From Planctomycetota bacterium (lineage in GTDB: Bacteria > Planctomycetota > UBA1135 > UBA2386): a DNA stretch of 64,000 nucleotides. Each line of letters opens with the position of its first letter. The stretch's first letter is position 1. Positions 1-64,000 of the stretch are shown here, piece by piece. Location: contig JBKAGP010000001.1 in assembly GCA_046290465.1 (NCBI GenBank), forward strand, positions 4,864,001 through 4,928,000, given 5' to 3'. Made by a program: the position numbers and the translations under genes. The notes beneath the pieces were generated by a model. It saw only the letters and a program-made list of their open reading frames with translations, did not search any database and had not been told where the DNA came from.

Positions 1-3000
1 CCGGCAGCGAACTGCTGCGCCGCGTGCGCCACCAGGACGTCGACGAACGCATGCCGCCGGCGTCGGCCAACAAGCCGCTCGATGCGGCGCAGGTCGACAC
101 GCTGGTCCGCTGGGTCGAGCAGGGGGCGCCGTGGGCCGAGCACTGGTCGTTCGTGACGCCGCGGCAGGTCGCGGTGCCGCAGGTGCAGCACGCCGAGTGG
201 CCGCGCAACGAGATCGACCACTTCGTGCTGGCGCGGCTCGAGCGCGACGGCCTGCGCCCGTCGCCCGAGGCCGACCGGCGCGCGTTGCTGCGCCGGGTCA
301 CGCTCGACCTGACCGGCCTGCCGCCGACGCTCGACGAGCTGCGCGCGTTTGCCGCGGATGCATCCCCGGACGCCTACGAACGGGCCGTCGACCGGCTGCT
401 GCGCACCGACGCGCACGCCGAGCACATGGCGCGGTTCTGGCTCGACGCGGCGCGCTACGGCGACACCCACGGCCTGCACCTCGACAACTACCGCGAGATG
501 TGGCCGTTCCGCGACTGGGTCGTCGGCGCCTTTCGGGACAACCTCGGCTACGACCGGTTCGTGGTCGAGCAGCTCGCCGGCGACCTGCTGCCGGATGCGA
601 GCGTGGCGCAGCGCGTCGCGTCCGGGTTCAACCGTTGCCACATCACGACCAACGAGGGCGGCTCGATCACCGAGGAGGTCTACGTGCGCAACGTGATCGA
701 CCGGGTGAGCACGACCGGCACGGTGTTCCTCGGGTTGACGCTCGGCTGCGCGGTCTGCCACGACCACAAGTTCGACCCGATCAGCCAGCGCGAGTTCTAC
801 GAGATGTTCGCGTTCTTCAACAACGTCGACGGCAGCCCGCTCGACGGCAACCGCAAGGACTACGCGCCGCTGGTGCGGCTGCCGTCCGAACAGCAGAGGC
901 AGGCGCTCGCGGAGCTGCGCGAGCAGGTCGTCGGCCTCGACGCGCGCATCGCGAAGCAGCTCGCGGCGATCGACTACGTCGAGCCGGCGGCCCCGGCCGA
1001 GGCCGCCGACTGCGGCGAACGGCGCACCATCGTGTGGATCGACGACGCGCTGCCGAGCGGCGCCGAGGTCGACCAGAATCCGTTCGTGTGGACCGACGAC
1101 GCGGACCTCGTGCGCACGGGGCGGCGCGCCATCGAGCGGGTCAGCAGCGGCAACCAGCAGAGCTACTTCCGCAGCGCCGACGTCAAGCTGCGCGTGGCGG
1201 CGGGCGACGTGCTGTTTGCGTGGGTGCGGCTCGATCCCGCCAACCCGCCGCGGCAGATCATGCTGCAGTGGAACGACGACGGTGCCGCCGGCTGGGACCA
1301 CCGCGCCTACTGGGGCGAGAACCTGATCCCGTACGGCAAGGACGGCACGACCGGTCGGCGTCGCATCGGCGATCTGCCCAAGGCCGGCGAGTGGGTGCGC
1401 CTCGAGGTGCCGGTCGCCAAGGTCGGGCTGCGTCCCGGCATGGCCGTGCACGGCGTCGCGGTGACGCAGTTCGACGGCCGCAGCCACTGGGACGAGGTCG
1501 GCATCGAGTCGACCAGCGACCAGGCGGCGGTCGACTTTGCGTGGATCGACGACGCCGCGCCCGAGGGCGCCAGCCTGCAGGGCAACGGTCGGACCTGGCG
1601 CTGGGTCGAGGGTGGCAAGCAGGGCGCGCCGAAGGCTCACTCCGGCAGCCGCGTGCTGCGCCGCAAGGGCCGCGGCCTGATCCAGGACTTCTTCAACGGA
1701 GCGTCGGTGCCGCTCAGGCTGCAGCACGACGACAAGCTGTTCGCGCACGTCTGGCTCGATCCCGAAGATCCGCCGCGCGCGATCCAGCTGCAGTTCCACT
1801 CGGGTGGTTGGGACCACCGCGTGCGTTGGGGCGCCGAGGCGCACGGTCCGGGCCGGCCCAACGGCGCCGACCACCGCGCTGGCGACGTGCCCGAGGCCGG
1901 CCGCTGGGTGCGGCTCGAGGTCGACATCGACAAGGTCGGCCTGCGCGTCGGCGACGTGATCGACGGCTGGGCGTTCACGCAGGTCGACGGCACGGTCTAC
2001 TGGGACGACGCCGGCGTGAGGACCTACGGGCCGCCCGACGACCGGCACCTCTACTCGATGCTCGCGTGGGAGGACATCGGCCGCAACGCGAGCACCACGC
2101 CGAAGCCCGTGCGCGACGCGCTCGCGATCGAGCGCGGCAAGCGCAGCGAGGCGCAGCAGGCGCGCATCCGCGAGCACTACCTGCGCCGCGTGCACGTTCC
2201 GTCGCAGCAGCTGTTCGTGCCGCTCGACCAGGAGCGCGCGCAGCTCGAGCAGCAGCAGAAGGCGATCGAGGGCAAGATCCCGTCGACGATGGTCATGAAG
2301 GAGCGCGCCGCCAGCAAGGACGCGTTCGTGCTGGTGCGAGGGCTCTACGACCAGAAGGGCGACAAGGTCGAGCGGCGCACGCCGGCGGCGCTGCCGCCGA
2401 TGGCCGAAGAGCTGCCACGCGATCGCCTCGGTCTGGCGCGGTGGCTGACCGATCCCAAGCACCCGCTGACCGCGCGCGTCGCGGTCAACCGCTTCTGGCA
2501 ACAGCTGTTCGGCACCGGCATCGTCAGGACCAGCGAGGACTTCGGCAACCAGGGCGAACGCCCGAGCCACCCGCTGCTGCTCGACTGGCTGGCGGTGCGG
2601 TTCGTCGAGGACGGTTGGGACGTGCGCGCGCTGATGAAGCGCATGGTGATGTCGTCGACCTACCGCCAGTCGGCCGAGGTCGGGGACGAGCTGCTGGGGC
2701 GCGACCCGGACAACCGCCTGCTGGCGCGTGGCGCGCGCTTCCGGCTCGACGGCGAGACGCTGCGCGACCAGGCGCTGATGCTCGCGGGCCTGTTGGTGCG
2801 CGACGTCGGCGGGCCACCGGTCAAGCCGCCGCAGCCCAAGGGGCTGTGGAAGGCGGTCGGCTACTCGAGCTCGAACACCGCCAACTTCCGTGCGGACCAG
2901 GGGCACGACAAGGTGCACCGGCGCAGCCTCTACACGTTCTGGAAGCGCACCGCGCCGCCGCCGCAGATGACGACGTTCGACGCGCCGAGCCGCGAGGAGT

Positions 3001-3374
3001 GTCGCGTTCGCCGGGAGCGCACCAACACGCCGATGCAGGCGCTGCTGCTGATGAACGACCCGCAGTACGTCGAGGCGGCGCGCTGCTTCGCCCAGCGCAT
3101 CCTGCGCGAGGGCGGCGGCGGCGACGTCGCCCGGATCCGCTGGGCGCTCGAGTGCGCGACCGGCCAGGAGCCGAAGGCCGACGACGTGCGGGACGTGCGC
3201 GCGCTGCTCGGCAACGAACGGGTGGCGTTCGCTTCGTCGCCCGACGACGCCAGGCTGCTGGTGTCGATCGGCGTCGACGCTCCGAGCGACGAAGTCGCGG
3301 TCGCCGAACTGGCGGCCTGGACGATGGTCGCCAACCTGATCCTCAACCTCGACGCGGTGCTGACCAAGGGCTGA
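1..3374 (+). CDS. Planctomycete DUF1549/DUF1553 (PSCyt2/PSD1) cytochrome-c-associated protein, 5' end outside the window
   Basis: The frame is open from position 3. Motifs: RMPP...WVEQGA (end of planctomycete cytochrome c domain), [66 protein letters not shown]. Confidence 0.92.
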
Positions 3375-3378
3375 TCCG

Positions 3379-4845
3379 ATGGACCCACGCAACGAACTCG
3401 TCGACGCGATGACGCGTCGCCACTTCTTCCAGCGCGGCGGTCTCGGCCTTGGCGGTGCCGCGCTCGCTTCGATGATGGGGCGGTCGGCGTCGGCGGCGCA
3501 GCCCGGGGATCCACGCGGCGGCCTCCCCGACGTGCCGCACTTCGCGCCGAAGGCCAAGCGCGCGATCTGGCTGTTCATGGCCGGAGCGCCGTCGCAGCTC
3601 GACACGTTCGACTACAAGCCGAAGCTGCACGACCTGTTCGATACCGACCTGCCGGAGTCGATCCGCAACGGCCAGCGGCTGACGACGATGACGTCCGGGC
3701 AGAAGCGCTTCCCGATCGCGCCGTCGAAGTATCGCTTCACCAGGACCGACAACGGCGGCGATGGCGCGTGGGTGTCGGAGCTGCTGCCCTACACCGCGTC
3801 GATGACCAAGGACCTGGCGATCGTCAAGTCGGTCTACACCGAGGCGATCAACCACGACCCCGCGATCACGTTCATCACCACCGGGCGCGAACTGCCCGGT
3901 CGGCCGAGCCTCGGCTCGTGGCTGAGCTACGGCCTCGGCTCGGAGAATCGCGACCTGCCGGGCTTCGTCGTGATGACGCCGCGATGGAGCGGCCGCCGCG
4001 ACGCGCAGGCGCTCTACAACCGGCTGTGGGGTGCGGGCATGCTGCCGAGCCGCCACGCCGGCGTCGCGCTGCGACCCGAGGGCGACCCGGTGCTGTTCTT
4101 GCAGAACCCGCGCGGCGTGCACGCCGCGTCGCGTCGGCGCATGCTCGACGCGCTCGGTCGCATCAACGAACGGCTGCACGCCGAGGTCGGCGACCCGGAG
4201 ATCCGCACGCGGATTTCGCAGTACGAGCTGGCCTACCGGATGCAGACCTCCGTGCCCGAGCTCAACGATCTCGGCAGCGAGCCGGACAGCACGTTTGCCA
4301 TGTATGGCGAAGAGGCGCGCAAGCCCGGCACGTTTGCGGCGTCGTGCCTGCTGGCGCGGCGCATGATCGAGCGCGGCGTGCGCTTCGTGCAGTTGTTCCA
4401 CCGCGGTTGGGACCAGCACGGCAACCTGGCCGGCGACCTGCCCAAGCAGTGCCGCGACATCGACCAGGCCAGCTGGGCGCTGGTGCAGGACCTCAAGCAG
4501 CGCGGCATGCTCGACGACACGCTGGTCATCTGGGGCGGTGAGTTCGGGCGAACGGTCTACTGCCAGGGTCGCCTGACGCGCGAGAACTACGGCCGCGACC
4601 ACCACCCGCGCTGCTTCTCGATGTGGATGGCCGGCGGCGGCATCCGCGGCGGGCAGGTCTACGGCGAGACCGACGACTTCAGCTACAACGTCGTCGACAA
4701 GCCGATGCACATCCGCGACCTCAACGCGACGATCCTGCACTGCCTCGGCATCGACCACGAACGGCTGACCGTGCCGCACCAGGGGCTCGACGTGAAGTTG
4801 ACCGGCGTGGAGCCGGCCCGGGCCGTGCGCGAGCTGCTGGCGTAG
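3379..4845 (+). CDS. DUF1501 family (sulfatase-like) protein with Tat-like signal
   Basis: TRRHFF twin-arginine N-terminus; motifs [41 protein letters not shown]. Canonical partner directly downstream of a DUF1549/1553 gene. Confidence 0.92.
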
Positions 4846-4891
4846 CCGGGATTCTGCGCAATAGTCTCTGGGCCGCACCGAACGGCCCGGG

Positions 4892-5383
4892 ATGAAGCGC
4901 ACCCTCGCCTACCTCCTCGCCGCTGCCGGCGGTGCCGCCGCCTGGGTGGTTGCCTGCCGAACGACCGGTCAGGCCGAGGCTTGGGACGATGTCTTCTACC
5001 TCCAGCGGGCTCTGCCCGCCCTCGGCGGCTTCGCGCTCCTGCTGGGATTCTGGCTGCGCGAACGCGTCGGCATGCTCGGCATCGCCGCGAGCGTCGGGCA
5101 GATCGCCGGCCTCGCGGTCACCCGCGGCCAGCACGAGATGTGGCCCGTCGACCTCGCGATCCTCTCCGCCCAGGCCGTTCCGTTCGGGATCTGCGCGTGG
5201 CTGGGCAGCGGCGCCCGCCGCCTGCTCGGCGGCACCTTCCGCGTTGCGGGCAAGGGAGTGCGGGTCGCAACCTGGCCGGCGCGTCGCCTGCTCGCGGGCC
5301 ATCGCAAGAGCCACCCGACGCCGCCCGAGCTGCCGACGTCGCGACGCGATGATCATCCGGCTGCGCGGCGCATGTTCATCTGA
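4892..5383 (+). CDS. Hypothetical small membrane protein
   Basis: 163-aa ORF with 3-4 hydrophobic segments and host-like codon usage. Confidence 0.6.
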   Translation: MKRTLAYLLAAAGGAAAWVVACRTTGQAEAWDDVFYLQRALPALGGFALLLGFWLRERVGMLGIAASVGQIAGLAVTRGQHEMWPVDLAILSAQAVPFGICAWLGSGARRLLGGTFRVAGKGVRVATWPARRLLAGHRKSHPTPPELPTSRRDDHPAARRMFI

Positions 5384-5439
5384 CTCGAGGTGAGAGGGGC
5401 GGACTCTGACGAACCCGTCCATGTAGCCCGCTCCACCAG

Positions 5440-5634
5440 AAGGAGAAGCAGACCGACCCATGACGCAGCTGGCCGGCCCTCGGTCCCATGATCGTCGGAC
5501 TGGACGTGGCGACCGGACGACGGATCTCCATGATCTGCACGCGAAATCCGTGCACCCGACTCGTTCGCCGATGGCGGCCAGTTCTCTGTCAGCGGCAGTG
5601 CCCCCGGCGGGCCGACGTCGTGATCGAGGCATAG
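5440..5634 (+). pseudogene. Possible decayed IS110-family transposase N-terminal remnant
   Basis: AGGAG at 5441 and ATG at 5460. MIVGLDV (5488) joins GDRTTDL through a 1-bp shift to give GLDVGDRT, and VVIEA follows about 40 codons later. This resembles the first two acidic motifs of the IS110 DEDD domain. Frameshifted and truncated. Confidence 0.3.
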
Positions 5635-5727
5635 AAGGCTGGAGCTCCCGACATGCTGGCCAGCGCTCCCCACCGGACCGAGCAAGCTCACGCCGCGCGC
5701 GCGCGGTTCCGAGCGCCCCGGCGCCCG

Positions 5728-5926
5728 CTCCGCCACGGTTGGGATCGCCCACGAAGTCGATCCGACAACTCGCTCGATGGATTACGGCAGTGTCCAGGTC
5801 GCGCTACCCAGCCCACTCCACGGTCGCGGTGCCGTGTGCGTCCGAAGCCTGCTCAAGCGCGTCGACGATGACGACCCGGGATTAGACAGACCTGTCGAAC
5901 CTCCTGACCAGAATTGGGATCAGTAG
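5728..5926 (+). pseudogene. Possible eroded 3' end of an integron integrase (inverted-orientation intI)
   Basis: LRH at 5728. A 49-codon frame (5777-5926) reads DYGSVQVAL...HGRGAVCVRSLLK, reminiscent of the IntI C-terminus DIRTVQELL...NRGxxGVRSPLD. Weak similarity, but it lies just upstream of the attI-like site. Confidence 0.25.
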
Positions 5927-5945
5927 GTGGGGGTGTTGGGGCGGG

Positions 5946-5973
5946 TTGCGGCGATGGGGGTGCGGGATAGCAT
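5946..5973 (+). promoter_or_regulatory. Candidate cassette promoter (Pc-like)
   Basis: TTGCGG-N16-TAGCAT about 40 bp upstream of the first crossover GTT, oriented into the array. Confidence 0.3.
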
Positions 5974-6004
5974 GACCGGCGGTGGTGGCGGGATTCGGTT
6001 CGCT

Positions 6005-6022
6005 GCCTAAGACTAGTTGGGC
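6005..6022 (+). other. attI-like integron primary recombination site
   Basis: GCCTAAGACTAG/TTGGGC resembles attI1 (CCCTAAAACAAAG/TTRRRY). GTTGGGCGG (6016-6024) is the exact reverse complement of CCGCCCAAC ending cassette 1. No attC hairpin precedes it. Confidence 0.6.
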
Positions 6023-6047
6023 GGACGCCGAATCTGCGCCCTTGACC

Positions 6048-6056
6048 TGCTAGACT
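6048..6056 (+). promoter_or_regulatory. Candidate extended -10 promoter inside cassette 1
   Basis: TG-C-TAGACT just upstream of the cassette 1 ORF. Confidence 0.3.
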
Positions 6057-6065
6057 TCCCTTCGA

Positions 6066-7373
6066 TTGGAGGACCCCGTAGTCGTTGCCCGCATGGAGGA
6101 ATCCGCTGCCGAGCTAGAGTCGATCGCTGAAACGTTGCAGCAGTTGGTCGACCGGTGTGAATCGTCCGAGGGCTGGAAGATGCTCGACGCGGTCGAGGAA
6201 TCTGCCAGTGATGTCGGGAGGTCTTGGAGCGGCTCGTGGCTGGGTTATCACTCCTGTGTTTACTACCGAGACCTGCAGCCGCCCCACGCGGGCCATCACT
6301 TCAGTAGTGAGTGGGGCCTGCAGGACACCATGATCCAGTACACGATTGGTCCATGGCAGGAATACAAGCCCGAGGACGTAGAGCAGGCGGTTTTCACCAA
6401 GGCCGGAAACCCGAAGCTAGACGACGCCCGTGAAATGGCTGATGCCCACGGCCGCGCTTTTGATCACGAGCAAGCAAAGGTTGTCTCGATCCTGGAGCTG
6501 GAGTCCTCAGGAGCCGAGAGCGATTCGCTCAAATCATTCCTGGCGGATGCCAGGAAGCTCGCAGTGCCTAAGCCAAATGACTTCGTCGCCTACATGCGTC
6601 CAGCTGGTCAGTTGATGTCCCGTGATAGTCTCGCTGCGACGCAGGGCGTGAAGACTCCACCGCACTTGAAGATCATTGCTCAGGTGATGGCGACCCGAGG
6701 GGCTAGTGAGGTATGCGGCGAGCTTGCAGCGATCTGCAAGAAGGCCGCAGCGCATCTGCACCGACTCGCAATCAAGCGACAGTCCGCAGGAGGCGCAGGT
6801 GAGCCCGAGTCCAAGGAACCACGTGCGGATGCCAGCAAGATGACGATCAGCGAGCTCGTAGGAGGGCTCCGACCGGCACATCTGTGGAAAGTAGTTGCAG
6901 CGCTCCTAGGGCTGCTTGGTGGGGCCTTTACCTTGGGATATAAAACACATGGAATCATCGGTGACGAAGCAGGTGCCGAGAGCAAACCGGGTCTGGCCGA
7001 GGGGGCACATGCCGAATCGCGGCCGAGCGATACACCCGGCGACAGCGCTGTGCTTGAGCTTGAGCATCGTTGCCACTGGATACGGACGCATGTGCTTGCC
7101 GACAATCTTACTGTGAAGCAAGCATGGGAGGCGCAGCGGGCGCTCGATGGAGGAGGTGGCTCCTTCCGAGCGGCAGATGATCAATATCGCGATCGCAACA
7201 TAGAGGCGGTCACGCGCGAGCGTTCCAATAGGGACCTGTTGTCAGCCATTACCACCCTTCGGCGCCTACTTTCGGAGGTGCCTGAATCTTCTCGGGATGG
7301 GCAGCTTGTGGAGCCTGTGTTGGCAGGCAAGATCCGGACGGCGGCAAGTTGCTTGCCGGGGCCGCCCAACTAG
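6066..7373 (+). CDS. Cassette 1: hypothetical protein with a conserved N-terminal domain (WSGSWLGYHS..YY) plus a transmembrane segment
   Basis: 435-aa ORF (alternative ATG at 6093) whose stop abuts attC1. Hydrophobic segment LWKVVAALLGLLGGAFTLGY. Confidence 0.8.
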   Translation: MEDPVVVARMEESAAELESIAETLQQLVDRCESSEGWKMLDAVEESASDVGRSWSGSWLGYHSCVYYRDLQPPHAGHHFSSEWGLQDTMIQYTIGPWQEYKPEDVEQAVFTKAGNPKLDDAREMADAHGRAFDHEQAKVVSILELESSGAESDSLKSFLADARKLAVPKPNDFVAYMRPAGQLMSRDSLAATQGVKTPPHLKIIAQVMATRGASEVCGELAAICKKAAAHLHRLAIKRQSAGGAGEPESKEPRADASKMTISELVGGLRPAHLWKVVAALLGLLGGAFTLGYKTHGIIGDEAGAESKPGLAEGAHAESRPSDTPGDSAVLELEHRCHWIRTHVLADNLTVKQAWEAQRALDGGGGSFRAADDQYRDRNIEAVTRERSNRDLLSAITTLRRLLSEVPESSRDGQLVEPVLAGKIRTAASCLPGPPN

Positions 7374-7427
7374 ACACAGGAGCTGACGACGCTTCGCGTC
7401 GCAGCTCAGTGCCCAAAGACGTTAGAC
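7364..7427 (+). repeat. attC site 1 (64 bp)
   Basis: GCCCAAC-TAGAC-ACAGGAGC-TGAC-GAC-GCTTCGC-GTC-GCA-GCTCAGT-GCCCAAAGAC-GTTAGAC. Confidence 0.93.
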
Positions 7428-7730
7428 GAGCCTGCCTGCCGCACTCGCGGCTGGCGAGCAGCACATGCCAAGGTTCGCGTGGTAGGCGGCGTGGCTAGCA
7501 AGCGGTCGATGGCTTCGACAGCACAGTCGCCGTTCACCGGCGTGGCAGCGAGGTCGTGGCATCCACGGGCAACGCATCCGAGTGCAGCGACGAGGCAGAG
7601 CCGGTTGAGGCGGCAGGCCGATCAGAGCAGCCACAGGCAGTTGACGAGGGCCTGCCGAGCACCAGAATGGTCGTCTAACTCGTCGCAGGAGCTGACAGCG
7701 CTTCGCGCTGCAGCTCAGCGACCGGAGACG
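7422..7730 (+). mobile_element. Cassette 2: ORF-less cassette, copy A
   Basis: 309 bp between crossovers. Near-identical to 8145-8452. No RBS-led ORF is conserved between the two copies. Confidence 0.85.
7641..7668 (+). promoter_or_regulatory. Candidate sigma70-type promoter in ORF-less cassette A
   Basis: TTGACG-N16-CAGAAT immediately before the attC, pointing at the next cassette. Confidence 0.4.
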
Positions 7731-7736
7731 TTGGAC
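7673..7736 (+). repeat. attC site 2 (64 bp)
   Basis: GTCTAAC...AGC-GCTTCGC-GCT...GACCGGAGAC-GTTGGAC. Confidence 0.93.
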
Positions 7737-7754
7737 GGACCGTTGTCGACCCCC

Positions 7755-8096
7755 GTGGATGTCCGTGTTGAAGCACTCCGGGATCTCATCCAGTGCCGGC
7801 GGCCCGTCTCCTCAGCTGTCGATCGGATTGCAAGGTTCGACTTCGCGTGTGCGGGGGAGTTGGTGTCACTTGAGGTTGCTCATGTTCGCGCTGTTTTGGG
7901 TCGCTTCGTTGCGGGCGAGCTGTCTGCAGTAGATGTCGCCGACTGGGCGAGCGCGCTTGAGGGGCGCGAGGATGTTGCGTACTCCCAGCGGGTAGCGGAT
8001 GCGCTTTTCGTGCTGTCTGCACCGGGGATCAACGGTGCGCTGACTCGTTCAGTGGCGCTCGAGATGATGGCTGGCTACGATAGGCCGTCCAACTAG
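7755..8096 (+). CDS. Cassette 3: hypothetical protein (~113 aa)
   Basis: GTG at 7755 is the first plausible start inside the cassette, in the frame of the 7479..8096 ORF. The stop lies in attC3. Confidence 0.7.
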   Translation: MDVRVEALRDLIQCRRPVSSAVDRIARFDFACAGELVSLEVAHVRAVLGRFVAGELSAVDVADWASALEGREDVAYSQRVADALFVLSAPGINGALTRSVALEMMAGYDRPSN

Positions 8097-8150
8097 TCAC
8101 AGCAGCTGACGGGGCTTCGCCCCGCAGCTGAGTGACCAAAGACGTTAGAC
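8087..8150 (+). repeat. attC site 3 (64 bp)
   Basis: GTCCAAC...GGG-GCTTCGC-CCC...GACCAAAGAC-GTTAGAC. Confidence 0.93.
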
Positions 8151-8452
8151 GAGCCTGCCTGCCGCACTCGCGGCTGGCGAGCAGCACATGCCAAGGTTCG
8201 CGTGGCAGGCGGCGTGGCAAGCAAGCGGTCGATGGCTCGACAGCACAGTCGCCGTTCACCGGCGTGGCAGCGAGGTCGTGGCATCCACGGGCAACGCATC
8301 CGAGTGCAGCGACGAGGCAGAGCCGGTTGAGGCGGCAGGCCGATCAGAGCAGCCACAGGCAGTTGACGAGCGCCTGCCGAGCACCAGAATGGTCGTCTAA
8401 CTCGTCGCAGGAGCTGGCAGCGCTTCGCGCTGCAGCTCAGCGACCGGAGACG
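8145..8452 (+). mobile_element. Cassette 4: ORF-less cassette, copy B
   Basis: 308 bp. Differs from copy A at about 5 positions (4 substitutions, one 1-bp indel). Confidence 0.85.
8363..8390 (+). promoter_or_regulatory. Candidate sigma70-type promoter in ORF-less cassette B
   Basis: TTGACG-N16-CAGAAT, with both hexamers conserved relative to copy A. Confidence 0.4.
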
Positions 8453-8458
8453 TTAGCA
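8395..8458 (+). repeat. attC site 4 (64 bp)
   Basis: GTCTAAC...GCTTCGC...GACCGGAGAC-GTTAGCA. Confidence 0.93.
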
Positions 8459-8477
8459 AGACCGGGAGAGTCGTCGG

Positions 8478-9494
8478 ATGAGTGAGCTGCCATCGCTGGA
8501 TGAAGTCGTGCCCATCGATACGGATGAGACCGTGCACGCCTTGTTGGGCAACGGGTTCAGTCGGGCGTGCAGGGATGACATCTTTGCCTACGACGCTCTG
8601 TTCGAGCAGGCGGACTTCGCGGGGCTGTCTGTTCATGCTCGTGCGGCCTTCGCAACACTCAAGACGACGGACTTTGAGGCTGTGATGACCGCACTGCGTC
8701 ATGCGGCCGAGCTTGTTCGACTGTACGATCCAACGAACTCCGCGTTGTCGAAGCAGTTGCGAGAGGATGCCGATGGCCTGCGCGAGGTCCTTGTGCAGGC
8801 AATCGCAGGTAGCCACCCTGCGCGTCCCCACGAGATCCCCAGCGATTCGTACGAGCGGTGCCGACGTTTCCTCAGCCGTTTTAAGCGCATCTACACCGTC
8901 AATTACGATCTGCTCCTCTACTGGGCCTTGATGCAGTCGGAACTTGGGGAGGAGATCCCGTTTGATGATGGATTCCGTACTCCGGAATCCGGTCCGACGG
9001 ACTACGTGACCTGGGAGCCGTGGAAGAACCACAGCCAGACCGTGTACTACCTTCACGGTGGCCTGCACATCTTCGATGCCAAGTCGGAGGTGCAGAAGTA
9101 CACCTGGATCAACACCGGGGTTCCGTTGATCGATCAGATCCGTCAAGCACTAGAGGATGGCAAATACCCCTTGTTCGTTGCTGAGGGCGAAACTGCGCAG
9201 AAGCTGGCGCGTGTCCGCCACAGCGACTACCTTGCCCGAGCTCTCAAGAGCTTCGCCAACATCGGCGGGACTCTGGTCGTGTATGGGCATTCCTTCGCAA
9301 CCAACGACGACCACATCTTTGATCGGTTGGCCGGTAATCAAGTCCGCAGGCTTGTTGTTGGCATCTACGGCGATCCGGACTCCGCCGACAACAAGCGCAT
9401 TCGTCGTCGAGCTGAGATGCTCTCGGAGCGCCGTTCGGCCAAACGGTCTCTCGACGTGAGCTACTTCGATGCGGCTTCCGCTGAGGTGTGGTAG
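8478..9494 (+). CDS. Cassette 5: DUF4917 family / SIR2-like protein
   Basis: Motifs LLGNGFS, YTVNYDLLLYW, YYLHGGLH, PLFVAEG, LVVYGHSF..NDDHI are the sirtuin-like motif series. GGGAG RBS upstream. Confidence 0.85.
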   Translation: MSELPSLDEVVPIDTDETVHALLGNGFSRACRDDIFAYDALFEQADFAGLSVHARAAFATLKTTDFEAVMTALRHAAELVRLYDPTNSALSKQLREDADGLREVLVQAIAGSHPARPHEIPSDSYERCRRFLSRFKRIYTVNYDLLLYWALMQSELGEEIPFDDGFRTPESGPTDYVTWEPWKNHSQTVYYLHGGLHIFDAKSEVQKYTWINTGVPLIDQIRQALEDGKYPLFVAEGETAQKLARVRHSDYLARALKSFANIGGTLVVYGHSFATNDDHIFDRLAGNQVRRLVVGIYGDPDSADNKRIRRRAEMLSERRSAKRSLDVSYFDAASAEVW

Positions 9495-9503
9495 GCTCGG
9501 GCT

Positions 9504-9567
9504 TGCTAACTAGTCGCAGGAGCTGACAGCGCTTCGCGCTGCAGCTCAGCGACCAAAGACGTTGGAC
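9504..9567 (+). repeat. attC site 5 (64 bp)
   Basis: TGCTAAC (matches the cassette start GTTAGCAAG)...GCTTCGC...GACCAAAGAC-GTTGGAC. Confidence 0.93.
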
Positions 9568-9583
9568 AGGCCGTCGTCGAATC

Positions 9584-9919
9584 ATGAGTCGAGACGTCGA
9601 GGTCGAGATCACCTACCTGCCAACCGAGCACGGCGGGAGATCGAGCCCAGCTTTCAACGGCTACCGACCGCAGTTCTACTACGCCGGCAACGACTGGGAT
9701 GCGCAGCACGAGTATCCCGACGTGGAGCGAGTAGCGCCGGGCGAGTCGGCCCGTGCATTTCTGAATTTCTTGTCTCCCGCGCAGCACGTCGGACGAGTAG
9801 TCGCCGGCATGCCCTTCTTGATTCGCGAGGGCAACCGAGTTGTTGGCTACGGACGCGTCCGGCGGGTCGTTGACCTCGAGCAGTCCGCGGCACGTGACGA
9901 TCAGCCGCGCAGTGAGTAG
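9584..9919 (+). CDS. Cassette 6: stand-alone EF-Tu C-terminal (domain III)-like protein
   Basis: EHGGRSSPAFNGYRPQFYY...VAPGE...FLIREGNRVVGYGRV aligns by eye with EF-Tu EGGRHTPFFKGYRPQFYF...VMPGD...FAIREGGRTVGAGVV. Confidence 0.85.
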   Translation: MSRDVEVEITYLPTEHGGRSSPAFNGYRPQFYYAGNDWDAQHEYPDVERVAPGESARAFLNFLSPAQHVGRVVAGMPFLIREGNRVVGYGRVRRVVDLEQSAARDDQPRSE

Positions 9920-9922
9920 GCT

Positions 9923-9985
9923 GTCCAACTAGGCGCAGCAGCCGGCGACGCTTCGCGTCGCGGCTGAGCGCCAAAGACGTTGGAC
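9923..9985 (+). repeat. attC site 6 (63 bp)
   Basis: GTCCAAC...GAC-GCTTCGC-GTC...GCCAAAGAC-GTTGGAC. Confidence 0.92.
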
Positions 9986-10010
9986 AGACCGGTCCGGCCA
10001 AGGAGGAGCC

Positions 10011-10262
10011 ATGAGTGTCGATCAGGTTCGAGTCATCATTCGCTTGTTCGCGTTGGCGACGGTCCTGGTTGGAGCGGTCATGACAACCATGACGCTCATC
10101 GGAGTTGTCGCGTGGGGGCAAGCGACGATCTCGGTTAGCGATCAGGAGTGGAGTGGTGCTGGCATGGATGCCTACGCGATAGCTGCACACGCTTCGATCA
10201 TTGCATGGGGTGTCGGGTTTCACCTTGCCAGCGGGCGGCTTGCCAAACTGGTCGTCAAGTAG
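10011..10262 (+). CDS. Cassette 7: small two-TM membrane protein
   Basis: AAGGAGG RBS, 83 aa, two hydrophobic helices. Confidence 0.8.
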   Translation: MSVDQVRVIIRLFALATVLVGAVMTTMTLIGVVAWGQATISVSDQEWSGAGMDAYAIAAHASIIAWGVGFHLASGRLAKLVVK

Positions 10263-10276
10263 CGGAATGGTAGGCT

Positions 10277-10342
10277 GTCCAACAAGGCTCAGCAGCTGAC
10301 GCTCGCTTCGCTCGCGCAGCTGAGAGCCAAGAGACGTTGGTC
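10277..10342 (+). repeat. attC site 7 (66 bp)
   Basis: GTCCAAC...GCTC-GCTTCGC-TCGC...GCCAAGAGAC-GTTGGTC. Confidence 0.9.
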
Positions 10343-10366
10343 GGACGGGGCGGGAGGTTAGACCGA

Positions 10367-11305
10367 GTGACACTTGAGCAGCTGAGAGCCATCGTGGACC
10401 GCATGGAGGCGCGCAAGCAGCGTGCAGCCGCGCGAGTCAATCCGAGTGAGTCGTCACGCATGTGGTTCGCGATGCTCGGGGTTGAGCTTGAGGCGCCTGA
10501 GCTGCAGATTGGCGAGATCGCCACGCTTCGCCGAGTCGAGGAACCGCCCGGCGAGATCGAGCTAGCATCTGCTCTGCAGGATCGCAGCTTGATGAGTGCA
10601 GTCGGTCGCTACTCATCTTCGATTCGCGCCGAGTTGGGAGTCGAGCGGCTGAGGCCCGAGCATCCGCAGAGTGCTCTGACGCTCGGCTGGTGGTTGATCT
10701 CAGCACTTCGCATCAAGACCCTTGGCGACTTCCTGGTTCCGGCAGTTGCAGACCATCCATGGGGCACCATTGCAGGGCTGCCGGAGACGTCTTGTCACGT
10801 GCAGCTTCTTGAGGATGTTCCAAGGAGTCGACGACTTGAGTCAGTGCCAGCAATTGCCAAGTCAGATCTAGACTGGGTTGAGGAGCACCTAGCCTCGCTT
10901 GCCGAGTTGCTCGAGGTTACGCGATTCCGGCTTGCCGTTGAGTGCCTCACCACGCATCAGCACGAGGGCAGCTTGCGGATGACAGCTGCGTCTCTCTGGA
11001 GCGGGATCGAGGCGCTGTTCGGGGTGACGAGTGAGCTACGGTTTCGGTTGGCGTCCCTGGCAGCTGCCTTCTTGGCGCCCAGGGGCGACGCGCGTGTGCA
11101 GCGCTACCGAGAGACCAAGCGTCTGTACGACGTGCGATCCAAGGTCGTGCATGGTGCCGCAATCGAATCCGATGCGGTCACGCAGCACGTCCTACTAGCG
11201 CGCCAACTCTTGGCAGAGCTTCTATCTCGAATGATCGAGGCTGGTCGAGTTCCGGCAGGTGATGATTGGGACGCGATCCTTCACGGTGAGCCGCCGGCCA
11301 ACTAG
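10367..11305 (+). CDS. Cassette 8: HEPN-domain protein (ApeA-like), putative RNase
   Basis: GGGAGG RBS before GTG at 10367. C-terminal LWSGIEALF...ELRFRL...LYDVRSKVVHG carries the HEPN E...RX4H signature. Confidence 0.8.
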   Translation: MTLEQLRAIVDRMEARKQRAAARVNPSESSRMWFAMLGVELEAPELQIGEIATLRRVEEPPGEIELASALQDRSLMSAVGRYSSSIRAELGVERLRPEHPQSALTLGWWLISALRIKTLGDFLVPAVADHPWGTIAGLPETSCHVQLLEDVPRSRRLESVPAIAKSDLDWVEEHLASLAELLEVTRFRLAVECLTTHQHEGSLRMTAASLWSGIEALFGVTSELRFRLASLAAAFLAPRGDARVQRYRETKRLYDVRSKVVHGAAIESDAVTQHVLLARQLLAELLSRMIEAGRVPAGDDWDAILHGEPPAN

Positions 11306-11359
11306 GCTCAGGAGCTGACGGCGCTACGCGCCGCAGCTCAGAGCCCAAAGACGTTGGGC
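11296..11359 (+). repeat. attC site 8 (64 bp)
   Basis: GGCCAAC...GGC-GCTACGC-GCC...GCCCAAAGAC-GTTGGGC. Confidence 0.92.
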
Positions 11360-11460
11360 AGACGTGTGCGATTCTGCATTCTGGGGCTACCCCTGGAGGC
11401 GCTCGCCCGACCTGAGTGTGCGGGTTTGCCTCCGGATGTCGGACGCGCTTTGATGACGAC

Positions 11461-12258
11461 ATGAGTGAGAAGAGTGCAGAGTCGTCGGGCGTTAATCCCG
11501 GAGAGCCCGATGCCGGGAAAGGCGATCTGACCTCGAAGCTCTTTGGCGTCACCTTGTTGCCCGCGCTCTCGAAGTTGCTCAATCCATCGGCCGAGTTACT
11601 TGGGGCGGAGCTGCGTGCGTCCATTCAGGAGAAGCTGGCGGATTGGAAGGAGCGCGCTCGAGCGCGAAACTTGGCGGGCAACATCCGCATGGCATCGGAG
11701 CGCCTGAAGCGCGAAGACTCCTCAGGCAAGGCTGGCAGCGTTGAAGGCGCCACAGCCTTCGAAGAGTGGTGCGAATGCGCATCCGAGGTCGACCCCGAGT
11801 CGGAGCTCGGCCGAGTATGGCAGGAGATTCTGGTCGACATCGCATTGGGTCGTACGTGGGCGCGGCACCACGTCGATGTGCTGAAGCGGCTGAGCGCCTT
11901 CGAAGCAGAATCGCTCATTCGTCTTGTTGAGACAGGGGGACTCAAGCAGAGGGCTGAGAATGCTGCCATGTTCGCGAAGCTGCGGGAGTTGGGCCTTGCG
12001 AAGAGATTCACGGTGCTGACCGACCTGAAGTTGCTAGGTCTGCTGATAGGTGGCGCGCTGGCCCTATCTCTTGCTACCGCTACGACCTTCGGAATACCGA
12101 GTCTCTGGGAAATGTCGGAGCGCACTAAGCGTTTCTATGGACGGTGTTTACTGGTGGCGTGGGCATTCGTCGGCTACTGTGTGACGCGCTGGCAATACAT
12201 GGGTCACAGGCCCACCCGACTTGCCATTCGCCTAGTGGGTAAGGCGCGGCGTTCATGA
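11461..12258 (+). CDS. Cassette 9: Abi-alpha/DUF4393-like protein with C-terminal TM helices
   Basis: ASEVDPESELGRVWQEIL...HHVDVLKRLSAFEAESL resembles the Abi-alpha pattern (WAxLL...Hxxxx.LKxLS..EA..L). Two hydrophobic segments lie at the C-terminus. Confidence 0.6.
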   Translation: MSEKSAESSGVNPGEPDAGKGDLTSKLFGVTLLPALSKLLNPSAELLGAELRASIQEKLADWKERARARNLAGNIRMASERLKREDSSGKAGSVEGATAFEEWCECASEVDPESELGRVWQEILVDIALGRTWARHHVDVLKRLSAFEAESLIRLVETGGLKQRAENAAMFAKLRELGLAKRFTVLTDLKLLGLLIGGALALSLATATTFGIPSLWEMSERTKRFYGRCLLVAWAFVGYCVTRWQYMGHRPTRLAIRLVGKARRS

Positions 12259-12303
12259 GCGACCTTGCGGAGTATTGTGGAGCGCATTGTTGGTATCGTC
12301 GCT

Positions 12304-12367
12304 GCCCAACTAGTCGCTGCAGCTGACGACGCTTCGCGTCGCAGCTGATGGGCCATAGACGTTGTGC
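12304..12367 (+). repeat. attC site 9 (64 bp)
   Basis: GCCCAAC...GAC-GCTTCGC-GTC...GGCCATAGAC-GTTGTGC. Confidence 0.9.
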
Positions 12368-12375
12368 ATCGAGCG

Positions 12376-12401
12376 GCAGCTGTGAGGTCAGGACGTTGGG
12401 C
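12376..12401 (+). repeat. Orphan right half of an attC (collapsed cassette remnant)
   Basis: GCA-GCTGTGA-GGTCAGGAC-GTTGGGC has the L'-spacer-R' layout. Its GTT is only 34 bp after the attC9 crossover, and there is no left arm. Confidence 0.6.
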
Positions 12402-12414
12402 CGGCGATGACAGT

Positions 12415-12975
12415 TTGCCTTTGATCGACGCACACACAGAGTTCGGCCGAGCCGTCATGGAGACGGTTGCATGGTGTCGGGCGCGCTTCGATGTCGGGGC
12501 CGCGGCCCAGTCGTTGCGATCGCCGGGCCTTCGGCCCGCGCACCACATCGTCGAGTTCGGCGAGGTCGACACCGCTTCGGTGGTGCGCTCGGTCGTTGTC
12601 CGTCGATCAGAGGAGCTGCGACGTTCGGGGTTTGGAGGCCAGGTTTCTTGCTCGGGCGGGCCTTCGCTTGACGGCGGGCGCCTGCTTGCGATGCATCCCT
12701 CCCGGAGCCTGTCTCACGGGTTGTCGGTCGCGCCGACGCGTGGCTTCCTCGACGAAGACGAAGTGCCAGCTTGGGACTCCTGGGTGTGGTTCACGGGCGG
12801 ATGTCTGATCTCGTGGGTGCCTCGTGACCTTGTGTCTGGCGTGCAGGATGCCATCGACTGCAATGCAGAGGAGTCGATCGCCTGGGTGTCTGGATGGCCC
12901 ACAGGTGTCGAGCCGCCAGCAACCGTCGACCCGCGCGTGCCAGCCCGACGGCGGCCGTGGTGGATGTTCTGGTAG
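12415..12975 (+). CDS. Terminal cassette: hypothetical protein ending in RRRPWWMFW
   Basis: ORF in the frame of 12364..12975. The start must follow the crossover at 12395 (TTG at 12415 or 12421, or ATG at 12457). Confidence 0.65.
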   Translation: MPLIDAHTEFGRAVMETVAWCRARFDVGAAAQSLRSPGLRPAHHIVEFGEVDTASVVRSVVVRRSEELRRSGFGGQVSCSGGPSLDGGRLLAMHPSRSLSHGLSVAPTRGFLDEDEVPAWDSWVWFTGGCLISWVPRDLVSGVQDAIDCNAEESIAWVSGWPTGVEPPATVDPRVPARRRPWWMFW

Positions 12976-12998
12976 GGGAGGCAAGGTCTCGTCGAGCC

Positions 12999-13055
12999 GG
13001 CCGACCCGGTGCGGGTGCTGACGGCGCTTGGCGCGCGCGCCACCGGCATGGAGGC
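12999..13055 (+). repeat. Degenerate terminal attC
   Basis: GGCCGAC-CCGGT-GCGGGTGC-TGAC-GGC-GCTTGGC-GC keeps the left-arm spacing of the family. GCCGGCCGAC nearly complements the cassette start GTTGGGCCGGC. No R' GTT survives. Confidence 0.5.
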
Positions 13056-13164
13056 AGGCGGGGCCGCCGGGGTTTTCGCTAGGCAGCGGGCCTCGCTCGG
13101 CCCCGCAGTTGCGCCGACCGTTCCTTGGTGGTCTCGATGCTCGTCGCTCGGTTAGAAGGGCTGC

Positions 13165-13542
13165 ATGACAGATCCAGCAGATGCCTTCCCCGATGACGAA
13201 GATGGCGCCGTGCTCGCCTCGCTGGCCGAGGCCGGTGTCGACCTGAGCAAGCCGATCGAGCTCGAGTTCGTCATCGACGCGCCCGACGAGGCTGCGGCCA
13301 ACCAGATCGCCGCGGCCGTGCGCGCTGCCGGCCACGAGTGTCAGGTCGAGTACGACGAGGGGGAGCCGGACGAGGACGACGAGGCCGATTCCGGCGACGA
13401 GGAGTTCGGCCCGTCGTGGGCGGTCTACGTGAGCCTTGAGGCGGTGGCGGAGCACGCCCGGATCGTGCAGCTGCAGCAGATGTTCACCCAGCTGGCGGAG
13501 CCTCACGGCGGCGCCTGCGACGGCTGGGGTGCGATGGCCTGA
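13165..13542 (+). CDS. RraB-like (ribonuclease E inhibitor RraB domain) acidic protein
   Basis: DGAVLASLAEAGVDLSKPIELEF...LAEPHGGACDGWG; very acidic. Confidence 0.8.
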   Translation: MTDPADAFPDDEDGAVLASLAEAGVDLSKPIELEFVIDAPDEAAANQIAAAVRAAGHECQVEYDEGEPDEDDEADSGDEEFGPSWAVYVSLEAVAEHARIVQLQQMFTQLAEPHGGACDGWGAMA

Positions 13543-13783
13543 GCCGCGGCGTAGCGCTGGAAGGCGGCGTGTCTTGGCGGGGCAGGGCGTCCAGGCAGGG
13601 CAGGGCGTCTCGGTGCGTCACGCGGGAGTAGAAAAATACGTGGAATCGACACTGTAGGAACCCTGAGGGTTACCCAGACGAGGTGTATTGCATACACTCG
13701 ACCAGGATCCGACGGGGAAGGAAGTGTCGTTGGCAGCCAGCGGCCGCTCCGCCGGAGCATTCGGAAACGAAGGAGGATCCGAA

Positions 13784-14377
13784 ATGATCTGGAAGACTCT
13801 CGCTCTGCTGGTCGCGCTCGCCGCGCCCGCACTCGCCGCCAACCACGAAGCGTCCGCCAAGCCGGACCTGATCGTCAACGTCTTCAGCCTCGCGAGCTGC
13901 AAGTGCATCGCGCAGGAGAACATCAACGTGACGTGGGCCTCGGGCCTCTGCACCAGCCAGCAGAACCCGTTCATGCAGCACGAGTGCTTCGTCAAGACCG
14001 AGGTGCCACACCACCCGGCGCCGGCCGAGCCGAACGGCTACTGCCACATCGAGCCGACCTGCCCCGACTCGGCGGCTCCGTGCCAGTTCCGCGGCTACCA
14101 GGTGACCATCAAGCGGCGCTGGTGCCTTGCCAACGACTGCTGCAGCGGTGGTGCGCGGGTCTCGCTCGACGGCGTTGCGCAGGGCGGCCTGCCCGCCGGT
14201 GGCGGCATGGTCGGCCCGATCATCTGTGATCCGGGCGCGCTCGCGTGCGGCAAGGACGTGACGAAGAAGATCAAGGTCTCCTGCGGTGGCGCGATCGTGT
14301 TCCGCGTCGAGGCGTCGTTCGTCTGCAACCCGTGCACGGTCATCTCCGAGGCGCAGGCCGTCGGCGTCGGCAACTAG
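13784..14377 (+). CDS. Secreted cysteine-rich hypothetical protein
   Basis: AAGGAGG RBS, signal peptide MIWKTLALLVALAAPALA, 15 Cys in 197 aa. Confidence 0.75.
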   Translation: MIWKTLALLVALAAPALAANHEASAKPDLIVNVFSLASCKCIAQENINVTWASGLCTSQQNPFMQHECFVKTEVPHHPAPAEPNGYCHIEPTCPDSAAPCQFRGYQVTIKRRWCLANDCCSGGARVSLDGVAQGGLPAGGGMVGPIICDPGALACGKDVTKKIKVSCGGAIVFRVEASFVCNPCTVISEAQAVGVGN

Positions 14378-14393
14378 CACGAGGAGCCACACG

Positions 14394-15233
14394 ATGAACC
14401 GCCGCACCATGGTCGCGACCGCACTGGCGGTCGCCGTCATCGCTGCCGTCGTGTGGGGCGTGGACTGGGGTGGGCGTGAGCCCGCTCCGGTCGACGTGCC
14501 ACCTGCGGTGCCCGAAGTCGACCTGGAACAGAAGCAGGTCTGGATGGACCGGCTCGAAGAGGCCGGTTCGGTGGTGTTCCGGGAGCAGGCCGGGACCAGG
14601 TCTCCGTCCGACGAGCTGGCGTCGGTCACGGTGACGACCTTCGGTCCGCTGGGGCCCGACGCCCTCGCCCTCGCCACTGAGGACCTGTCGTCCCAGCTGG
14701 TCCACCTGCAGGCGAAGATCGATGCCGTGCCCGGCAGCTCGGCCGAAGCCAAGGGGCGGACCGGCGAGTTGCGGCTGGCGCTCGATGCCGCGCAGTTCTT
14801 GCTGGCCAAGGCGCGGATCGAGTTGGTCGTCGACATGCTCGGGCGCGGCGACTACGCGACGATCGCCGTCGATGCGCCACGCCCTCCGGAAGTGGACGGC
14901 TTCGACCGCGTGATCCACGGACCGGTGCCCGGTCCCGATGGCAAGAGCTGCGAGCTGGTGTTCTTCGTCGACCAGAACAATGCCCGCTTCACCGAGGCGT
15001 CGGAGTATCGCGCTGCCATCTACTGGGAGTACTGGCGCGCCTTCGTCGACGACTTCAACCAGCGATCGATCGAGGATCGCAAGGCGCGCATCGCGCTGCA
15101 CGACCGCGCCCAGGAACAGCGTTCGGGCGGAACGGTCGAGGAGGAGATGACGCCCGAAGAGCTGCAGGCCGCGGTGCTGGTCGGCCCGCTGACCGTCGAT
15201 CGGGTGCAGCACCTGTTGGGCCTGCGCCGCTAG
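14394..15233 (+). CDS. Hypothetical protein with N-terminal signal/anchor
   Basis: GAGGAG RBS, MNRRTMVATALAVAVIAAVVW; 16 bp downstream of the previous gene. Confidence 0.7.
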   Translation: MNRRTMVATALAVAVIAAVVWGVDWGGREPAPVDVPPAVPEVDLEQKQVWMDRLEEAGSVVFREQAGTRSPSDELASVTVTTFGPLGPDALALATEDLSSQLVHLQAKIDAVPGSSAEAKGRTGELRLALDAAQFLLAKARIELVVDMLGRGDYATIAVDAPRPPEVDGFDRVIHGPVPGPDGKSCELVFFVDQNNARFTEASEYRAAIYWEYWRAFVDDFNQRSIEDRKARIALHDRAQEQRSGGTVEEEMTPEELQAAVLVGPLTVDRVQHLLGLRR

Positions 15234-15235
15234 CG

Positions 15236-16204
15236 TCAGCGCCCGGTCGCGCCGGCCGGCTTCTTCTTGCCCTTCTTCTTCGCCGCCTTCGCTTCGTCGT
15301 CGGCGATCTTCTTCAGGACCTCGTCGGCCCACTCCCGGTTCGCCATCGGGAAGCCGAGGCGGGCGCGGCTTTCGAGGTAGCTCTTGGCGACGGCGCGCGC
15401 GAGGTTGCGGATGCGGCCGATGTAGGCGGCGCGCTCGGTGACGCTGATCGCGCCCCGGGCGTCGAGCAGGTTGAACGTGTGGCCAGCCTTCAGCAGCTGC
15501 TCGTAGGCAGGCAGCGCCAGCTGCTGCTCCATCAGGTGGTTGGACGTCTTCTCGTGTGCGTCGAACGCCTGCAGCAGGAAGTCGACGTCGCTGTGTTCGA
15601 AGTTGTAGGTGCTCTGCTCGACCTCGTTCTGGTGGAACACGTCGCCGTATTTCAAACCGTCGGCATACGTAAGGTCGAACACGTTCTCGACTCCCTGCAG
15701 ATACATGCAGAGGCGCTCGAGGCCATACGTGATCTCGCCGGTGATCGGGCGGCAGTCGATGCCGCCGACCTGCTGGAAGTAGGTGAACTGCGTCACCTCC
15801 ATGCCGTTGAGCCAGACCTCCCAGCCGAGTCCCCAGCAGCCGAGCGTCGGGTTCTCCCAGTCGTCCTCGACGAACCGCACGTCGTTCTTGTTGAGGTCGA
15901 ACCCGACCGCCTTCAGCGAGCCGAGGTAGAGGTCGAGGATGTCCTCGGGCGCCGGCTTCAGCACCACCTGATACTGGTAGTAGTGCTGCAGGCGGTTGGG
16001 GTTGTCGCCGTAGCGGCCGTCCTTCGGCCGGCGGCTCGGCTGCACGTAGGCGGCCTTCCACGGCTCGGGGCCGATCGCGCGCAGGAACGTCGCCGTGTGG
16101 CTGGTGCCGGCGCCGACCTCCATGTCGTACGGCTGCAAGAGGGCGCAGCCCTGGGCGTCCCAGTACTCCTGGAGGCGGAGGATCAGTTGCTGGAAGGTCA
16201 GCAT
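15236..16204 (-). CDS. glyQ: Glycine--tRNA ligase alpha subunit
   Basis: Motifs [57 protein letters not shown]. Confidence 0.97.
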
Positions 16205-16397
16205 GGCGGGCGAAGATCCTAGGCCGGTTGGCCGCGAGTGCCAGCAATCGCCCGGAACCGTTACCTTCGGGGCCGCGTCCGGCTAGCCCGTCTTGATGGA
16301 GTGGAGACGCCGAGTGCCTGCCCGGCTCGTTGCGCGAGGAATCTCGGGCAACGGGGTTCGCCCGGTCGTCCCGCATGTGCCCTGGGAGAAGCGACCG

Positions 16398-17555
16398 ATG
16401 ACCCCTTGCCTGTTCGTGGCGGCCTTCGTGGCCGCGTTCGTGGCTGCGCCGCGGCCCGAGATGCTGCCGCACCCGACGGTCTACCAGATGGCCAACCGGT
16501 CACGCGCCGTCGTCGAAGGGACCGCCGACGAACGTGGCGTGGTGCGCATCACGCGGCGCTACTTCGTGCATGCGGACGAGCAGATCGGGGCGTCGATCCG
16601 GGTGCCCTCGCTGGTCGGCATGCCGAAGCGGGAACAGAACCTCGGCGGCGTCGCCGGCGACCCGATCCGGCCCGACTCGGTGCTGCTGTTCCTCGCCCGG
16701 CGATCGCACGACGACGTCTGGGAGCCGATCCACCACGTCGGCGACGCGGCGCGCGGCGTCGTGTGGCTGGAGGGTGATGCGGCCTGGGGCTACGCGCAGT
16801 GGATCAACCCGGGGCCGTACCAGCTGTGGCGCTGGGAGATCCAGGACGGCAAGCAGTCGGTTCGCGCCAATCCGAAGGAACTGCGCCAGATCGTCGACCG
16901 TGCGCTCGCCGCGCGCGCCCGCTGGCGTGCTGCGCTCGAGATCGAGGATCCCGACCGGCGCGCCGCCGAACTCGCGAAGTGGTTCTCGCCGTCGACGTCC
17001 CCGGACGGCAAGTGGTGGAGTGGCCGCGTCTGGCCGGACCTGCTGCAGGCGAGCGACGCGCTCGGCGCCCGCATGGCCCGGCCACTCGGGCGCATCGTGC
17101 AGGTGGACGCCGATCCGCAGGCGGTCGCGACCGCGGCCGATGCGCTGGGTCGCCTGGGGGCGCGGGGTCGCGCCGCGACGCCGAGCCTGATCGCGCGGTT
17201 GCGCGACCTGCGCGGCGCGCAGCCGATCTTCCTGGTGCGTTCGCTGCACCGCCTGGCCGACCCGCGGGCGGCGGACGTGCTGCGCGACCTGATGCGGCAT
17301 GAGGACCTGTTCGTCGTCGCCGAAGCGGCCGCGGCGCTGCAGGCGGCCGGCGCCGATGGCGTCGCGCCGCTGCTTCTAGAACGGTTCCCCAGGGCGATCA
17401 CGACGCCGGTCGAGCGCGGCGCGGTCGCGACGATGCTCGGCGTGCTGCGCGACCTGGACGAGGGCGAGGCCGAGCGGCTGGTGCTCGAGCGCTACCGCGA
17501 CGACGAGCAGCTGATGATGCAGCGCCCGTGGCTGCGTCGCCTGCGTCGCTCCTGA
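16398..17555 (+). CDS. Hypothetical secreted protein with HEAT-like repeats
   Basis: GGAG RBS, hydrophobic N-terminus, C-terminal AADALGRLG / LRDLMRHED..VVAEAAAAL helical repeats. Confidence 0.65.
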   Translation: MTPCLFVAAFVAAFVAAPRPEMLPHPTVYQMANRSRAVVEGTADERGVVRITRRYFVHADEQIGASIRVPSLVGMPKREQNLGGVAGDPIRPDSVLLFLARRSHDDVWEPIHHVGDAARGVVWLEGDAAWGYAQWINPGPYQLWRWEIQDGKQSVRANPKELRQIVDRALAARARWRAALEIEDPDRRAAELAKWFSPSTSPDGKWWSGRVWPDLLQASDALGARMARPLGRIVQVDADPQAVATAADALGRLGARGRAATPSLIARLRDLRGAQPIFLVRSLHRLADPRAADVLRDLMRHEDLFVVAEAAAALQAAGADGVAPLLLERFPRAITTPVERGAVATMLGVLRDLDEGEAERLVLERYRDDEQLMMQRPWLRRLRRS

Positions 17556-17930
17556 TCGCACTGATCACTTGGTTGTTGGTCTTCGCGGCGCGCCTGCCAG
17601 GCGACCTGATCGCGTAGATCCGCCCGGGTGCAGTCGGGTCGCTGGGCCGGCCTCGAGGTCGATCCGGTCCTTTTCCGGCAGGTTCGTGGCCTTTGCCGGC
17701 CCGAAGTCGCGGCATCCGTTCCACGCGCCGGCAAACACCAACAGCCAAGTGGTCAGCTGCATCGGGATCCGTCGGGGCGTATTTGCTCGGACGGAATTCG
17801 CACATCGACCCCCCGACCCCCGTTGATCCCCGTCGAAACCACGAGGTAGGTTTATCCCGCCTGTCTCCCGTGTCCCGATGCCCTTCGGGCCCACTGCCTC
17901 GCCCCCGTCTTCGATCAGACTGAGGTCTCC

Positions 17931-20531
17931 GTGCGTCTTTCCACCCTCTACATCTCGCTGGCAGTGATGTCAGCAACCGCTGGTCTGCGCGCCCAGTGGG
18001 TCACCTACTCCAACCAGACGAACAACCGCGTCTCGGCAGCCGCCTCCCTGGTCACCGGCGACCAGCAGGAGAAGGACTACGCCTGGGGCGACCTGGACAA
18101 GGATGGTGACATCGATCTCGTGATCGTGCGCAAGCAGCCGTTCACGACTGGCGGCCACTTCCCCAACGTTCTGCTGATGAACGAGAACGGCGTGCTGACC
18201 GATCGCTCGGCCACGCTGACGACGTCGACCGTCGCGGGCAGCTCGGGCTTCCTCGACGCGACCAACGACCGCGACGTGGTCATCGCCGACATCAACGGCG
18301 ACGGCTGGGACGACGTGATCACCGCGACGACGCTGACGGCCGGCATGCCGACCTACATCCGCGCCAACCGCGTCTACATCAACCAGGGTGAGCAGAACGG
18401 CGTCTGGCAGGGCCTGCTCTACGACGATGCCCTGCGCATCGACGACACGCCCTACAACGGCGAGCACCGCTTCTGCTCGGTGGCGGCAGGCGACGTCGAC
18501 GGAGACGGCGATGTCGACCTCTACTTCGGCGACTACCAGCAGGGTGGCACGCGCTCGATCGACGTCAACGACCGCCTGCTGATCAACGACGGCACCGGCT
18601 ACTTCACCGACGAGTCGTCGACCCGCATGACCGTCACGATGCTCGAGTCGTCGTTCGGCATGAAGGTGGCGATCCACGACATGAACAACGACGGCAAGCT
18701 CGACATCCTCAAGGATGACGCGCTGAACGCGCCGCAGGCCGTGTCGATCAGCTACAACAACACGGCGACCGAGGGCGTCTTCGGCGACTACACGTTGCCC
18801 TACGGCAACCAGCCGTACCACTTCAACCTCGGTGACCTGAACAACGACGGCTGGACCGACTTCATCGTCAGCGACGACGGTCAGGACCAGTACGTGCTCA
18901 ACCAGGGCGCGACCGGCAGCCAGCCGGCGCAGTTCAGCAACCCGATCGCGTTCAGCTACAGCGGTGGCGGCAACGACGACGGCTTCGGCGGCAACAACAT
19001 CATCGCCGACCTCGACAACGACGGCTGGGCCGACGCGATCGTCGCCGACGTCGACGTCGACATCTCCGGCTGCAACCGTCGCTGCCACATCTTCCGCAAC
19101 CTCGGCAACGCGCCGAACGTCACGCTGCAGGAGCAGATCGTCAACGGCCAGGTGGTCGGCGGCATCACGCCGGCGGCGCTGCAGGGCACGTTCGACGTGG
19201 CGATCTTCGACATCGACGGCGACGGCTGGAAGGACCTGGTCGTCGGTCGCTGCACCGGCACCGAGGTCTACATGTGCGTGCCGCCGGTCGGTCTGACGTT
19301 TGCGTTCGTCGGCGGTCTGCCGTCGATGATCGCGCCGGGCGTTGCCCAGCAGGTCACCGTCGACGCCACCGGCATCGGCGGCGTCACGCCGGTCGCCGGC
19401 ACGGGCGAGCTGTTCTACTCGATCAACAACGCGCCCTTCCAGTCGATCGCGATGAGCGACTCGGGCCCGGGTCAGTTCCAGGCGACGCTGCCGGCGATGC
19501 CCAACTGCGCCGACGGGATCCGCTTCTATGTCAGCGCGCAGGGCAGCAACGGCTCGGTCTACAACGATCCGCCGGCGGCCCCGTCGGGCTACTACTCGGC
19601 CGTCGCCGCGGTCAGCCTCGACACGATCTACTCCAACAACTTCGAGCAGAACGACACCGGCTGGACGGTCGTCAACACCAACCTGACGACGGGTGCGTGG
19701 GAACGCGCCACGCCCAACGGCACCACTCAGGGTGCGGAGATCGCCGCGCCGTTCGACGACGCCGAGGCCGGTGCCGCGACCTTCTGCATGGTCACCGAGA
19801 ACGGCCTGCCCGGCGGTTCGGTCGGCACGGCCGACGTCGACGGCGGCCCGACCGACCTGATCTCGCCGCAGCTCGACTTCGGCGGCACGGACGGCTTCAT
19901 CAGCTACCAGCGCTGGTTCTACTCGAGCGGCGCCGACGTGCTCGAGGTCGCGGTGTCGGGCGACGGCACCAACTGGGTCACGGTCGAGGTCGTCGACGGC
20001 GACAACAACGAGTGGACCCTCAACCAGTTCCGCGTCGGTGCGTTCATCACGCCGACGTCGACCGTGCAGGTCCGCTTCCGCACCGCGGACGTCAGCCCGG
20101 GCAGCATCGTCGAAGCCGCGCTCGACGTCTTCAAGGCGGAGACGTTCAACTGCGACTGGTGCCAGCCGACGTTCCCGCTGACCACGATCGGCACCGGCAC
20201 GCTGTCGATGTGCGGCGACCAGCTCTCGGCCACGACGCCGAGCACGACGCTCAAGGTCGAGAACGTGCCGCCGTCGGCCTACTCACTGCTGCTGTTCGAC
20301 GCGTTCGCCGTGCCGGTCACGTCGCCGTGGAACAGCGGTGAGCTGATCAGCGCCGGGCCCGGCACGATCGGTCCGCTGTTCGCCAACGCCAGCGGCGAGA
20401 TCTCGATCCCGCTCAACATCGGTGGCCTGCTGCCGCCGGGCTGGGCGATCTACCTGCAGGGGCTCTACACCGACGCCTCGCTGCCGGGTCAGGTCGGCAT
20501 CACCAACGCGCTGCGCGTCGAGTGGTACTGA
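17931..20531 (+). CDS. Secreted FG-GAP/VCBS-repeat beta-propeller protein with Ig-like and jelly-roll domains
   Basis: Signal peptide; repeated D.D.DG..D motifs (GDLDKDGDID, DINGDGWDD, DVDGDGDVD, DMNNDGKLD, DLNNDGWTD, DLDNDGWAD, DIDGDGWKD). Confidence 0.88.
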   Translation: MRLSTLYISLAVMSATAGLRAQWVTYSNQTNNRVSAAASLVTGDQQEKDYAWGDLDKDGDIDLVIVRKQPFTTGGHFPNVLLMNENGVLTDRSATLTTSTVAGSSGFLDATNDRDVVIADINGDGWDDVITATTLTAGMPTYIRANRVYINQGEQNGVWQGLLYDDALRIDDTPYNGEHRFCSVAAGDVDGDGDVDLYFGDYQQGGTRSIDVNDRLLINDGTGYFTDESSTRMTVTMLESSFGMKVAIHDMNNDGKLDILKDDALNAPQAVSISYNNTATEGVFGDYTLPYGNQPYHFNLGDLNNDGWTDFIVSDDGQDQYVLNQGATGSQPAQFSNPIAFSYSGGGNDDGFGGNNIIADLDNDGWADAIVADVDVDISGCNRRCHIFRNLGNAPNVTLQEQIVNGQVVGGITPAALQGTFDVAIFDIDGDGWKDLVVGRCTGTEVYMCVPPVGLTFAFVGGLPSMIAPGVAQQVTVDATGIGGVTPVAGTGELFYSINNAPFQSIAMSDSGPGQFQATLPAMPNCADGIRFYVSAQGSNGSVYNDPPAAPSGYYSAVAAVSLDTIYSNNFEQNDTGWTVVNTNLTTGAWERATPNGTTQGAEIAAPFDDAEAGAATFCMVTENGLPGGSVGTADVDGGPTDLISPQLDFGGTDGFISYQRWFYSSGADVLEVAVSGDGTNWVTVEVVDGDNNEWTLNQFRVGAFITPTSTVQVRFRTADVSPGSIVEAALDVFKAETFNCDWCQPTFPLTTIGTGTLSMCGDQLSATTPSTTLKVENVPPSAYSLLLFDAFAVPVTSPWNSGELISAGPGTIGPLFANASGEISIPLNIGGLLPPGWAIYLQGLYTDASLPGQVGITNALRVEWY

Positions 20532-20574
20532 TCGACCCGACGCCACCCGCCGCGGCGCAAGCTGCGGTGCCGAC

Positions 20575-20613
20575 GAAGGCCCGCGTCCCGCACCAGTGCG
20601 GGCGCGGGCCTTC
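20575..20613. terminator. Strong hairpin after the FG-GAP gene (terminator-like)
   Basis: GAAGGCCCGCG-T-CCCGCAC-CA-GTGCGGG-CGCGGGCCTTC inverted repeat; only a weak U-tract. Confidence 0.45.
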
Positions 20614-20703
20614 TCGCTGTCTGGTAGACTTCTCGAACCTGCCATTCCCGTTCCGATCCCCAAGCCTCCCCGGGGCGGGCGCACTCCACAGGAATCTCGT
20701 CAC

Positions 20704-22551
20704 ATGCGTTCCCTCGCACCTTCCCTATTGCTCGTGTCCGTCGCGGCGCCGCTGCTGGCGCAGTCGCCGCAGCCCAAGATGGGCGATCCGCTGTCGGGCC
20801 TCACGGCCACGCAGCTGCAGGCCTTCGAAGACGGCCGCACCGACTTCGGCACGCCGCTCGACGCGGCCGGCGGCCTCGGCCCGATCTTCAACCAGGTCAG
20901 TTGCGCCAACTGCCACAACAACCCGGTCGGCGGCCCCGGCGGCACGACCGTGACGCGCTTCGGCTACGACGACGGCAAGGGCGGCTTCGACCCGCTGGCG
21001 GGCCTCGGTGGTTCGCTGCTGCAGTCGGGCGCGATCGCGCCGGGCGCGGCCGAGGTGATCCCGGCCGCGGCCAACATCACCTCGCAGCGCGTCACCCCGA
21101 GTGCGCTCGGCGCCGGCCTGATCGAGGCGATCCCGGACGCCGACATCGAGGCCAACGAGACCAACCCGCCGAGCGCCAACGTCAGCGGCCGCGTGCACTG
21201 GGTGCAGCCGCTCGAGGACCCGACCGGTCCGCTGCGCGCCGGCCGCATGGGTTGGAAGGCACAGGTCGCGACGGTGCTGACGTTCTCCGGGGACGCCGCC
21301 CTCAACGAGATGGGCCTCACCAACCGCCTGGTTCCGACCGAGAACGCGCCGAACGGCAACCTCGCGATCCTGGCGCAGTACGACACGGTCGCCGATCCGG
21401 AGGACGGCCCCGACGCCAACGGTCTCGACTTCATCGACCGCATCACCAACTTCCAGCGCTACCTCGCCGCGCCGCCGCAGACGCCCAAGGCGGGCATGAC
21501 CGGCGAGACGATCTTCGGCAGCGTCGGCTGCGCCGACTGCCACGTCTCGACCTGGACGACCAGCAACGACCCGGCGCTCGAGGCGGCGATCCGCAACCAG
21601 ACGATCAAGCCGTACAGCGACTTCCTGCTGCACGACATGGGTGTCTCGGCCGACTTCATCGGCGACGGCGACGCGACCACGCAGGAACTGCGCACGCCGA
21701 GCCTGTGGGGCGTGCGTTCGCGCAACGCGCTGTGGCACGACGGCCGCGTCGTCGGTGGCACGCTCGAGACGCGCATCCTCGGCGCCGGCGGCATCATCGA
21801 CCTGCACGCGTCGCTCGGCAGCGAGTCGCGCCCGTCGGCGCTGGCGTTCCAGGCGCTGTCGAATGCCGACCAGCTGGCGGTCGTCGCGTTCCTCGATTCG
21901 CTCGGTCGCGCAGAGTTCGACTTCGACGGCGACAACGATCGCGACCAGGACGACCTGGCGGCGTTCGTCGCGGCGATGGGCGGCGGCCCCTACACGGCGG
22001 ACGACGCCGAGGCGGTCTTCGACATCAACCAGGACGGCTTCGTCGACATCCTCGATCGCGACGCGTTCGCGCTCGTCTACGAGGGCGACTGCAACAACAA
22101 CGGCGTCAACGACCTGGCGGACGTGGTCTTCGGCGGCTTCGACGACGCCAACGAGAACCTGCTGCCCGACGGCTGCGAGCACTGCCAGACCGACCTCGGC
22201 TTCGCCGGCGCCGGCACGCTGCGCCTCGACATCTGCGGCGACGTGCTGACCGACGTCGGTTCGCGCGCATCGTTCCAGCTGGTCGACGGTCCGGTGACCG
22301 CGCCGGTGATCATCGGCATTGGCGTCGCGCAGAACCCGTACCTGATCACGCCGACCGAGTACCTGGTCCCGCTAGAGCCGCTGGCCGCGGTCGTCGAGTT
22401 CTTCATGACCGACGCCAACGGCGAACTGCACGTGCCGCTGATCGGCGGCGGCAACTTCCCGACGTCGACCTGGGTGTTCCAGGCGGCCACGTTCGACGGC
22501 ACCAACTACGACCTGTCGAACGCCCTCGAGGTCGAGGTCGGCGCCTTCTAG
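20704..22551 (+). CDS. Secreted di-haem oxidoreductase family (DHOR/DUF1111) protein with EF-hand/dockerin-like region
   Basis: GLGPIFN..SCANCH, GRMGWKAQ, EMGLTN, GCADCH, YSDFLLHDMG, RTPSLWG; DFDGDNDRD and DINQDGFVD calcium loops. Confidence 0.85.
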   Translation: MRSLAPSLLLVSVAAPLLAQSPQPKMGDPLSGLTATQLQAFEDGRTDFGTPLDAAGGLGPIFNQVSCANCHNNPVGGPGGTTVTRFGYDDGKGGFDPLAGLGGSLLQSGAIAPGAAEVIPAAANITSQRVTPSALGAGLIEAIPDADIEANETNPPSANVSGRVHWVQPLEDPTGPLRAGRMGWKAQVATVLTFSGDAALNEMGLTNRLVPTENAPNGNLAILAQYDTVADPEDGPDANGLDFIDRITNFQRYLAAPPQTPKAGMTGETIFGSVGCADCHVSTWTTSNDPALEAAIRNQTIKPYSDFLLHDMGVSADFIGDGDATTQELRTPSLWGVRSRNALWHDGRVVGGTLETRILGAGGIIDLHASLGSESRPSALAFQALSNADQLAVVAFLDSLGRAEFDFDGDNDRDQDDLAAFVAAMGGGPYTADDAEAVFDINQDGFVDILDRDAFALVYEGDCNNNGVNDLADVVFGGFDDANENLLPDGCEHCQTDLGFAGAGTLRLDICGDVLTDVGSRASFQLVDGPVTAPVIIGIGVAQNPYLITPTEYLVPLEPLAAVVEFFMTDANGELHVPLIGGGNFPTSTWVFQAATFDGTNYDLSNALEVEVGAF

Positions 22552-22724
22552 GGCCGACGGCGATCCCCGATCGAACGAGGCGCGGGCGCTCCGCTTCGGG
22601 GTGTCCGCGTTCTTCGTACCAAGGCCCGGTGGCACCGGCGCCTGAGTGTGAGGAAATCGTGAAGATGGCGGCGCCGCGCCGCATGGAGGTCGGGCGTGTG
22701 GCACCATTCTCCGCCCAAACCCCT

Positions 22725-23672
22725 ATGCGTTACGCCAGCCTCAGCCTTCTGCTCGTCCTCGCCATCAGCTGCGACAGCGGCAGCGATGCCCCGGTCACGC
22801 CGACGGTCTCCTTCGAGCCGACGCTCGCGGTCACGGAGGACAACGCGCTCGACTTCGCCAGGGTCGGCATGCGCGCGGTCTTCGACCTGCCCAACCTCGC
22901 CTACATCGGCGCGAGCTTCCTGCGCCAGCCGGTGCCGCAGGACCCCAACGCGCCGAGCAACCCGGGCACGCCGGTGACGCTGTCGGCCGAACGCGCCGGC
23001 CCGGACGGCGGCACCGCCGTCTACTCGTGGGAGGACATCCGTGTCGACAACCTGTTCAGCACGGACGACATCATCACGATCAACTTCGAGGACTACGCCG
23101 ACGGCGACCTGACGCTCAACGGCATCATGATCATCGACGACCTGCGCACGCAGGGCACGGTGACGCAGGGCGGTGGCACCTGGCTCGCGGACGCGACGCT
23201 GCGGCTGCTCAACCTCGAGGTGCAGCTCGGCGCCGGCACGTTCATCCTCAACGAAGAGCTGCCGTTCCGCGTCGAGAACCGCGAGCTGATCGAGATCTTC
23301 GACCTGTTCCTGTTCGAGGACCTGTTCCTCGGCGAGTTCGAGATGAAGCAGAACTCGCGCTGGCTGCGTTACGAGACCGACGACGAGCTGAGCTACCAGG
23401 TCGACGGCTTCGCGTTCTCGCCGGAGCTCGACGGCGTGGTGCGCTTCAAGACCGACAGCGTGGTGTTCGTCAACACGTTCAGCGGCAACCCGACCGAGGG
23501 CTTCGTGGTCGTCAACGGCACGCCCGGCACGTTCATCGAGGTCCAGTCGACGTCGATCTGCTCGCTGCCGATCCCGCTGCCGTGCACGTTCGACGTGCGC
23601 GTCGAGGAGGACGGCGAAGAGGGCTTCGAGACGACCCTGCAGATCACCGCGCCCGAACTGCTGCCGCAGTAG
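22725..23672 (+). CDS. Putative lipoprotein
   Basis: MRYASLSLLLVLAIS-C lipobox-like N-terminus; beta-rich acidic body. Confidence 0.7.
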   Translation: MRYASLSLLLVLAISCDSGSDAPVTPTVSFEPTLAVTEDNALDFARVGMRAVFDLPNLAYIGASFLRQPVPQDPNAPSNPGTPVTLSAERAGPDGGTAVYSWEDIRVDNLFSTDDIITINFEDYADGDLTLNGIMIIDDLRTQGTVTQGGGTWLADATLRLLNLEVQLGAGTFILNEELPFRVENRELIEIFDLFLFEDLFLGEFEMKQNSRWLRYETDDELSYQVDGFAFSPELDGVVRFKTDSVVFVNTFSGNPTEGFVVVNGTPGTFIEVQSTSICSLPIPLPCTFDVRVEEDGEEGFETTLQITAPELLPQ

Positions 23673-24035
23673 TCGCGTCGCTCCGCGGCAGCAGATCCGG
23701 GGCCCGCGAGGTCCCGGCTGGCCGCTCGCAGGCGACGGCGACTGGATCGACGATCACCTGTCGCGTCGACTACGAGTTCGCGCCGTGTGCGCAGCAGTTG
23801 ATGGCCGACTTCGCCAGGCTGTGGGCCGAGCAGCTCGTACCGCAGCGTCAAGGCTGGCTGGACAACCGCAAGTAGCGTGCGGCACCCGTGTTCGCGCCGA
23901 ATCGCCGAGTGTTGGCGTAAGGGGAGATAATCCAACAGACTCGCGCTCGCGCGCGAAGCTGCGATCATCGTGGTTCGCCGCTGCATCACGGGGATGCGGC
24001 GCGGCTGCCTTCTGCTCCCCTCCCCGGAGGTCCCG

Positions 24036-24803
24036 ATGATCGTCAAAGGAATCGCGCTCACCGCTCTCGTCGCTACGACGCCCCTCGCCCTGTTCGTCTC
24101 GCAGGATCCTGCCAAGCAGGATCCCAAGCCTGCCGTGCAGCGGCAGGAGAAGCCGCAGCCGCGCACCGGCGAGCTCCGTCGCGCCGAGTCCAACGTCAAG
24201 CGCGCGCGCGCCGAGCTGAAGAACGCGCAGCGCGACCTGGCGCGGTTGCGCGACCAGCTCAACGCCGCGCTCGACCGCCTCGACCAGCACGTCACGCCGC
24301 AGCGTGAGTCCAACTGCGCGCCGTCGCGCAACCGCACGCTGATGTCGCACTACCAGTGGCTGCGGGACCAGGGCCACCAGCAGCGCGCGCAGGGCACGCT
24401 GGCGTCGGTCGTCAAGCGCGTCGGCGACGACCCGGGCCGCCTCAACAGCGTTGCCTGGGACCTGATGACCGACAAGGCGACCGCCGGCAAGTTCGACGAG
24501 ATGGCGCTGGCGATGACCGAGCGCATGGAGGCGCTGGTCGCCAAGTCGAGCCGCCGTCGCGGCCAGAGCCACTACAACTACCTCGACACCGCGGCGCTCG
24601 CGAACTTCCTCAACGGCAACGTCGAGAAGGCGATCACCCTGCAGCGCACGGCGATCGAGCGCGGCGGCCGCAGCGACGACTTCCGCCGGCGTCTGCGCAC
24701 CTACGAGGCCGCGCAGAGCGCGCTGGTCAAGGCGACGCAGGCCAAGCCGCTGCCGGCCGCGACGATGGTCGCGACCAACCAGGAAGAGGAAGACGAGGAG
24801 TAG
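24036..24803 (+). CDS. Secreted coiled-coil / TPR-like hypothetical protein
   Basis: GGAGG RBS, signal peptide, LNSVAW...YLDTAALANFLNGNVEKAI..Q..AI TPR-like motif. Confidence 0.72.
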   Translation: MIVKGIALTALVATTPLALFVSQDPAKQDPKPAVQRQEKPQPRTGELRRAESNVKRARAELKNAQRDLARLRDQLNAALDRLDQHVTPQRESNCAPSRNRTLMSHYQWLRDQGHQQRAQGTLASVVKRVGDDPGRLNSVAWDLMTDKATAGKFDEMALAMTERMEALVAKSSRRRGQSHYNYLDTAALANFLNGNVEKAITLQRTAIERGGRSDDFRRRLRTYEAAQSALVKATQAKPLPAATMVATNQEEEDEE

Positions 24804-24824
24804 CCTCGCTCGCGGCGCCGCGCG

Positions 24825-25538
24825 CTACGGGCGCGGTGCCTCGCCGTCGCCGGCGCCATCGGCGTCGGCCGCGGCCGCCTGCTGTTCGGCGGCTTCGGCC
24901 TCGCGCTCGGCGCGGATCTGCTCGCGCGCCTCGACCTGCATCGCGGTCGTGTGGCGGGACACGATGCCGAACGCCGAGCCGAGCCCGAGCAGCACGAACA
25001 GGATGTCGAGCGGGTGGAAGTCCTCCTTGAGGTACTCCACGAACCCGAACTGCGCCTGCAGGTTGCCGGCCTCGAAGGTGCGCCAGTCGGCGAGCGTGCG
25101 ATCCGACTCCGCGAGCCAGTTCAGGCGCGGCGCGACCACCGTGCGGAACTCGGCGGCGCTGTCGACATCGTATTCGCGATCGAGCGCGAACTCGGTGACC
25201 TGCTCGTCCGTCGGGCTGGCGCCGAGCGCCTTCCACGCGGTCGCGTCGGCCTTGTAGGCGTCGAACATGTCGTCGGGGAAGGCCTGCTGGGCTGCTTCGT
25301 CGAGCACCGCCTGGTAGGTCGCGTAGCGACCGGTGCCGATCGCCAGCACCGCCAGCACGGCCGCGACGACCGCCAGCATCTGGCCGTGGCCACCGCCCTT
25401 GACCATCGCCAAGCCGATCAGCGCGCCGACGCCCCAGGCGATCCAGCCGATCTGCACGTTGGCGTAGATCGCCAGGGCGGCCCAGACCGCGGCGCCGGCA
25501 AAGGCGGCGCCGCCGGCGAACAGCAGCGCGCGGGTCAT
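24825..25538 (-). CDS. Hypothetical membrane protein
   Basis: GGAG RBS; MTRALLFAGG..., IGWIAWGVGALIG; about 4 hydrophobic helices. Confidence 0.72.
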   Translation of the reverse strand: MTRALLFAGGAAFAGAAVWAALAIYANVQIGWIAWGVGALIGLAMVKGGGHGQMLAVVAAVLAVLAIGTGRYATYQAVLDEAAQQAFPDDMFDAYKADATAWKALGASPTDEQVTEFALDREYDVDSAAEFRTVVAPRLNWLAESDRTLADWRTFEAGNLQAQFGFVEYLKEDFHPLDILFVLLGLGSAFGIVSRHTTAMQVEAREQIRAEREAEAAEQQAAAADADGAGDGEAPRP

Positions 25539-25673
25539 GTTTGGCTCGGGCAGGAGATCCTCGGTGCGCACGTGGCGTGAGGACGTTCGGGGGCGTTCTT
25601 CCACGCGCGCATCTTGCCGGTCCAGGACGGCATTTTCTCGTTCGCAGTCGGATCGCGCGCTTTGATGCGGTGC

Positions 25674-26630
25674 ATGCGAGGTGGCGCAGCAGGGACCCGG
25701 GCGATCGTCATCGGCTGCGGCGTGATCGGGATCACCACCGCGCTGCGGCTGCGCGGCGACGGCTGGCGCGTCGAGATCTGGACGCGCGACGAGCCCGACG
25801 CGACCACGTCGGCGGTCGCCGGTGCGATCTGGTATCCGTTCCTGGCCGAGCCGCGCCAGCGCGTGGCGCGCTGGAGCGCCGCGACCTACGAGCGTCTGCG
25901 CACGCTGGCGGCCACGCCGGCCACCGGGGTGCGCATGGGCGACGTGGTCGAGGTGTTCGACCACGACGATCCCGACCTGTGGTGGGCGGGCAGCGTGCCG
26001 GACGCGCACTGCCTCGCCGCTGCCGAACTGCCACCGGGCTACCGCGCCGGCGTGCGTGCCAGCGTGCCGATCTGCGACGTGCCGCGTCACCTCACGTGGC
26101 TGCTCGCCGAACTGCGGGCCGCCGACGTCGCGATCGTCCGGCGCACCGTGGCCTCGCTCGACGAGCCGCTCGCGCACGCCGACCTGGTCGTCAACTGCAC
26201 CGGCCTCGGCGCGCGAAAGCTGTGCGACGACGCGGAGCTGCGCCCGGTTCGTGGCCAGGTGCTGCGCGTGACCGGCGCCACCGTCGACGCCGCGTGGATC
26301 GACGACACCACGCCGCGGCCGCGCTACGTGATCCCGCGCGCTGACGACGTCGTCGTCGGCGGCACCGCCCAGACCGACGACGAACGGCTGGCGCCCGATC
26401 CCGCCGATACCGCCGCCATCCTCGCAGACGCGGTGCGCGCGATGCCGCAGCTGCGCGATGCGACGATCGAGCAGGTCCGCGTCGGCCTGCGGCCATATCG
26501 CTCGACCGTTCGTCTGGAGCGCGACGATCGCGATGGCAAGGCGCTCGTGCACAACTACGGCCACGGCGGCAGCGGCTATACGGTCTGCTGGGGCTGTGCC
26601 GATGAGGTCGCTTCGCTCGCGCGCGGTTGA
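25674..26630 (+). CDS. FAD-dependent D-amino-acid oxidase family protein
   Basis: VIGCGVIGITTA, TSAVAGAIW, VVNCTGLGA, PVRGQV, VGLRPYR, HNYGHGGSGYTVCWGCA. Confidence 0.92.
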   Translation: MRGGAAGTRAIVIGCGVIGITTALRLRGDGWRVEIWTRDEPDATTSAVAGAIWYPFLAEPRQRVARWSAATYERLRTLAATPATGVRMGDVVEVFDHDDPDLWWAGSVPDAHCLAAAELPPGYRAGVRASVPICDVPRHLTWLLAELRAADVAIVRRTVASLDEPLAHADLVVNCTGLGARKLCDDAELRPVRGQVLRVTGATVDAAWIDDTTPRPRYVIPRADDVVVGGTAQTDDERLAPDPADTAAILADAVRAMPQLRDATIEQVRVGLRPYRSTVRLERDDRDGKALVHNYGHGGSGYTVCWGCADEVASLARG

Positions 26631-26660
26631 CGCGCGCGCCGCAGGCGGCACGTTGTTGGC

Positions 26661-28343
26661 ATGCGTCTCGCCATCTGCGCCCTGCTGCTCGTCCACGTCG
26701 CCACCGCCCAGCTGCCGCAGGTCAGCGCCAGCGGCGAGAACATGCGGCTCCGTTCGTCGTCGGTCACCGGCAGCGCCGGCAACTACACGCTGACGTTGCA
26801 GATGGACGACGACAACGGCGACACGTCGCTGCCCACCAGCTTTCGTCGCTGGTGGCACTGTGAGGTGTCCAACCTGGTGGCCGGCACGCAGCTGAACTTC
26901 CGCGTCACCAACGCCGGCTACTCGGACGTGATCCTGCCGGTCTGGTCGCTGTCGACCGACGGCGTGACGTTCGGCGACTACGTGCGCATGCCGACCAGCG
27001 CGACGCCGACCGTGCAGGGAGGCACGCAGCACCTGTTCGGCGCGACGGTGCCGCCGGGCGTCGTCGCGATGCGGCTGGCGAAGTACTTCCCGTACACCGT
27101 GACCCGCAAGAACGCGCTGCTGCAGAGCATCGCCGGCCATCCGCACGTGCAGAGCATCACCTCGCTCGGCAACTCGCAGCAGGGCCGGCCGATCGAGAAG
27201 GTCACCTGGACCGATGTCACGGTGCCCGACGCGGGCAAGCGACGCATCTGGATCCACGCCGGCATCCACCCGGCGGAGACCACCAGCCACCTGATGGTCG
27301 AGGGCCTGTTCGACTGGCTGTCGTCCGGCGACCTGCGCGCCGAGGCGCTGCTCGACGCGGCGCTGATCGAGGTCGTGCCGATGGCCAACCCGGACGGCGT
27401 GTTCCTCGGCAACTACCGCACCAACGCCAACTCGTCCAACCTCGAGGCGCAGTGGAGCGCGCCGTACAACTCGCCGCAGCCCGAACTGGTCGCGCTGCGC
27501 ACGGCGATCGAGGGCTACATGGGCACGGTCGCCAACCCGGCCAGCAACCCGATCGAGGTCCTGCTCAACCTGCACGCGACCCACAACGTGGCGTTCCCGT
27601 TCCACTTCCAGCACGTCGGCAACGCCAGCTGGACGCCGGGCTGCAGCAGTTGCGGGGTGCTGCCGATCGTCAACCAGGTCGAGGCCCAGTGGGTCGCCAA
27701 CTTCGAGGGCCGCAGCTCGTTCGTCGCGCTCGGCTCGACCGCCAACAGCACGCTCGGCTCGCGGCCGTTCGTCGAGTCGATGGTGCACGACCGCTGGACC
27801 GCGGTGCCGGGCTGGCTCGGTGCGCCCAACTTCGAGGAGCCGGTGATGGCGATCACGTTCGAGGGCACCTACGGCCGCGGCCCGGACGGCGTGACCTGGA
27901 ACACCGAGGCCGACTACTTCGACTGCGGCCGCGACATGGGGCTGGCGCTGTTCGACCAGCTCGGCCTGGCGATCTCCGCCAGCACCAGCACCTACGGGGC
28001 CTCGTGCGTGTCGGCGCAGCTGAGCGCGAGTCTGGCCCAGCAGCCCGACCTGAGCCACCAGATGGTGCTGGTGACGTCGTTCGGCCCGGCCAATGGCCTC
28101 GGCGTGCTGGTCGTCGGCGGCTCCCAGGTGCAGGTGACGTTCCCGTCGCCGTGGTCCAACTGCACGCTGCTGGCGCAGCCGGACGCGACGCTCGGCCTGT
28201 TCTTGAGCGGGTTCGGCACCGCGATCACGCCGGTGCCGGTGCCGGCGATCCCCGGCCTGGAGGCCTACGTGCAGGTCGTGACCCTGGACGCGGCCCTGTC
28301 GCTGGACGCGACCAACGGCGTGCGCGTCCAGAACGACTACTGA
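26661..28343 (+). CDS. Secreted M14-family zinc carboxypeptidase
   Basis: Signal peptide; IHPAE zinc motif, VPMANPDGV..GNYR, LNLHA, ITFEG. Confidence 0.85.
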   Translation: MRLAICALLLVHVATAQLPQVSASGENMRLRSSSVTGSAGNYTLTLQMDDDNGDTSLPTSFRRWWHCEVSNLVAGTQLNFRVTNAGYSDVILPVWSLSTDGVTFGDYVRMPTSATPTVQGGTQHLFGATVPPGVVAMRLAKYFPYTVTRKNALLQSIAGHPHVQSITSLGNSQQGRPIEKVTWTDVTVPDAGKRRIWIHAGIHPAETTSHLMVEGLFDWLSSGDLRAEALLDAALIEVVPMANPDGVFLGNYRTNANSSNLEAQWSAPYNSPQPELVALRTAIEGYMGTVANPASNPIEVLLNLHATHNVAFPFHFQHVGNASWTPGCSSCGVLPIVNQVEAQWVANFEGRSSFVALGSTANSTLGSRPFVESMVHDRWTAVPGWLGAPNFEEPVMAITFEGTYGRGPDGVTWNTEADYFDCGRDMGLALFDQLGLAISASTSTYGASCVSAQLSASLAQQPDLSHQMVLVTSFGPANGLGVLVVGGSQVQVTFPSPWSNCTLLAQPDATLGLFLSGFGTAITPVPVPAIPGLEAYVQVVTLDAALSLDATNGVRVQNDY

Positions 28344-28374
28344 TCGGCGGGCCGCTGCGCTATCCTGTCCGCCG

Positions 28375-29346
28375 GTGAGCTATCGCGTCGAACTGCCGGT
28401 CTTCTCGGGGCCCATGGACCTGCTGCTGCACCTCGTGCGGCAGTCCGAGGTCGACATCCACGAGGTCTCGATCGCGCCGATCCTCGATCGCTACCTCGAG
28501 AACCTGAAGGTGCTCCAGCAGCTCGACCTGCAGGACATCGGCGACTTCGTCGTGATGGCGAGCACGCTGATGGAGATCAAGTCGCGTGAGCTGCTGCCCA
28601 ACGAGTCGGTCGAGATCGAAGAAGAGCTCGACCCGCGCGACGACCTGATCCGGCGCCTGCTCGAGTACAAGCGCTACCGCGATCTCGCGCGCGAGCTCGA
28701 CGGTCGCGGCGAGCGCCGCCAGCGACAGAGCAACCTGGTGCTGGCGCAGCCGCCCGAGCTGAAGGGGCCCAAGGACGAGGACCTGCTCGACATGGGCGAA
28801 CTCGGCATCTGGGACCTGACGTCGGCGTTCGCCAAGCTGCTCGACGAGATCGGCAGCCAGCAGTCGCTGGAGGTCGAGGTCGAGAAGCGCGACGTCGGCT
28901 ACTACACGCACTCGCTGCTCGACACGTTCAAGAAGAAGCGCGAGGTGCGCTTCTCCGAGGTCTTCGACAAGAAAGAAGGCCGCTACGGGATGATCGGCAC
29001 GCTGATCGCGCTGCTCGAGATGATGAAGCAGGGCTACCTGCGCGCGTTCCAGAAGCAGTGCTTCGACGACATCAGCCTCGCCTACATCGGCAAGGACGAG
29101 GTCACCGCCGACCAGATCCTCGCCGGCATCTCGGCGGAGGACCTCGCCGAGCAGGAGGAGCAGGACCGCGAACGGCTGGAGCGCGTGCAGCGCGAGGCCG
29201 AGGCGGCGGCGAACGCCGGGGTCGAGGTCGGGGATGACGGGCTGGACGAGGATCTGGCTGCGGATCTCGGTGACGGCTTCGATGGTGAGGGGCTCGACGG
29301 TGATACCTCCGACGGTGGCGCCGAGAAGGCCGAGCCGCAGGGCTGA
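28375..29346 (+). CDS. scpA: Segregation and condensation protein A (kleisin)
   Basis: FSGPMDLLLHLV, DFVVMASTLMEIKSRELLP, RLLEYKRYR, ALLEMMK. Confidence 0.93.
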   Translation: MSYRVELPVFSGPMDLLLHLVRQSEVDIHEVSIAPILDRYLENLKVLQQLDLQDIGDFVVMASTLMEIKSRELLPNESVEIEEELDPRDDLIRRLLEYKRYRDLARELDGRGERRQRQSNLVLAQPPELKGPKDEDLLDMGELGIWDLTSAFAKLLDEIGSQQSLEVEVEKRDVGYYTHSLLDTFKKKREVRFSEVFDKKEGRYGMIGTLIALLEMMKQGYLRAFQKQCFDDISLAYIGKDEVTADQILAGISAEDLAEQEEQDRERLERVQREAEAAANAGVEVGDDGLDEDLAADLGDGFDGEGLDGDTSDGGAEKAEPQG

Positions 29347-29530
29347 TCGCCTGTCCCGGGCTGATGCAACCGGGCGCGCGGCCAACGGCCGTTGATACCG
29401 GGAAATCCGCGAACGTGCGGCGCCGCCGCATCTGGTCGTCCCCATAGCACCGCGCTGGCGGTTACCGTTCTCCGTCCCTCCATCCGCCCGATGGGGTTCG
29501 CCCGCCCGCCCTTCGGCGCCCACGTCTCCT

Positions 29531-32377
29531 ATGCCTGTATCGCCCCGATCGCTGCTCGCCGGCATCTTCTGCCTCGGCCTGTCGATCATCATGTTCGAGA
29601 TCGCGTTGACCCGCGTCTTCGCGATCATGATGTGGCACCACTTCACCTACATGGTGATCTCGATCGGCCTGCTCGGCTTCGGCGCCTCGGGCAGCCTGCT
29701 GACGGCCACCGGCCTCGGCCGCAAGGAGGGCGGCGCGGAGCGCGCGCTGGTGTGGACGAGCCTGGCGTACGGGATCAGCGTGGTGTTGGCGTTCTGCTTC
29801 ACGACGTTCGTGCGCATCGACGGCCTCTCGATCTGGAAGAACTGGTCCAACGCGCTCGCGCTGTTCCTGATCTACCTGATCGTGTTCGTGCCGTTCCTGC
29901 TGGGCGGTCTTGGCATCGGTCTGGCGCTGACGCGCTTCTCGAAGAACGTCAGCAAGCTCTACTTCGCCGACCTGGTCGGTTCGGCCGTCGGTGCCGGCCT
30001 GAGCGTGCTCGCACTGAAGGCCTTCGGTAGCTCGGCGGCGGTCGTCATCGCCGGCTGCTTCGGCCTGCTGGCGGCGTTCTGCTTCAGCTTCACCACGCCG
30101 CTCCGCTACCTGATCCTGAGTGTGCCGGGCCTGCTGATCGGGCTCTGGATGTTCCTCGGCTTCACGGGCCTGGCGACGTCGGTGGTGCCGAAGGTCGACT
30201 GGCGCGTTCCGTACGCGGTGGGCAAGGAGGCGGTGACGGTCGAGGCATTGCTCGCCGACCCCAAGGTGCGCGCCGGGCTCGGGGACGACGCAAAGCTCGT
30301 CAAACTGGCAAGCGCGACCGCCGAGGTCGAGGTCGGCCCGAGCATGCCCGGAGCCCCGATGATCGGCGGCGACATGGGCTTGGTCGACGAGCAGCCGATC
30401 ATCGCGCGCGCCGTGGGACAAGACGGTACGGCGCCGACGATGCTCTACCAGGGCGCGACGGAGCTGGCCAAGTTCCCGTTCCTCGATGATACCCAGGCTG
30501 CGTCGGCGTACGTCGTGCACCAGGCGTCGGGGCGCAAGGATCAGAAGTCGATGGTCATCGGCGTCGGCGGTGGCGTCGACGTGTTGGTGGCGCTTGCCAA
30601 CGGCGCCAAGCACGTCACCGCGGTGGAGCTCAACACCGCGATGATCGAGATGGTCACCGAGCGCTACGACGAGTACCTCGGTGGCCTGTTCACGACGAGC
30701 CCGCTCGCCGAGAAGATCGACCTCGTCAACAGCGAGGGGCGCGCCTGGCTGCGCTCGCACGACGACAAGTACGACGTCATCCAGATGAGCGGTGTCGACT
30801 CGTACACCGCGCTCAGTGGTGGCGCCTACACGCTCTCCGAGAGCTACCTCTACACCGTCGAGGCGGTCGAGGACTTCTACGAGCACCTGAAGCCGGACGG
30901 CATCGTCTGCTACTCGCGCTTCATGCTGAAGGCGCCCAAGGCTGCGCGCGAGACGCTGCGGCTGGCGAACATCGCGGTCGAAGGGCTGCGGCGCGCCGGC
31001 GTCGCCGAGCCGCACAAGCACGTCTGCGTGATGCGCGGCGGCATCGACTGGGCGTCGACGATGATCAAGCAGAGCCCGTTCACCGAGGTCGAGGTGAAGG
31101 CGCTGCGCCAGTTCTCGCGCAAGGAGGCGTTCGTCGGGCTGGTCTACGACCCGCTGATGGCGAAGGACGCGCCGATCGAGCCGCAACCCGAACACTTCTC
31201 GGTGCTGCTGAAGCGCATCAAGGATCCGATCACGGGGGCGTCGAAGGACATTCCGTCGCGGAACGAAGCGATCCGAGCCTGGTTCGCGGCGGCCGCTGAA
31301 GTGGCCAAGGGCAGGCCGGTCGGCAAGGACCTGCTGCCCGAAGCCATGCGCGAAGCTGCGGTGGGCAAGGTGCTCGTCAGCAAGCTCAACCAACTCAAGC
31401 CTGCGATCCTCAGCCAGGCCGAGTACATCCAGAAGACCATTGGCAACTTCCGCGACCTGCTGACCGCCGAGGGGGAGGAGAAGCAGGCCTTCTACGACGC
31501 GTATCCGTTCGACGTGCGCCCGTCGACCGACGACGCGCCGTTCTTCTTCAACTTCTACAAGTGGTCGAGCCTGTTCGGCGGCACCAAGCGCACCAAGGAC
31601 GCCGACGCCTTCAACTACCACACCGATTTTCCGATCGGGCACTTCATCCTGGGCATTTCGATGGTCCAGATCGTGCTGCTGGCCGCCGCGCTGATCTTCC
31701 TGCCGCTGCGCAAGCTCAAGCACGATGGCGTGCGCACGCCCGGCACGCTGCGCATCTTCCTGTACTTCGCCGCGCTCGGCCTCGGCTTCATGTTGTTCGA
31801 GATCGCGCTGATGCAGAAGCTCGTGATCTTCCTCGGCCACCCGACCTACGCGCTGTCGGTGGTGCTCGTCAGCCTGCTCGCGTCGGCCGGCATCGGCTCG
31901 CTGCTGTCGGGTCGCATCCGCCAGGTGCAGAAGAAGCACCTGCTGCTGATCCTGCTCGGCGTGCTCGCGGCGATCGCGATGAACGTCTACGTGGTCAACG
32001 AGCTGCTGCCGCAGTGGCTCGGCTTCGACCTGTGGCTGCGCGTCACGATCGTCGTCGCGATGCTGGTGCCGACCGGCCTGATGCTCGGCATGCCGTTCCC
32101 GTGCGGCATCCGGGTCGTCGAGCGCACCTGTCCGCACCTGATCCCGTGGGGCTGGGCGATCAACGCGTTCTTCAGCGTGTTCGGCTCGATCTTCTGCATC
32201 GTGCTGAGCATGGCGATCGGCTTCTCCAACGTCTTCTACGTCGCCGCCGGCGTCTACGTCGTCGGCCTGCTGTTCATGAAGGCCTCGGGGGACGCGGTCG
32301 AACCCGCCGATCATGTGCGGACCGACGACGAGATCGACGCGACCGCGACCGTGGTGTCGCAGGACCTGCAGCTCTGA
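29531..32377 (+). CDS. Multi-TM spermidine-synthase-like / SAM-dependent transferase fusion
   Basis: FEIALTRVF, ISIGLLGFGASG, LYFADLVGSA, VIGVGGGVD, SEGRAWL, SESYLYTVEA, PSTDDAPFF, WGWAINAFFSV. Confidence 0.85.
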   Translation: MPVSPRSLLAGIFCLGLSIIMFEIALTRVFAIMMWHHFTYMVISIGLLGFGASGSLLTATGLGRKEGGAERALVWTSLAYGISVVLAFCFTTFVRIDGLSIWKNWSNALALFLIYLIVFVPFLLGGLGIGLALTRFSKNVSKLYFADLVGSAVGAGLSVLALKAFGSSAAVVIAGCFGLLAAFCFSFTTPLRYLILSVPGLLIGLWMFLGFTGLATSVVPKVDWRVPYAVGKEAVTVEALLADPKVRAGLGDDAKLVKLASATAEVEVGPSMPGAPMIGGDMGLVDEQPIIARAVGQDGTAPTMLYQGATELAKFPFLDDTQAASAYVVHQASGRKDQKSMVIGVGGGVDVLVALANGAKHVTAVELNTAMIEMVTERYDEYLGGLFTTSPLAEKIDLVNSEGRAWLRSHDDKYDVIQMSGVDSYTALSGGAYTLSESYLYTVEAVEDFYEHLKPDGIVCYSRFMLKAPKAARETLRLANIAVEGLRRAGVAEPHKHVCVMRGGIDWASTMIKQSPFTEVEVKALRQFSRKEAFVGLVYDPLMAKDAPIEPQPEHFSVLLKRIKDPITGASKDIPSRNEAIRAWFAAAAEVAKGRPVGKDLLPEAMREAAVGKVLVSKLNQLKPAILSQAEYIQKTIGNFRDLLTAEGEEKQAFYDAYPFDVRPSTDDAPFFFNFYKWSSLFGGTKRTKDADAFNYHTDFPIGHFILGISMVQIVLLAAALIFLPLRKLKHDGVRTPGTLRIFLYFAALGLGFMLFEIALMQKLVIFLGHPTYALSVVLVSLLASAGIGSLLSGRIRQVQKKHLLLILLGVLAAIAMNVYVVNELLPQWLGFDLWLRVTIVVAMLVPTGLMLGMPFPCGIRVVERTCPHLIPWGWAINAFFSVFGSIFCIVLSMAIGFSNVFYVAAGVYVVGLLFMKASGDAVEPADHVRTDDEIDATATVVSQDLQL

Positions 32378-33540
32378 TGGCGGTTCCTCCGCTCGCGAGT
32401 CCCGAACAGGTCGACGCCGCGCTCGCCTCGCTGCGCGGCTGGGCGCGCCTGGGCGAGCAGTTGACGGCGCGCTACGTGCTGCCGACGTTCGCCGAAGCGG
32501 TCGCGTTCACCACCAAGATTGCGACGGTCGCCGACCAACAGAACCACCATCCGGAGTGGCGCGTCGCCTACCGGGACGTCGAGCTGCTGACGACGACGCA
32601 CGACGCCGGTGGGTTGACGCGGCTCGACCTCGAGTTGGCGGAGCGGATCGCCGCGATCGCCGACGAGTGCGGCGCCGAGGCCGCCGACGGCGACGACGTG
32701 CAGGTCCGCGGTCACACCTGGGTGCCGCCCGGCCACTTCTACTCGCCGATCGTCAACCGGGACGAGGTGCGCGCCGACGCGGGGCGCCTGTTCTCCGACG
32801 AGCTGCGCGTGCTGCACGGGGTCGACCTGCGCATCGACGAGCAGCTGGCGCTGGTGCGCGAGCTGCTGCCGTTCTACGGCGAAGAGGACTTTGCCGACGG
32901 GCCCGTGGCCGGACGCCGCTACCACACCGACAACGACTACTTCGGCTTCGTCGACGCGTGGACGCTCTACGCGGTGCTGCGGCACCTGCGGCCGCGACGC
33001 GTGATCGAGGTCGGCTCGGGCTGGTCGTCGGCGGTGCTGCTCGATACCGACGAACGGTTCCTCGGCGCGCGCACCGAGTGCACCTTCATCGAGCCGTATC
33101 CAGAGCGGCTGCTGTCGCTGATGACCGACGCGGACCGCCAGCGCACCCGCCTGCTGCGCAGCCGGCTGCAGGACGTCGACCTCGCCGAGTTCGCGCGGCT
33201 CGAGGCCGGCGACGTCCTGTTCGTCGACTCGAGCCACGTCGCCAAGACCGGCTCCGACGTCGTGCACGCGCTGTTCGAGGTGCTGCCGACGCTGCAGGCG
33301 GGCGTCTGGGTGCACTTCCACGACGTGCACGGCAACTTCGAGTACAGCCGCGAGTGGGTCGAGCAAGGCCGCTCGTGGAACGAGAGCTACTTCCTGCGCG
33401 CGTTCCTGATGCACAACCGCGAATGGCAGGTGATGCTGCACTCGCCGAGCCTCGAGTTGTGCGCCGCGCACGAGCTGGTCTCCGCGATGCCGCGCATGGC
33501 GGGCGGCGGCGGCGGCAGCCTGTGGCTGCGCAGGGGGTGA
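32377..33540 (+). CDS. Pterin-4a-carbinolamine dehydratase domain fused to a class I SAM methyltransferase-like domain
   Basis: N-terminal ADQQNHHPEW...TTHDAGGLTRLDLELA (PhhB/PCD). C-terminal PGHFYSPI, IEVGSGWSS, LFVDSSH, HFHD, WNESY. ATG overlaps the upstream TGA. Confidence 0.82.
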   Translation: MAVPPLASPEQVDAALASLRGWARLGEQLTARYVLPTFAEAVAFTTKIATVADQQNHHPEWRVAYRDVELLTTTHDAGGLTRLDLELAERIAAIADECGAEAADGDDVQVRGHTWVPPGHFYSPIVNRDEVRADAGRLFSDELRVLHGVDLRIDEQLALVRELLPFYGEEDFADGPVAGRRYHTDNDYFGFVDAWTLYAVLRHLRPRRVIEVGSGWSSAVLLDTDERFLGARTECTFIEPYPERLLSLMTDADRQRTRLLRSRLQDVDLAEFARLEAGDVLFVDSSHVAKTGSDVVHALFEVLPTLQAGVWVHFHDVHGNFEYSREWVEQGRSWNESYFLRAFLMHNREWQVMLHSPSLELCAAHELVSAMPRMAGGGGGSLWLRRG

Positions 33541-33543
33541 CGC

Positions 33544-36500
33544 GTGGGCGACGAGCCGGACATCGACTGGGACTTCGTCGAGGACCTCGCCTTCCAGTGC
33601 CTCGAGCTGCGCTCGGCCGATGGCGGCGGTGAGGCGGCAGTCGAAGCCCTGCTCGCGCAGCATCCCCCGCAGGTCGTCAGCGAGGTCCGCCGCACGCTCG
33701 ACAACGTGTCGGACTGGAGCGACGCGGTGCCGAGCACCGACAGCTCGCTGCGCATTCCGGACCGGCTGGGGCCGTACGAACTGCAGGCGCGGCTCGGCCA
33801 GGGCGGCATGGGGGCGGTCTACGAGGGCGTCGATGCCTCGCTCGGTCGCCGCGTCGCGGTCAAGGTCGTGCGCCCCGACCTGCTGGCGCTCGGGGGCGCG
33901 CGCGAGCGCTTCCGGCGCGAGGTCGAAGCCGTGGCGCGGCTGTCGCACCCCGGCATCGTGCCGGTCTACCAGGTCGGGGAGGACGACGGCCTGCCGTGGT
34001 TCGCGATGGAGCTCGTCGACGGCGAATCGCTGGCGGAGATCGTCTGGCGGCTGCGCGAGCGCGACCCATCGACCCTGCAGGGCACCGACCTGCTCGGCGA
34101 GCGTTCGCGCAGCGGTTCGCAGCAGAGCACCTTCGTCGGCTCGTGGGAGCGCGCCTGCGTGCGCGTCGTGCTCGAACTCGCCGATGCGCTGTCGCACGCG
34201 CACGGCCGCACCGTGCTGCACCGCGACGTCAAGCCGTCCAACGCGGTGATCGACGCCGCCGGCCACGCGCGCCTGCTCGACTTCGGGCTGTCGCAGCTCG
34301 AAGGGACCAGCGACCTGACCAAGAGCGGTGCGCTGCTCGGTTCGCTGCCGTATGCGCCGCCCGAGCAGGTCGCGGGGGAGGCGCCCGAGCACGACGCGCG
34401 CGCCGACGTCTACTCGCTCGGCGTCACGCTCTACGAGCTGCTGACGCTGCGCTCGCCGTTCTTCGACAAGAACGAGGCCAACACCCGCAAGAACGTCGAA
34501 CGCGGCGCGCCCGCGCCGGTGCGGCAGCGCAACCGGGCGGTGTCGTGGGAGGTCGCGACGGTGACGGCGGTCGCAATGGACCGCGACCCGGCGCGTCGCT
34601 ACCAGTCGATGGTCGAGTTTGCCGCGGATCTGCAGCGTGTGCTCGACCGACGACCGATCGTCGCGCGGCCGCCAGGAGCGTGGCTGCGGCTGCGGCGCGC
34701 CGTCGAACGGCACCCGGCGAAGGCGACCGCGGCGGCTGCCGCGGTGTTGGCCGTGGTCGGCCTGTTGTGGGTCTACGCGGTCGGGCTGCGCGACGAGCGC
34801 GACCGCGCGCTGGCCGCTCAGCAGGAGGCCGAACGGTTGCGCGACGCCGATCGCGAGCGCAGCTATCGCGCCGGCCTCGCAGCCGCGCACCTGGCGCTGC
34901 AGCTCGGCCAGGTCGCCGAGGCCCGTCGGCAGCTCGAGCGGTGCCCCGAGGAGATGCGGGCGTTCGGCTGGCGCCATCTGATGGCGAAGACCGACGAGAG
35001 CGTGCAGCGCGCCGACGTCAGCGACAAGTTCCTGCGCGGCGTGGTCGCCACCCGCCACGGCCTGGTCGTCGGCGGCGTCGACGGCGTGCTGCGGCACGTC
35101 ACGATGGGTGGCCTCGAGGCGACGAGGTTCGAACCGGAGAGCCCGGCCGGCGTGCTCGACCTCGACGCCACCTGGGACATGCAGCACGTCGTCACCGCGC
35201 ACATGGACGAGCGCGTGCGCATCTGGGACGGAACGTCGCGGCAGCTGCGCGGCGAGGTCGCGTTCTCGGAGCTCTACGGCGATCGCGAGCTGCAGCCACA
35301 CCAGCGCGCGTCGTTCGGCGTTGCCGTGGCCAGGGACGGTACGCGCGCCTACGGCGTCAGCGCCGGCGGCGCGGTCGCGGTCATCGACGTCGCCAAGGCC
35401 GAGCGGGTCGGCGGCTTCCTGTTGCCGCCCGTGCGTGGCGGGGTGTTCTCGGTCGCGGTGCATCCCGACGGCAACCAGCTCGCGATCGGCCACGACCACG
35501 ACGTGCTGCTGGTCGAGCCCGACGGCAAGGTCGTGCGCCGCATGCCCGGTCATCGCGGCTTCGTGTTCTCACTGCAGTATTCCCCGGACGGCCGCTACCT
35601 GCTGTCGGCGAGCCAGGACCGGACCGCACGGCTGTGGCGCACCGACACCGGCGACTGTGGCGTGACGCTGTTCGGCCACGGCGGCGAACTGCACGACGCG
35701 ACCTTCGCCGGCGACGGTTCGGTCTGGACCGCCAGCAGCGACGGCACGCTGCGCAGCTGGAACCCCGTCACCGGCCGCGAGCGGCAGCGACGCCTCGGCC
35801 ACCGCGGGGCCGTCTACAGCCTGTTCGTGACGCGCTACCAAGGGCGTGAGTTCGTCGTCAGCGCCGGCCTCGACGGCACCGTGCGCAAGTGGGACGCACG
35901 CGTCGGCAAGGCGCGTTCGCGGATCGGCCGTCCGGGGCGCACGATGCAGCAGCAGCTGCTGGTGCACGACGACGGCACGCGGTGCACGCTGGTCGATGCC
36001 GGCAACGGCGTGCGCACGTTCTCGCTGCCGGACGGAGCCGCGCTCGAGCCGCTGGTCGCCGACGCGGTCGACGGCGTCGCGGTGCTCGGCGACGATGTCG
36101 TGACGCTGCGCGGCGGGACGTTGCGGCGGCAACGCGACGGCCAGCAGCTGCGCGGCCACGAGCAGCCGATCAAGACGCTGCGCTACCTGCCCGACGGGCG
36201 GCTGGTCGCAACCGAGGTCGAGGGCCACGTCGTGGTCTGGTCGGCCGGCAGCCTCGATGGGCAGCGGCATCCCGCGCACGACGGCGATGCCGTGGTGATC
36301 CAGCCGGTCGACGGCGCGTTCGTCACCGCGGGCCGCGACGGAAAGGTCCTGCATTGGGACGGCGGCACGCGCCGGCTGCTGCTCGGGGCCGGCAAGGGTT
36401 GGGAGGGGGCCGCATTCGCGACGGACGACCGCATCCTCTACCTCGCCGGCGCCGAACGACTGCTCGCGCTCGATCTCGCGACCGGCAACGTTCGTTGGCA

Positions 36501-36723
36501 GCGCGATTTCGAGTTCTTGATGCGAGATGTTGCAACGGTGTCGGGTGGTCGCCGGTTGTTGGTCTGCGGTACCGACCGGGCCCTGCACGTCATCGACGCC
36601 GCCGATGGCGGCGAGCTGCTGACGCTGCCGGCGGACAACATCCTGCAGTCGGTCGCGGCGGCGGGCGACGTGGCGGTCACCGCCACGGTGTACAGTGCCG
36701 TAGACCTCTGGCTCGGTAGATGA
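33544..36723 (+). CDS. Ser/Thr protein kinase with C-terminal WD40 repeats
   Basis: LGQGGMGAVY, VAVK, HRDVKPSN, DFG, YAPPEQ; GH...S.D.T.R.W repeats. Confidence 0.93.
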   Translation: MGDEPDIDWDFVEDLAFQCLELRSADGGGEAAVEALLAQHPPQVVSEVRRTLDNVSDWSDAVPSTDSSLRIPDRLGPYELQARLGQGGMGAVYEGVDASLGRRVAVKVVRPDLLALGGARERFRREVEAVARLSHPGIVPVYQVGEDDGLPWFAMELVDGESLAEIVWRLRERDPSTLQGTDLLGERSRSGSQQSTFVGSWERACVRVVLELADALSHAHGRTVLHRDVKPSNAVIDAAGHARLLDFGLSQLEGTSDLTKSGALLGSLPYAPPEQVAGEAPEHDARADVYSLGVTLYELLTLRSPFFDKNEANTRKNVERGAPAPVRQRNRAVSWEVATVTAVAMDRDPARRYQSMVEFAADLQRVLDRRPIVARPPGAWLRLRRAVERHPAKATAAAAAVLAVVGLLWVYAVGLRDERDRALAAQQEAERLRDADRERSYRAGLAAAHLALQLGQVAEARRQLERCPEEMRAFGWRHLMAKTDESVQRADVSDKFLRGVVATRHGLVVGGVDGVLRHVTMGGLEATRFEPESPAGVLDLDATWDMQHVVTAHMDERVRIWDGTSRQLRGEVAFSELYGDRELQPHQRASFGVAVARDGTRAYGVSAGGAVAVIDVAKAERVGGFLLPPVRGGVFSVAVHPDGNQLAIGHDHDVLLVEPDGKVVRRMPGHRGFVFSLQYSPDGRYLLSASQDRTARLWRTDTGDCGVTLFGHGGELHDATFAGDGSVWTASSDGTLRSWNPVTGRERQRRLGHRGAVYSLFVTRYQGREFVVSAGLDGTVRKWDARVGKARSRIGRPGRTMQQQLLVHDDGTRCTLVDAGNGVRTFSLPDGAALEPLVADAVDGVAVLGDDVVTLRGGTLRRQRDGQQLRGHEQPIKTLRYLPDGRLVATEVEGHVVVWSAGSLDGQRHPAHDGDAVVIQPVDGAFVTAGRDGKVLHWDGGTRRLLLGAGKGWEGAAFATDDRILYLAGAERLLALDLATGNVRWQRDFEFLMRDVATVSGGRRLLVCGTDRALHVIDAADGGELLTLPADNILQSVAAAGDVAVTATVYSAVDLWLGR

Positions 36724-37358
36724 CGATTCCCCCTGACTCCTGTGACTCGGTGATGCTCGCGCAGAGCGCGAGCGGCGGCGACCGAGACGCGCTGCTGCAG
36801 CTGCTGCAGCGCTACCTGCCGGAGCTGCGCGCGTTCATCCGCCTGCGCACCGGCCCGCGGCTGCTCGCCCAGGAGACCCCCGACGATCTGGTGCAGTCGG
36901 TCTGCCGCGAGGTGATCGGCAACCTCGGTGGGTTCGACTATCGGTCGGAGCAGGCGTTCAAGAGCTGGCTGTTCCTCAACGCGCTGCACAAGGTGCAGGA
37001 CAAGGCGCGCTACTACGCCGCCGAGAAGCGCAATCCAGAACGCGCGTGGGGTGCGGTCGAAGATCCACAGCTGCTGAGCGGCTACGTGTCGATGCTCAGT
37101 CCGAGCCGCGTCGCGATCGCGCGCGAAGACGTCACGCTGCTCGAGCAGGCGTTCGACAAGCTGCCCGACGAGTATCGCGAAGTGATCACGCTGCACCGCC
37201 TGCTCGGTCTCGATCACGAACAGATCGCGGCGCGCATGGGGCGTTCGACGGCTGCGAGTCGCGTGTTGTTGCACCGCGCTCTGGCTCGTCTCGGCAGGAT
37301 CCTCGCGGCTTCGCGTGACGACAAGGGACGCGACGAGACCCGTTCGTTCGACGGCTAG
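36720..37358 (+). CDS. ECF-type RNA polymerase sigma factor (kinase-associated type)
   Basis: DDLVQSV, FKSWL, SPSRVA, LPDEYREVI, IAARMGRS..ASRVLLHRAL; overlaps the kinase stop (ATGA). Confidence 0.9.
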   Translation: MTIPPDSCDSVMLAQSASGGDRDALLQLLQRYLPELRAFIRLRTGPRLLAQETPDDLVQSVCREVIGNLGGFDYRSEQAFKSWLFLNALHKVQDKARYYAAEKRNPERAWGAVEDPQLLSGYVSMLSPSRVAIAREDVTLLEQAFDKLPDEYREVITLHRLLGLDHEQIAARMGRSTAASRVLLHRALARLGRILAASRDDKGRDETRSFDG

Positions 37359-37430
37359 GAGCGCGTCCATGTAGTGGACGCGCTGCCGACCGTGATCGCG
37401 GAAGCGGCGTGTCCGCGTGCGGACGGGGCT

Positions 37431-37467
37431 TTGCCCGCTAGCGCCGTTGCCCGCTAGCGCCGTTGCC
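37431..37467. repeat. Short tandem repeat between convergent genes
   Basis: TTGCCCGCTAGCGCCG x2 plus TTGCC. Confidence 0.6.
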
Positions 37468-37470
37468 GGC

Positions 37471-38091
37471 TCAGGACGAGCTGGCGAGCAGCGCCGGCAG
37501 GCGGTCGACGAGCTGCAGCAAGGCCTTGCCGCGGTGGCTGAGCCGGTCCTTGACGTCGGCGCCGAGCACGGCGAACGAACGGCTCATGTCGTCGCGGTGC
37601 TCAACCGGGACGAAGATCGGGTCGTAGCCGAAGCCGCCCTCGCCGCTCGGCTCGGTCCGCAGGATGCCCTCGCAGGCGGACTCGATGCCGGCGAGCACGC
37701 GGCCGTCCGGTGCTGCGACGCACAGGCTGCAGACGAAGCGCGCCGTGCGGCGCTCGTGCGGAACGTCGCGCAGTTCGTCGAGCAGCCGCAGCAGCCGGCC
37801 GCGATCATCGAGGCCGGGTCCGCCGTAGCGCGCGGAGTGCACGCCCGGCCGGCCGTCGAGCGCGTCGACGCACAGGCCGCTGTCGTCGGCGAGCGCGATG
37901 CCGCCCGACAGTTCGGCGAGCAGCGACGCCTTCTTGCGCGCGTTGCCGGCGAAGTCCGGCTGGTCCTCGACCGGTTCGAACGGAACGTCGAGGTCCTTCG
38001 GCGTGCGCAGCGTGACGCCGATCGGTTCGAGCAGGCGGGTCAGCTCGGCGAGCTTCTTGGCGTTGTTGGTGCCGATCCAGAGCTCGGGCAT
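37471..38091 (-). CDS. rdgB: Non-canonical purine NTP pyrophosphatase (RdgB/HAM1)
   Basis: GTNNAKK, ADDSGL.VDALDGRPGVHSARY, GFGYDPIF, SHRGKA. Confidence 0.95.
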   Translation of the reverse strand: MPELWIGTNNAKKLAELTRLLEPIGVTLRTPKDLDVPFEPVEDQPDFAGNARKKASLLAELSGGIALADDSGLCVDALDGRPGVHSARYGGPGLDDRGRLLRLLDELRDVPHERRTARFVCSLCVAAPDGRVLAGIESACEGILRTEPSGEGGFGYDPIFVPVEHRDDMSRSFAVLGADVKDRLSHRGKALLQLVDRLPALLASSS

Positions 38092-38097
38092 CGGCGC

Positions 38098-38853
38098 TCA
38101 GATCCCCAGCGACTCGCGCTGCAGCTTGTCGACGTTCTCGCAGGACTTCTGGCCGATCGCGACCATCTCGTGGAACTGCTCGACGGCGAACGGCGCCTTC
38201 TCGGCGGCGCCCTGCACCTCGATCAGCTTGCCGTCGCTGGCGCAGATGACGTTGAGGTCGGCCTCGGCCGAACTGTCCTCGTGGTAGTCGAGGTCGACCA
38301 GCGGCTGGCCGTCCTTGAGCCCGACCGAGATCGCCGACACCAGCCCGCGCATCGGCCACTTCGGCAGCTGCTTCTGCTCCTCCATGTAGAGCAGCGCGTC
38401 GTAGAGCGCGACGATCGCGCCGTTGATCGACGTCGTGCGCGTGCCGCCGTCGGCCTGCAGCACGTCGCAGTCGACCCACAGCGTGACCTCGGGCAGCTGC
38501 TTGAGGTCGACCGCGCAGCGCAGCGCACGGCCGATCAGGCGCTGGATCTCCTGGGTCCGTCCGTCGAGCGGGCGGCCGGTGCGGCCGTCGCGCGGCTTGC
38601 GCGGGTTGCCGGCGTTCGGCAGCATCGAGTATTCCGCCGTCAGCCAGCCGCCCTGGTGGCGGTTGTACATCCAGTGCGGCACCTGGTCCTGGATGCCGAC
38701 GGTGCACAGCACCTTGGTCTTGCCACACTCGGCGAGCACCGAGCCGGGCAGATCCGTGAACGAACGGGTGAACTTGATCGGCCGGTGTTCGTCCGGCGCT
38801 CGGTTGTTCTTGCGAGCCAGGGGTCTTCTCCAGAAAAGGGGTCGACCCGTCAA
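38098..38853 (-). CDS. rph: Ribonuclease PH
   Basis: GWLTAEYSMLP, GRTQEIQRLIGRALR, DVLQADGGTRT, DLDYHEDSSAEADLN. The true start may be CTG at 38820. Confidence 0.96.
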   Translation of the reverse strand: MTGRPLFWRRPLARKNNRAPDEHRPIKFTRSFTDLPGSVLAECGKTKVLCTVGIQDQVPHWMYNRHQGGWLTAEYSMLPNAGNPRKPRDGRTGRPLDGRTQEIQRLIGRALRCAVDLKQLPEVTLWVDCDVLQADGGTRTTSINGAIVALYDALLYMEEQKQLPKWPMRGLVSAISVGLKDGQPLVDLDYHEDSSAEADLNVICASDGKLIEVQGAAEKAPFAVEQFHEMVAIGQKSCENVDKLQRESLGI

Positions 38854-38854
38854 G

Positions 38855-40183
38855 CTATCCCGCCGCCAGGATCGAGGCGAGCGTGCGGCGCAGTTCGTGC
38901 ACGCCGAACGGCTTCTGCAGGCAGTGCAGGTCGGGCCAGGCCGGCGAGGCGGCTGGCGGCTTGGGGGTCAGCAGGCAGATCTTGAGCGACGGCGTGTGCG
39001 CCCGGATCGTGCGCGCCAGCGGGGTGTGGTCGTCGAGTTGCTGGGCGTCGTCGACGATCAGCAGCTCGAACCGGTCGGGCGTCGCCTGCAAGAACGTGTG
39101 GGCCGAGGCGCCGTCGGCGCACGCGAATACGGCGCGGCCGCTGGCCTTCAACTCGCGCGCCAGGACCGCCCGCAGGGCCGGATCCGACTCGAGCACCAGC
39201 GCGCCGCGGAAGTGGTGCTGCTGCTCACCGGCGGCGACCGCCGGCTCCGTGCTGCGTGGCCGCTCGGCCGCGCCCGCGCCCGGGGCCGGGGCCGGGGCCG
39301 GGGCCGCATCGCCGACCGGTCGCTGCACGTCGGCCTCTGGCTCGCTCGGCACCGCGATCGGGAAGCGCACCACCGCGCGCACCGCCTTGCCCGGCAGATG
39401 GGACAGCGTCAGCTCACCGGCGTGGCTGTGCACGAGGTGCTTGGCCGCCTCCCAATCGAGCGCGAACGTCTGGTCGACCAGGTCCTCGCGGTCGGCGCGG
39501 CCGTGCACGGTGATCCATTCGAGGTTGAGCTCGACCTTGATCGTCGGCCGCTCGCGCGAGAACGAACGTTCTGCGGTGAACGTCAGCCGCGTGGCGCCTC
39601 GTTCGGCGCGCAGCAGCGCCGCGCAGACGAACAGCATCGCGTCGCGAACCGCGTCCGGGTTGGCGTCGATGCGCGGCAGTTCGGGCGGCGGGTCCCAGCG
39701 CAGTTCGAGACCGAGCTGCAGCTGCTGCAGTTCGTCGCCCAGGCTCGCGATCATCTCGGCGACGTCGGTGGTGCCGCTCTCGACCCGGCGGCCGCGGCCG
39801 AACGCGACCAGCTTGGTGTGCAGCGTGCGCAGCCGGTTGACCGAGGTCAGCATGGCCTCGGCCGCGCCGGGCAGTTGCGTGCGCGTCGGTGCGGCTTCGA
39901 TCAGGTGGTGCGAGCGCGCTTCGACGGCGCTGACCAGGCTGGCCAGCTCCTCGGCCATCGACAGCGCCATCTGGTGCGACTCGGGCGCGACGATCGTCTC
40001 GATCGTGCTCGGCGCGGGCGGCGTCGGCGGCGGTTCGGCGGGCGGCTCGGCGGGCGGTTCGGGTGGCAGTTCGGCTGGCGCTGCGATCGGCAGCGGCGGT
40101 TCCTTGGCGAACACCATGCGCCAGACCTGCGTCGCGGCCAGGGCGATCGTCACACCGAGGGCAGTCCAGAGAAGCTCGTACAC
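38855..40183 (-). CDS. Degenerate hybrid histidine-kinase/receiver protein
   Basis: N-terminal TM, Pro-rich linker, HisKA/HATPase-like segment without the H-box His, and a C-terminal receiver (VLESD, LLIVD, LQKPF). Confidence 0.7.
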   Translation of the reverse strand: MYELLWTALGVTIALAATQVWRMVFAKEPPLPIAAPAELPPEPPAEPPAEPPPTPPAPSTIETIVAPESHQMALSMAEELASLVSAVEARSHHLIEAAPTRTQLPGAAEAMLTSVNRLRTLHTKLVAFGRGRRVESGTTDVAEMIASLGDELQQLQLGLELRWDPPPELPRIDANPDAVRDAMLFVCAALLRAERGATRLTFTAERSFSRERPTIKVELNLEWITVHGRADREDLVDQTFALDWEAAKHLVHSHAGELTLSHLPGKAVRAVVRFPIAVPSEPEADVQRPVGDAAPAPAPAPGAGAAERPRSTEPAVAAGEQQHHFRGALVLESDPALRAVLARELKASGRAVFACADGASAHTFLQATPDRFELLIVDDAQQLDDHTPLARTIRAHTPSLKICLLTPKPPAASPAWPDLHCLQKPFGVHELRRTLASILAAG

Positions 40184-40271
40184 GTGGGGGGACGCGTGTG
40201 GGGGAGTCGCGCAACGCTAGCCGCGCGCGTGGGTGGCGTCGAGTGGCGAGGCGCGCACGTCGCGCGCAGAC

Positions 40272-41225
40272 TCAGCTGTTGCGTTTTCCGAACGAAAAAC
40301 GGTGGCGCAGCGGGCCCGGATCCGCCGCGTCCGGCGTCGCCACGACCTCGCCGCCGACCGCGAGCCGGGCGCACGAACGCACCAGCGTGTCGGCGATGAA
40401 GCCACCGCGTCGGCCGTCGACGTGCTCGCGGACGGGTGTGCACGCGTGCTGCAGCAGCGCCGCCGGCACGGCGAGGAAGCGGCTGCGCAGGCGCCAGCCG
40501 ACCACCACGCGCGGCAGTTCGACGTCGAGTCGCAGGTCGTCGCGATGCGCTTCGCCGCGCAGCACCAGGCGGCACGGCCAGCCGACCGGGCCGCGACCGA
40601 GGCGGCCCTCGAGCGTCAGTTCGGTGGCGAGCTTGCCGGTGACGTAGCGGACCGGCGCGAGGAACTGCGCCGAGAACAGCCGCGGGCGTTCGTCGGGGGA
40701 GGCGACGAACGCGTCGAGCGTGCCGTAGTCGCGGCGCGCCTCGAACCACAGGCAGTTCTCCGACTGGAAGTCGCTGGCGCGGTCGACGAGCAGCACGCCG
40801 CCCTTGCGCGAGAAGCGCGCGCGCGCGCCGCCGGAGGCGACCAGCAGGTCCTTCTTGCGGCGCAGTTCGCGACCCTCGAACGTCTGCGCCGTGTCGTCGA
40901 CGACGGGCGGCTCGTCGGGCTCCGGTGCGAGCGAACACGCCTCCTCGAGCCGCGCCGCGAAGCCGCGCGCGACGCCGTCCTGCACCGTGCCGGCCCACAG
41001 GTCGGGGTGCCGTTCGCGGTCGAGATCTGCCAGATGGGCGCGGGCGGCCTCGGAGCGCGCCACGGCGCGTTCGGCGCGGTGGATCAGCTGCTTGAGGTCG
41101 ATGCGGCAGTCGGCGCTGCCCGCTGCCGGCGAGCAGGTCGCCGCGGCGTCTCGCTTTTCGCCCTGCAGCACCTGGAGCAGGGTCGCGGCGAGGCGATCCG
41201 GGTGGGGCTGCGGCGGCGGGTGCAT
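40272..41225 (-). CDS. Hypothetical protein (weak resemblance to a glycosidase C-terminal beta-sandwich)
   Basis: ATG at 41225, divergent from the glycosyltransferase gene; beta-rich C-terminal half. Confidence 0.55.
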   Translation of the reverse strand: MHPPPQPHPDRLAATLLQVLQGEKRDAAATCSPAAGSADCRIDLKQLIHRAERAVARSEAARAHLADLDRERHPDLWAGTVQDGVARGFAARLEEACSLAPEPDEPPVVDDTAQTFEGRELRRKKDLLVASGGARARFSRKGGVLLVDRASDFQSENCLWFEARRDYGTLDAFVASPDERPRLFSAQFLAPVRYVTGKLATELTLEGRLGRGPVGWPCRLVLRGEAHRDDLRLDVELPRVVVGWRLRSRFLAVPAALLQHACTPVREHVDGRRGGFIADTLVRSCARLAVGGEVVATPDAADPGPLRHRFSFGKRNS

Positions 41226-41313
41226 CGCGCGATCTTGACGCGAGCTTGCTTCCCTTGCCACAGGCCAGTTGTTCGTTTCAGCAACGGCAGGGAAGTGCCG
41301 ATGAGAACGCACG

Positions 41314-43590
41314 ATGAACCACGTCCGGATCCACGGTGACCCGTTCGGAGACCGCTCCGACGCGAGCGCGCTGCGCAGCTTCCTGCGCTTCGCGCTCGGC
41401 AACGGCATGCACGCGTCGTTGTCGCTGTCAGCGGTCCCGGCGTGCGCGGCCGGGCCGGGCGAACGGCTGATCCCGCTGTCGGACGGGGTGCGCAACTGGA
41501 ACGCGGCGACCCGGCTGCCGCCGGCCGAGGTCGAGCTGATCCTGCGCGCCGCACAGGCGCATGCCGTGGCGACCGCGCCGCTGGTGGTGTTCGCCGACCC
41601 GGTCGAGCGCGACGACGCGGTGCGGTTGGCGGGCCTCGAGTGGCCGAAGGCCTCGGCGGTCGTGGTCGCGCGCTGCGGCATGAGCGCGCCCGAGCTGATG
41701 GATCGCGTGCGCGGCGAGCTGCGCTGGGCCGGCTCCGAGCGGCAGCGTCACGGCTGCTCCGAGGGCGAGCTGCGCTCGTGGATCGCGCTCGGCGACGGCG
41801 AGGCGACCAGCGTCGTGCACGTCGCCGACGACCCGTTCGCCGGTGGCACCGACCTGGTCGTGACGACGTTCGCGCAGCACTTCGCCGACCGCGGGCTGCG
41901 CCTGCGGCTGGTGCTGCCGGGCGTGCAGCAGGGCGCGATCGCGGAGCTGCGCACGCTGGCCGGCGACGCCGCTGCGGCGATCGACGTCGTGCAGGAGCCG
42001 TTCGCAGCGCACCACGCGCTCGACGCGGCCGTCATCGTGCAGCCCTGCCGTCGCTTCTCGCGGTCGCGCGAGCTGGTGTTCGCGCTGGCGTCGGCCCGCC
42101 CGGTCGTGGCGGCGCGCTTTGCCGACAACGCCGAGCTGTTGGCCGGCCGCGCGGTGGTGCACCCGGTCGGTGGCCGCTACGTCCGCGAGGACGCCGTGCA
42201 CGGGCCCCACTTCGCGCCGCACCCGATCGCGCTCGCCGCCGCGTGGTCAGATGCGCTCGGCGAGAGCCGGCCGTCGCCGACGGGCGCGCGGGCGCGCGCG
42301 CACGTCGTCGCCGAGCTGACGCGCGGGCGCCCGGCAACGCCGCCGCCGCCGATCCATCCGATCGGCCAGACGCGTCCGACCGTGGTGCTCGAGGCGCCGA
42401 TGTTCGAAACCTCGTCGTCGGCCGAGCTGACCATCGAGACGGCGCGCGCGCTGCACGCGCGCGGCAACGTCGAACTGCGGCTCGTGCCGCAGGCACCGTT
42501 CCGCCACGACCTCGCCTGGCTGCGGGCGCGTGCGCCCGAACTCGAGCCGTGCCTGACGCGCGATCCCGGTCGCGTCGACCTGTGGCTGTCGTCGGGTTGG
42601 CCGGTGCGCGCCGACCGGCCCGACTGCCGGCAATGGGCGCTGCGGGTCGACTGGGAATACGGCGCGCTGCCGCAGAGCCTGACCCCGCACGTCACCGAGG
42701 ACGCCGACCGCGTCGTGGTGCACAGCGAGCACGTCTACCGGACCGTGACGGCGGCCGGCCGTGCGATGCCGGACGTCTCGGTGGTGCCGCACGGCGTCGA
42801 TGCCGCGATGTGCGCCGATGCGGTGCCGGATCCGCGCGTCGTCGCGTTCAAGGGCGAGCTGCCGGCCGTGCTGTTCTGCGGCGGCCTGGTGTGGCGCAAG
42901 GGCTTCGACGTTTTCTTGAGCGCGGTGCTCGCGGCGCGCGCCGAGGGCCACGAGTTCGTCGTCGTCGTCAAGGGGATCGGCGCCGAGCAGCACTACGGCG
43001 GCTATCACCTCGGCGGCCTGCTCGAGCGATTCGAGGCCACCGAAGGAACGCCGCCGCTGCTGCGCATCGACGGCAACCTGTCGCGCGAGCAGCTGGCGTC
43101 GGTCTACACGGCTTGTGACGTGATGCTGCACCCGTATCGCGGTGAGGGCTTCTGCATGCCGGTGCTCGAGGCGCGCGCCTGTGGCCTGCCGGTGATCGCC
43201 ACCGGCAGCGGTGCGACCGAGCCGTTGATGACCGGGGCGGGCGCGTTCCGGATCCGGTCGGAGCGGCGCGCGCTGGACCTGCCGGGGGCGCACGTCTCGA
43301 AGCCGTGGATCTTCGAGCCGGATCCGGCGAGCGCGACCGAGCAGCTCGATCGGGTGCTCGGCAACCTCGCCGAAGAACGGCAGCTCGCCCGTGACCTGTC
43401 GCAGGCGGTGCGCGAGGCGTTCACGTGGGACATGGCCGCGGCGGCGATCGAGCAGTTCGCCGACGTCGGGCTGCGCCAGCGGAGCGTGCGGCCCTCGCGC
43501 GCGGAGCCGACCGTGGTGCTGCCACCGGTGCCGCCGAGGACCGTGGCGCCCGCGCCGGCGGCGGTGCGACCGCAGCCGGTCCGCAGCTAG
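41314..43590 (+). CDS. GT4-family glycosyltransferase with a degenerate N-terminal GT-like half
   Basis: WEYGALP, VVPHGVD, GGLVWRKGFD, HPYRGEGFCMPVLEARACGLPVIAT. Confidence 0.88.
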   Translation: MNHVRIHGDPFGDRSDASALRSFLRFALGNGMHASLSLSAVPACAAGPGERLIPLSDGVRNWNAATRLPPAEVELILRAAQAHAVATAPLVVFADPVERDDAVRLAGLEWPKASAVVVARCGMSAPELMDRVRGELRWAGSERQRHGCSEGELRSWIALGDGEATSVVHVADDPFAGGTDLVVTTFAQHFADRGLRLRLVLPGVQQGAIAELRTLAGDAAAAIDVVQEPFAAHHALDAAVIVQPCRRFSRSRELVFALASARPVVAARFADNAELLAGRAVVHPVGGRYVREDAVHGPHFAPHPIALAAAWSDALGESRPSPTGARARAHVVAELTRGRPATPPPPIHPIGQTRPTVVLEAPMFETSSSAELTIETARALHARGNVELRLVPQAPFRHDLAWLRARAPELEPCLTRDPGRVDLWLSSGWPVRADRPDCRQWALRVDWEYGALPQSLTPHVTEDADRVVVHSEHVYRTVTAAGRAMPDVSVVPHGVDAAMCADAVPDPRVVAFKGELPAVLFCGGLVWRKGFDVFLSAVLAARAEGHEFVVVVKGIGAEQHYGGYHLGGLLERFEATEGTPPLLRIDGNLSREQLASVYTACDVMLHPYRGEGFCMPVLEARACGLPVIATGSGATEPLMTGAGAFRIRSERRALDLPGAHVSKPWIFEPDPASATEQLDRVLGNLAEERQLARDLSQAVREAFTWDMAAAAIEQFADVGLRQRSVRPSRAEPTVVLPPVPPRTVAPAPAAVRPQPVRS

Positions 43591-43683
43591 TCGCATGAAC
43601 GGGTCGGTCGTCCGGAACGCCGGTCCCCAAGAACCCGACTTCTGGCCCGAACTCCCGATCCGTCCCACTAGGCTCTCCGTCCG

Positions 43684-45488
<1,805 letters not shown>

Positions 45489-45492
<4 letters not shown>

Positions 45493-46340
45493 CCGACCGA
45501 CCCTCGACGCCTGCCATGCTCGACGCCTCCGACCTCGCCGCCCGCCTCGACTTCGCGACCGCCATCGCGCGCGCTGCCGGCAGCCGACTGCTGTCGCTGC
45601 GCGAGAGCGGCAGGTGGGAGGATCCGAAGATCATGGGCAACATCGGCGACCAGGCCGCCGACGGCTACCTGCAGGGCGCGATCTTCGGTCGCTATCCGGA
45701 CGATGCAATCCTGTCGGAGGAGACCAAGGACGACCTCGAACGGACCAGCAAGCGGGTCGCGTGGATCGTCGATCCGCTCGACGGGACCAAGGAGTACTCG
45801 ACCGGCCGCCAGGACTGGGCGGTGCATGTCGGTCTCGCGGTCGAGCAGCAGCCGGTGCTCGGCGTGGTCGCGTTGCCGTCGGTCGGTCGCGTGCTGACGG
45901 CGACCAACGTCGCCGGCAGCGTCGAGGCCCGGGTGCTGGGGGACGACGGCGACTGGCCGAGCGCGTTCGTGCCGGACGCTGGCGAGCAGGCGGGCGAGAA
46001 GCTCCGGCTGGTCGCGAGCCGCAGCCACACGCCGGAGTGGATGCAGAAGTTCGCAGCCGGCATGGGCGACGCAGAGCTGGTCCCGTGTGGCAGCGTCGGC
46101 TTCAAGGTGTCGATGCTGCTGTTCGGCAAGGCCGACATCTACGTGCACAAGGTCGGCCTCAAGGAGTGGGACACGTGTGCGCCGGAGGCGATCGCACGCG
46201 CCGCCGGCTACGAGGTCTGCCGCTTCGACGGCAAGGCGCACCGCTACAACCAGGAGAACGCGCGCAACGACGAACTGGTCGTCTGCCGGCCGTGGTTGAA
46301 GGAGCGCGTGCTCGCCGGCCTGCAGCAGGTCGGGGCCTGA
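45489..46340 (+). CDS. cysQ: 3'(2'),5'-bisphosphate nucleotidase (inositol monophosphatase family)
   Basis: ILSEE, WIVDPLDGTKEY, VASRSH, EWDTCAP; adjacent to cysNC/D/C. Confidence 0.88.
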
Positions 46341-46356
46341 TCGCTGCGCGCGCGGC

Positions 46357-47244
46357 TCAGACGATGTCCGCGTGCTTGTGCTTGTTGGCCACGAACGAGA
46401 CGTAGCCGAACACCATCACGGCTGCGGCCCAGGCGGCGAGCACCCCGATGTGGTGCCAGACGTCGACCAGCATGTAGTCGACGTTCTCGCCGCCGAGCAC
46501 GATGCGGTGCGCGCACAGCAGCGAGTAGGCCGGGTTGGCGGAAAACAGCACGTTGGCCCAGTCCCTGCCCATCAGCTCGATCATCATGGCCGGCTTCCAG
46601 AACACCGGCGACAGGAAGAACCACGAGGTCGCGAAGATGCGCCAGACGTGCTGCACGTCGCGCACGAACACGTTGGCATTGCCGAGCAGCATGCCGAGGC
46701 CGAGCGAGAAGAAGAACTGCAGTACCAGCACCACCGGCAGCAGCAGGATCTCGACGCCCGGGTAGCGCGCGCCGGAGACGACGCCGATCAGCACGGTCAG
46801 GGTCGCGCCGACCATGTAGACGACCAGGGAGACCATCGCCGGCGGCAGCGGCAGGATCTCGGACGGGAACGCGACCTTCTTCACGAGGTTGCTGTTGGTC
46901 ACGACGATGTTGCAGCACGTCGAGGCCGCCTCGGTCAGCGCGTGGAAGCAGATGACGCCGTTGAACAGGTACAGCGCGAACTCGATGCTCGGTCCCCCCT
47001 CGTCCTTGGAGTACATGACCCCGAAGATCAGGAAGTAGACGCAGAACATGAACATCGGCTGCACCAGCATCCACCAGGCGCCGAGCATCGAGCCGTGGAA
47101 GCGGCTGCGCAGCTCGCGCTGGAAGAAGTTCTGCACCATGTAGCGGTTCTGCCAGACCAGGTTGGGCAGGCAGACCATCGAGCGCAGATGGTTCAGGACG
47201 CCGGGCTTGCGTGCGTCGGTGTCGAACGTGCGGGCCAGGGTCAT
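46357..47244 (-). CDS. wzm: ABC-2 polysaccharide export permease (Wzm-like)
   Basis: RELRSRFHGSMLGAWWMLVQP, NLVKKVAFPSEILP, FVRDVQH, FFLSPVFW. Confidence 0.9.
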   Translation of the reverse strand: MTLARTFDTDARKPGVLNHLRSMVCLPNLVWQNRYMVQNFFQRELRSRFHGSMLGAWWMLVQPMFMFCVYFLIFGVMYSKDEGGPSIEFALYLFNGVICFHALTEAASTCCNIVVTNSNLVKKVAFPSEILPLPPAMVSLVVYMVGATLTVLIGVVSGARYPGVEILLLPVVLVLQFFFSLGLGMLLGNANVFVRDVQHVWRIFATSWFFLSPVFWKPAMMIELMGRDWANVLFSANPAYSLLCAHRIVLGGENVDYMLVDVWHHIGVLAAWAAAVMVFGYVSFVANKHKHADIV

Positions 47245-48452
47245 GCCTTCACCTCGCGCGGCTCCAGCTCCCAGTGGTGCTGTTGCAGGAACAGGCCGAG
47301 GTCCTTGGTGCGGTTCTGCACGACCAGCGGCTGGTCCACCGGGCGTTCGTGGAAGCGGTGCACGCCCTGTTCGTCGAACAGCCAGATCGGCAGCGAGAAC
47401 TCGCCGGACAGCAGGCTGAGGCCGTCGAGGTGCAGGTTGACGTAGCCCTCCTCGAAGTCGAACACGAGATCGGAGAACTGCGTCGTGTGCGCGAAGCAGA
47501 GCGTGCCGTCGGAACGCATCGCGCCGACCGCCAGCGTCAACCGCTCGCGCGGTGCGTTGCGCACCTGCACGCGCACGATCACGTCGTCACCGGGCGCGAA
47601 CGTGTTGCGCGGTTGGCGCGTCCGGCCGTCGAGCAGCTCGGCGCCCATGATGCGCGGGTGGTTCTTGCCTTCGGCGTCCTTGACGTCCTGGAACGGCATC
47701 TCGTCGCTGCCTTCGGCGATGTGGTCCTCGTGGGTCGCGTACTCGTTGGTGACGGTGACCGAGTCGGCGACCATCTGCACGCGCCCCTTGCGCAGCCAGA
47801 CGGCGCGGTCGCAGATCTGGCGCACGTCGTAGAGCGAGTGTGAGCAGAAGAACAGCGACTTGCCGCGCTTCTTGTAGTCGAGGATCTTGTCGACGCACTT
47901 GCGCCGGAAGTTCATGTCGCCGACCGCGAGGATCTCGTCGAGGATCAGCATGTCCGGGTCTGCAGACACGGCGACGCTGAAGCCGAGCCGCGCGGTCATG
48001 CCCGACGAGTAGGTGCTGATCGGCGAGTCGATGAAGTCTCCCAGCTCGCTGAACTCGATGATCTCGTCGACGCGCTTCTTCGCTTCCTTGCGCGAGAAGC
48101 CCATCATCGCCGCGTTCATGTAGATGTTCGCGCGGCCCGTGAAGGTGCGCTGGAAGCCCGCGCCGAGCTCGAGCAGGCTGGTGACCCGGCCGCGCACCTT
48201 GTAGCGGCCGGTGGTCGGGAACGTCGTGCCGGTCAGCACCTTCAGCAGGGTCGACTTGCCGGCGCCGTTGCTGCCGATCAGGCCGACGCACTCACCGGGC
48301 GAGACGTCGAACGAGACGTCCTGCAGCGCCGCGACCTCGGTGTGGTAGCGCTTGCCGCGGTTCCACGGCAGCTTCTCGAGCAGGCGGCCGTACGGGTTGC
48401 GGTACAGCCGGTAGGTCTTGCTCAGGTTGCGGGCTTCGATGACGTGTTCCAT
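47241..48452 (-). CDS. wzt: ABC polysaccharide export ATPase with Wzt_C domain
   Basis: GSNGAGKST, YSSGMTARLGFS, LDEILAVGD, C-terminal carbohydrate-binding-type domain. Confidence 0.92.
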   Translation of the reverse strand: MEHVIEARNLSKTYRLYRNPYGRLLEKLPWNRGKRYHTEVAALQDVSFDVSPGECVGLIGSNGAGKSTLLKVLTGTTFPTTGRYKVRGRVTSLLELGAGFQRTFTGRANIYMNAAMMGFSRKEAKKRVDEIIEFSELGDFIDSPISTYSSGMTARLGFSVAVSADPDMLILDEILAVGDMNFRRKCVDKILDYKKRGKSLFFCSHSLYDVRQICDRAVWLRKGRVQMVADSVTVTNEYATHEDHIAEGSDEMPFQDVKDAEGKNHPRIMGAELLDGRTRQPRNTFAPGDDVIVRVQVRNAPRERLTLAVGAMRSDGTLCFAHTTQFSDLVFDFEEGYVNLHLDGLSLLSGEFSLPIWLFDEQGVHRFHERPVDQPLVVQNRTKDLGLFLQQHHWELEPREVKA

Positions 48453-48461
48453 GCGCGTGGC

Positions 48462-50405
48462 TCAGCTGCCCAGCAGCCCTTGCTGCCGCAGGTGCTCGAG
48501 CACCTTCTGCACGTTCTGCTCGAGGGTGTCCTTCTCCGTGTCGAGCACGATCTCGGCGTTCTTCGGCGCCTCGTAGGGGGCGTCGATGCCGGTCACGTTG
48601 CCGATCTCGCCGGCGCGGGCGCGCTCGTAGAGGCCGTCCTCGTCGCGGCCCTCGCAGACCTCGAGCGGCGCGTCGCAGAACACCTCGACGAAGCCGTCGC
48701 CGACGATCTCGCGGGCCTGGTCGCGTTCGAAGCCGAGCGGCGAGACCAGCGCGACGATCGTGCTGACGCCCATCGTCTTGTTGAGCGCGGCCAGCTCGGC
48801 GGCGCGGCGCTGGTTCTCCCAGCGGTCGGCGCCGCTGAAGCCCAGGTCGCGGTTGAGGCCCATGCGCAGGATCTCGCCGTCGAGCACCTGCACGAACTTC
48901 TGGTGCTCGAACAGCTGCTTCTCGAGTTCGTAGGCGAGCGACGACTTGCCGGCGCGCGGCAGGCCGGTGATCCACAGCGTGAACGGCTTCTGCCCGAGGC
49001 GCTGTTCGCGCTGCTCGGACGACACCTTGCGCTTGTCGTGCAGGCGCACGTTGCTGCGGGCGTCGTGGCTGTCGCTGCGGCGCGCGGTTGCGTCCTTGGC
49101 GATCTTGCGCTCGACGATCATGCCGGCGCCGACGGTGGCGTTGCTCATCCGGTCGATCAGGATGAACGAGCCGGTGCCGCGGTTCTTCTGGTAGGCGTCG
49201 ACGGCGAGCGGGCGGGCGCACTCCAGGTGGATGCGGCCGACCTCGTTCATCTTCAGCTCCGGCGCCGACTCGCGGCGCAGCGTGCCGACGTTGGTGCGGT
49301 AGCGCAGGTCGGCGACGCTGGTCGAGGTCTGCGCCGAGGTGTGCTTGATCAGGTAGTTCTGGCCCGGCTTGAGCGGCTTCTCGTCGAACCACACGACCAT
49401 CGCCTCGACGTCGTTGGCGAGCGCCGGCGCGTTGTTCGGCGTGGCGATCATGTCGCCACGGCTGATGTCGATCTCGTCCTCGAGCGTCAGCACGACCGCC
49501 AGCGGCGCGAACGCCTCCTCCAGCTTGCCGTCGAACGTCTCGATCGTCTTGACCTTCGACGTCTTGCCGGACGGCAGCGCGGTGACCTCGTCGCCGACGC
49601 GCACCAGGCCCGACGCGATCGTGCCGGCGTAACCGCGGAAGTCGAGGTTCGGGCGCAGCACGTTCTGCACCGGGAAGCGCAGGTCGACCAGGTTGCGGTC
49701 GGACGCGACGTGCACGGTGTCGAGGTGGTCGAGCAGCGGCGAGCCCTGGAACCAGGGCATGCTCTCGCCGCGATGCACGACGTTCTCGCCCTTCAGCGCG
49801 GACATCGGGATGAAGTGGATGTCCTTGACGTTGAGGCGCGCGGCGAACTCGCTGTAGGCCTCGCGGATCTCGTCGAACTTCTCCTGCGAGTAGTCGACCA
49901 GGTCCATCTTGTTGATCGCGATCACGAAGTGCTGGATGCCCAGCAGCGCGCAGATGAACGAGTGGCGGTGGGTCTGCTCGAGCACGCCGTAGCGCGCGTC
50001 GATCAGGATGATCGCCAGGTCACACGCCGACGCGCCGGTCGCCATGTTGCGCGTGTACTGCACGTGGCCGGGGCAGTCCGCGATCACGAACTTGCGGCGG
50101 TCGGTCGCGAAGTAGCGGTAGGCGACGTCGATCGTGATGCCCTGCTCGCGCTCGGCCTGCAGGCCGTCGACGAGCAGCGCCAGGTCGACCTCCTCGCCGG
50201 TGGTGCCGAACTTGGACGAGGCCTTGGTGGTGGCCTCGAGCACGTCGTCGTGGACCTGCTCGGAGTCGTACAGCAGACGCCCGATCAGCGTCGACTTGCC
50301 GTCGTCGACGCTGCCGCACGTCAGCAGCTTCAGCATCTCGCGGTTGCCGTACTTCTCGAGGTACTTCTCGATGCCCAGTTGGTCGAGTTGGTTCGAGTAG
50401 CTCAT
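48462..50405 (-). CDS. cysN: Sulfate adenylyltransferase large subunit fused to an APS-kinase domain (CysN/CysC)
   Basis: CGSVDDGKSTLIGRLL, EREQGITIDVAYRYF, DCPGH, NKMD; C-terminal GLPRAGKS, LDGE, TGIDAPYE. Confidence 0.96.
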   Translation of the reverse strand: MSYSNQLDQLGIEKYLEKYGNREMLKLLTCGSVDDGKSTLIGRLLYDSEQVHDDVLEATTKASSKFGTTGEEVDLALLVDGLQAEREQGITIDVAYRYFATDRRKFVIADCPGHVQYTRNMATGASACDLAIILIDARYGVLEQTHRHSFICALLGIQHFVIAINKMDLVDYSQEKFDEIREAYSEFAARLNVKDIHFIPMSALKGENVVHRGESMPWFQGSPLLDHLDTVHVASDRNLVDLRFPVQNVLRPNLDFRGYAGTIASGLVRVGDEVTALPSGKTSKVKTIETFDGKLEEAFAPLAVVLTLEDEIDISRGDMIATPNNAPALANDVEAMVVWFDEKPLKPGQNYLIKHTSAQTSTSVADLRYRTNVGTLRRESAPELKMNEVGRIHLECARPLAVDAYQKNRGTGSFILIDRMSNATVGAGMIVERKIAKDATARRSDSHDARSNVRLHDKRKVSSEQREQRLGQKPFTLWITGLPRAGKSSLAYELEKQLFEHQKFVQVLDGEILRMGLNRDLGFSGADRWENQRRAAELAALNKTMGVSTIVALVSPLGFERDQAREIVGDGFVEVFCDAPLEVCEGRDEDGLYERARAGEIGNVTGIDAPYEAPKNAEIVLDTEKDTLEQNVQKVLEHLRQQGLLGS

Positions 50406-51313
50406 TAGAAGTAGCCCTCCCGCTTCTTGTCCTCCATCGAACCGCCTTCGTCGAAGTCGATCACGCGGCCCTGTCGCTCCGAGTCACGGCTGCGCAGCAT
50501 CTCCTCGATGATCTTGGGCAGCGTGTCGGCGTCCGACTCGATCGCGCCCGTCAGCGGGTAGCAGCCGAGCGTGCGGAAGCGGACCATCTTCATCTCCGGC
50601 GTCTCGCCGTCCTCGAGCGGCATGCGCTCGTCGTCGACCATGATCCAGGTGCCGTTGCGGCGAACCACCGGGCGCTCCTTGGCGAAGTAGAGCGGCACCA
50701 TCGGCAGGTTCTCCTTGTAGACGTAGAGCCAGACGTCCAGCTCGGTCCAGTTGCTCAGCGGGAAGACGCGGATCGACTCGCCCTTCTTGACCTCGCAGTT
50801 GAACAGGTTCCACAGCTCGGGCCGCTGGTTCTTCGGGTCCCACTGGTGGAACTTGTCGCGGAAGCTGAACACGCGCTCCTTGGCGCGGCTCTTCTCCTCG
50901 TCGCGGCGCGCGCCGCCGAACGCGGCGTCGTATTCGCCGGCGTTCAGCGCCTGCTTGAGCGCCTCGGTCTTCATCACGTGGGTGTGCCGCTGGGTGCCGT
51001 GCGTGAACGGCCCGACGCCCTGCTCGACGCCTTCCTGGTTGATCCACTCGACGAAGTCGAGGTCGAGGTCCTTCACCAGCTGGTCGCGGAACTCGATCAT
51101 CTCGCGGAACTTCCAGGTGGTGTTCACATGGAGGATCTTGAACGGGATCTTGGCCGGCGCGAACGCCTTCTGCGCGAGGCGCAGCATGACGCCGGAGTCC
51201 TTGCCGATCGAGTAGAGCATCACCGGCCGCTCGAACTCCGAGGCGACCTCACGGATGATGTGGATGCTCTCCTGCTCGAGCTGCTGCAGGTGGCTGAGCG
51301 CGTAATTGGTCAT
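50405..51313 (-). CDS. cysD: Sulfate adenylyltransferase small subunit
   Basis: [51 protein letters not shown]. Confidence 0.97.
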
Positions 51314-51933
51314 TGGGCGGTTGGCGGCGGGCTGAGGAAGCCGCGTTGTTCGAGCATGGCCTGGACCGCGGCGGCGCACTCGTCGAGCGAGAGGTCGCCG
51401 GTCTTCAGGTGGACGGCCGGGTCTTCGGGCGCCTCGTACGGCGACGAGATGCCGGTGAACTCGGGGATCTCGCCGGCGCGCGCCTTCTTGTAGAGGCCCT
51501 TGGGGTCGCGCGACTCGCACACCTCGATCGGCGCGTCGACGAACACCTCGAGGAAGTCGTGATCGCCGACGACGTCGCGCACCTGCTGGCGGTCTTGACG
51601 GAACGGCGAGATGAAGGCGGTCAGCACGATTGCGCCGGCGTCGGCCATCAGCGCCGCGACGTGGCCGATGCGGCGGATGTTCTCGGTGCGGTCGGCGTCG
51701 GAGAAGCCGAGGTCGGCGCAGAGGCCGTGGCGCACGTTGTCGCCGTCGAGCACGTAGACGAGGCGACCGGCCGCGGTCAGCTTCTCCTCGACGACCCGCG
51801 ACACCGTCGACTTGCCCGAACCGGACAGGCCGGTGAACCACGCCACGCAGCCGCGCTGGCCCAGCAGGCGCTCCCGATCCTGTCGGGAGATCACGCCTTC
51901 GTGGCGCACGATGTTGCGTGGAGAGTCGGTCAT
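51310..51933 (-). CDS. cysC: Adenylyl-sulfate kinase
   Basis: [47 protein letters not shown]. Confidence 0.97.
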
Positions 51934-52073
51934 CCGGGGCGAGGTCGGCGTTTTGGGCGGAGTACTGTCGGCAGGCTGCGCCGCTCTGTCAAAGGGTTAA
52001 ATCGGAGGCGGCGCGCCCTCGGCTGGATTCACCCCGGTAGCCCCCATGCGACCGTCGGCAGCGCGCAGAACCT

Positions 52074-53234
52074 TCACGCAGAGCTCGCCGTCCGGAAGCC
52101 CGCGAACACGTCCGTGCGTCCGGGCAGGAAGAAGTTGCGGTAGCGGCGATCGTGCAGGCACGCGTCGGTCGTGTAGGCCCCGCCGCGCAATTCGCGCTGG
52201 TGATGGAACCATGGCGCGGAGTAGGTCACGTACGGTCCGGGGCGGAAGCCCTGGCCGTACGGCGCGAACGTGTCCGCCGTCCACTCCCAGACCGAGTGCC
52301 CCCACGTCATGCCGTGTGCGCTCGCGACCTCCCACTCGGCCGCGGTCGGCAGCCGTCGGCCGGCCCACCGGCAGTAGGCTTCGGCCTCGAACGCGTCGAC
52401 GTGCACGACCGGCTCGGCGGGCGGCAGCGGCAGCCAGCGATCGTAGTGGCGGTGTTCGACGGAGCCGTCGGCCGCGCGCCGCCACCGCTCGGGCATCGCG
52501 CGGTCGGGCGCGCCGTCCGGCCACAGCTCGGCGCGGCGGTAGCCGCCGTCGTCGACGAACGCGAGGAACGCGTCGTTGCGCACCGGGTGCGAGTCGATCG
52601 AGAACGCGCCGAGCGCCACGCCGTGCTGCGGCATCTCGTTGTCGAACGCGAACGTGCCGTCGAGTTCGCTGCCGATCGCGTGTTCGCCGGCCGGCACCCG
52701 CAACCTTGTCGCCGCGGCGACCTCGGGCATGCGCACCCCGGGCGGTGCCGGGTAGCCGCAGCTGGCGCGCGTCCACGCCAGCGCTTCGGCATGCATGCAC
52801 TCGTGGTAGAGGGACAGCCGCGCGAAGTAGGTCGTGTCGGGGTCGCCGTCGTCGCTGCGCACCCGCTGCGTCACCGCGGCGAGCTGGGCGGCGAGCCGCT
52901 GCAGCAGTTGCTCGCGGCTGTGCGCCGGCGGTCGCCAGCGGTCCGCGTGCGCAACGATCGCGGAGTCGAGGTGGGCGTCCTCGACGAAGAACCTGCCGGG
53001 CTGCGCTGCCTCGACGAAGCCGTCGCGGCGCAGCCGGTGCGGCCCGCGCAGCACCCAGGCCTCCGCGAACCAGCCGATGTGTGCCAGGTCCCAGTAGGTC
53101 GGCTGGATGCGCGGGTCGCGCGGCACCAGCCACTGCTCGTCGCTCAGGTCGAGCGCGCGCGACAGCGTGACCTCCCGAGCCGCCGCCAGCGCCGCGCACA
53201 GCGGTTCGGAGGTCAGGCGGCGGGGATCGGGCAT
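52074..53234 (-). CDS. EgtB/SenA-family non-haem iron sulfoxide/selenoxide synthase-like protein (DinB + FGE domains)
   Basis: WDLAHIGWFAE.W, HECMHAE iron-binding motif, FAFDNE, RLPTAAEWE, VWEWT, RYRNFF.P.R.D.FAGFRT. Confidence 0.85.
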   Translation of the reverse strand: MPDPRRLTSEPLCAALAAAREVTLSRALDLSDEQWLVPRDPRIQPTYWDLAHIGWFAEAWVLRGPHRLRRDGFVEAAQPGRFFVEDAHLDSAIVAHADRWRPPAHSREQLLQRLAAQLAAVTQRVRSDDGDPDTTYFARLSLYHECMHAEALAWTRASCGYPAPPGVRMPEVAAATRLRVPAGEHAIGSELDGTFAFDNEMPQHGVALGAFSIDSHPVRNDAFLAFVDDGGYRRAELWPDGAPDRAMPERWRRAADGSVEHRHYDRWLPLPPAEPVVHVDAFEAEAYCRWAGRRLPTAAEWEVASAHGMTWGHSVWEWTADTFAPYGQGFRPGPYVTYSAPWFHHQRELRGGAYTTDACLHDRRYRNFFLPGRTDVFAGFRTASSA

Positions 53235-54229
53235 CAAGCGGCGGGTCTGGCGACGAAGAACGCGAACCAGCCCCGATCGTCGGTCCACAGGTCGACCGCG
53301 TCGAGTCCGGCGCTGCGCAGCAGCTTGCGGAACGTGTCGGGAGTGTACTTGTACGAACTCTCGGTGTGGATGCGCTCGCCGGCGGCGAACCGGCGGCCGC
53401 CGCCAGGCCAGCTGACGTCGACGTCCTCGACGGCCTCGAGCAGCATCTCGATGCGGCTGAGAGGCTCGTCGAAGCGGGCGACGTGACGCCACTGACGCGG
53501 CACGAAGTCGGTCCCGGCGGCCTCGTTGACGTTGCGCAGCAGGTTGCGGTTGAAGGCTGCGGTCACGCCCAGTTCGTCGTCGTAGGCGCGCTCGAGCGTG
53601 TCGACGTCCTTGACCAGGTCGATGCCGATCCACAGCGTGCCGTCATCGCCCATCTGGTCGCGCACCTGCTCGAGGAACGCGCGCGCGTGGTCGGGTTCGA
53701 AGTTGCCGATCGACGACCCCGGGTAGAAGAACAGGCGGCGATCAGATCGGACCGGAGCTGGCAGCACGAGTTCCTGCGAGAAGTCGGTGCCGACCCCGAT
53801 CATCTCGATCTGTGGGTACTCGTTCTGCAGCTTGTGGAGCACGTCGCGCAGGTAGTCGACCGAGATGTCGACCGGCACGTACTGGCGGGGTTCGACGACG
53901 CCGAACAGCTTGGGCGCCTTCTCGCAGCTGCCGGCGCCGAGGTCGATCATCGTGCTGCCATGCACGTCGCGCGCTGCGGCCATCGCCGCGCCGTGCTGCT
54001 CGAGCAGGCTGGCCTCGGTCCTGGTCGTGTAGTACTCCGGCAGCTCGGTGATGACGTCGAACAGTCGGGATCCGGTCACGTCGTAGAGATACCAGGGCGG
54101 GATCTGCGCGCGCGGGGCGGCGATCCCCCGCCGTAGCTCTGCCGCTGGGTCCTCGAAATCCGGTGCCGCCGTCTGGAAGAAGGCGGGCGAAGAAGTGTCG
54201 ATTCGCGCCTCGGTCACAGCAGCGAGCAT
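53234..54229 (-). CDS. egtD: L-histidine N-alpha-methyltransferase
   Basis: LYDVTGSRLF..ITELPEYY.TRTE, DLGAGSCEK, PGSSIGNF, AYDD..GVTAAFNRN, IHTESSYKY. Confidence 0.95.
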   Translation of the reverse strand: MLAAVTEARIDTSSPAFFQTAAPDFEDPAAELRRGIAAPRAQIPPWYLYDVTGSRLFDVITELPEYYTTRTEASLLEQHGAAMAAARDVHGSTMIDLGAGSCEKAPKLFGVVEPRQYVPVDISVDYLRDVLHKLQNEYPQIEMIGVGTDFSQELVLPAPVRSDRRLFFYPGSSIGNFEPDHARAFLEQVRDQMGDDGTLWIGIDLVKDVDTLERAYDDELGVTAAFNRNLLRNVNEAAGTDFVPRQWRHVARFDEPLSRIEMLLEAVEDVDVSWPGGGRRFAAGERIHTESSYKYTPDTFRKLLRSAGLDAVDLWTDDRGWFAFFVARPAA

Positions 54230-54360
54230 CGGGACGCTTCCGAGGGTGTCAGGGATTCTGTCGGTTTCCTGAGGCTGGTTCGGTTGCCGCCCGTCGCAGG
54301 TGTCGCGAGTCGCGACAGGCGGTCCCAGTCAGAGTCTCGCGTGTCGCCAAAACCTCCGTC

Positions 54361-54389
54361 TCAAGGAGGACGTGGTCATGTGCCGATGC
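54361..54389 (+). promoter_or_regulatory. Candidate sigma28 (FliA) promoter for the flgB operon
   Basis: TCAA-N17-GCCGATGC just upstream of flgB. Confidence 0.4.
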
Positions 54390-54411
54390 TTTAGCGGCAA
54401 ACGGCAAAAAC

Positions 54412-54759
54412 ATGATCGACACCAACGGCGACACGGCCTTCACGCATCACGCGCTCGACGCGCTGACGCGGCGTACGAAGGCGGCGATCCACAACATCGC
54501 CAACCAGAACGTCGACGGCTTCAAGCGCTACGAGGTCCGCTTCGAGGACATGCTGCGCGAGGCCGTCGAGGCGGGGCAGGGCGAAGGTTCGGTCGAGGCC
54601 GTGGTCGAGCGCGACACGTCGGGCCCGGCCGGCCAGAACAACGTCGTGCTGATGGAGGAGCTCGCGCTGCTCGGCAAGACGCAGATCATGCACGACTACA
54701 TGCTGCGTCGTGCTGCGGGCTACTTCAGCCACATCAACAAGGCGATCAACGGGAGGTAG
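54412..54759 (+). CDS. flgB: Flagellar basal-body rod protein FlgB
   Basis: HALDAL..R..AI.HNIANQN.DGFK....FE, NNVVL; first gene of the flagellar cluster. Confidence 0.85.
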   Translation: MIDTNGDTAFTHHALDALTRRTKAAIHNIANQNVDGFKRYEVRFEDMLREAVEAGQGEGSVEAVVERDTSGPAGQNNVVLMEELALLGKTQIMHDYMLRRAAGYFSHINKAINGR

Positions 54760-54764
54760 GGGAG

Positions 54765-55208
54765 ATGAGTGGAGATCCGATGAGCGGCATCTTCCGCGGG
54801 TTCGACATCGCGACGACCGGTCTGCGTGCAGAGATGCAGCGCTCCGAGATCGTGGCGAGCAACCTCGGCAACATGCACCGCACCGGCAACGCCGACAAGC
54901 TACCCTACCGCCGCAAGATGCTGGTCTTCGAGGAGGCGCTCGAGGCGGCCAAGGCCGGCGGCGCCGGCAAGGGCGAGACCGGCGTGCAGGTCGGCCACGT
55001 CGTCGAGGACTCGACGCCGTTCCCGGTCTTCTACCAGCCCGGTCACCCGGACGCCGACGAGAAGGGCCAGGTGCTCGGCAGCAACGTCGACCTGTTCAAG
55101 GAACTCGTCGACATGAACATCATCCAGCGCAGCTTCGACGCCAACCTGACGGCGCTGCGCACGTACCGCGGGATGCTGCAGAACACGCTGCAGCAGCTCG
55201 GCTCGTAG
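54765..55208 (+). CDS. flgC: Flagellar basal-body rod protein FlgC
   Basis: IATTGLRAE, PYRRK, YQPGHPDADEKG, NVDLFKELVDM, RSFDAN. Alternative ATG at 54780. Confidence 0.92.
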   Translation: MSGDPMSGIFRGFDIATTGLRAEMQRSEIVASNLGNMHRTGNADKLPYRRKMLVFEEALEAAKAGGAGKGETGVQVGHVVEDSTPFPVFYQPGHPDADEKGQVLGSNVDLFKELVDMNIIQRSFDANLTALRTYRGMLQNTLQQLGS

Positions 55209-55219
55209 GAGGCTAGACG

Positions 55220-55585
55220 ATGAGCGGATTCGACCTTCCACCGATCGGCTTCGACCAGAGCTTCCAGAAGCCGCAGCAGCCGTTCGCGTCGCCCGAGGTG
55301 CGCGGCATCGACCCGCTGCTCGGCGGCGGCAAGGGCTCTGGCGACGGCCCGGACGTCGGCGCGTCGCAGCCGTTCTCGGGCGTGCTCGCCGACTCGCTCA
55401 ACACCGTTCGCGGCCTGCAGATGGACACCAAGGACAAGGTGCGCGGCATGGTCATGGGCGAGGACGTCGAGCTGCACGACGTGATGATCGCCGGCAGCAA
55501 GAGTGAGGTCGCGTTCAACCTGTTGCTCGAGGTGCGCAACAAGATGGTGGACGCGTGGGAGAAGCTCTCGAGGTCCGCGGGCTAA
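55220..55585 (+). CDS. fliE: Flagellar hook-basal body protein FliE
   Basis: ELHDVMIA..KSEVAF.LLLEVRNKMVDAW. Confidence 0.92.
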   Translation: MSGFDLPPIGFDQSFQKPQQPFASPEVRGIDPLLGGGKGSGDGPDVGASQPFSGVLADSLNTVRGLQMDTKDKVRGMVMGEDVELHDVMIAGSKSEVAFNLLLEVRNKMVDAWEKLSRSAG

Positions 55586-55591
55586 TAGGCA

Positions 55592-57055
55592 ATGAGACAG
55601 TTCTTCAACGACCTGATGACCCAGGTGCGCGGCATCTGGGCTCGCCTCGAAGGGCCGCAGCGGCTGGTCGTCAGCGCGGTGATGCTGGCGACGCTGGTCG
55701 GTCTCGGCGCGATCGTCTGGTTCGCCGGGCAGCCGAGCTACGAGATCGTCTACACCGCGCGCAGCGGCGAGGAGATCGGTCGCGTCCAGCAGGCACTGAG
55801 CAAGGCGAACGTCACCTACCGGCTGGACGACTCCGGCATGTCGTTCCAGGTGGAGCGCAACAAGGTCGGGCTGGCCAACGCGGCGATCCGGCAGGAGGGA
55901 CTGACCGGCAACCAGGAGGTCTCGCTCAATTCGTCGAGCAGCTTCATCGAGGACGCCGCGACCAAGAAGTGGCGGCTCAACAACGCCAGCCGGGCGCAGG
56001 CCGAGCAGGCCATCATGAAGCTCGACGGGGTGGTCTCGGTGACGGTCAGCGGCAGCAAGCCGGACCGGCTGATCGCGTTCCGCGATCGCCAGAACGAGAC
56101 CAAGGCCAAGGCGACGGTCGTGATCGGCCTGCGTCCCGGCACGCCGTTCGAGTCGATCGCCTACGGCGCGGCCTCGATCGCCGCCTCGCAGCTGATGATC
56201 CCGCTGCAGAACATCGACGTGTTCAGCACCGTCGGCGGCCATCGCTGGAGCTACAACCCCGATCGCAACACCGGCGCCGGTTCGTCGGAGTTCTTGACGC
56301 TGCAGCGCGACATCAGCGACACCCGCACCCGCCTGGCGCAGGCGCGCATGGACCAGCTGTGGCCGGGCAAGATCTCGGTCCAGGTCAACGTCGAGCTCGA
56401 CCCGACCTGGGAAGTGCGCAGCGAGAAGGTCGTGCCGACCGAACCGCTGATGAAGAAGGAGGAGTCGACCAAGGACTCGACCGACGGCGCGGCGCCGGCG
56501 GAGGGTGAAGCCTCCAAGAGCAAGAACGAGAAGCGCACGCGCGAATACATCACCGAGATCGGTGAGCGACGCACCGGCAAGGCGATGCCCGACATCAAGC
56601 GCATGTCGGTCGCGGTGCTCTACGACAAGTCGCTGGCCGACGCCGGCGACTTCGACGAGCAGCGCCTGATCAAGGCGGTCAAGGCGATCGTCGGCTGGGA
56701 CCCGCAACGCGACAGCGAGGAGGCCTTCAGCACGCTGGTCAGCACCTTCGCGCCGCCGGCCGAGGTCGAGGTCGCCTACGGCGGTCCGGGGTTCGGCGAG
56801 GTGGCGCTGCAGTATGCGCCGATGGTCGGCCAGATCATCGGCGTCGTGATCGTGGTGATGTTCTTGCGCGGGCTGTTCAAGCGTTCGCGTCGTCCGGTGG
56901 AGGAGCCGGAGGCCGTGCCCGAGATCCCCGAGGAGGACCTCGCGCCCGAAGAGCAGCAGCGTCGCATGCGTCGCGAGATCGAACGCTCGATCGCCAACGA
57001 CCCGGCGGCGCTCGCCAAGATGCTCGAGGCGTGGCTGATGGAGCAGAAGGCCTGA
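55592..57055 (+). CDS. fliF: Flagellar MS-ring protein FliF
   Basis: Two TM segments flanking a periplasmic region, KRMSVAVL, C-terminal DPAALAKMLEAWL; sits between fliE and fliG. Confidence 0.85.
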   Translation: MRQFFNDLMTQVRGIWARLEGPQRLVVSAVMLATLVGLGAIVWFAGQPSYEIVYTARSGEEIGRVQQALSKANVTYRLDDSGMSFQVERNKVGLANAAIRQEGLTGNQEVSLNSSSSFIEDAATKKWRLNNASRAQAEQAIMKLDGVVSVTVSGSKPDRLIAFRDRQNETKAKATVVIGLRPGTPFESIAYGAASIAASQLMIPLQNIDVFSTVGGHRWSYNPDRNTGAGSSEFLTLQRDISDTRTRLAQARMDQLWPGKISVQVNVELDPTWEVRSEKVVPTEPLMKKEESTKDSTDGAAPAEGEASKSKNEKRTREYITEIGERRTGKAMPDIKRMSVAVLYDKSLADAGDFDEQRLIKAVKAIVGWDPQRDSEEAFSTLVSTFAPPAEVEVAYGGPGFGEVALQYAPMVGQIIGVVIVVMFLRGLFKRSRRPVEEPEAVPEIPEEDLAPEEQQRRMRREIERSIANDPAALAKMLEAWLMEQKA

Positions 57056-57059
57056 TCCG

Positions 57060-58088
57060 ATGGTCGCGCCCGAGCCCAACAAGAACCAGCTGCCGGTCGA
57101 CCAGACCCTGGCGATGCTGCTGCTGTCGATCGACCAGGAGCTGTCCGCCCGCGTGCTGCGCCACTTCAGCGACGACACCGTCGACAAGGTGACGCGCGCG
57201 ATGCAGGAGCTGCAGGAGATGGCGATCGATCGGGAGACCGTTCGCTCGGCGTTCCGTCAGACGGTGATCCGGATGCGGCAGGGTGGCATGGCGCTCGGGG
57301 ACGTCGGCGGCCTGATGCAGACCGTGCTGTCGAAGGCGTTCGGCGAGCAGCGCAGCGGTGAGGTCGCGAGCCGCGCCAACAACGACATCCTGGCGAAGCG
57401 GCCGTTCGCGATGTTCGAGGCGTTGACCGCCGAGGACCTCGCCAACCTGCTCACCGAGGAGCACCCGCAGATCGCGGCCGTGTTCATCGCGCACCTCGAC
57501 CGGCAGAAGGGCGGCGAGGTGCTGAAGTTCCTCGAGGACAGCGCGCGCGCCGACCTGGTGCACCGCGTCGCGACCCTCGACCGCACGCCGGCCGACGTGG
57601 TCCAGCGCGTGCTCGAGGTGATGCGCAAGAAGGTCAAGGACCTCGGCCTGACGACGCTGCGCAGCGAGCCCAAGGCGTGGGTCAAGGCGGCGGCGTCGTT
57701 GCTCAACAACCTGGGCGGCGGCGACAAGGCCGTGCTCGAGAAGATCGAGGTGAACGACCCCGAGATCGCCGGCGCGATCCGCGAGGAGATGTTCACGTTC
57801 GACGACATTCAGAAGCTCGACAAGAAGTCGATGCAGAAGATCCTGGCCGCGGTCGACTCGCGCCAGCTCGCGGTCTCCCTGAAGGCTGCGATCCCGCCGG
57901 TCGAGCGGGCGATCCTCGACAACCTCTCCAAGCGCGCCTCCGACATGGTGGTCGAGGAGCGCGACAACCTCGGTCCGACGCCGCTGAGCGAAGTGCTCGA
58001 GGCGCAGGCCGAGATCCTCAAGCTGATCCGCGACATGATGGACAAGGGCGACATCAAGGCAGGCGGCGCGGCAGAACAGATGGTGTGA
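57060..58088 (+). CDS. fliG: Flagellar motor switch protein FliG
   Basis: EHPQIAA, IREEMFTFDD, NLSKRA, EVLEAQ. Confidence 0.94.
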   Translation: MVAPEPNKNQLPVDQTLAMLLLSIDQELSARVLRHFSDDTVDKVTRAMQELQEMAIDRETVRSAFRQTVIRMRQGGMALGDVGGLMQTVLSKAFGEQRSGEVASRANNDILAKRPFAMFEALTAEDLANLLTEEHPQIAAVFIAHLDRQKGGEVLKFLEDSARADLVHRVATLDRTPADVVQRVLEVMRKKVKDLGLTTLRSEPKAWVKAAASLLNNLGGGDKAVLEKIEVNDPEIAGAIREEMFTFDDIQKLDKKSMQKILAAVDSRQLAVSLKAAIPPVERAILDNLSKRASDMVVEERDNLGPTPLSEVLEAQAEILKLIRDMMDKGDIKAGGAAEQMV

Positions 58089-58095
58089 GCCGACC

Positions 58096-58689
58096 ATGAC
58101 TTCGATGAACGCCGTCCCCGTCACGCAGCGCCTCGTCGGCCTGCGGCTGCACACGCGTCGCGGTCCCGGCGGTGTGCCGGAGGCTCCGCGGGCCCGCGCG
58201 TTGCTCGACCTCGAGGCCCGCAACCTGCAGCACCAGGCCGACCTGCAGGTCATGCGCGACGTGCTCGCCGACACCCGCGGCCAGCTCGCGGCGATCCCGG
58301 GCGTCGTCAACGGCCGCCTCGACGAGGTCGCCGGCATCGCCGTCGAACTCGGCCTCGCGATCGCTCGCGAGATCGTCGGCTCGGCGCTCGATCAGCACCT
58401 CGCGGATCCGACCCCGACGGTGGCGCGCTGCCTGCGCGACTGCGTGCACGGCAGCGACCGGGCGGACCTGGTGATCCGGCTCAACCCGGACGACCTCGCC
58501 AACGTCAAGACGCGCATCGCGGAGATCCCCGACCTGACGCGCGAGGCTGCCGATGCGCAGTTCGTCGCCGATCCGGGCATCCCGAGCGGCGGCGTGCGCG
58601 CCGAGACCGGCGCCGGCCGCCTGCACTACGATCCGCGCGAGGTGCTCGAACGCATCTGCGCCGAGGTGCGTCGCGAGGCGTCGGCGTGA
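58096..58689 (+). CDS. fliH: Flagellar export protein FliH
   Basis: LAIAREIV, IRLNPDD, DPGIPSGGVRAETGAG; sits between fliG and fliI. Confidence 0.8.
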   Translation: MTSMNAVPVTQRLVGLRLHTRRGPGGVPEAPRARALLDLEARNLQHQADLQVMRDVLADTRGQLAAIPGVVNGRLDEVAGIAVELGLAIAREIVGSALDQHLADPTPTVARCLRDCVHGSDRADLVIRLNPDDLANVKTRIAEIPDLTREAADAQFVADPGIPSGGVRAETGAGRLHYDPREVLERICAEVRREASA

Positions 58690-59999
58690 CCCTGCCGCAG
58701 AACCTGCTGCGCGCGGTCGAGTCGGCGCGTTCGCTCAACCGGCCGCGCGCCGAGGGCAAGGTGCGTTCGATCCGCGGCATCGCGATCCACGTCATCGGTC
58801 TGGCGGCGGCGATCGGCGACACCTGCACGATCCACGCCGACGGCGGCAGGCTGCCGATCCCGGCCGAGGTCGTCGGTTTCAACGGCGACGACGCGGTGGT
58901 GATGGCGCTCGGCGACGCCCATCGGGTCGCGCCGTGGGATCAGGTGCACAACGACCACCGGCCGCTGTCGGTGCCGGTCGGCGCCGGCCTGCTCGGCCGC
59001 GTCGTCGACGCGCTCGGTCGGCCGATGGACGGCGGCCCCGAGATCCTGGGCCGGATGATGCCGCTCAACGGTGACGCGCCGTCGCCGCTGCAGCGCACGC
59101 CGATCGACCAGCCGATCGAGACCGGAGTGTCGGCGATCGACGGCATGCTGACCTGCGGCAAGGGCCAGCGGATCGGCATCTTCGCGGGCTCCGGCGTCGG
59201 CAAGTCGACGCTGATGGGGCAGATCGCGCGCAGCGCCGCCGGCCAGGTCAACGTGATCGCGCTGATCGGCGAACGTGGCCGCGAGGTCGGCGAGTTCCTG
59301 ACCGATTCGCTCGGTCCCGAAGGACTGCAGAAGAGCGTCGTCGTCGCGTGCACCAGCGACGCCGCGCCGATGCTGCGCATGAAGGCGCCGATGACCGCGG
59401 TCGCGATCGCCGAGGCGTTCCGCAACGCCGGCGCCGACGTGCTGTTCATGATGGACTCGGTGACGCGCTACGCGATGGCCGTTCGCGAGGTCGGCCTGGC
59501 GGCGGGCGAGCCGCCGACGCTGCGCGGCTATCCGCCGAGCCTGTTCGCGTCGATGCCACGGCTGGTCGAGCGCCTCGGATCCAACGACAAGGGCACGATC
59601 ACCGGCATGCTGACCGTGCTGGTCGACGGCGACGACATGAACGAGCCGGTCTCCGACGCGCTGCGCGGCTATCTCGACGGCCACATCGTGCTCAGCCGCA
59701 AGATCGCCGAGCGCGGGCGCTTCCCGGCGATCGACGTGCTCGGCTCGGTCAGCCGTCTGATGCCGAAGGTCGCGGACGATGCGCACCAGGAGCGGGCCCG
59801 CAAGGTTCGCGAGCTGCTGGCGCACTACGAGGAGAACCGCGACCTGGTCTCGGTCGGCGCCTACCGCCAGGGTGCCGACCCGCTGCTCGACCAGGCCATG
59901 GCCAGGATCCAGCCGATCGAGCAGCTGCTCTACCACGGCAAGGGGCCGCGTCCCGCCGCCGAGACCCTCGCGCTGATGCAGCAGATCACTGGGATCTGA
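58686..59999 (+). CDS. fliI: Flagellar export ATPase FliI
   Basis: GIFAGSGVGKST, LIGERGREV, MDSVTRYA, GEPP..RGYPPS, DGHIVLSR. Confidence 0.96.
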   Translation: MTLPQNLLRAVESARSLNRPRAEGKVRSIRGIAIHVIGLAAAIGDTCTIHADGGRLPIPAEVVGFNGDDAVVMALGDAHRVAPWDQVHNDHRPLSVPVGAGLLGRVVDALGRPMDGGPEILGRMMPLNGDAPSPLQRTPIDQPIETGVSAIDGMLTCGKGQRIGIFAGSGVGKSTLMGQIARSAAGQVNVIALIGERGREVGEFLTDSLGPEGLQKSVVVACTSDAAPMLRMKAPMTAVAIAEAFRNAGADVLFMMDSVTRYAMAVREVGLAAGEPPTLRGYPPSLFASMPRLVERLGSNDKGTITGMLTVLVDGDDMNEPVSDALRGYLDGHIVLSRKIAERGRFPAIDVLGSVSRLMPKVADDAHQERARKVRELLAHYEENRDLVSVGAYRQGADPLLDQAMARIQPIEQLLYHGKGPRPAAETLALMQQITGI

Positions 60000-60014
60000 G
60001 TGGGGGGACCGTTC

Positions 60015-60132
60015 GCGGAAGTTGCAGGGTGAACCGTGTACCGTACGGCAACACGGGTTCGCTGTTCGCTGGGGGCGGGTGTCGGGGTGCCTGCGGAAGT
60101 TGCAGGATGAACCGCGTACCGTACGGCAACAC
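60015..60132. repeat. Two 40-bp direct repeats separated by 38 bp
   Basis: GCGGAAGTTGCAGG(G/A)TGAACCG(T/C)GTACCGTACGGCAACAC at 60015-60054 and 60093-60132; 38/40 identical. Confidence 0.9.
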
Positions 60133-60146
60133 TGGGGGGAAACTGG

Positions 60147-60176
60147 TTAACGATTGGTCCATGGCATGGCCGATAG
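60147..60176 (+). promoter_or_regulatory. Candidate sigma28 promoter before fliJ
   Basis: GCCGATAG -10 at 60169, with TTAA/TAAC 17-18 bp upstream. Confidence 0.35.
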
Positions 60177-60183
60177 GGGTGGC

Positions 60184-60624
60184 ATGCGACGATTCCGTTT
60201 TCGCCTGGCGTCCCTGTTGCGGCTGCGCTCGCAGATCGAGCGCACGGCGCGCAAGGAGCTGGCGGCGGCGATGGCGGAGGTCAACACGATCGACCAGCAG
60301 ATCGAGGCCGCGGCGCAGGGACTCGTCGACTGCGCGGACCAGGCGGCGCGCACCGACTCGGTCGGGCACCTGGCGCGGGCGATGGAAGCCGGGTTGCGAC
60401 GCCACCAGTGGCGGCTCGTGCGCCAGCGCAAGCAGGCCGAACAGAAGCTCGAGGCGGTCCGCCTCGACTGCACGCAGAAGGCTCGCGAGCTCAAGACGCT
60501 GCAGCGCCTGCGTGACCAGGAACACACGGAGTGGAAGCAGGACGCACAGCGCGCCGAGCAGGCCGAACTCGACGAGGTCGCCACGCTGACGCGCGGTCCT
60601 GAGCAAGGAGACGATTCATGGTAG
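60184..60624 (+). CDS. fliJ: Flagellar export chaperone FliJ
   Basis: MRRFRFRLASLLRLR, coiled coil, EQAELDE; follows fliI. Confidence 0.85.
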   Translation: MRRFRFRLASLLRLRSQIERTARKELAAAMAEVNTIDQQIEAAAQGLVDCADQAARTDSVGHLARAMEAGLRRHQWRLVRQRKQAEQKLEAVRLDCTQKARELKTLQRLRDQEHTEWKQDAQRAEQAELDEVATLTRGPEQGDDSW

Positions 60625-61715
60625 GCATCCTCATCAAGGTCGCGATCGGCCTCGCGCTGTTCGTCGGTTCGCTGGTCGGTGGCCTCGCGGTGACCGGGCG
60701 GCTCAACCACGAGGGCACCGCGAACATCCCGGTGCTCAACGGCTTCTTCCCCGAACCGCCGGCGGTCGAAGGGGAGGAGGGCGCGGACGGGCACGCCGAG
60801 GGCACGCACGCCGGCGACGACACCCATGTCGCCGAGGGCGCGCATGTCGGCAACGAGCACACGGGCACGGCCGAGGCGAGCGGCGAGCAGGGGCCGAAGA
60901 AGCCCAGCAAGCGCGTCACCGGCCGTTCGGTGGTCAACCCGGAGGAACCGAAGTCGGACAGCCACGGCGGCGGCCACGGTGACGACGGCCACGGCGACGA
61001 CGCGCACGGCGACGGCCACGGTGCCGATGCGCACGGCGGCGGCCACGCGGCGCCGCACGGTGAGACCGCGCCGCAGGCTGGCCACCGGCCGGCCGGCCAC
61101 GGCGAGACCAGCCACGAGGCCAGCCACGAGACCAAGGCCGAGGACGACTTCCACAAGCTCGAGGCGGCCCAGGGCAAGACCGGCTACAAGCCGGGCGCGT
61201 ACTTCCACTTCGACGGCATGCCGTCGGGCATGACCGCCGAGCAGATCAACGCGGCGTGGCAGAGCGTGCAGGGCGTGCTCGCGACGATCGAGCAGCGCAA
61301 GGTCGCGCTCGACCTGCGCGAGAAGGAACTGCATGAACTGGCCGACGACATCAGCCGACGCCAGAAGGACCTCGGCGCGCTGCAGCTCGACATCGAGCAG
61401 ATGCAGAAGGCGCTCGACGCCAAGATCGCGCGGTTCGAGAACACCGTGATCCTGGTCAAGGACGAGGAGGTCCAGAAGCTAAAGGAGAACGCCGAGATCA
61501 TGGCGTCGTTCGAGAGCACCAAGGCGGCCGAGCTGGTCCAGCAGCAGTGGGCCAGCGAGCGCGGTCAGGAGGAGGTCCTGCGGCTGTTCAAGTTCATGGA
61601 GAAGGAGTCGGTCAACGAGATCCTCGCGCAGCTGCCCAACCCGATGGTCCAGGACATCCTCGAGAAGCGCATGCAGGTGTCCAGAGAGGCCAAGGCAACG
61701 GGCGGTCGGGACTGA
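60618..61715 (+). CDS. MotE/FlbB-like flagellar protein with a His/Gly-rich linker
   Basis: N-terminal TM, His-rich linker, coiled coil, C-terminal helical domain (AEIMASFESTKAAEL...FMEKESVNEILAQL); typical position after fliJ. Confidence 0.7.
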   Translation: MVGILIKVAIGLALFVGSLVGGLAVTGRLNHEGTANIPVLNGFFPEPPAVEGEEGADGHAEGTHAGDDTHVAEGAHVGNEHTGTAEASGEQGPKKPSKRVTGRSVVNPEEPKSDSHGGGHGDDGHGDDAHGDGHGADAHGGGHAAPHGETAPQAGHRPAGHGETSHEASHETKAEDDFHKLEAAQGKTGYKPGAYFHFDGMPSGMTAEQINAAWQSVQGVLATIEQRKVALDLREKELHELADDISRRQKDLGALQLDIEQMQKALDAKIARFENTVILVKDEEVQKLKENAEIMASFESTKAAELVQQQWASERGQEEVLRLFKFMEKESVNEILAQLPNPMVQDILEKRMQVSREAKATGGRD

Positions 61716-61727
61716 CCGCCGAATCCT

Positions 61728-61755
61728 TCAACACGTCCGCACGGACTGCCGATAT
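61728..61755 (+). promoter_or_regulatory. Sigma28-type promoter before fliL
   Basis: TCAA-N16-GCCGATAT, near-consensus. Confidence 0.55.
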
Positions 61756-61792
61756 CGACGATGGCGAGGATCGGCAAGCGGAGTAGAGCAAC

Positions 61793-62302
61793 GTGGCCGA
61801 CGACAAGAAGAAAGAAGACAGCAACGACGAGGGCAAGAAGAAGGGCCTGTCCCCCCTCGTGATGATCGCCATCGGCGCACTCGTCGGTGGTGCCGGGGTC
61901 GTATTCGCGATCCCGCCCAAGACCGTCGAGGTCGAGGTCGAGGCGCCGCCGCTGGAGTACGTCGAGGTCGAGCATCCGGACCTGATCCTGCACACGTTCA
62001 ACCCGCGGCAACGGGCCGGCAAGGGCGTGGCCAAGGTGTCGTTCCGGTTCGTGTTCACGGTGCGCGAGGACCTGCAGGACGCCGCCTACGAGGCGATGAA
62101 GCTGCACTGGAACATGGCCAACTCGAAGGTCCTGTCGGTGCTGCGCAGTCGCAGCGTCAAGGAACTGCAGTCGGAGACCGGCGAGCGCATGCTCGAGCAC
62201 GATCTGATCAAGGCGCTCAACGAAGTGTTCTTCCACGTCGAGGGCGGCGACCCGATCGCGCAGATCACCGAGATCATGTGGGGCGAGATCCTGCTGCAGT
62301 GA
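61793..62302 (+). CDS. fliL: Flagellar basal-body protein FliL
   Basis: Charged N-terminus + TM, KELQSETG, IKALN, EIMWGEILLQ; precedes fliM. Confidence 0.82.
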   Translation: MADDKKKEDSNDEGKKKGLSPLVMIAIGALVGGAGVVFAIPPKTVEVEVEAPPLEYVEVEHPDLILHTFNPRQRAGKGVAKVSFRFVFTVREDLQDAAYEAMKLHWNMANSKVLSVLRSRSVKELQSETGERMLEHDLIKALNEVFFHVEGGDPIAQITEIMWGEILLQ

Positions 62303-62350
62303 CGCCCGCGAGCCGCCCCCCAGCGAACCCCTTCCCCCCGAGAGACCCCC

Positions 62351-63349
62351 GTGAACGAGATCCTGAGCAACGAAGAGATCGACACCCTGCTGGACATGTT
62401 CCGCACGGAGGGTGCCGCGCTCGAGACGGAGGTCTCCGATCCGGAGCCGACGATGGCGCCGATCGAGGCGCCCGACGGGCGCGTCATCAGCCACGTCGAC
62501 CTGCTCAAGCCCAACCGACTCGGCCGCGAACAGCTGCGCGGCATCGAGCGCTACTTCGAGAGCGCCGGCAAGCTGCTGTCGGCGACGATCAGCGACAAGC
62601 TGCGTCTCGACACCCGCTGTGACTGCGTCGCCGTCGAACAGCTGCGCTTCTCGAGCTGGCTCGATCAACTGCCCGGCCCGGTCTCGATCTACGTACTCGA
62701 GATGGAGCCGTTCCGGCAGCCGTGCCTGCTGACGGTCAGCACCAGCCTGCTCTACGGCGCCGTCGACCGCATCCTCGGCGGCTCGGGCAAGGTCAAGGCG
62801 GTGCCGAAGGACTTCACCGCGGCCGAGCACACCGTCGCCGAGGCGCTGGTTGCCCCCTGCCTCGACCGCATCTGCGAGGCGCTCAGCGAGGTCGTCGAGC
62901 TGAAGTGGAAGATCGCCAACCGCTTCTGCAACCCGTCGATGGCCCAGATCCTGCCGTCGCAGGACGTCGTGCTGTCGATCTACTTCCAGGCCACCGGCGA
63001 CTTCCTGATCGGCGACCTGCGCCTGGTGATCCCGTTCGTGGCGCTCGAACCGCTGCTGGAGCGCTTCGGCCGCGACTCGGTCTCGCAGCTCGAGCCCGGG
63101 GCGATGCGCCAGACGATGGGCGAGACCGTCAACGAGATGCCGGTCGACCTGTCGGTCAACCTCGGCGCCTCCCGCATCCGGCTCGGCCAGCTGCTCAAGC
63201 TGCAGGCCGGCGACGTCATCCCGCTGGCGACCCGCTTCGGTCAACCTGCGGTCGTCCCCGTCATGGGCAAGCCCAAATTCACCGCACATCTCGGCAGGAT
63301 CGGCAACAGGTTGGGTGCGCGAATTGCCGATGTGATGGGCGGTAACTGA
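62351..63349 (+). CDS. fliM: Flagellar motor switch protein FliM
   Basis: ILSNEEIDTLL, VDRILGG.G, C-terminal SpoA domain (LLKLQAGDVIPL). Confidence 0.93.
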   Translation: MNEILSNEEIDTLLDMFRTEGAALETEVSDPEPTMAPIEAPDGRVISHVDLLKPNRLGREQLRGIERYFESAGKLLSATISDKLRLDTRCDCVAVEQLRFSSWLDQLPGPVSIYVLEMEPFRQPCLLTVSTSLLYGAVDRILGGSGKVKAVPKDFTAAEHTVAEALVAPCLDRICEALSEVVELKWKIANRFCNPSMAQILPSQDVVLSIYFQATGDFLIGDLRLVIPFVALEPLLERFGRDSVSQLEPGAMRQTMGETVNEMPVDLSVNLGASRIRLGQLLKLQAGDVIPLATRFGQPAVVPVMGKPKFTAHLGRIGNRLGARIADVMGGN

Positions 63350-63354
63350 GATCC

Positions 63355-63771
63355 ATGACCGAGAACGAACAACCAGCCGGGGAACCGCAGCAGCAGGCCG
63401 ATGACTGGGCCGGCGCGGCGGAGCTCGCCCAGGCGGGCGCGGAGCTCGCCTCGGCGGCGATCCAGCCGGTCGCGTTCGGCCAACTCGGACAGGGTGTTGA
63501 GAGCGGGGACTCGCAGAACCTGGACCTGCTGCTCGACGTCGAGATCCCGATCTCGGTCGAGGTCGGGCGCGCGCAGATGAGCCTGGAGGACGTGCTGAAG
63601 CTGGTCCCCGGCAGCGTGATCGCGCTCGACAAGAAGGCCGAGGAGCCGGTCGACCTGCGCGTCAACGGCAAGCTGGTCGCGCGCGGCGAGGTCGTGCTCG
63701 TCGACGATGTCTACGGCCTGCGCGTCACCCAGATCGTCGACGCCGCCGGCCGCATCGAGAGCCTGCGCTGA
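63355..63771 (+). CDS. fliN: Flagellar motor switch protein FliN
   Basis: NLDLLLDV.IPISVEVGR, GSVIALDK, NGKLVARGEVVLVDD.YGLRVT. Confidence 0.95.
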   Translation: MTENEQPAGEPQQQADDWAGAAELAQAGAELASAAIQPVAFGQLGQGVESGDSQNLDLLLDVEIPISVEVGRAQMSLEDVLKLVPGSVIALDKKAEEPVDLRVNGKLVARGEVVLVDDVYGLRVTQIVDAAGRIESLR

Positions 63772-63851
63772 CAGCGCGCCGCTGGTCCGCCGCCGATCGC
63801 CGCGTTGCGAGGCCTTGAGGACGATGGGCCTCGCCAGCTAGGCTCCGGCCG

Positions 63852-64000
63852 GTGAGCAAGCATCAGTTCGTGCTCGAACTCGGCCGCGCCATGCACGCGC
63901 TCGGCAGTCCGTCGTACCGTGTCGAGGACACGATGGTCGCGTGCAGTCGTTCGTTCGGCATGGACGGCAACTTCTTCGCGACGCCGACCGCGATCTTCCT
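63852..64000 (+). CDS. Threonine/serine exporter ThrE family protein, partial (runs off the window)
   Basis: VSKHQFVLELGRAMHALGSPSYRVEDTM...FFATPTAIF matches the ThrE N-terminal pattern. Confidence 0.7.
   Translation, partial: MSKHQFVLELGRAMHALGSPSYRVEDTMVACSRSFGMDGNFFATPTAIF

Follow-up and report, generated by a model that had tools for sequence, protein, structure and literature searches.

A free-standing paralogue of EF-Tu domain III carried as an integron gene cassette in a planctomycetal genome

What is a gene for a single domain of elongation factor Tu (EF-Tu) doing on its own in a gene cassette? The question is raised by a short reading frame in a 64,000-nt stretch of a Planctomycetota genome, the whole of which is called here the window. 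An earlier note on this DNA had read the gene as a mobile copy of the C-terminal beta-barrel of EF-Tu and had proposed that its product might act as a decoy or a sensor. We have followed up both parts of this proposal, that is, what the gene is and what it might do. The coordinates of the relevant features are collected in Table 1.

Table 1. Features of the cassette array around the domain III gene (positions within the window)
Feature	Positions	Strand	Remarks
Cassette array without integrase in the window (CALIN)	6016..12368	+	attC profile; no PF00589 match in the window
Core site GTTGGGC of the array	6016-6022	+	
Nine attC sites	7365-7428, 7673-7738, 8087-8151, 8395-8459, 9506-9569, 9923-9987, 10277-10344, 11297-11361, 12305-12368	+	Array profile
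Neighbouring cassette gene, DUF4917 (SIR2-like)	8478..9494	+	338 aa; PADLOC candidate PDC-S21, E 1.5e-119
attC of the preceding cassette	9506..9569	+	R' core ends 16 nt upstream of the domain III ATG
Gene cassette with the domain III gene	9562..9979	+	418 bp; from the G/TT crossover of the preceding attC to the G/TT crossover of its own attC
Stand-alone EF-Tu domain III gene	9584..9919	+	111 aa, ATG start, no internal stops
Protein layout	9584..9919	+	Six-strand barrel, residues 5-95; family-specific C-terminal helix, residues 98-106 (AF2 model)
attC of the domain III cassette	9923..9987	+	R'' GTCCAAC ... R' GTTGGAC; begins 4 nt past the stop codon
Degenerate tenth attC repeat	near 12996		

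This gene encodes a paralogue of bacterial EF-Tu domain III that stands alone, folds and is under selection. The protein matched PF03143 (GTP_EFTU_D3) in Pfam with an E value of 4.2e-8 and 33.9 bits (cut-off 27), its residues 4-95 aligning to profile positions 7-105 of 106, and the EF-Tu models of NCBIfam were matched over their last ~90 positions only. Against the EF-Tu equivalog TIGR00485 it reached 47.5 bits (cut-off 522.4) and covered only model positions 304-393, indicating that it is not EF-Tu proper; at 111 amino acids the reading frame is too short to accommodate domains I and II. A phmmer search of the PDB sequences returned EF-Tu chains exclusively, over their residues ~305-400 (best E 1.4e-14). 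The AF2 model (pLDDT 96.2, pTM 0.87) has six strands, and every top match in a Foldseek search of the PDB was EF-Tu domain III, with 98-99 aligned columns, rmsd of 1.1-1.7 Å, 32-37% identity and a TM by query of 0.72-0.76 for the EF-Tu chains. The fold is the expected barrel and not another one, and the description of an intact reading frame, alone in its own cassette and similar only to the C-terminal barrel of EF-Tu, was borne out by Pfam, NCBIfam, the PDB search and the attC sites. No model dedicated to the stand-alone form was found in NCBIfam, PADLOC or Pfam.

In comparison with EF-Tu domain III itself (PF03143; PDB 4zv4, 1efc and 1ttt) the protein shares the six-stranded barrel, at rmsd 1.1-1.3 Å and 32-37% identity, and the motifs GGR, GYRPQF(Y), PG, REG and the final G, including G317, R318 and E378 plus Q329. 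Unlike EF-Tu, it lacks both the GTPase domain and domain II, carries a four-residue insert with a His and an extra C-terminal helix, and shows DWDA where EF-Tu has TDVTG; G380, T382 and A385 are replaced. Its residues 81-90 read REGNRVVGYG, in contrast to REGGRTVASG in the genome's own EF-Tu. The insert, with a conserved His68, and the C-terminal helix are specific to the family and may be adaptations to life as a free domain.

The protein belongs to an old family of single origin. More than 200 relatives were found, mostly of about 110 aa. A homologue search gave 113 clusters of 61-195 aa (E <= 1e-3, 47-75% identity), and in a profile search of 1.84 billion representatives 47 matches had E <= 1e-30, true EF-Tu fragments appearing only from about 1e-26. 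The nearest ESM Atlas clusters have 51-315 members of ~103-132 aa and are bacterial. In the phylogeny, a single branch of length 0.88 (SH-like support 99) parts 239 family rows from 28 EF-Tu rows, placing the relatives in a clade of their own apart from tuf; median identity was 44% within the family, 33% between the family and EF-Tu and 78% among the EF-Tu rows. The family is mobile and rare in genomes, whereas EF-Tu is universal. Median dN/dS was 0.15 (range 0.03-0.43) among the 79 of 3160 pairs with 0.05 < dS < 1.5, indicating purifying selection. The database names, all assigned automatically (ESM Atlas, JGI/NCBI), are "EF-Tu C-terminal domain-related protein" and "putative elongation factor Tu", with no function attached; our protein is simply a member of this database family, from which it does not differ.

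The gene could also be a dead fragment of a duplicated tuf without a function of its own, and EF-Tu proteins are indeed its only named relatives, many members being automatically annotated as elongation factor Tu. Yet the genome contains a single tuf, only 33-40% identical to the protein in this domain, and the reading frame is intact in its own cassette and has hundreds of relatives of the same length. The low dN/dS, the single clade on a long branch and the gains that its members have in common (insert and C-terminal helix) leave this explanation hardly conceivable, and we consider it ruled out. Fold, clade, dN/dS and attC sites all agree with the earlier view of a clean, diverged single-domain copy under selection on a mobile cassette, and not with recent tuf fragments free of purifying selection.

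The gene has the organization of an integron gene cassette. It is a promoterless-looking single ORF, the sole gene of its unit, followed by an attC site with pairable RYYYAAC and GTTRRRY cores within a tandem array of nine such sites. The crossover points fall at 9561/9562 and 9979/9980. The attC site can form an imperfect hairpin (-26.1 kcal/mol as DNA) and its cores span 9923-9985. With a profile built from the array, the nine sites scored E values of 2e-19 to 5e-15, and the window contains 6 copies of the 16-mer core pattern, where chance would give 0.41. What sets it apart from the usual integron cassettes is the cargo, a piece of a core translation factor, and the lack of an integrase or attI within the 64,000-nt window. 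The window starts at genome position 4,864,001 and the nearest PF00589 match is found at 4,025,230. Since no intI adjoins the array, it is a CALIN and not a complete integron. However, an integrase with 420.9 bits against TIGR02249 (cut-off 265) is present in the genome about 2.7 Mb from the array and is adjoined by five attC sites of the array's type; judging from the sequence, it is a candidate integron integrase for this attC type.

In two public sequencing runs (X2 and X3), used over their covered parts only, contigs carry the domain III cassette without differences, and public-run records 18 (9525-9893) and 26 (9651-9940) each span part of the gene. Some contigs are joined at attC sites, 6015>9979 in X2 and 6027>12318, 7740>8084, 8139>9541, 8146>9557 and 10340>11298 in X3. 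These joints are compatible with different cassette orders, but we do not take them as proof because their shorter side is just 29-44 nt long and lies within the repeated attC.

Beyond this genome the family spreads horizontally, largely as integron cassettes. It is rare, being found in 1 of 400 other genomes in each of two phyla, and an attC-like hairpin was located at the stop codon in 24 of 71 homologue loci, compared with 18 of 354 anchors used as controls. Conjugative Aeromonas plasmids carrying KPC have a class 1 integron whose third cassette is a member of the family. It has no annotation there in the PLSDB gene table (the table is incomplete), and a search of 72,556 records for near-identical copies of this cassette led back to the same 2 plasmids only. 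A phage origin was also considered and rejected. Searched by tblastn, 50,697 phage records contained no family member; the 15 matches all came from true tuf or from contaminating bacterial DNA. In IMG/VR, scanned by pattern, a single degenerate relative without the GGR motif was found, on a 316-kb contig, and the matches in a fold search of BFVD were confined to translation GTPases of giant viruses and one 91-aa phage protein with a weak match.

The genes found next to the family members do not reveal a constant partner. When 230 flanking ORFs from 83 loci were compared with one another by BLAST, only lineage-restricted groups emerged, and 89 of 136 neighbour ORFs had no Pfam match. Immunity- or toxin-type domains appeared among these 136 ORFs as isolated cases: Imm1, Imm32, Barstar (twice), MazF, PIN and HicA, the last one below cut-off. 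Across the 83 loci and 136 ORFs, proximity to a toxin, antitoxin or phage gene is not conserved; the linkage to toxins or phages looked for in the neighbourhoods did not appear, nor did the conserved adjacency to a cognate toxin expected of a toxin-antitoxin module or of polymorphic-toxin immunity. Likewise, no tRNA, tmRNA or RNA-processing gene is conserved among the loci surveyed. In the window no toxin gene adjoins the domain III gene. The description of the surroundings as defence-like cassettes holds for the one neighbour that is a PDC-S21 candidate; the domain III protein and the 9 other proteins scanned in or beside the array had no match in PADLOC (PADLOC-DB 2.0). That neighbour is an independent cassette, and we do not claim that it acts jointly with the domain III gene. 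Just beyond the end of the array there is a gene of the RraB family.

The family has kept parts of the EF-Tu surface. The protein residues G17-G18-R19, Q30 and R81-E82-G83 correspond to E. coli G316-G317-R318, Q329 and R377-E378-G379. Across the 239 family rows, the pocket residues are kept in 236 (G317), 213 (R318, plus 18 with K) and 226 (Q329), and the REG motif in 219 (R377), 231 (E378) and 232 (G379). The available text of PMC10653918 describes G317, R318, H319 and E378 as a strictly conserved pocket abutting tRNA nucleotide 52, and that of PMC9071432 has R318 and H319 touching the T-psi-C loop. Other positions have changed: H319 is varied (S 55, K 49, R 39 and T 29 of 239 rows) and T338 is Asp in 203 of 239. 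T338 is reportedly a T-stem contact residue of EF-Tu (work of the Uhlenbeck laboratory), and Glu390, Gln341 and Thr350 are T-stem contact residues. The core domain is slightly acidic, with a median net charge of -2, equal to that of EF-Tu domain III. Neither this charge nor the change of T338 to Asp favours strong RNA binding. Part of the conservation of the patch may be structural.

One possibility is that the protein is a stand-alone module binding the elbow of tRNA or tmRNA, holding the T-arm through the retained pocket. Such a free protein would shield or sequester tRNA or tRNA-like RNA, for instance from tRNA-targeting nucleases, and fused forms would anchor other small domains on tRNA. 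In agreement with this, conservation in the family is highest at the pocket residues that the accessible parts of PMC10653918 and PMC9071432 assign to the tRNA/tmRNA backbone and T-psi-C loop. Several fusion partners agree with it too: zinc-ribbon-like Cys-rich domains (Cys_rich_CPCC in P0141 and P0244, Cys pairs in P0127, P0136 and P0168), a weak match to PTH2 (peptidyl-tRNA hydrolase, E 0.004) in one fusion, and an inactive nucleotidyltransferase-like fold after the barrel in 8 related representatives (middling Z, 6.8-8.7), which resembles RsfS/iojap and the tRNA-modifying enzyme CapRel. In the largest fusion group this fused domain matched the Pol-beta nucleotidyltransferase fold of 4rpx_A (Z 8.7, rmsd 2.9, 102 aligned) and RsfS/iojap 3ups_A (Z 7.7, rmsd 2.8, 88 aligned), both middling scores; it has no Pfam match and no conserved acidic motif, and we assign it to no family. 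However, these fold matches are within the range that the tool calls common, the change of T338, the varied replacements of H319 and the negative charge speak against binding of RNA, and no gene for tRNA, tmRNA or RNA processing accompanies the family at the loci surveyed. Besides, domain III provides only part of the affinity of EF-Tu for tRNA. We regard an elbow-binding function as rather unlikely.

The fused forms bear on another explanation, namely that the family has become a general protein-binding adaptor, or an immunity-like module of conflict systems, derived from EF-Tu but with a ligand that is no longer a translation component. Proteins longer than 150 aa make up 57 of the 239 rows. 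Grouping by similarity of 66 extensions of at least 45 aa, carried by 60 proteins, gave 7 small groups and 43 singletons; 3 of these proteins are true EF-Tu fragments, and several extensions are probably artefacts of gene calling. Among the domains fused to the family are DUF5071 (2), Cys_rich_CPCC (2), DUF6881, pentapeptide repeats, SnoaL/NTF2-like domains and DUF5694. Of these, DUF5071 appeared in the literature searched in one unrelated genome paper and Cys_rich_CPCC in none. Zhang et al. in 2012 are said to have found such mix-and-match fusion to small non-catalytic domains typical of immunity proteins. Conserved residues proper to the family (W38 in 195, D39 in 203, A40 in 202 and H68 in 211 of 239 rows) also point to a new or altered binding site. 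Against it, the near-invariance of the EF-Tu-specific patch argues for a ligand of the EF-Tu type, a toxin gene is not adjacent in the window, and there is no mention of EF-Tu, "elongation factor", CPCC or DUF4240 in the available text of PMC3482391, a survey of polymorphic toxins. An adaptor or immunity role of this kind appears improbable.

The reading that we tentatively prefer, while still regarding it as uncertain, is that of a competitive mimic of EF-Tu domain III that may compete for EF-Ts, tRNA or both. It draws on a predicted complex of the protein with two copies of the EF-Ts of the host genome, using the family alignment, which scored 0.80 against 0.01 for the best of 3 controls. 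Of 157 solved complexes, 116 attain this mark, as do 2 of 215 mismatched pairs; these counts are only a rough guide for a job with two EF-Ts copies and a custom alignment. Contacts agreed by at least 88% between runs and partner pLDDT was at least 85; one of the three runs scored 0.47. As EF-Tu:EF-Ts complexes have already been solved, the score may reflect memory of, or likeness to, these structures. The predicted docking face is beta5-beta6 (P77, L79, V86 and G88-R91), moderately conserved in the family (L79 68%, V86 50%, Y89 50%, R91 27%), and its residues differ from those of EF-Tu (A375, T382, A385). The interface of EF-Tu with EF-Ts lies mostly in domain I, and a lone domain III is therefore expected to bind EF-Ts weakly.

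A mimic of this kind would keep two partner-binding surfaces, the pocket for the T-arm of tRNA or tmRNA and the predicted beta5-beta6 face for EF-Ts. Lacking the GTPase domain and domain II, the protein cannot deliver tRNA; it could only occupy EF-Ts, the best supported partner, and/or the tRNA elbow. Such occupancy would damp or re-tune the EF-Tu cycle, or keep EF-Ts or tRNA away from something that depends on them. Molecular mimicry in general, as put forward in the earlier note, fits the retained T-arm residues and the predicted EF-Ts complex that passed its controls; the part of the idea that was specific for Doc was not supported. The promiscuous fusion to unrelated small domains fits an adaptor or immunity-like role as well, and we have counted it against mimicry.

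Competition for EF-Ts or tRNA could also be protective. A translation-factor decoy carried by integrons would tie up EF-Ts, the tRNA elbow or an attacker that binds domain III and so protect the host; the agents blocked would be ssRNA-phage replicases, tRNase toxins activated by EF-Tu or EF-Ts, Doc-type kinases or antibiotics that bind domain III. Protection would explain retention as a single-gene cassette, including the one in a clinical class 1 integron, but we hold this wider version to be improbable.

In its narrower form the protein would be a decoy or pseudo-substrate for factors attacking EF-Tu through domain III, such as Doc-type kinases, phage proteins that recruit EF-Tu and EF-Ts, or antibiotics binding this domain. 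A mobile, single-gene cassette next to a defence candidate (PDC-S21) is what one might look for in such a decoy, some neighbours at other loci are of the immunity or toxin types listed above, and one member sits in a clinical class 1 integron, whose cassettes are usually drug-selected. Kirromycin-type antibiotics need the interface between domains I and III, of which, however, this protein has just half. As for Doc, its target on EF-Tu is Thr382 in domain III and its binding is said to overlap the tRNA site (PMC7180214, in the text available), that is, the patch kept by the family. However, the equivalent of Thr382 is V in 119, T in 70 and I in 32 of the 239 rows, from sequence the pattern of a structural beta-branched position, and the GGRT context expected of a Doc/Fic substrate mimic is not kept either, G380 being replaced by N, Q, A or S and A385 by Y, R, F or K. 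There is no match to a Fic/Doc domain in the host genome (94% complete), no conserved toxin, antitoxin or phage neighbour, no PADLOC match and no family member in the phage records. Moreover, the solved CDI toxins that exploit EF-Tu bind domain II and not domain III, according to the portions of PMC9071432 and PMC5737660 available. The idea of a decoy against a toxin is not supported, and we consider a decoy for attackers of domain III possible but improbable. The protein may also interfere with translation, as the earlier note put forward. A sensor role is also unlikely for a single-domain protein without an effector partner.

The closest functional parallels may be Qnr pentapeptide proteins, FusB and RraB, small proteins that bind or imitate a component of the core machinery. 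Like them, the domain III protein is small, encoded by a single gene, horizontally mobile and devoid of a catalytic motif, although it is not related to any of them in sequence or fold. No paper on a stand-alone EF-Tu domain III was found in the literature searched, and no description of a piece of a translation factor as cassette cargo.

EF-Tu is among the best-studied proteins, yet a mobile free domain III is absent from the literature searched. The family is old and has many members, evolves under selection and is enriched among integron cassettes. Being small, with a confidently predicted fold and clear candidate partners, the protein is directly testable. Were it to bind EF-Ts or tRNA, it would offer a simple, transferable means of tuning or shielding the elongation-factor cycle, and integrons would have a further category of cargo, new in comparison with resistance enzymes, toxin-antitoxin pairs and defence genes. 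Should it protect against a drug, a toxin or a phage, this would bear on the interpretation of clinical-integron cassettes whose function is unknown.

The domain III gene of the window is an intact ORF whose product of 111 aa matches domain III of EF-Tu alone, as had been noticed from the sequence and was confirmed. The Pfam profile GTP_EFTU_D3 (106 positions) aligned with it from position 7 to 105, at 33.9 bits where 27 is the cut-off (E 4.2e-8), the NCBIfam EF-Tu models aligned only by their final ~90 positions (47.5 bits vs a cut-off of 522) and the significant matches among PDB sequences were EF-Tu chains only, with a best E of 1.4e-14, in the region of their residues ~305-400. The AlphaFold2 model from 88 relatives (pLDDT 96.2) has six strands and a C-terminal helix (residues 98-106), and it shows the EF-Tu barrel, since every top Foldseek match in the PDB was domain III of EF-Tu (rmsd 1.1-1.7 Å, 98-99 columns, 32-37% identity). 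Residues 81-90 read REGNRVVGYG, the changed motif that the earlier note had pointed out, in place of REGGRTVASG in the only EF-Tu copy (400 aa) of the same genome.

The gene fills a single integron cassette. Nine copies of an imperfect palindrome of 60-65 nt with cores RYYYAAC ... GTTRRRY form the array, attC sites are found on both sides of the gene and 418 bp separate the two G|TT crossover points, so that the proposed cassette of its own was borne out. Because no tyrosine recombinase was found within the window, the array is a CALIN (a cluster of attC sites without integrase). The same attC type is present at four further places of the 6.59-Mb genome; a complete integron outside the window combines five sites of this type with an integrase gene beside them on their strand (350 aa; TIGR02249 integron-integrase model, 420.9 bits), and more pairs were found near 3.9635, 4.3494 and 5.7037 Mb. 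The G+C of the array (0.61-0.65) is below that of the flanks (~0.70), one of which has DUF1501 genes, a possible sign of a planctomycete host. The cassette gene directly upstream codes for a DUF4917/SIR2-like protein of 338 aa (PADLOC candidate PDC-S21, E 1.5e-119), and the remaining cassette genes gave no family match in the Pfam, NCBIfam and PADLOC scans. Contigs of the public sequencing runs X10 and X12 contain the DUF4917 cassette, which differs there by 12-16 letters in each piece of 386-561 bases, and the domain III cassette is absent from them. Two ~308-bp cassettes, duplicates with 93-97% identity and one other cassette between them, contain only ORFs of 40-70 aa that end inside the attC and may be small-peptide or non-coding cassettes. 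At the array edge, just after a degenerate attC-like repeat, there is a gene of the RraB family (E 1.5e-21); RraB, the regulator of ribonuclease activity B, is likewise a small protein and binds an enzyme of the core RNA machinery. Elsewhere in the window, many ~45-nt repeats coding Asp-rich D-x-N/D-x-D-G-x-x-D motifs lie in long ORFs (one of 866 aa), presumably FG-GAP/VCBS-type repeats by which a large surface protein would bind calcium. Two further segments, at a distance of 2.86 kb, share 72-75% identity and may belong to neighbouring paralogous genes.

Coordinates of the features in the window and in other records
Feature	Position	Strand	Remark
Left end of array	6016-6022		single core GTTGGGC
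~308-bp duplicate cassettes	7360-7742; 8083-8464		
attC copies	7365-12368	+	
DUF4917/SIR2-like gene	8478-9494	+	
attC preceding domain III gene	ends 16 nt 5' of ATG	+	
Domain III gene	9584-9919	+	
Its own attC	9923-9985	+	GTCCAAC ... GTTGGAC; begins 4 nt past stop
attC-like repeat	12996		degenerate
RraB-family gene	13165-13542	+	
Asp-rich repeats	17931-22200	+	
Similar segments	48565-48895; 51428-51761		
Complete integron (L008)	G000:C1 2,140,250-2,143,250		window's own genome
Aeromonas 114-aa ORF	L129:4968-5312		Aeromonas sp. ASNIH7 plasmid pKPC-1ac6 ~8022-8366; same in ASNIH5 plasmid
IMG/VR relative	L134:4001-4219		316-kb contig
Low-G+C fusion, further member	L130:4968-5666		

A word-indexed search gave 113 clusters of relatives (61-195 aa, 47-75% identity to the query), mostly on short metagenome contigs. 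Scanning 1.84 billion representatives with a HMMER profile of the family gave 3544 matches at E <= 1e-3, of which 47 reached E <= 1e-30, true EF-Tu fragments (domains II and III, Pfam 207-210 bits) entering only from ~1e-26. In an unrooted FastTree phylogeny of domain III segments (267 rows, 108 columns, without exact duplicates and rows covering <85 of the 112 profile positions), a single branch of length 0.88 and SH-like support 99 separated the 239 family rows from 28 EF-Tu rows, all of the latter being 26 loci from the window's phylum and that of G401, another genome with a family member (labelled Alphaproteobacteria), plus two fragments. Two family rows are 44% identical in the median, a family row and an EF-Tu row 33%, and two EF-Tu rows 78%. 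Pairwise Nei-Gojobori dN/dS among 80 genes (79 of 3160 pairs kept, 0.05 < dS < 1.5) had a median of 0.15 (range 0.03-0.43), indicating purifying selection. With its own clade, this dN/dS and the EF-Tu domain III fold, the protein is therefore neither a recent tuf fragment free of purifying selection nor another fold, the two outcomes that the earlier note had set against its idea; a clean, diverged copy was what it had described. A dead tuf fragment is excluded by the separate clade and the dN/dS.

The family is rare in genomes, being present in 2 of 401 from the window's phylum, its own included (E <= 1e-25), and in one of 401 from the phylum of G401 (E <= 1e-24), the centre genome that had been chosen for having the gene. 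By tblastn no member was found in 50,697 phage records, where all 15 matches were true tuf, and a pattern scan of IMG/VR found a single degenerate relative; its ~107-aa ORF keeps the QFYY, DWD and LLREG motifs and lacks the GGR loop. The survey of gene neighbourhoods that had been proposed gave no neighbour recurring across lineages at 83 homologue loci. Pfam matches (E <= 1e-4) were obtained for 47 of 136 flanking ORFs, with tyrosine recombinase domains at seven loci, five of these close relatives, and further MazF, PIN, HicA (under the cut-off), Imm1, Imm32, Barstar (two related loci), GFA (two), GNAT and NERD. In one lineage of metagenome loci (L030, L031, L036, L038 and L040) a 70-aa ORF overlaps the domain III gene by 7 nt at its 5' side and two large tandem tyrosine-recombinase genes (~713-744 aa) follow 3', which points to carriage by another type of mobile element. 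An attC-type hairpin (pairing of AAC and GTT imposed, energy as DNA below -0.2 per nt, start -8 to +40 nt from the stop codon) was found at 24 of 71 evaluable homologue loci vs 18 of 354 random anchors of the same loci; a stricter detector found attC downstream at 10/71 and upstream at 11/69. Together with the window array, these hairpins uphold the view of the gene as a mobile cassette.

Three PLSDB records carry family members: a Chondrinema plasmid with a fused form of 232 aa and two plasmids of Aeromonas, including a conjugative KPC plasmid of type IncU. The diverged Aeromonas ORF (114 aa; family profile 88.6 bits vs 28.4 for EF-Tu domain III) stands third among the cassettes in a class 1 integron, preceded by intI1, aac(6')-Ib4 and a gene of the LysE family, and lies upstream of ISKpn6 and blaKPC-2. 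A GCCTAAC core overlaps its stop codon, the incomplete PLSDB gene table has no gene entered there and the cassette was found in those two plasmid records only. All this shows a folded, selected, single-origin and horizontally mobile stand-alone domain III.

Residues were counted over the 239 family rows, with E. coli numbering counted back from Thr382 and Glu378. Kept are G317 (236), R318 (213, K in 18), Q329 (226), D336 (203), R377 (219), E378 (231), G379 (232) and G386 (234); changed are H319 (S, K, R, T, others), T338 (D in 203), G380 (N, Q, A, S), T382 (V 119, T 70, I 32) and A385 (Y 119, R 34, F 26, K 21). Exclusive to the family are W38 (195/239), A40 (202/239), a four-residue insert with H68 (211/239) and the C-terminal helix. 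PMC10653918 describes G317, R318, H319 and E378 as a strictly conserved domain III pocket of EF-Tu, where a bound compound would collide with the phosphate at nucleotide 52 of the tRNA, and it names EF-Ts as a further ligand of domain III. The domain has thus been kept most strictly at its RNA-facing pocket, as expected of a binder of the tRNA or tmRNA elbow; the T338D change and a slight acidity argue against RNA binding, and we consider this reading, compatible with binding of EF-Ts, rather improbable.

A target in EF-Ts and/or the EF-Tu cycle is our tentative first choice, despite the only moderate conservation of the predicted EF-Ts face in the family. The genome has a short EF-Ts of its own (200 aa), and the complex predicted for two copies of it with the family alignment scored 0.80 (best of three controls 0.01). 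Of 157 solved complexes 116 reached that mark, and of 215 mismatched pairs 2 did. This pass may reflect mere likeness because EF-Tu:EF-Ts complexes are already solved. At least 88% of contacts agreed among runs, partner pLDDT was at least 85 and one run scored 0.47. The predicted interface (residues 10, 12, 16, 32, 34-37, 75, 77, 79, 81, 83-84, 86 and 88-91) is the beta5-beta6 face, where EF-Tu has A375, T382 and A385.

That T382, the Thr of REGGRT, is phosphorylated by Doc is confirmed by PMC7180214, according to which Doc binding probably overlaps the tRNA site. A decoy for EF-Tu-targeting toxins, phages or drugs, as the earlier note imagined, is nevertheless the least likely of the four readings that remain; against its Doc version, the T382 position acts in the family as a beta-branched structural residue, and no Fic/Doc domain was found in the window's genome.

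The barrel also occurs in fusions, and 57 of the 239 rows are longer than 150 aa. Extensions of at least 45 aa (66 on 60 proteins, three of which are true EF-Tu fragments; several of the other extensions are probably errors of gene calling) fell into seven small similarity groups and 43 singletons. Their Pfam domains were DUF5071 (two), Cys_rich_CPCC (two), DUF6881, pentapeptide repeats, SnoaL_2 and DUF5694; DUF5071 is related to PDB 3ut4/3ut7, an uncharacterised protein. The largest group, of low G+C, has eight representatives (P0155, P0177, P0188, P0192, P0214, P0227, P0232 and P0262) and a ~115-aa C-terminal domain past the barrel (model residues 129-240, pLDDT 90.7). Its structural matches were middling (Z 7-8.7), to a Pol-beta nucleotidyltransferase fold (4rpx_A, Z 8.7, rmsd 2.9, 102 aligned) and to RsfS/iojap (3ups_A, Z 7.7, rmsd 2.8, 88 aligned). 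Past residue 100, the alignment of nine rows, which served for the model and includes the distant relative P0204, has only W112, F224 and G234 invariant, none acidic. The fusions show the barrel as a portable, putative binding module; that it has a new ligand and serves as an adaptor or in an immunity-like role is an unlikely reading, ranked after EF-Ts and the RNA elbow and before the decoy.

The family has automatic database names such as 'EF-Tu C-terminal domain-related protein', our literature search found no paper on a stand-alone domain III family and the polymorphic-toxin survey PMC3482391 does not mention EF-Tu in the first 300,000 of the ~358,000 characters of its main text. The domain itself is familiar; its free and mobile form is unstudied and would occupy something that domain III of EF-Tu normally touches.
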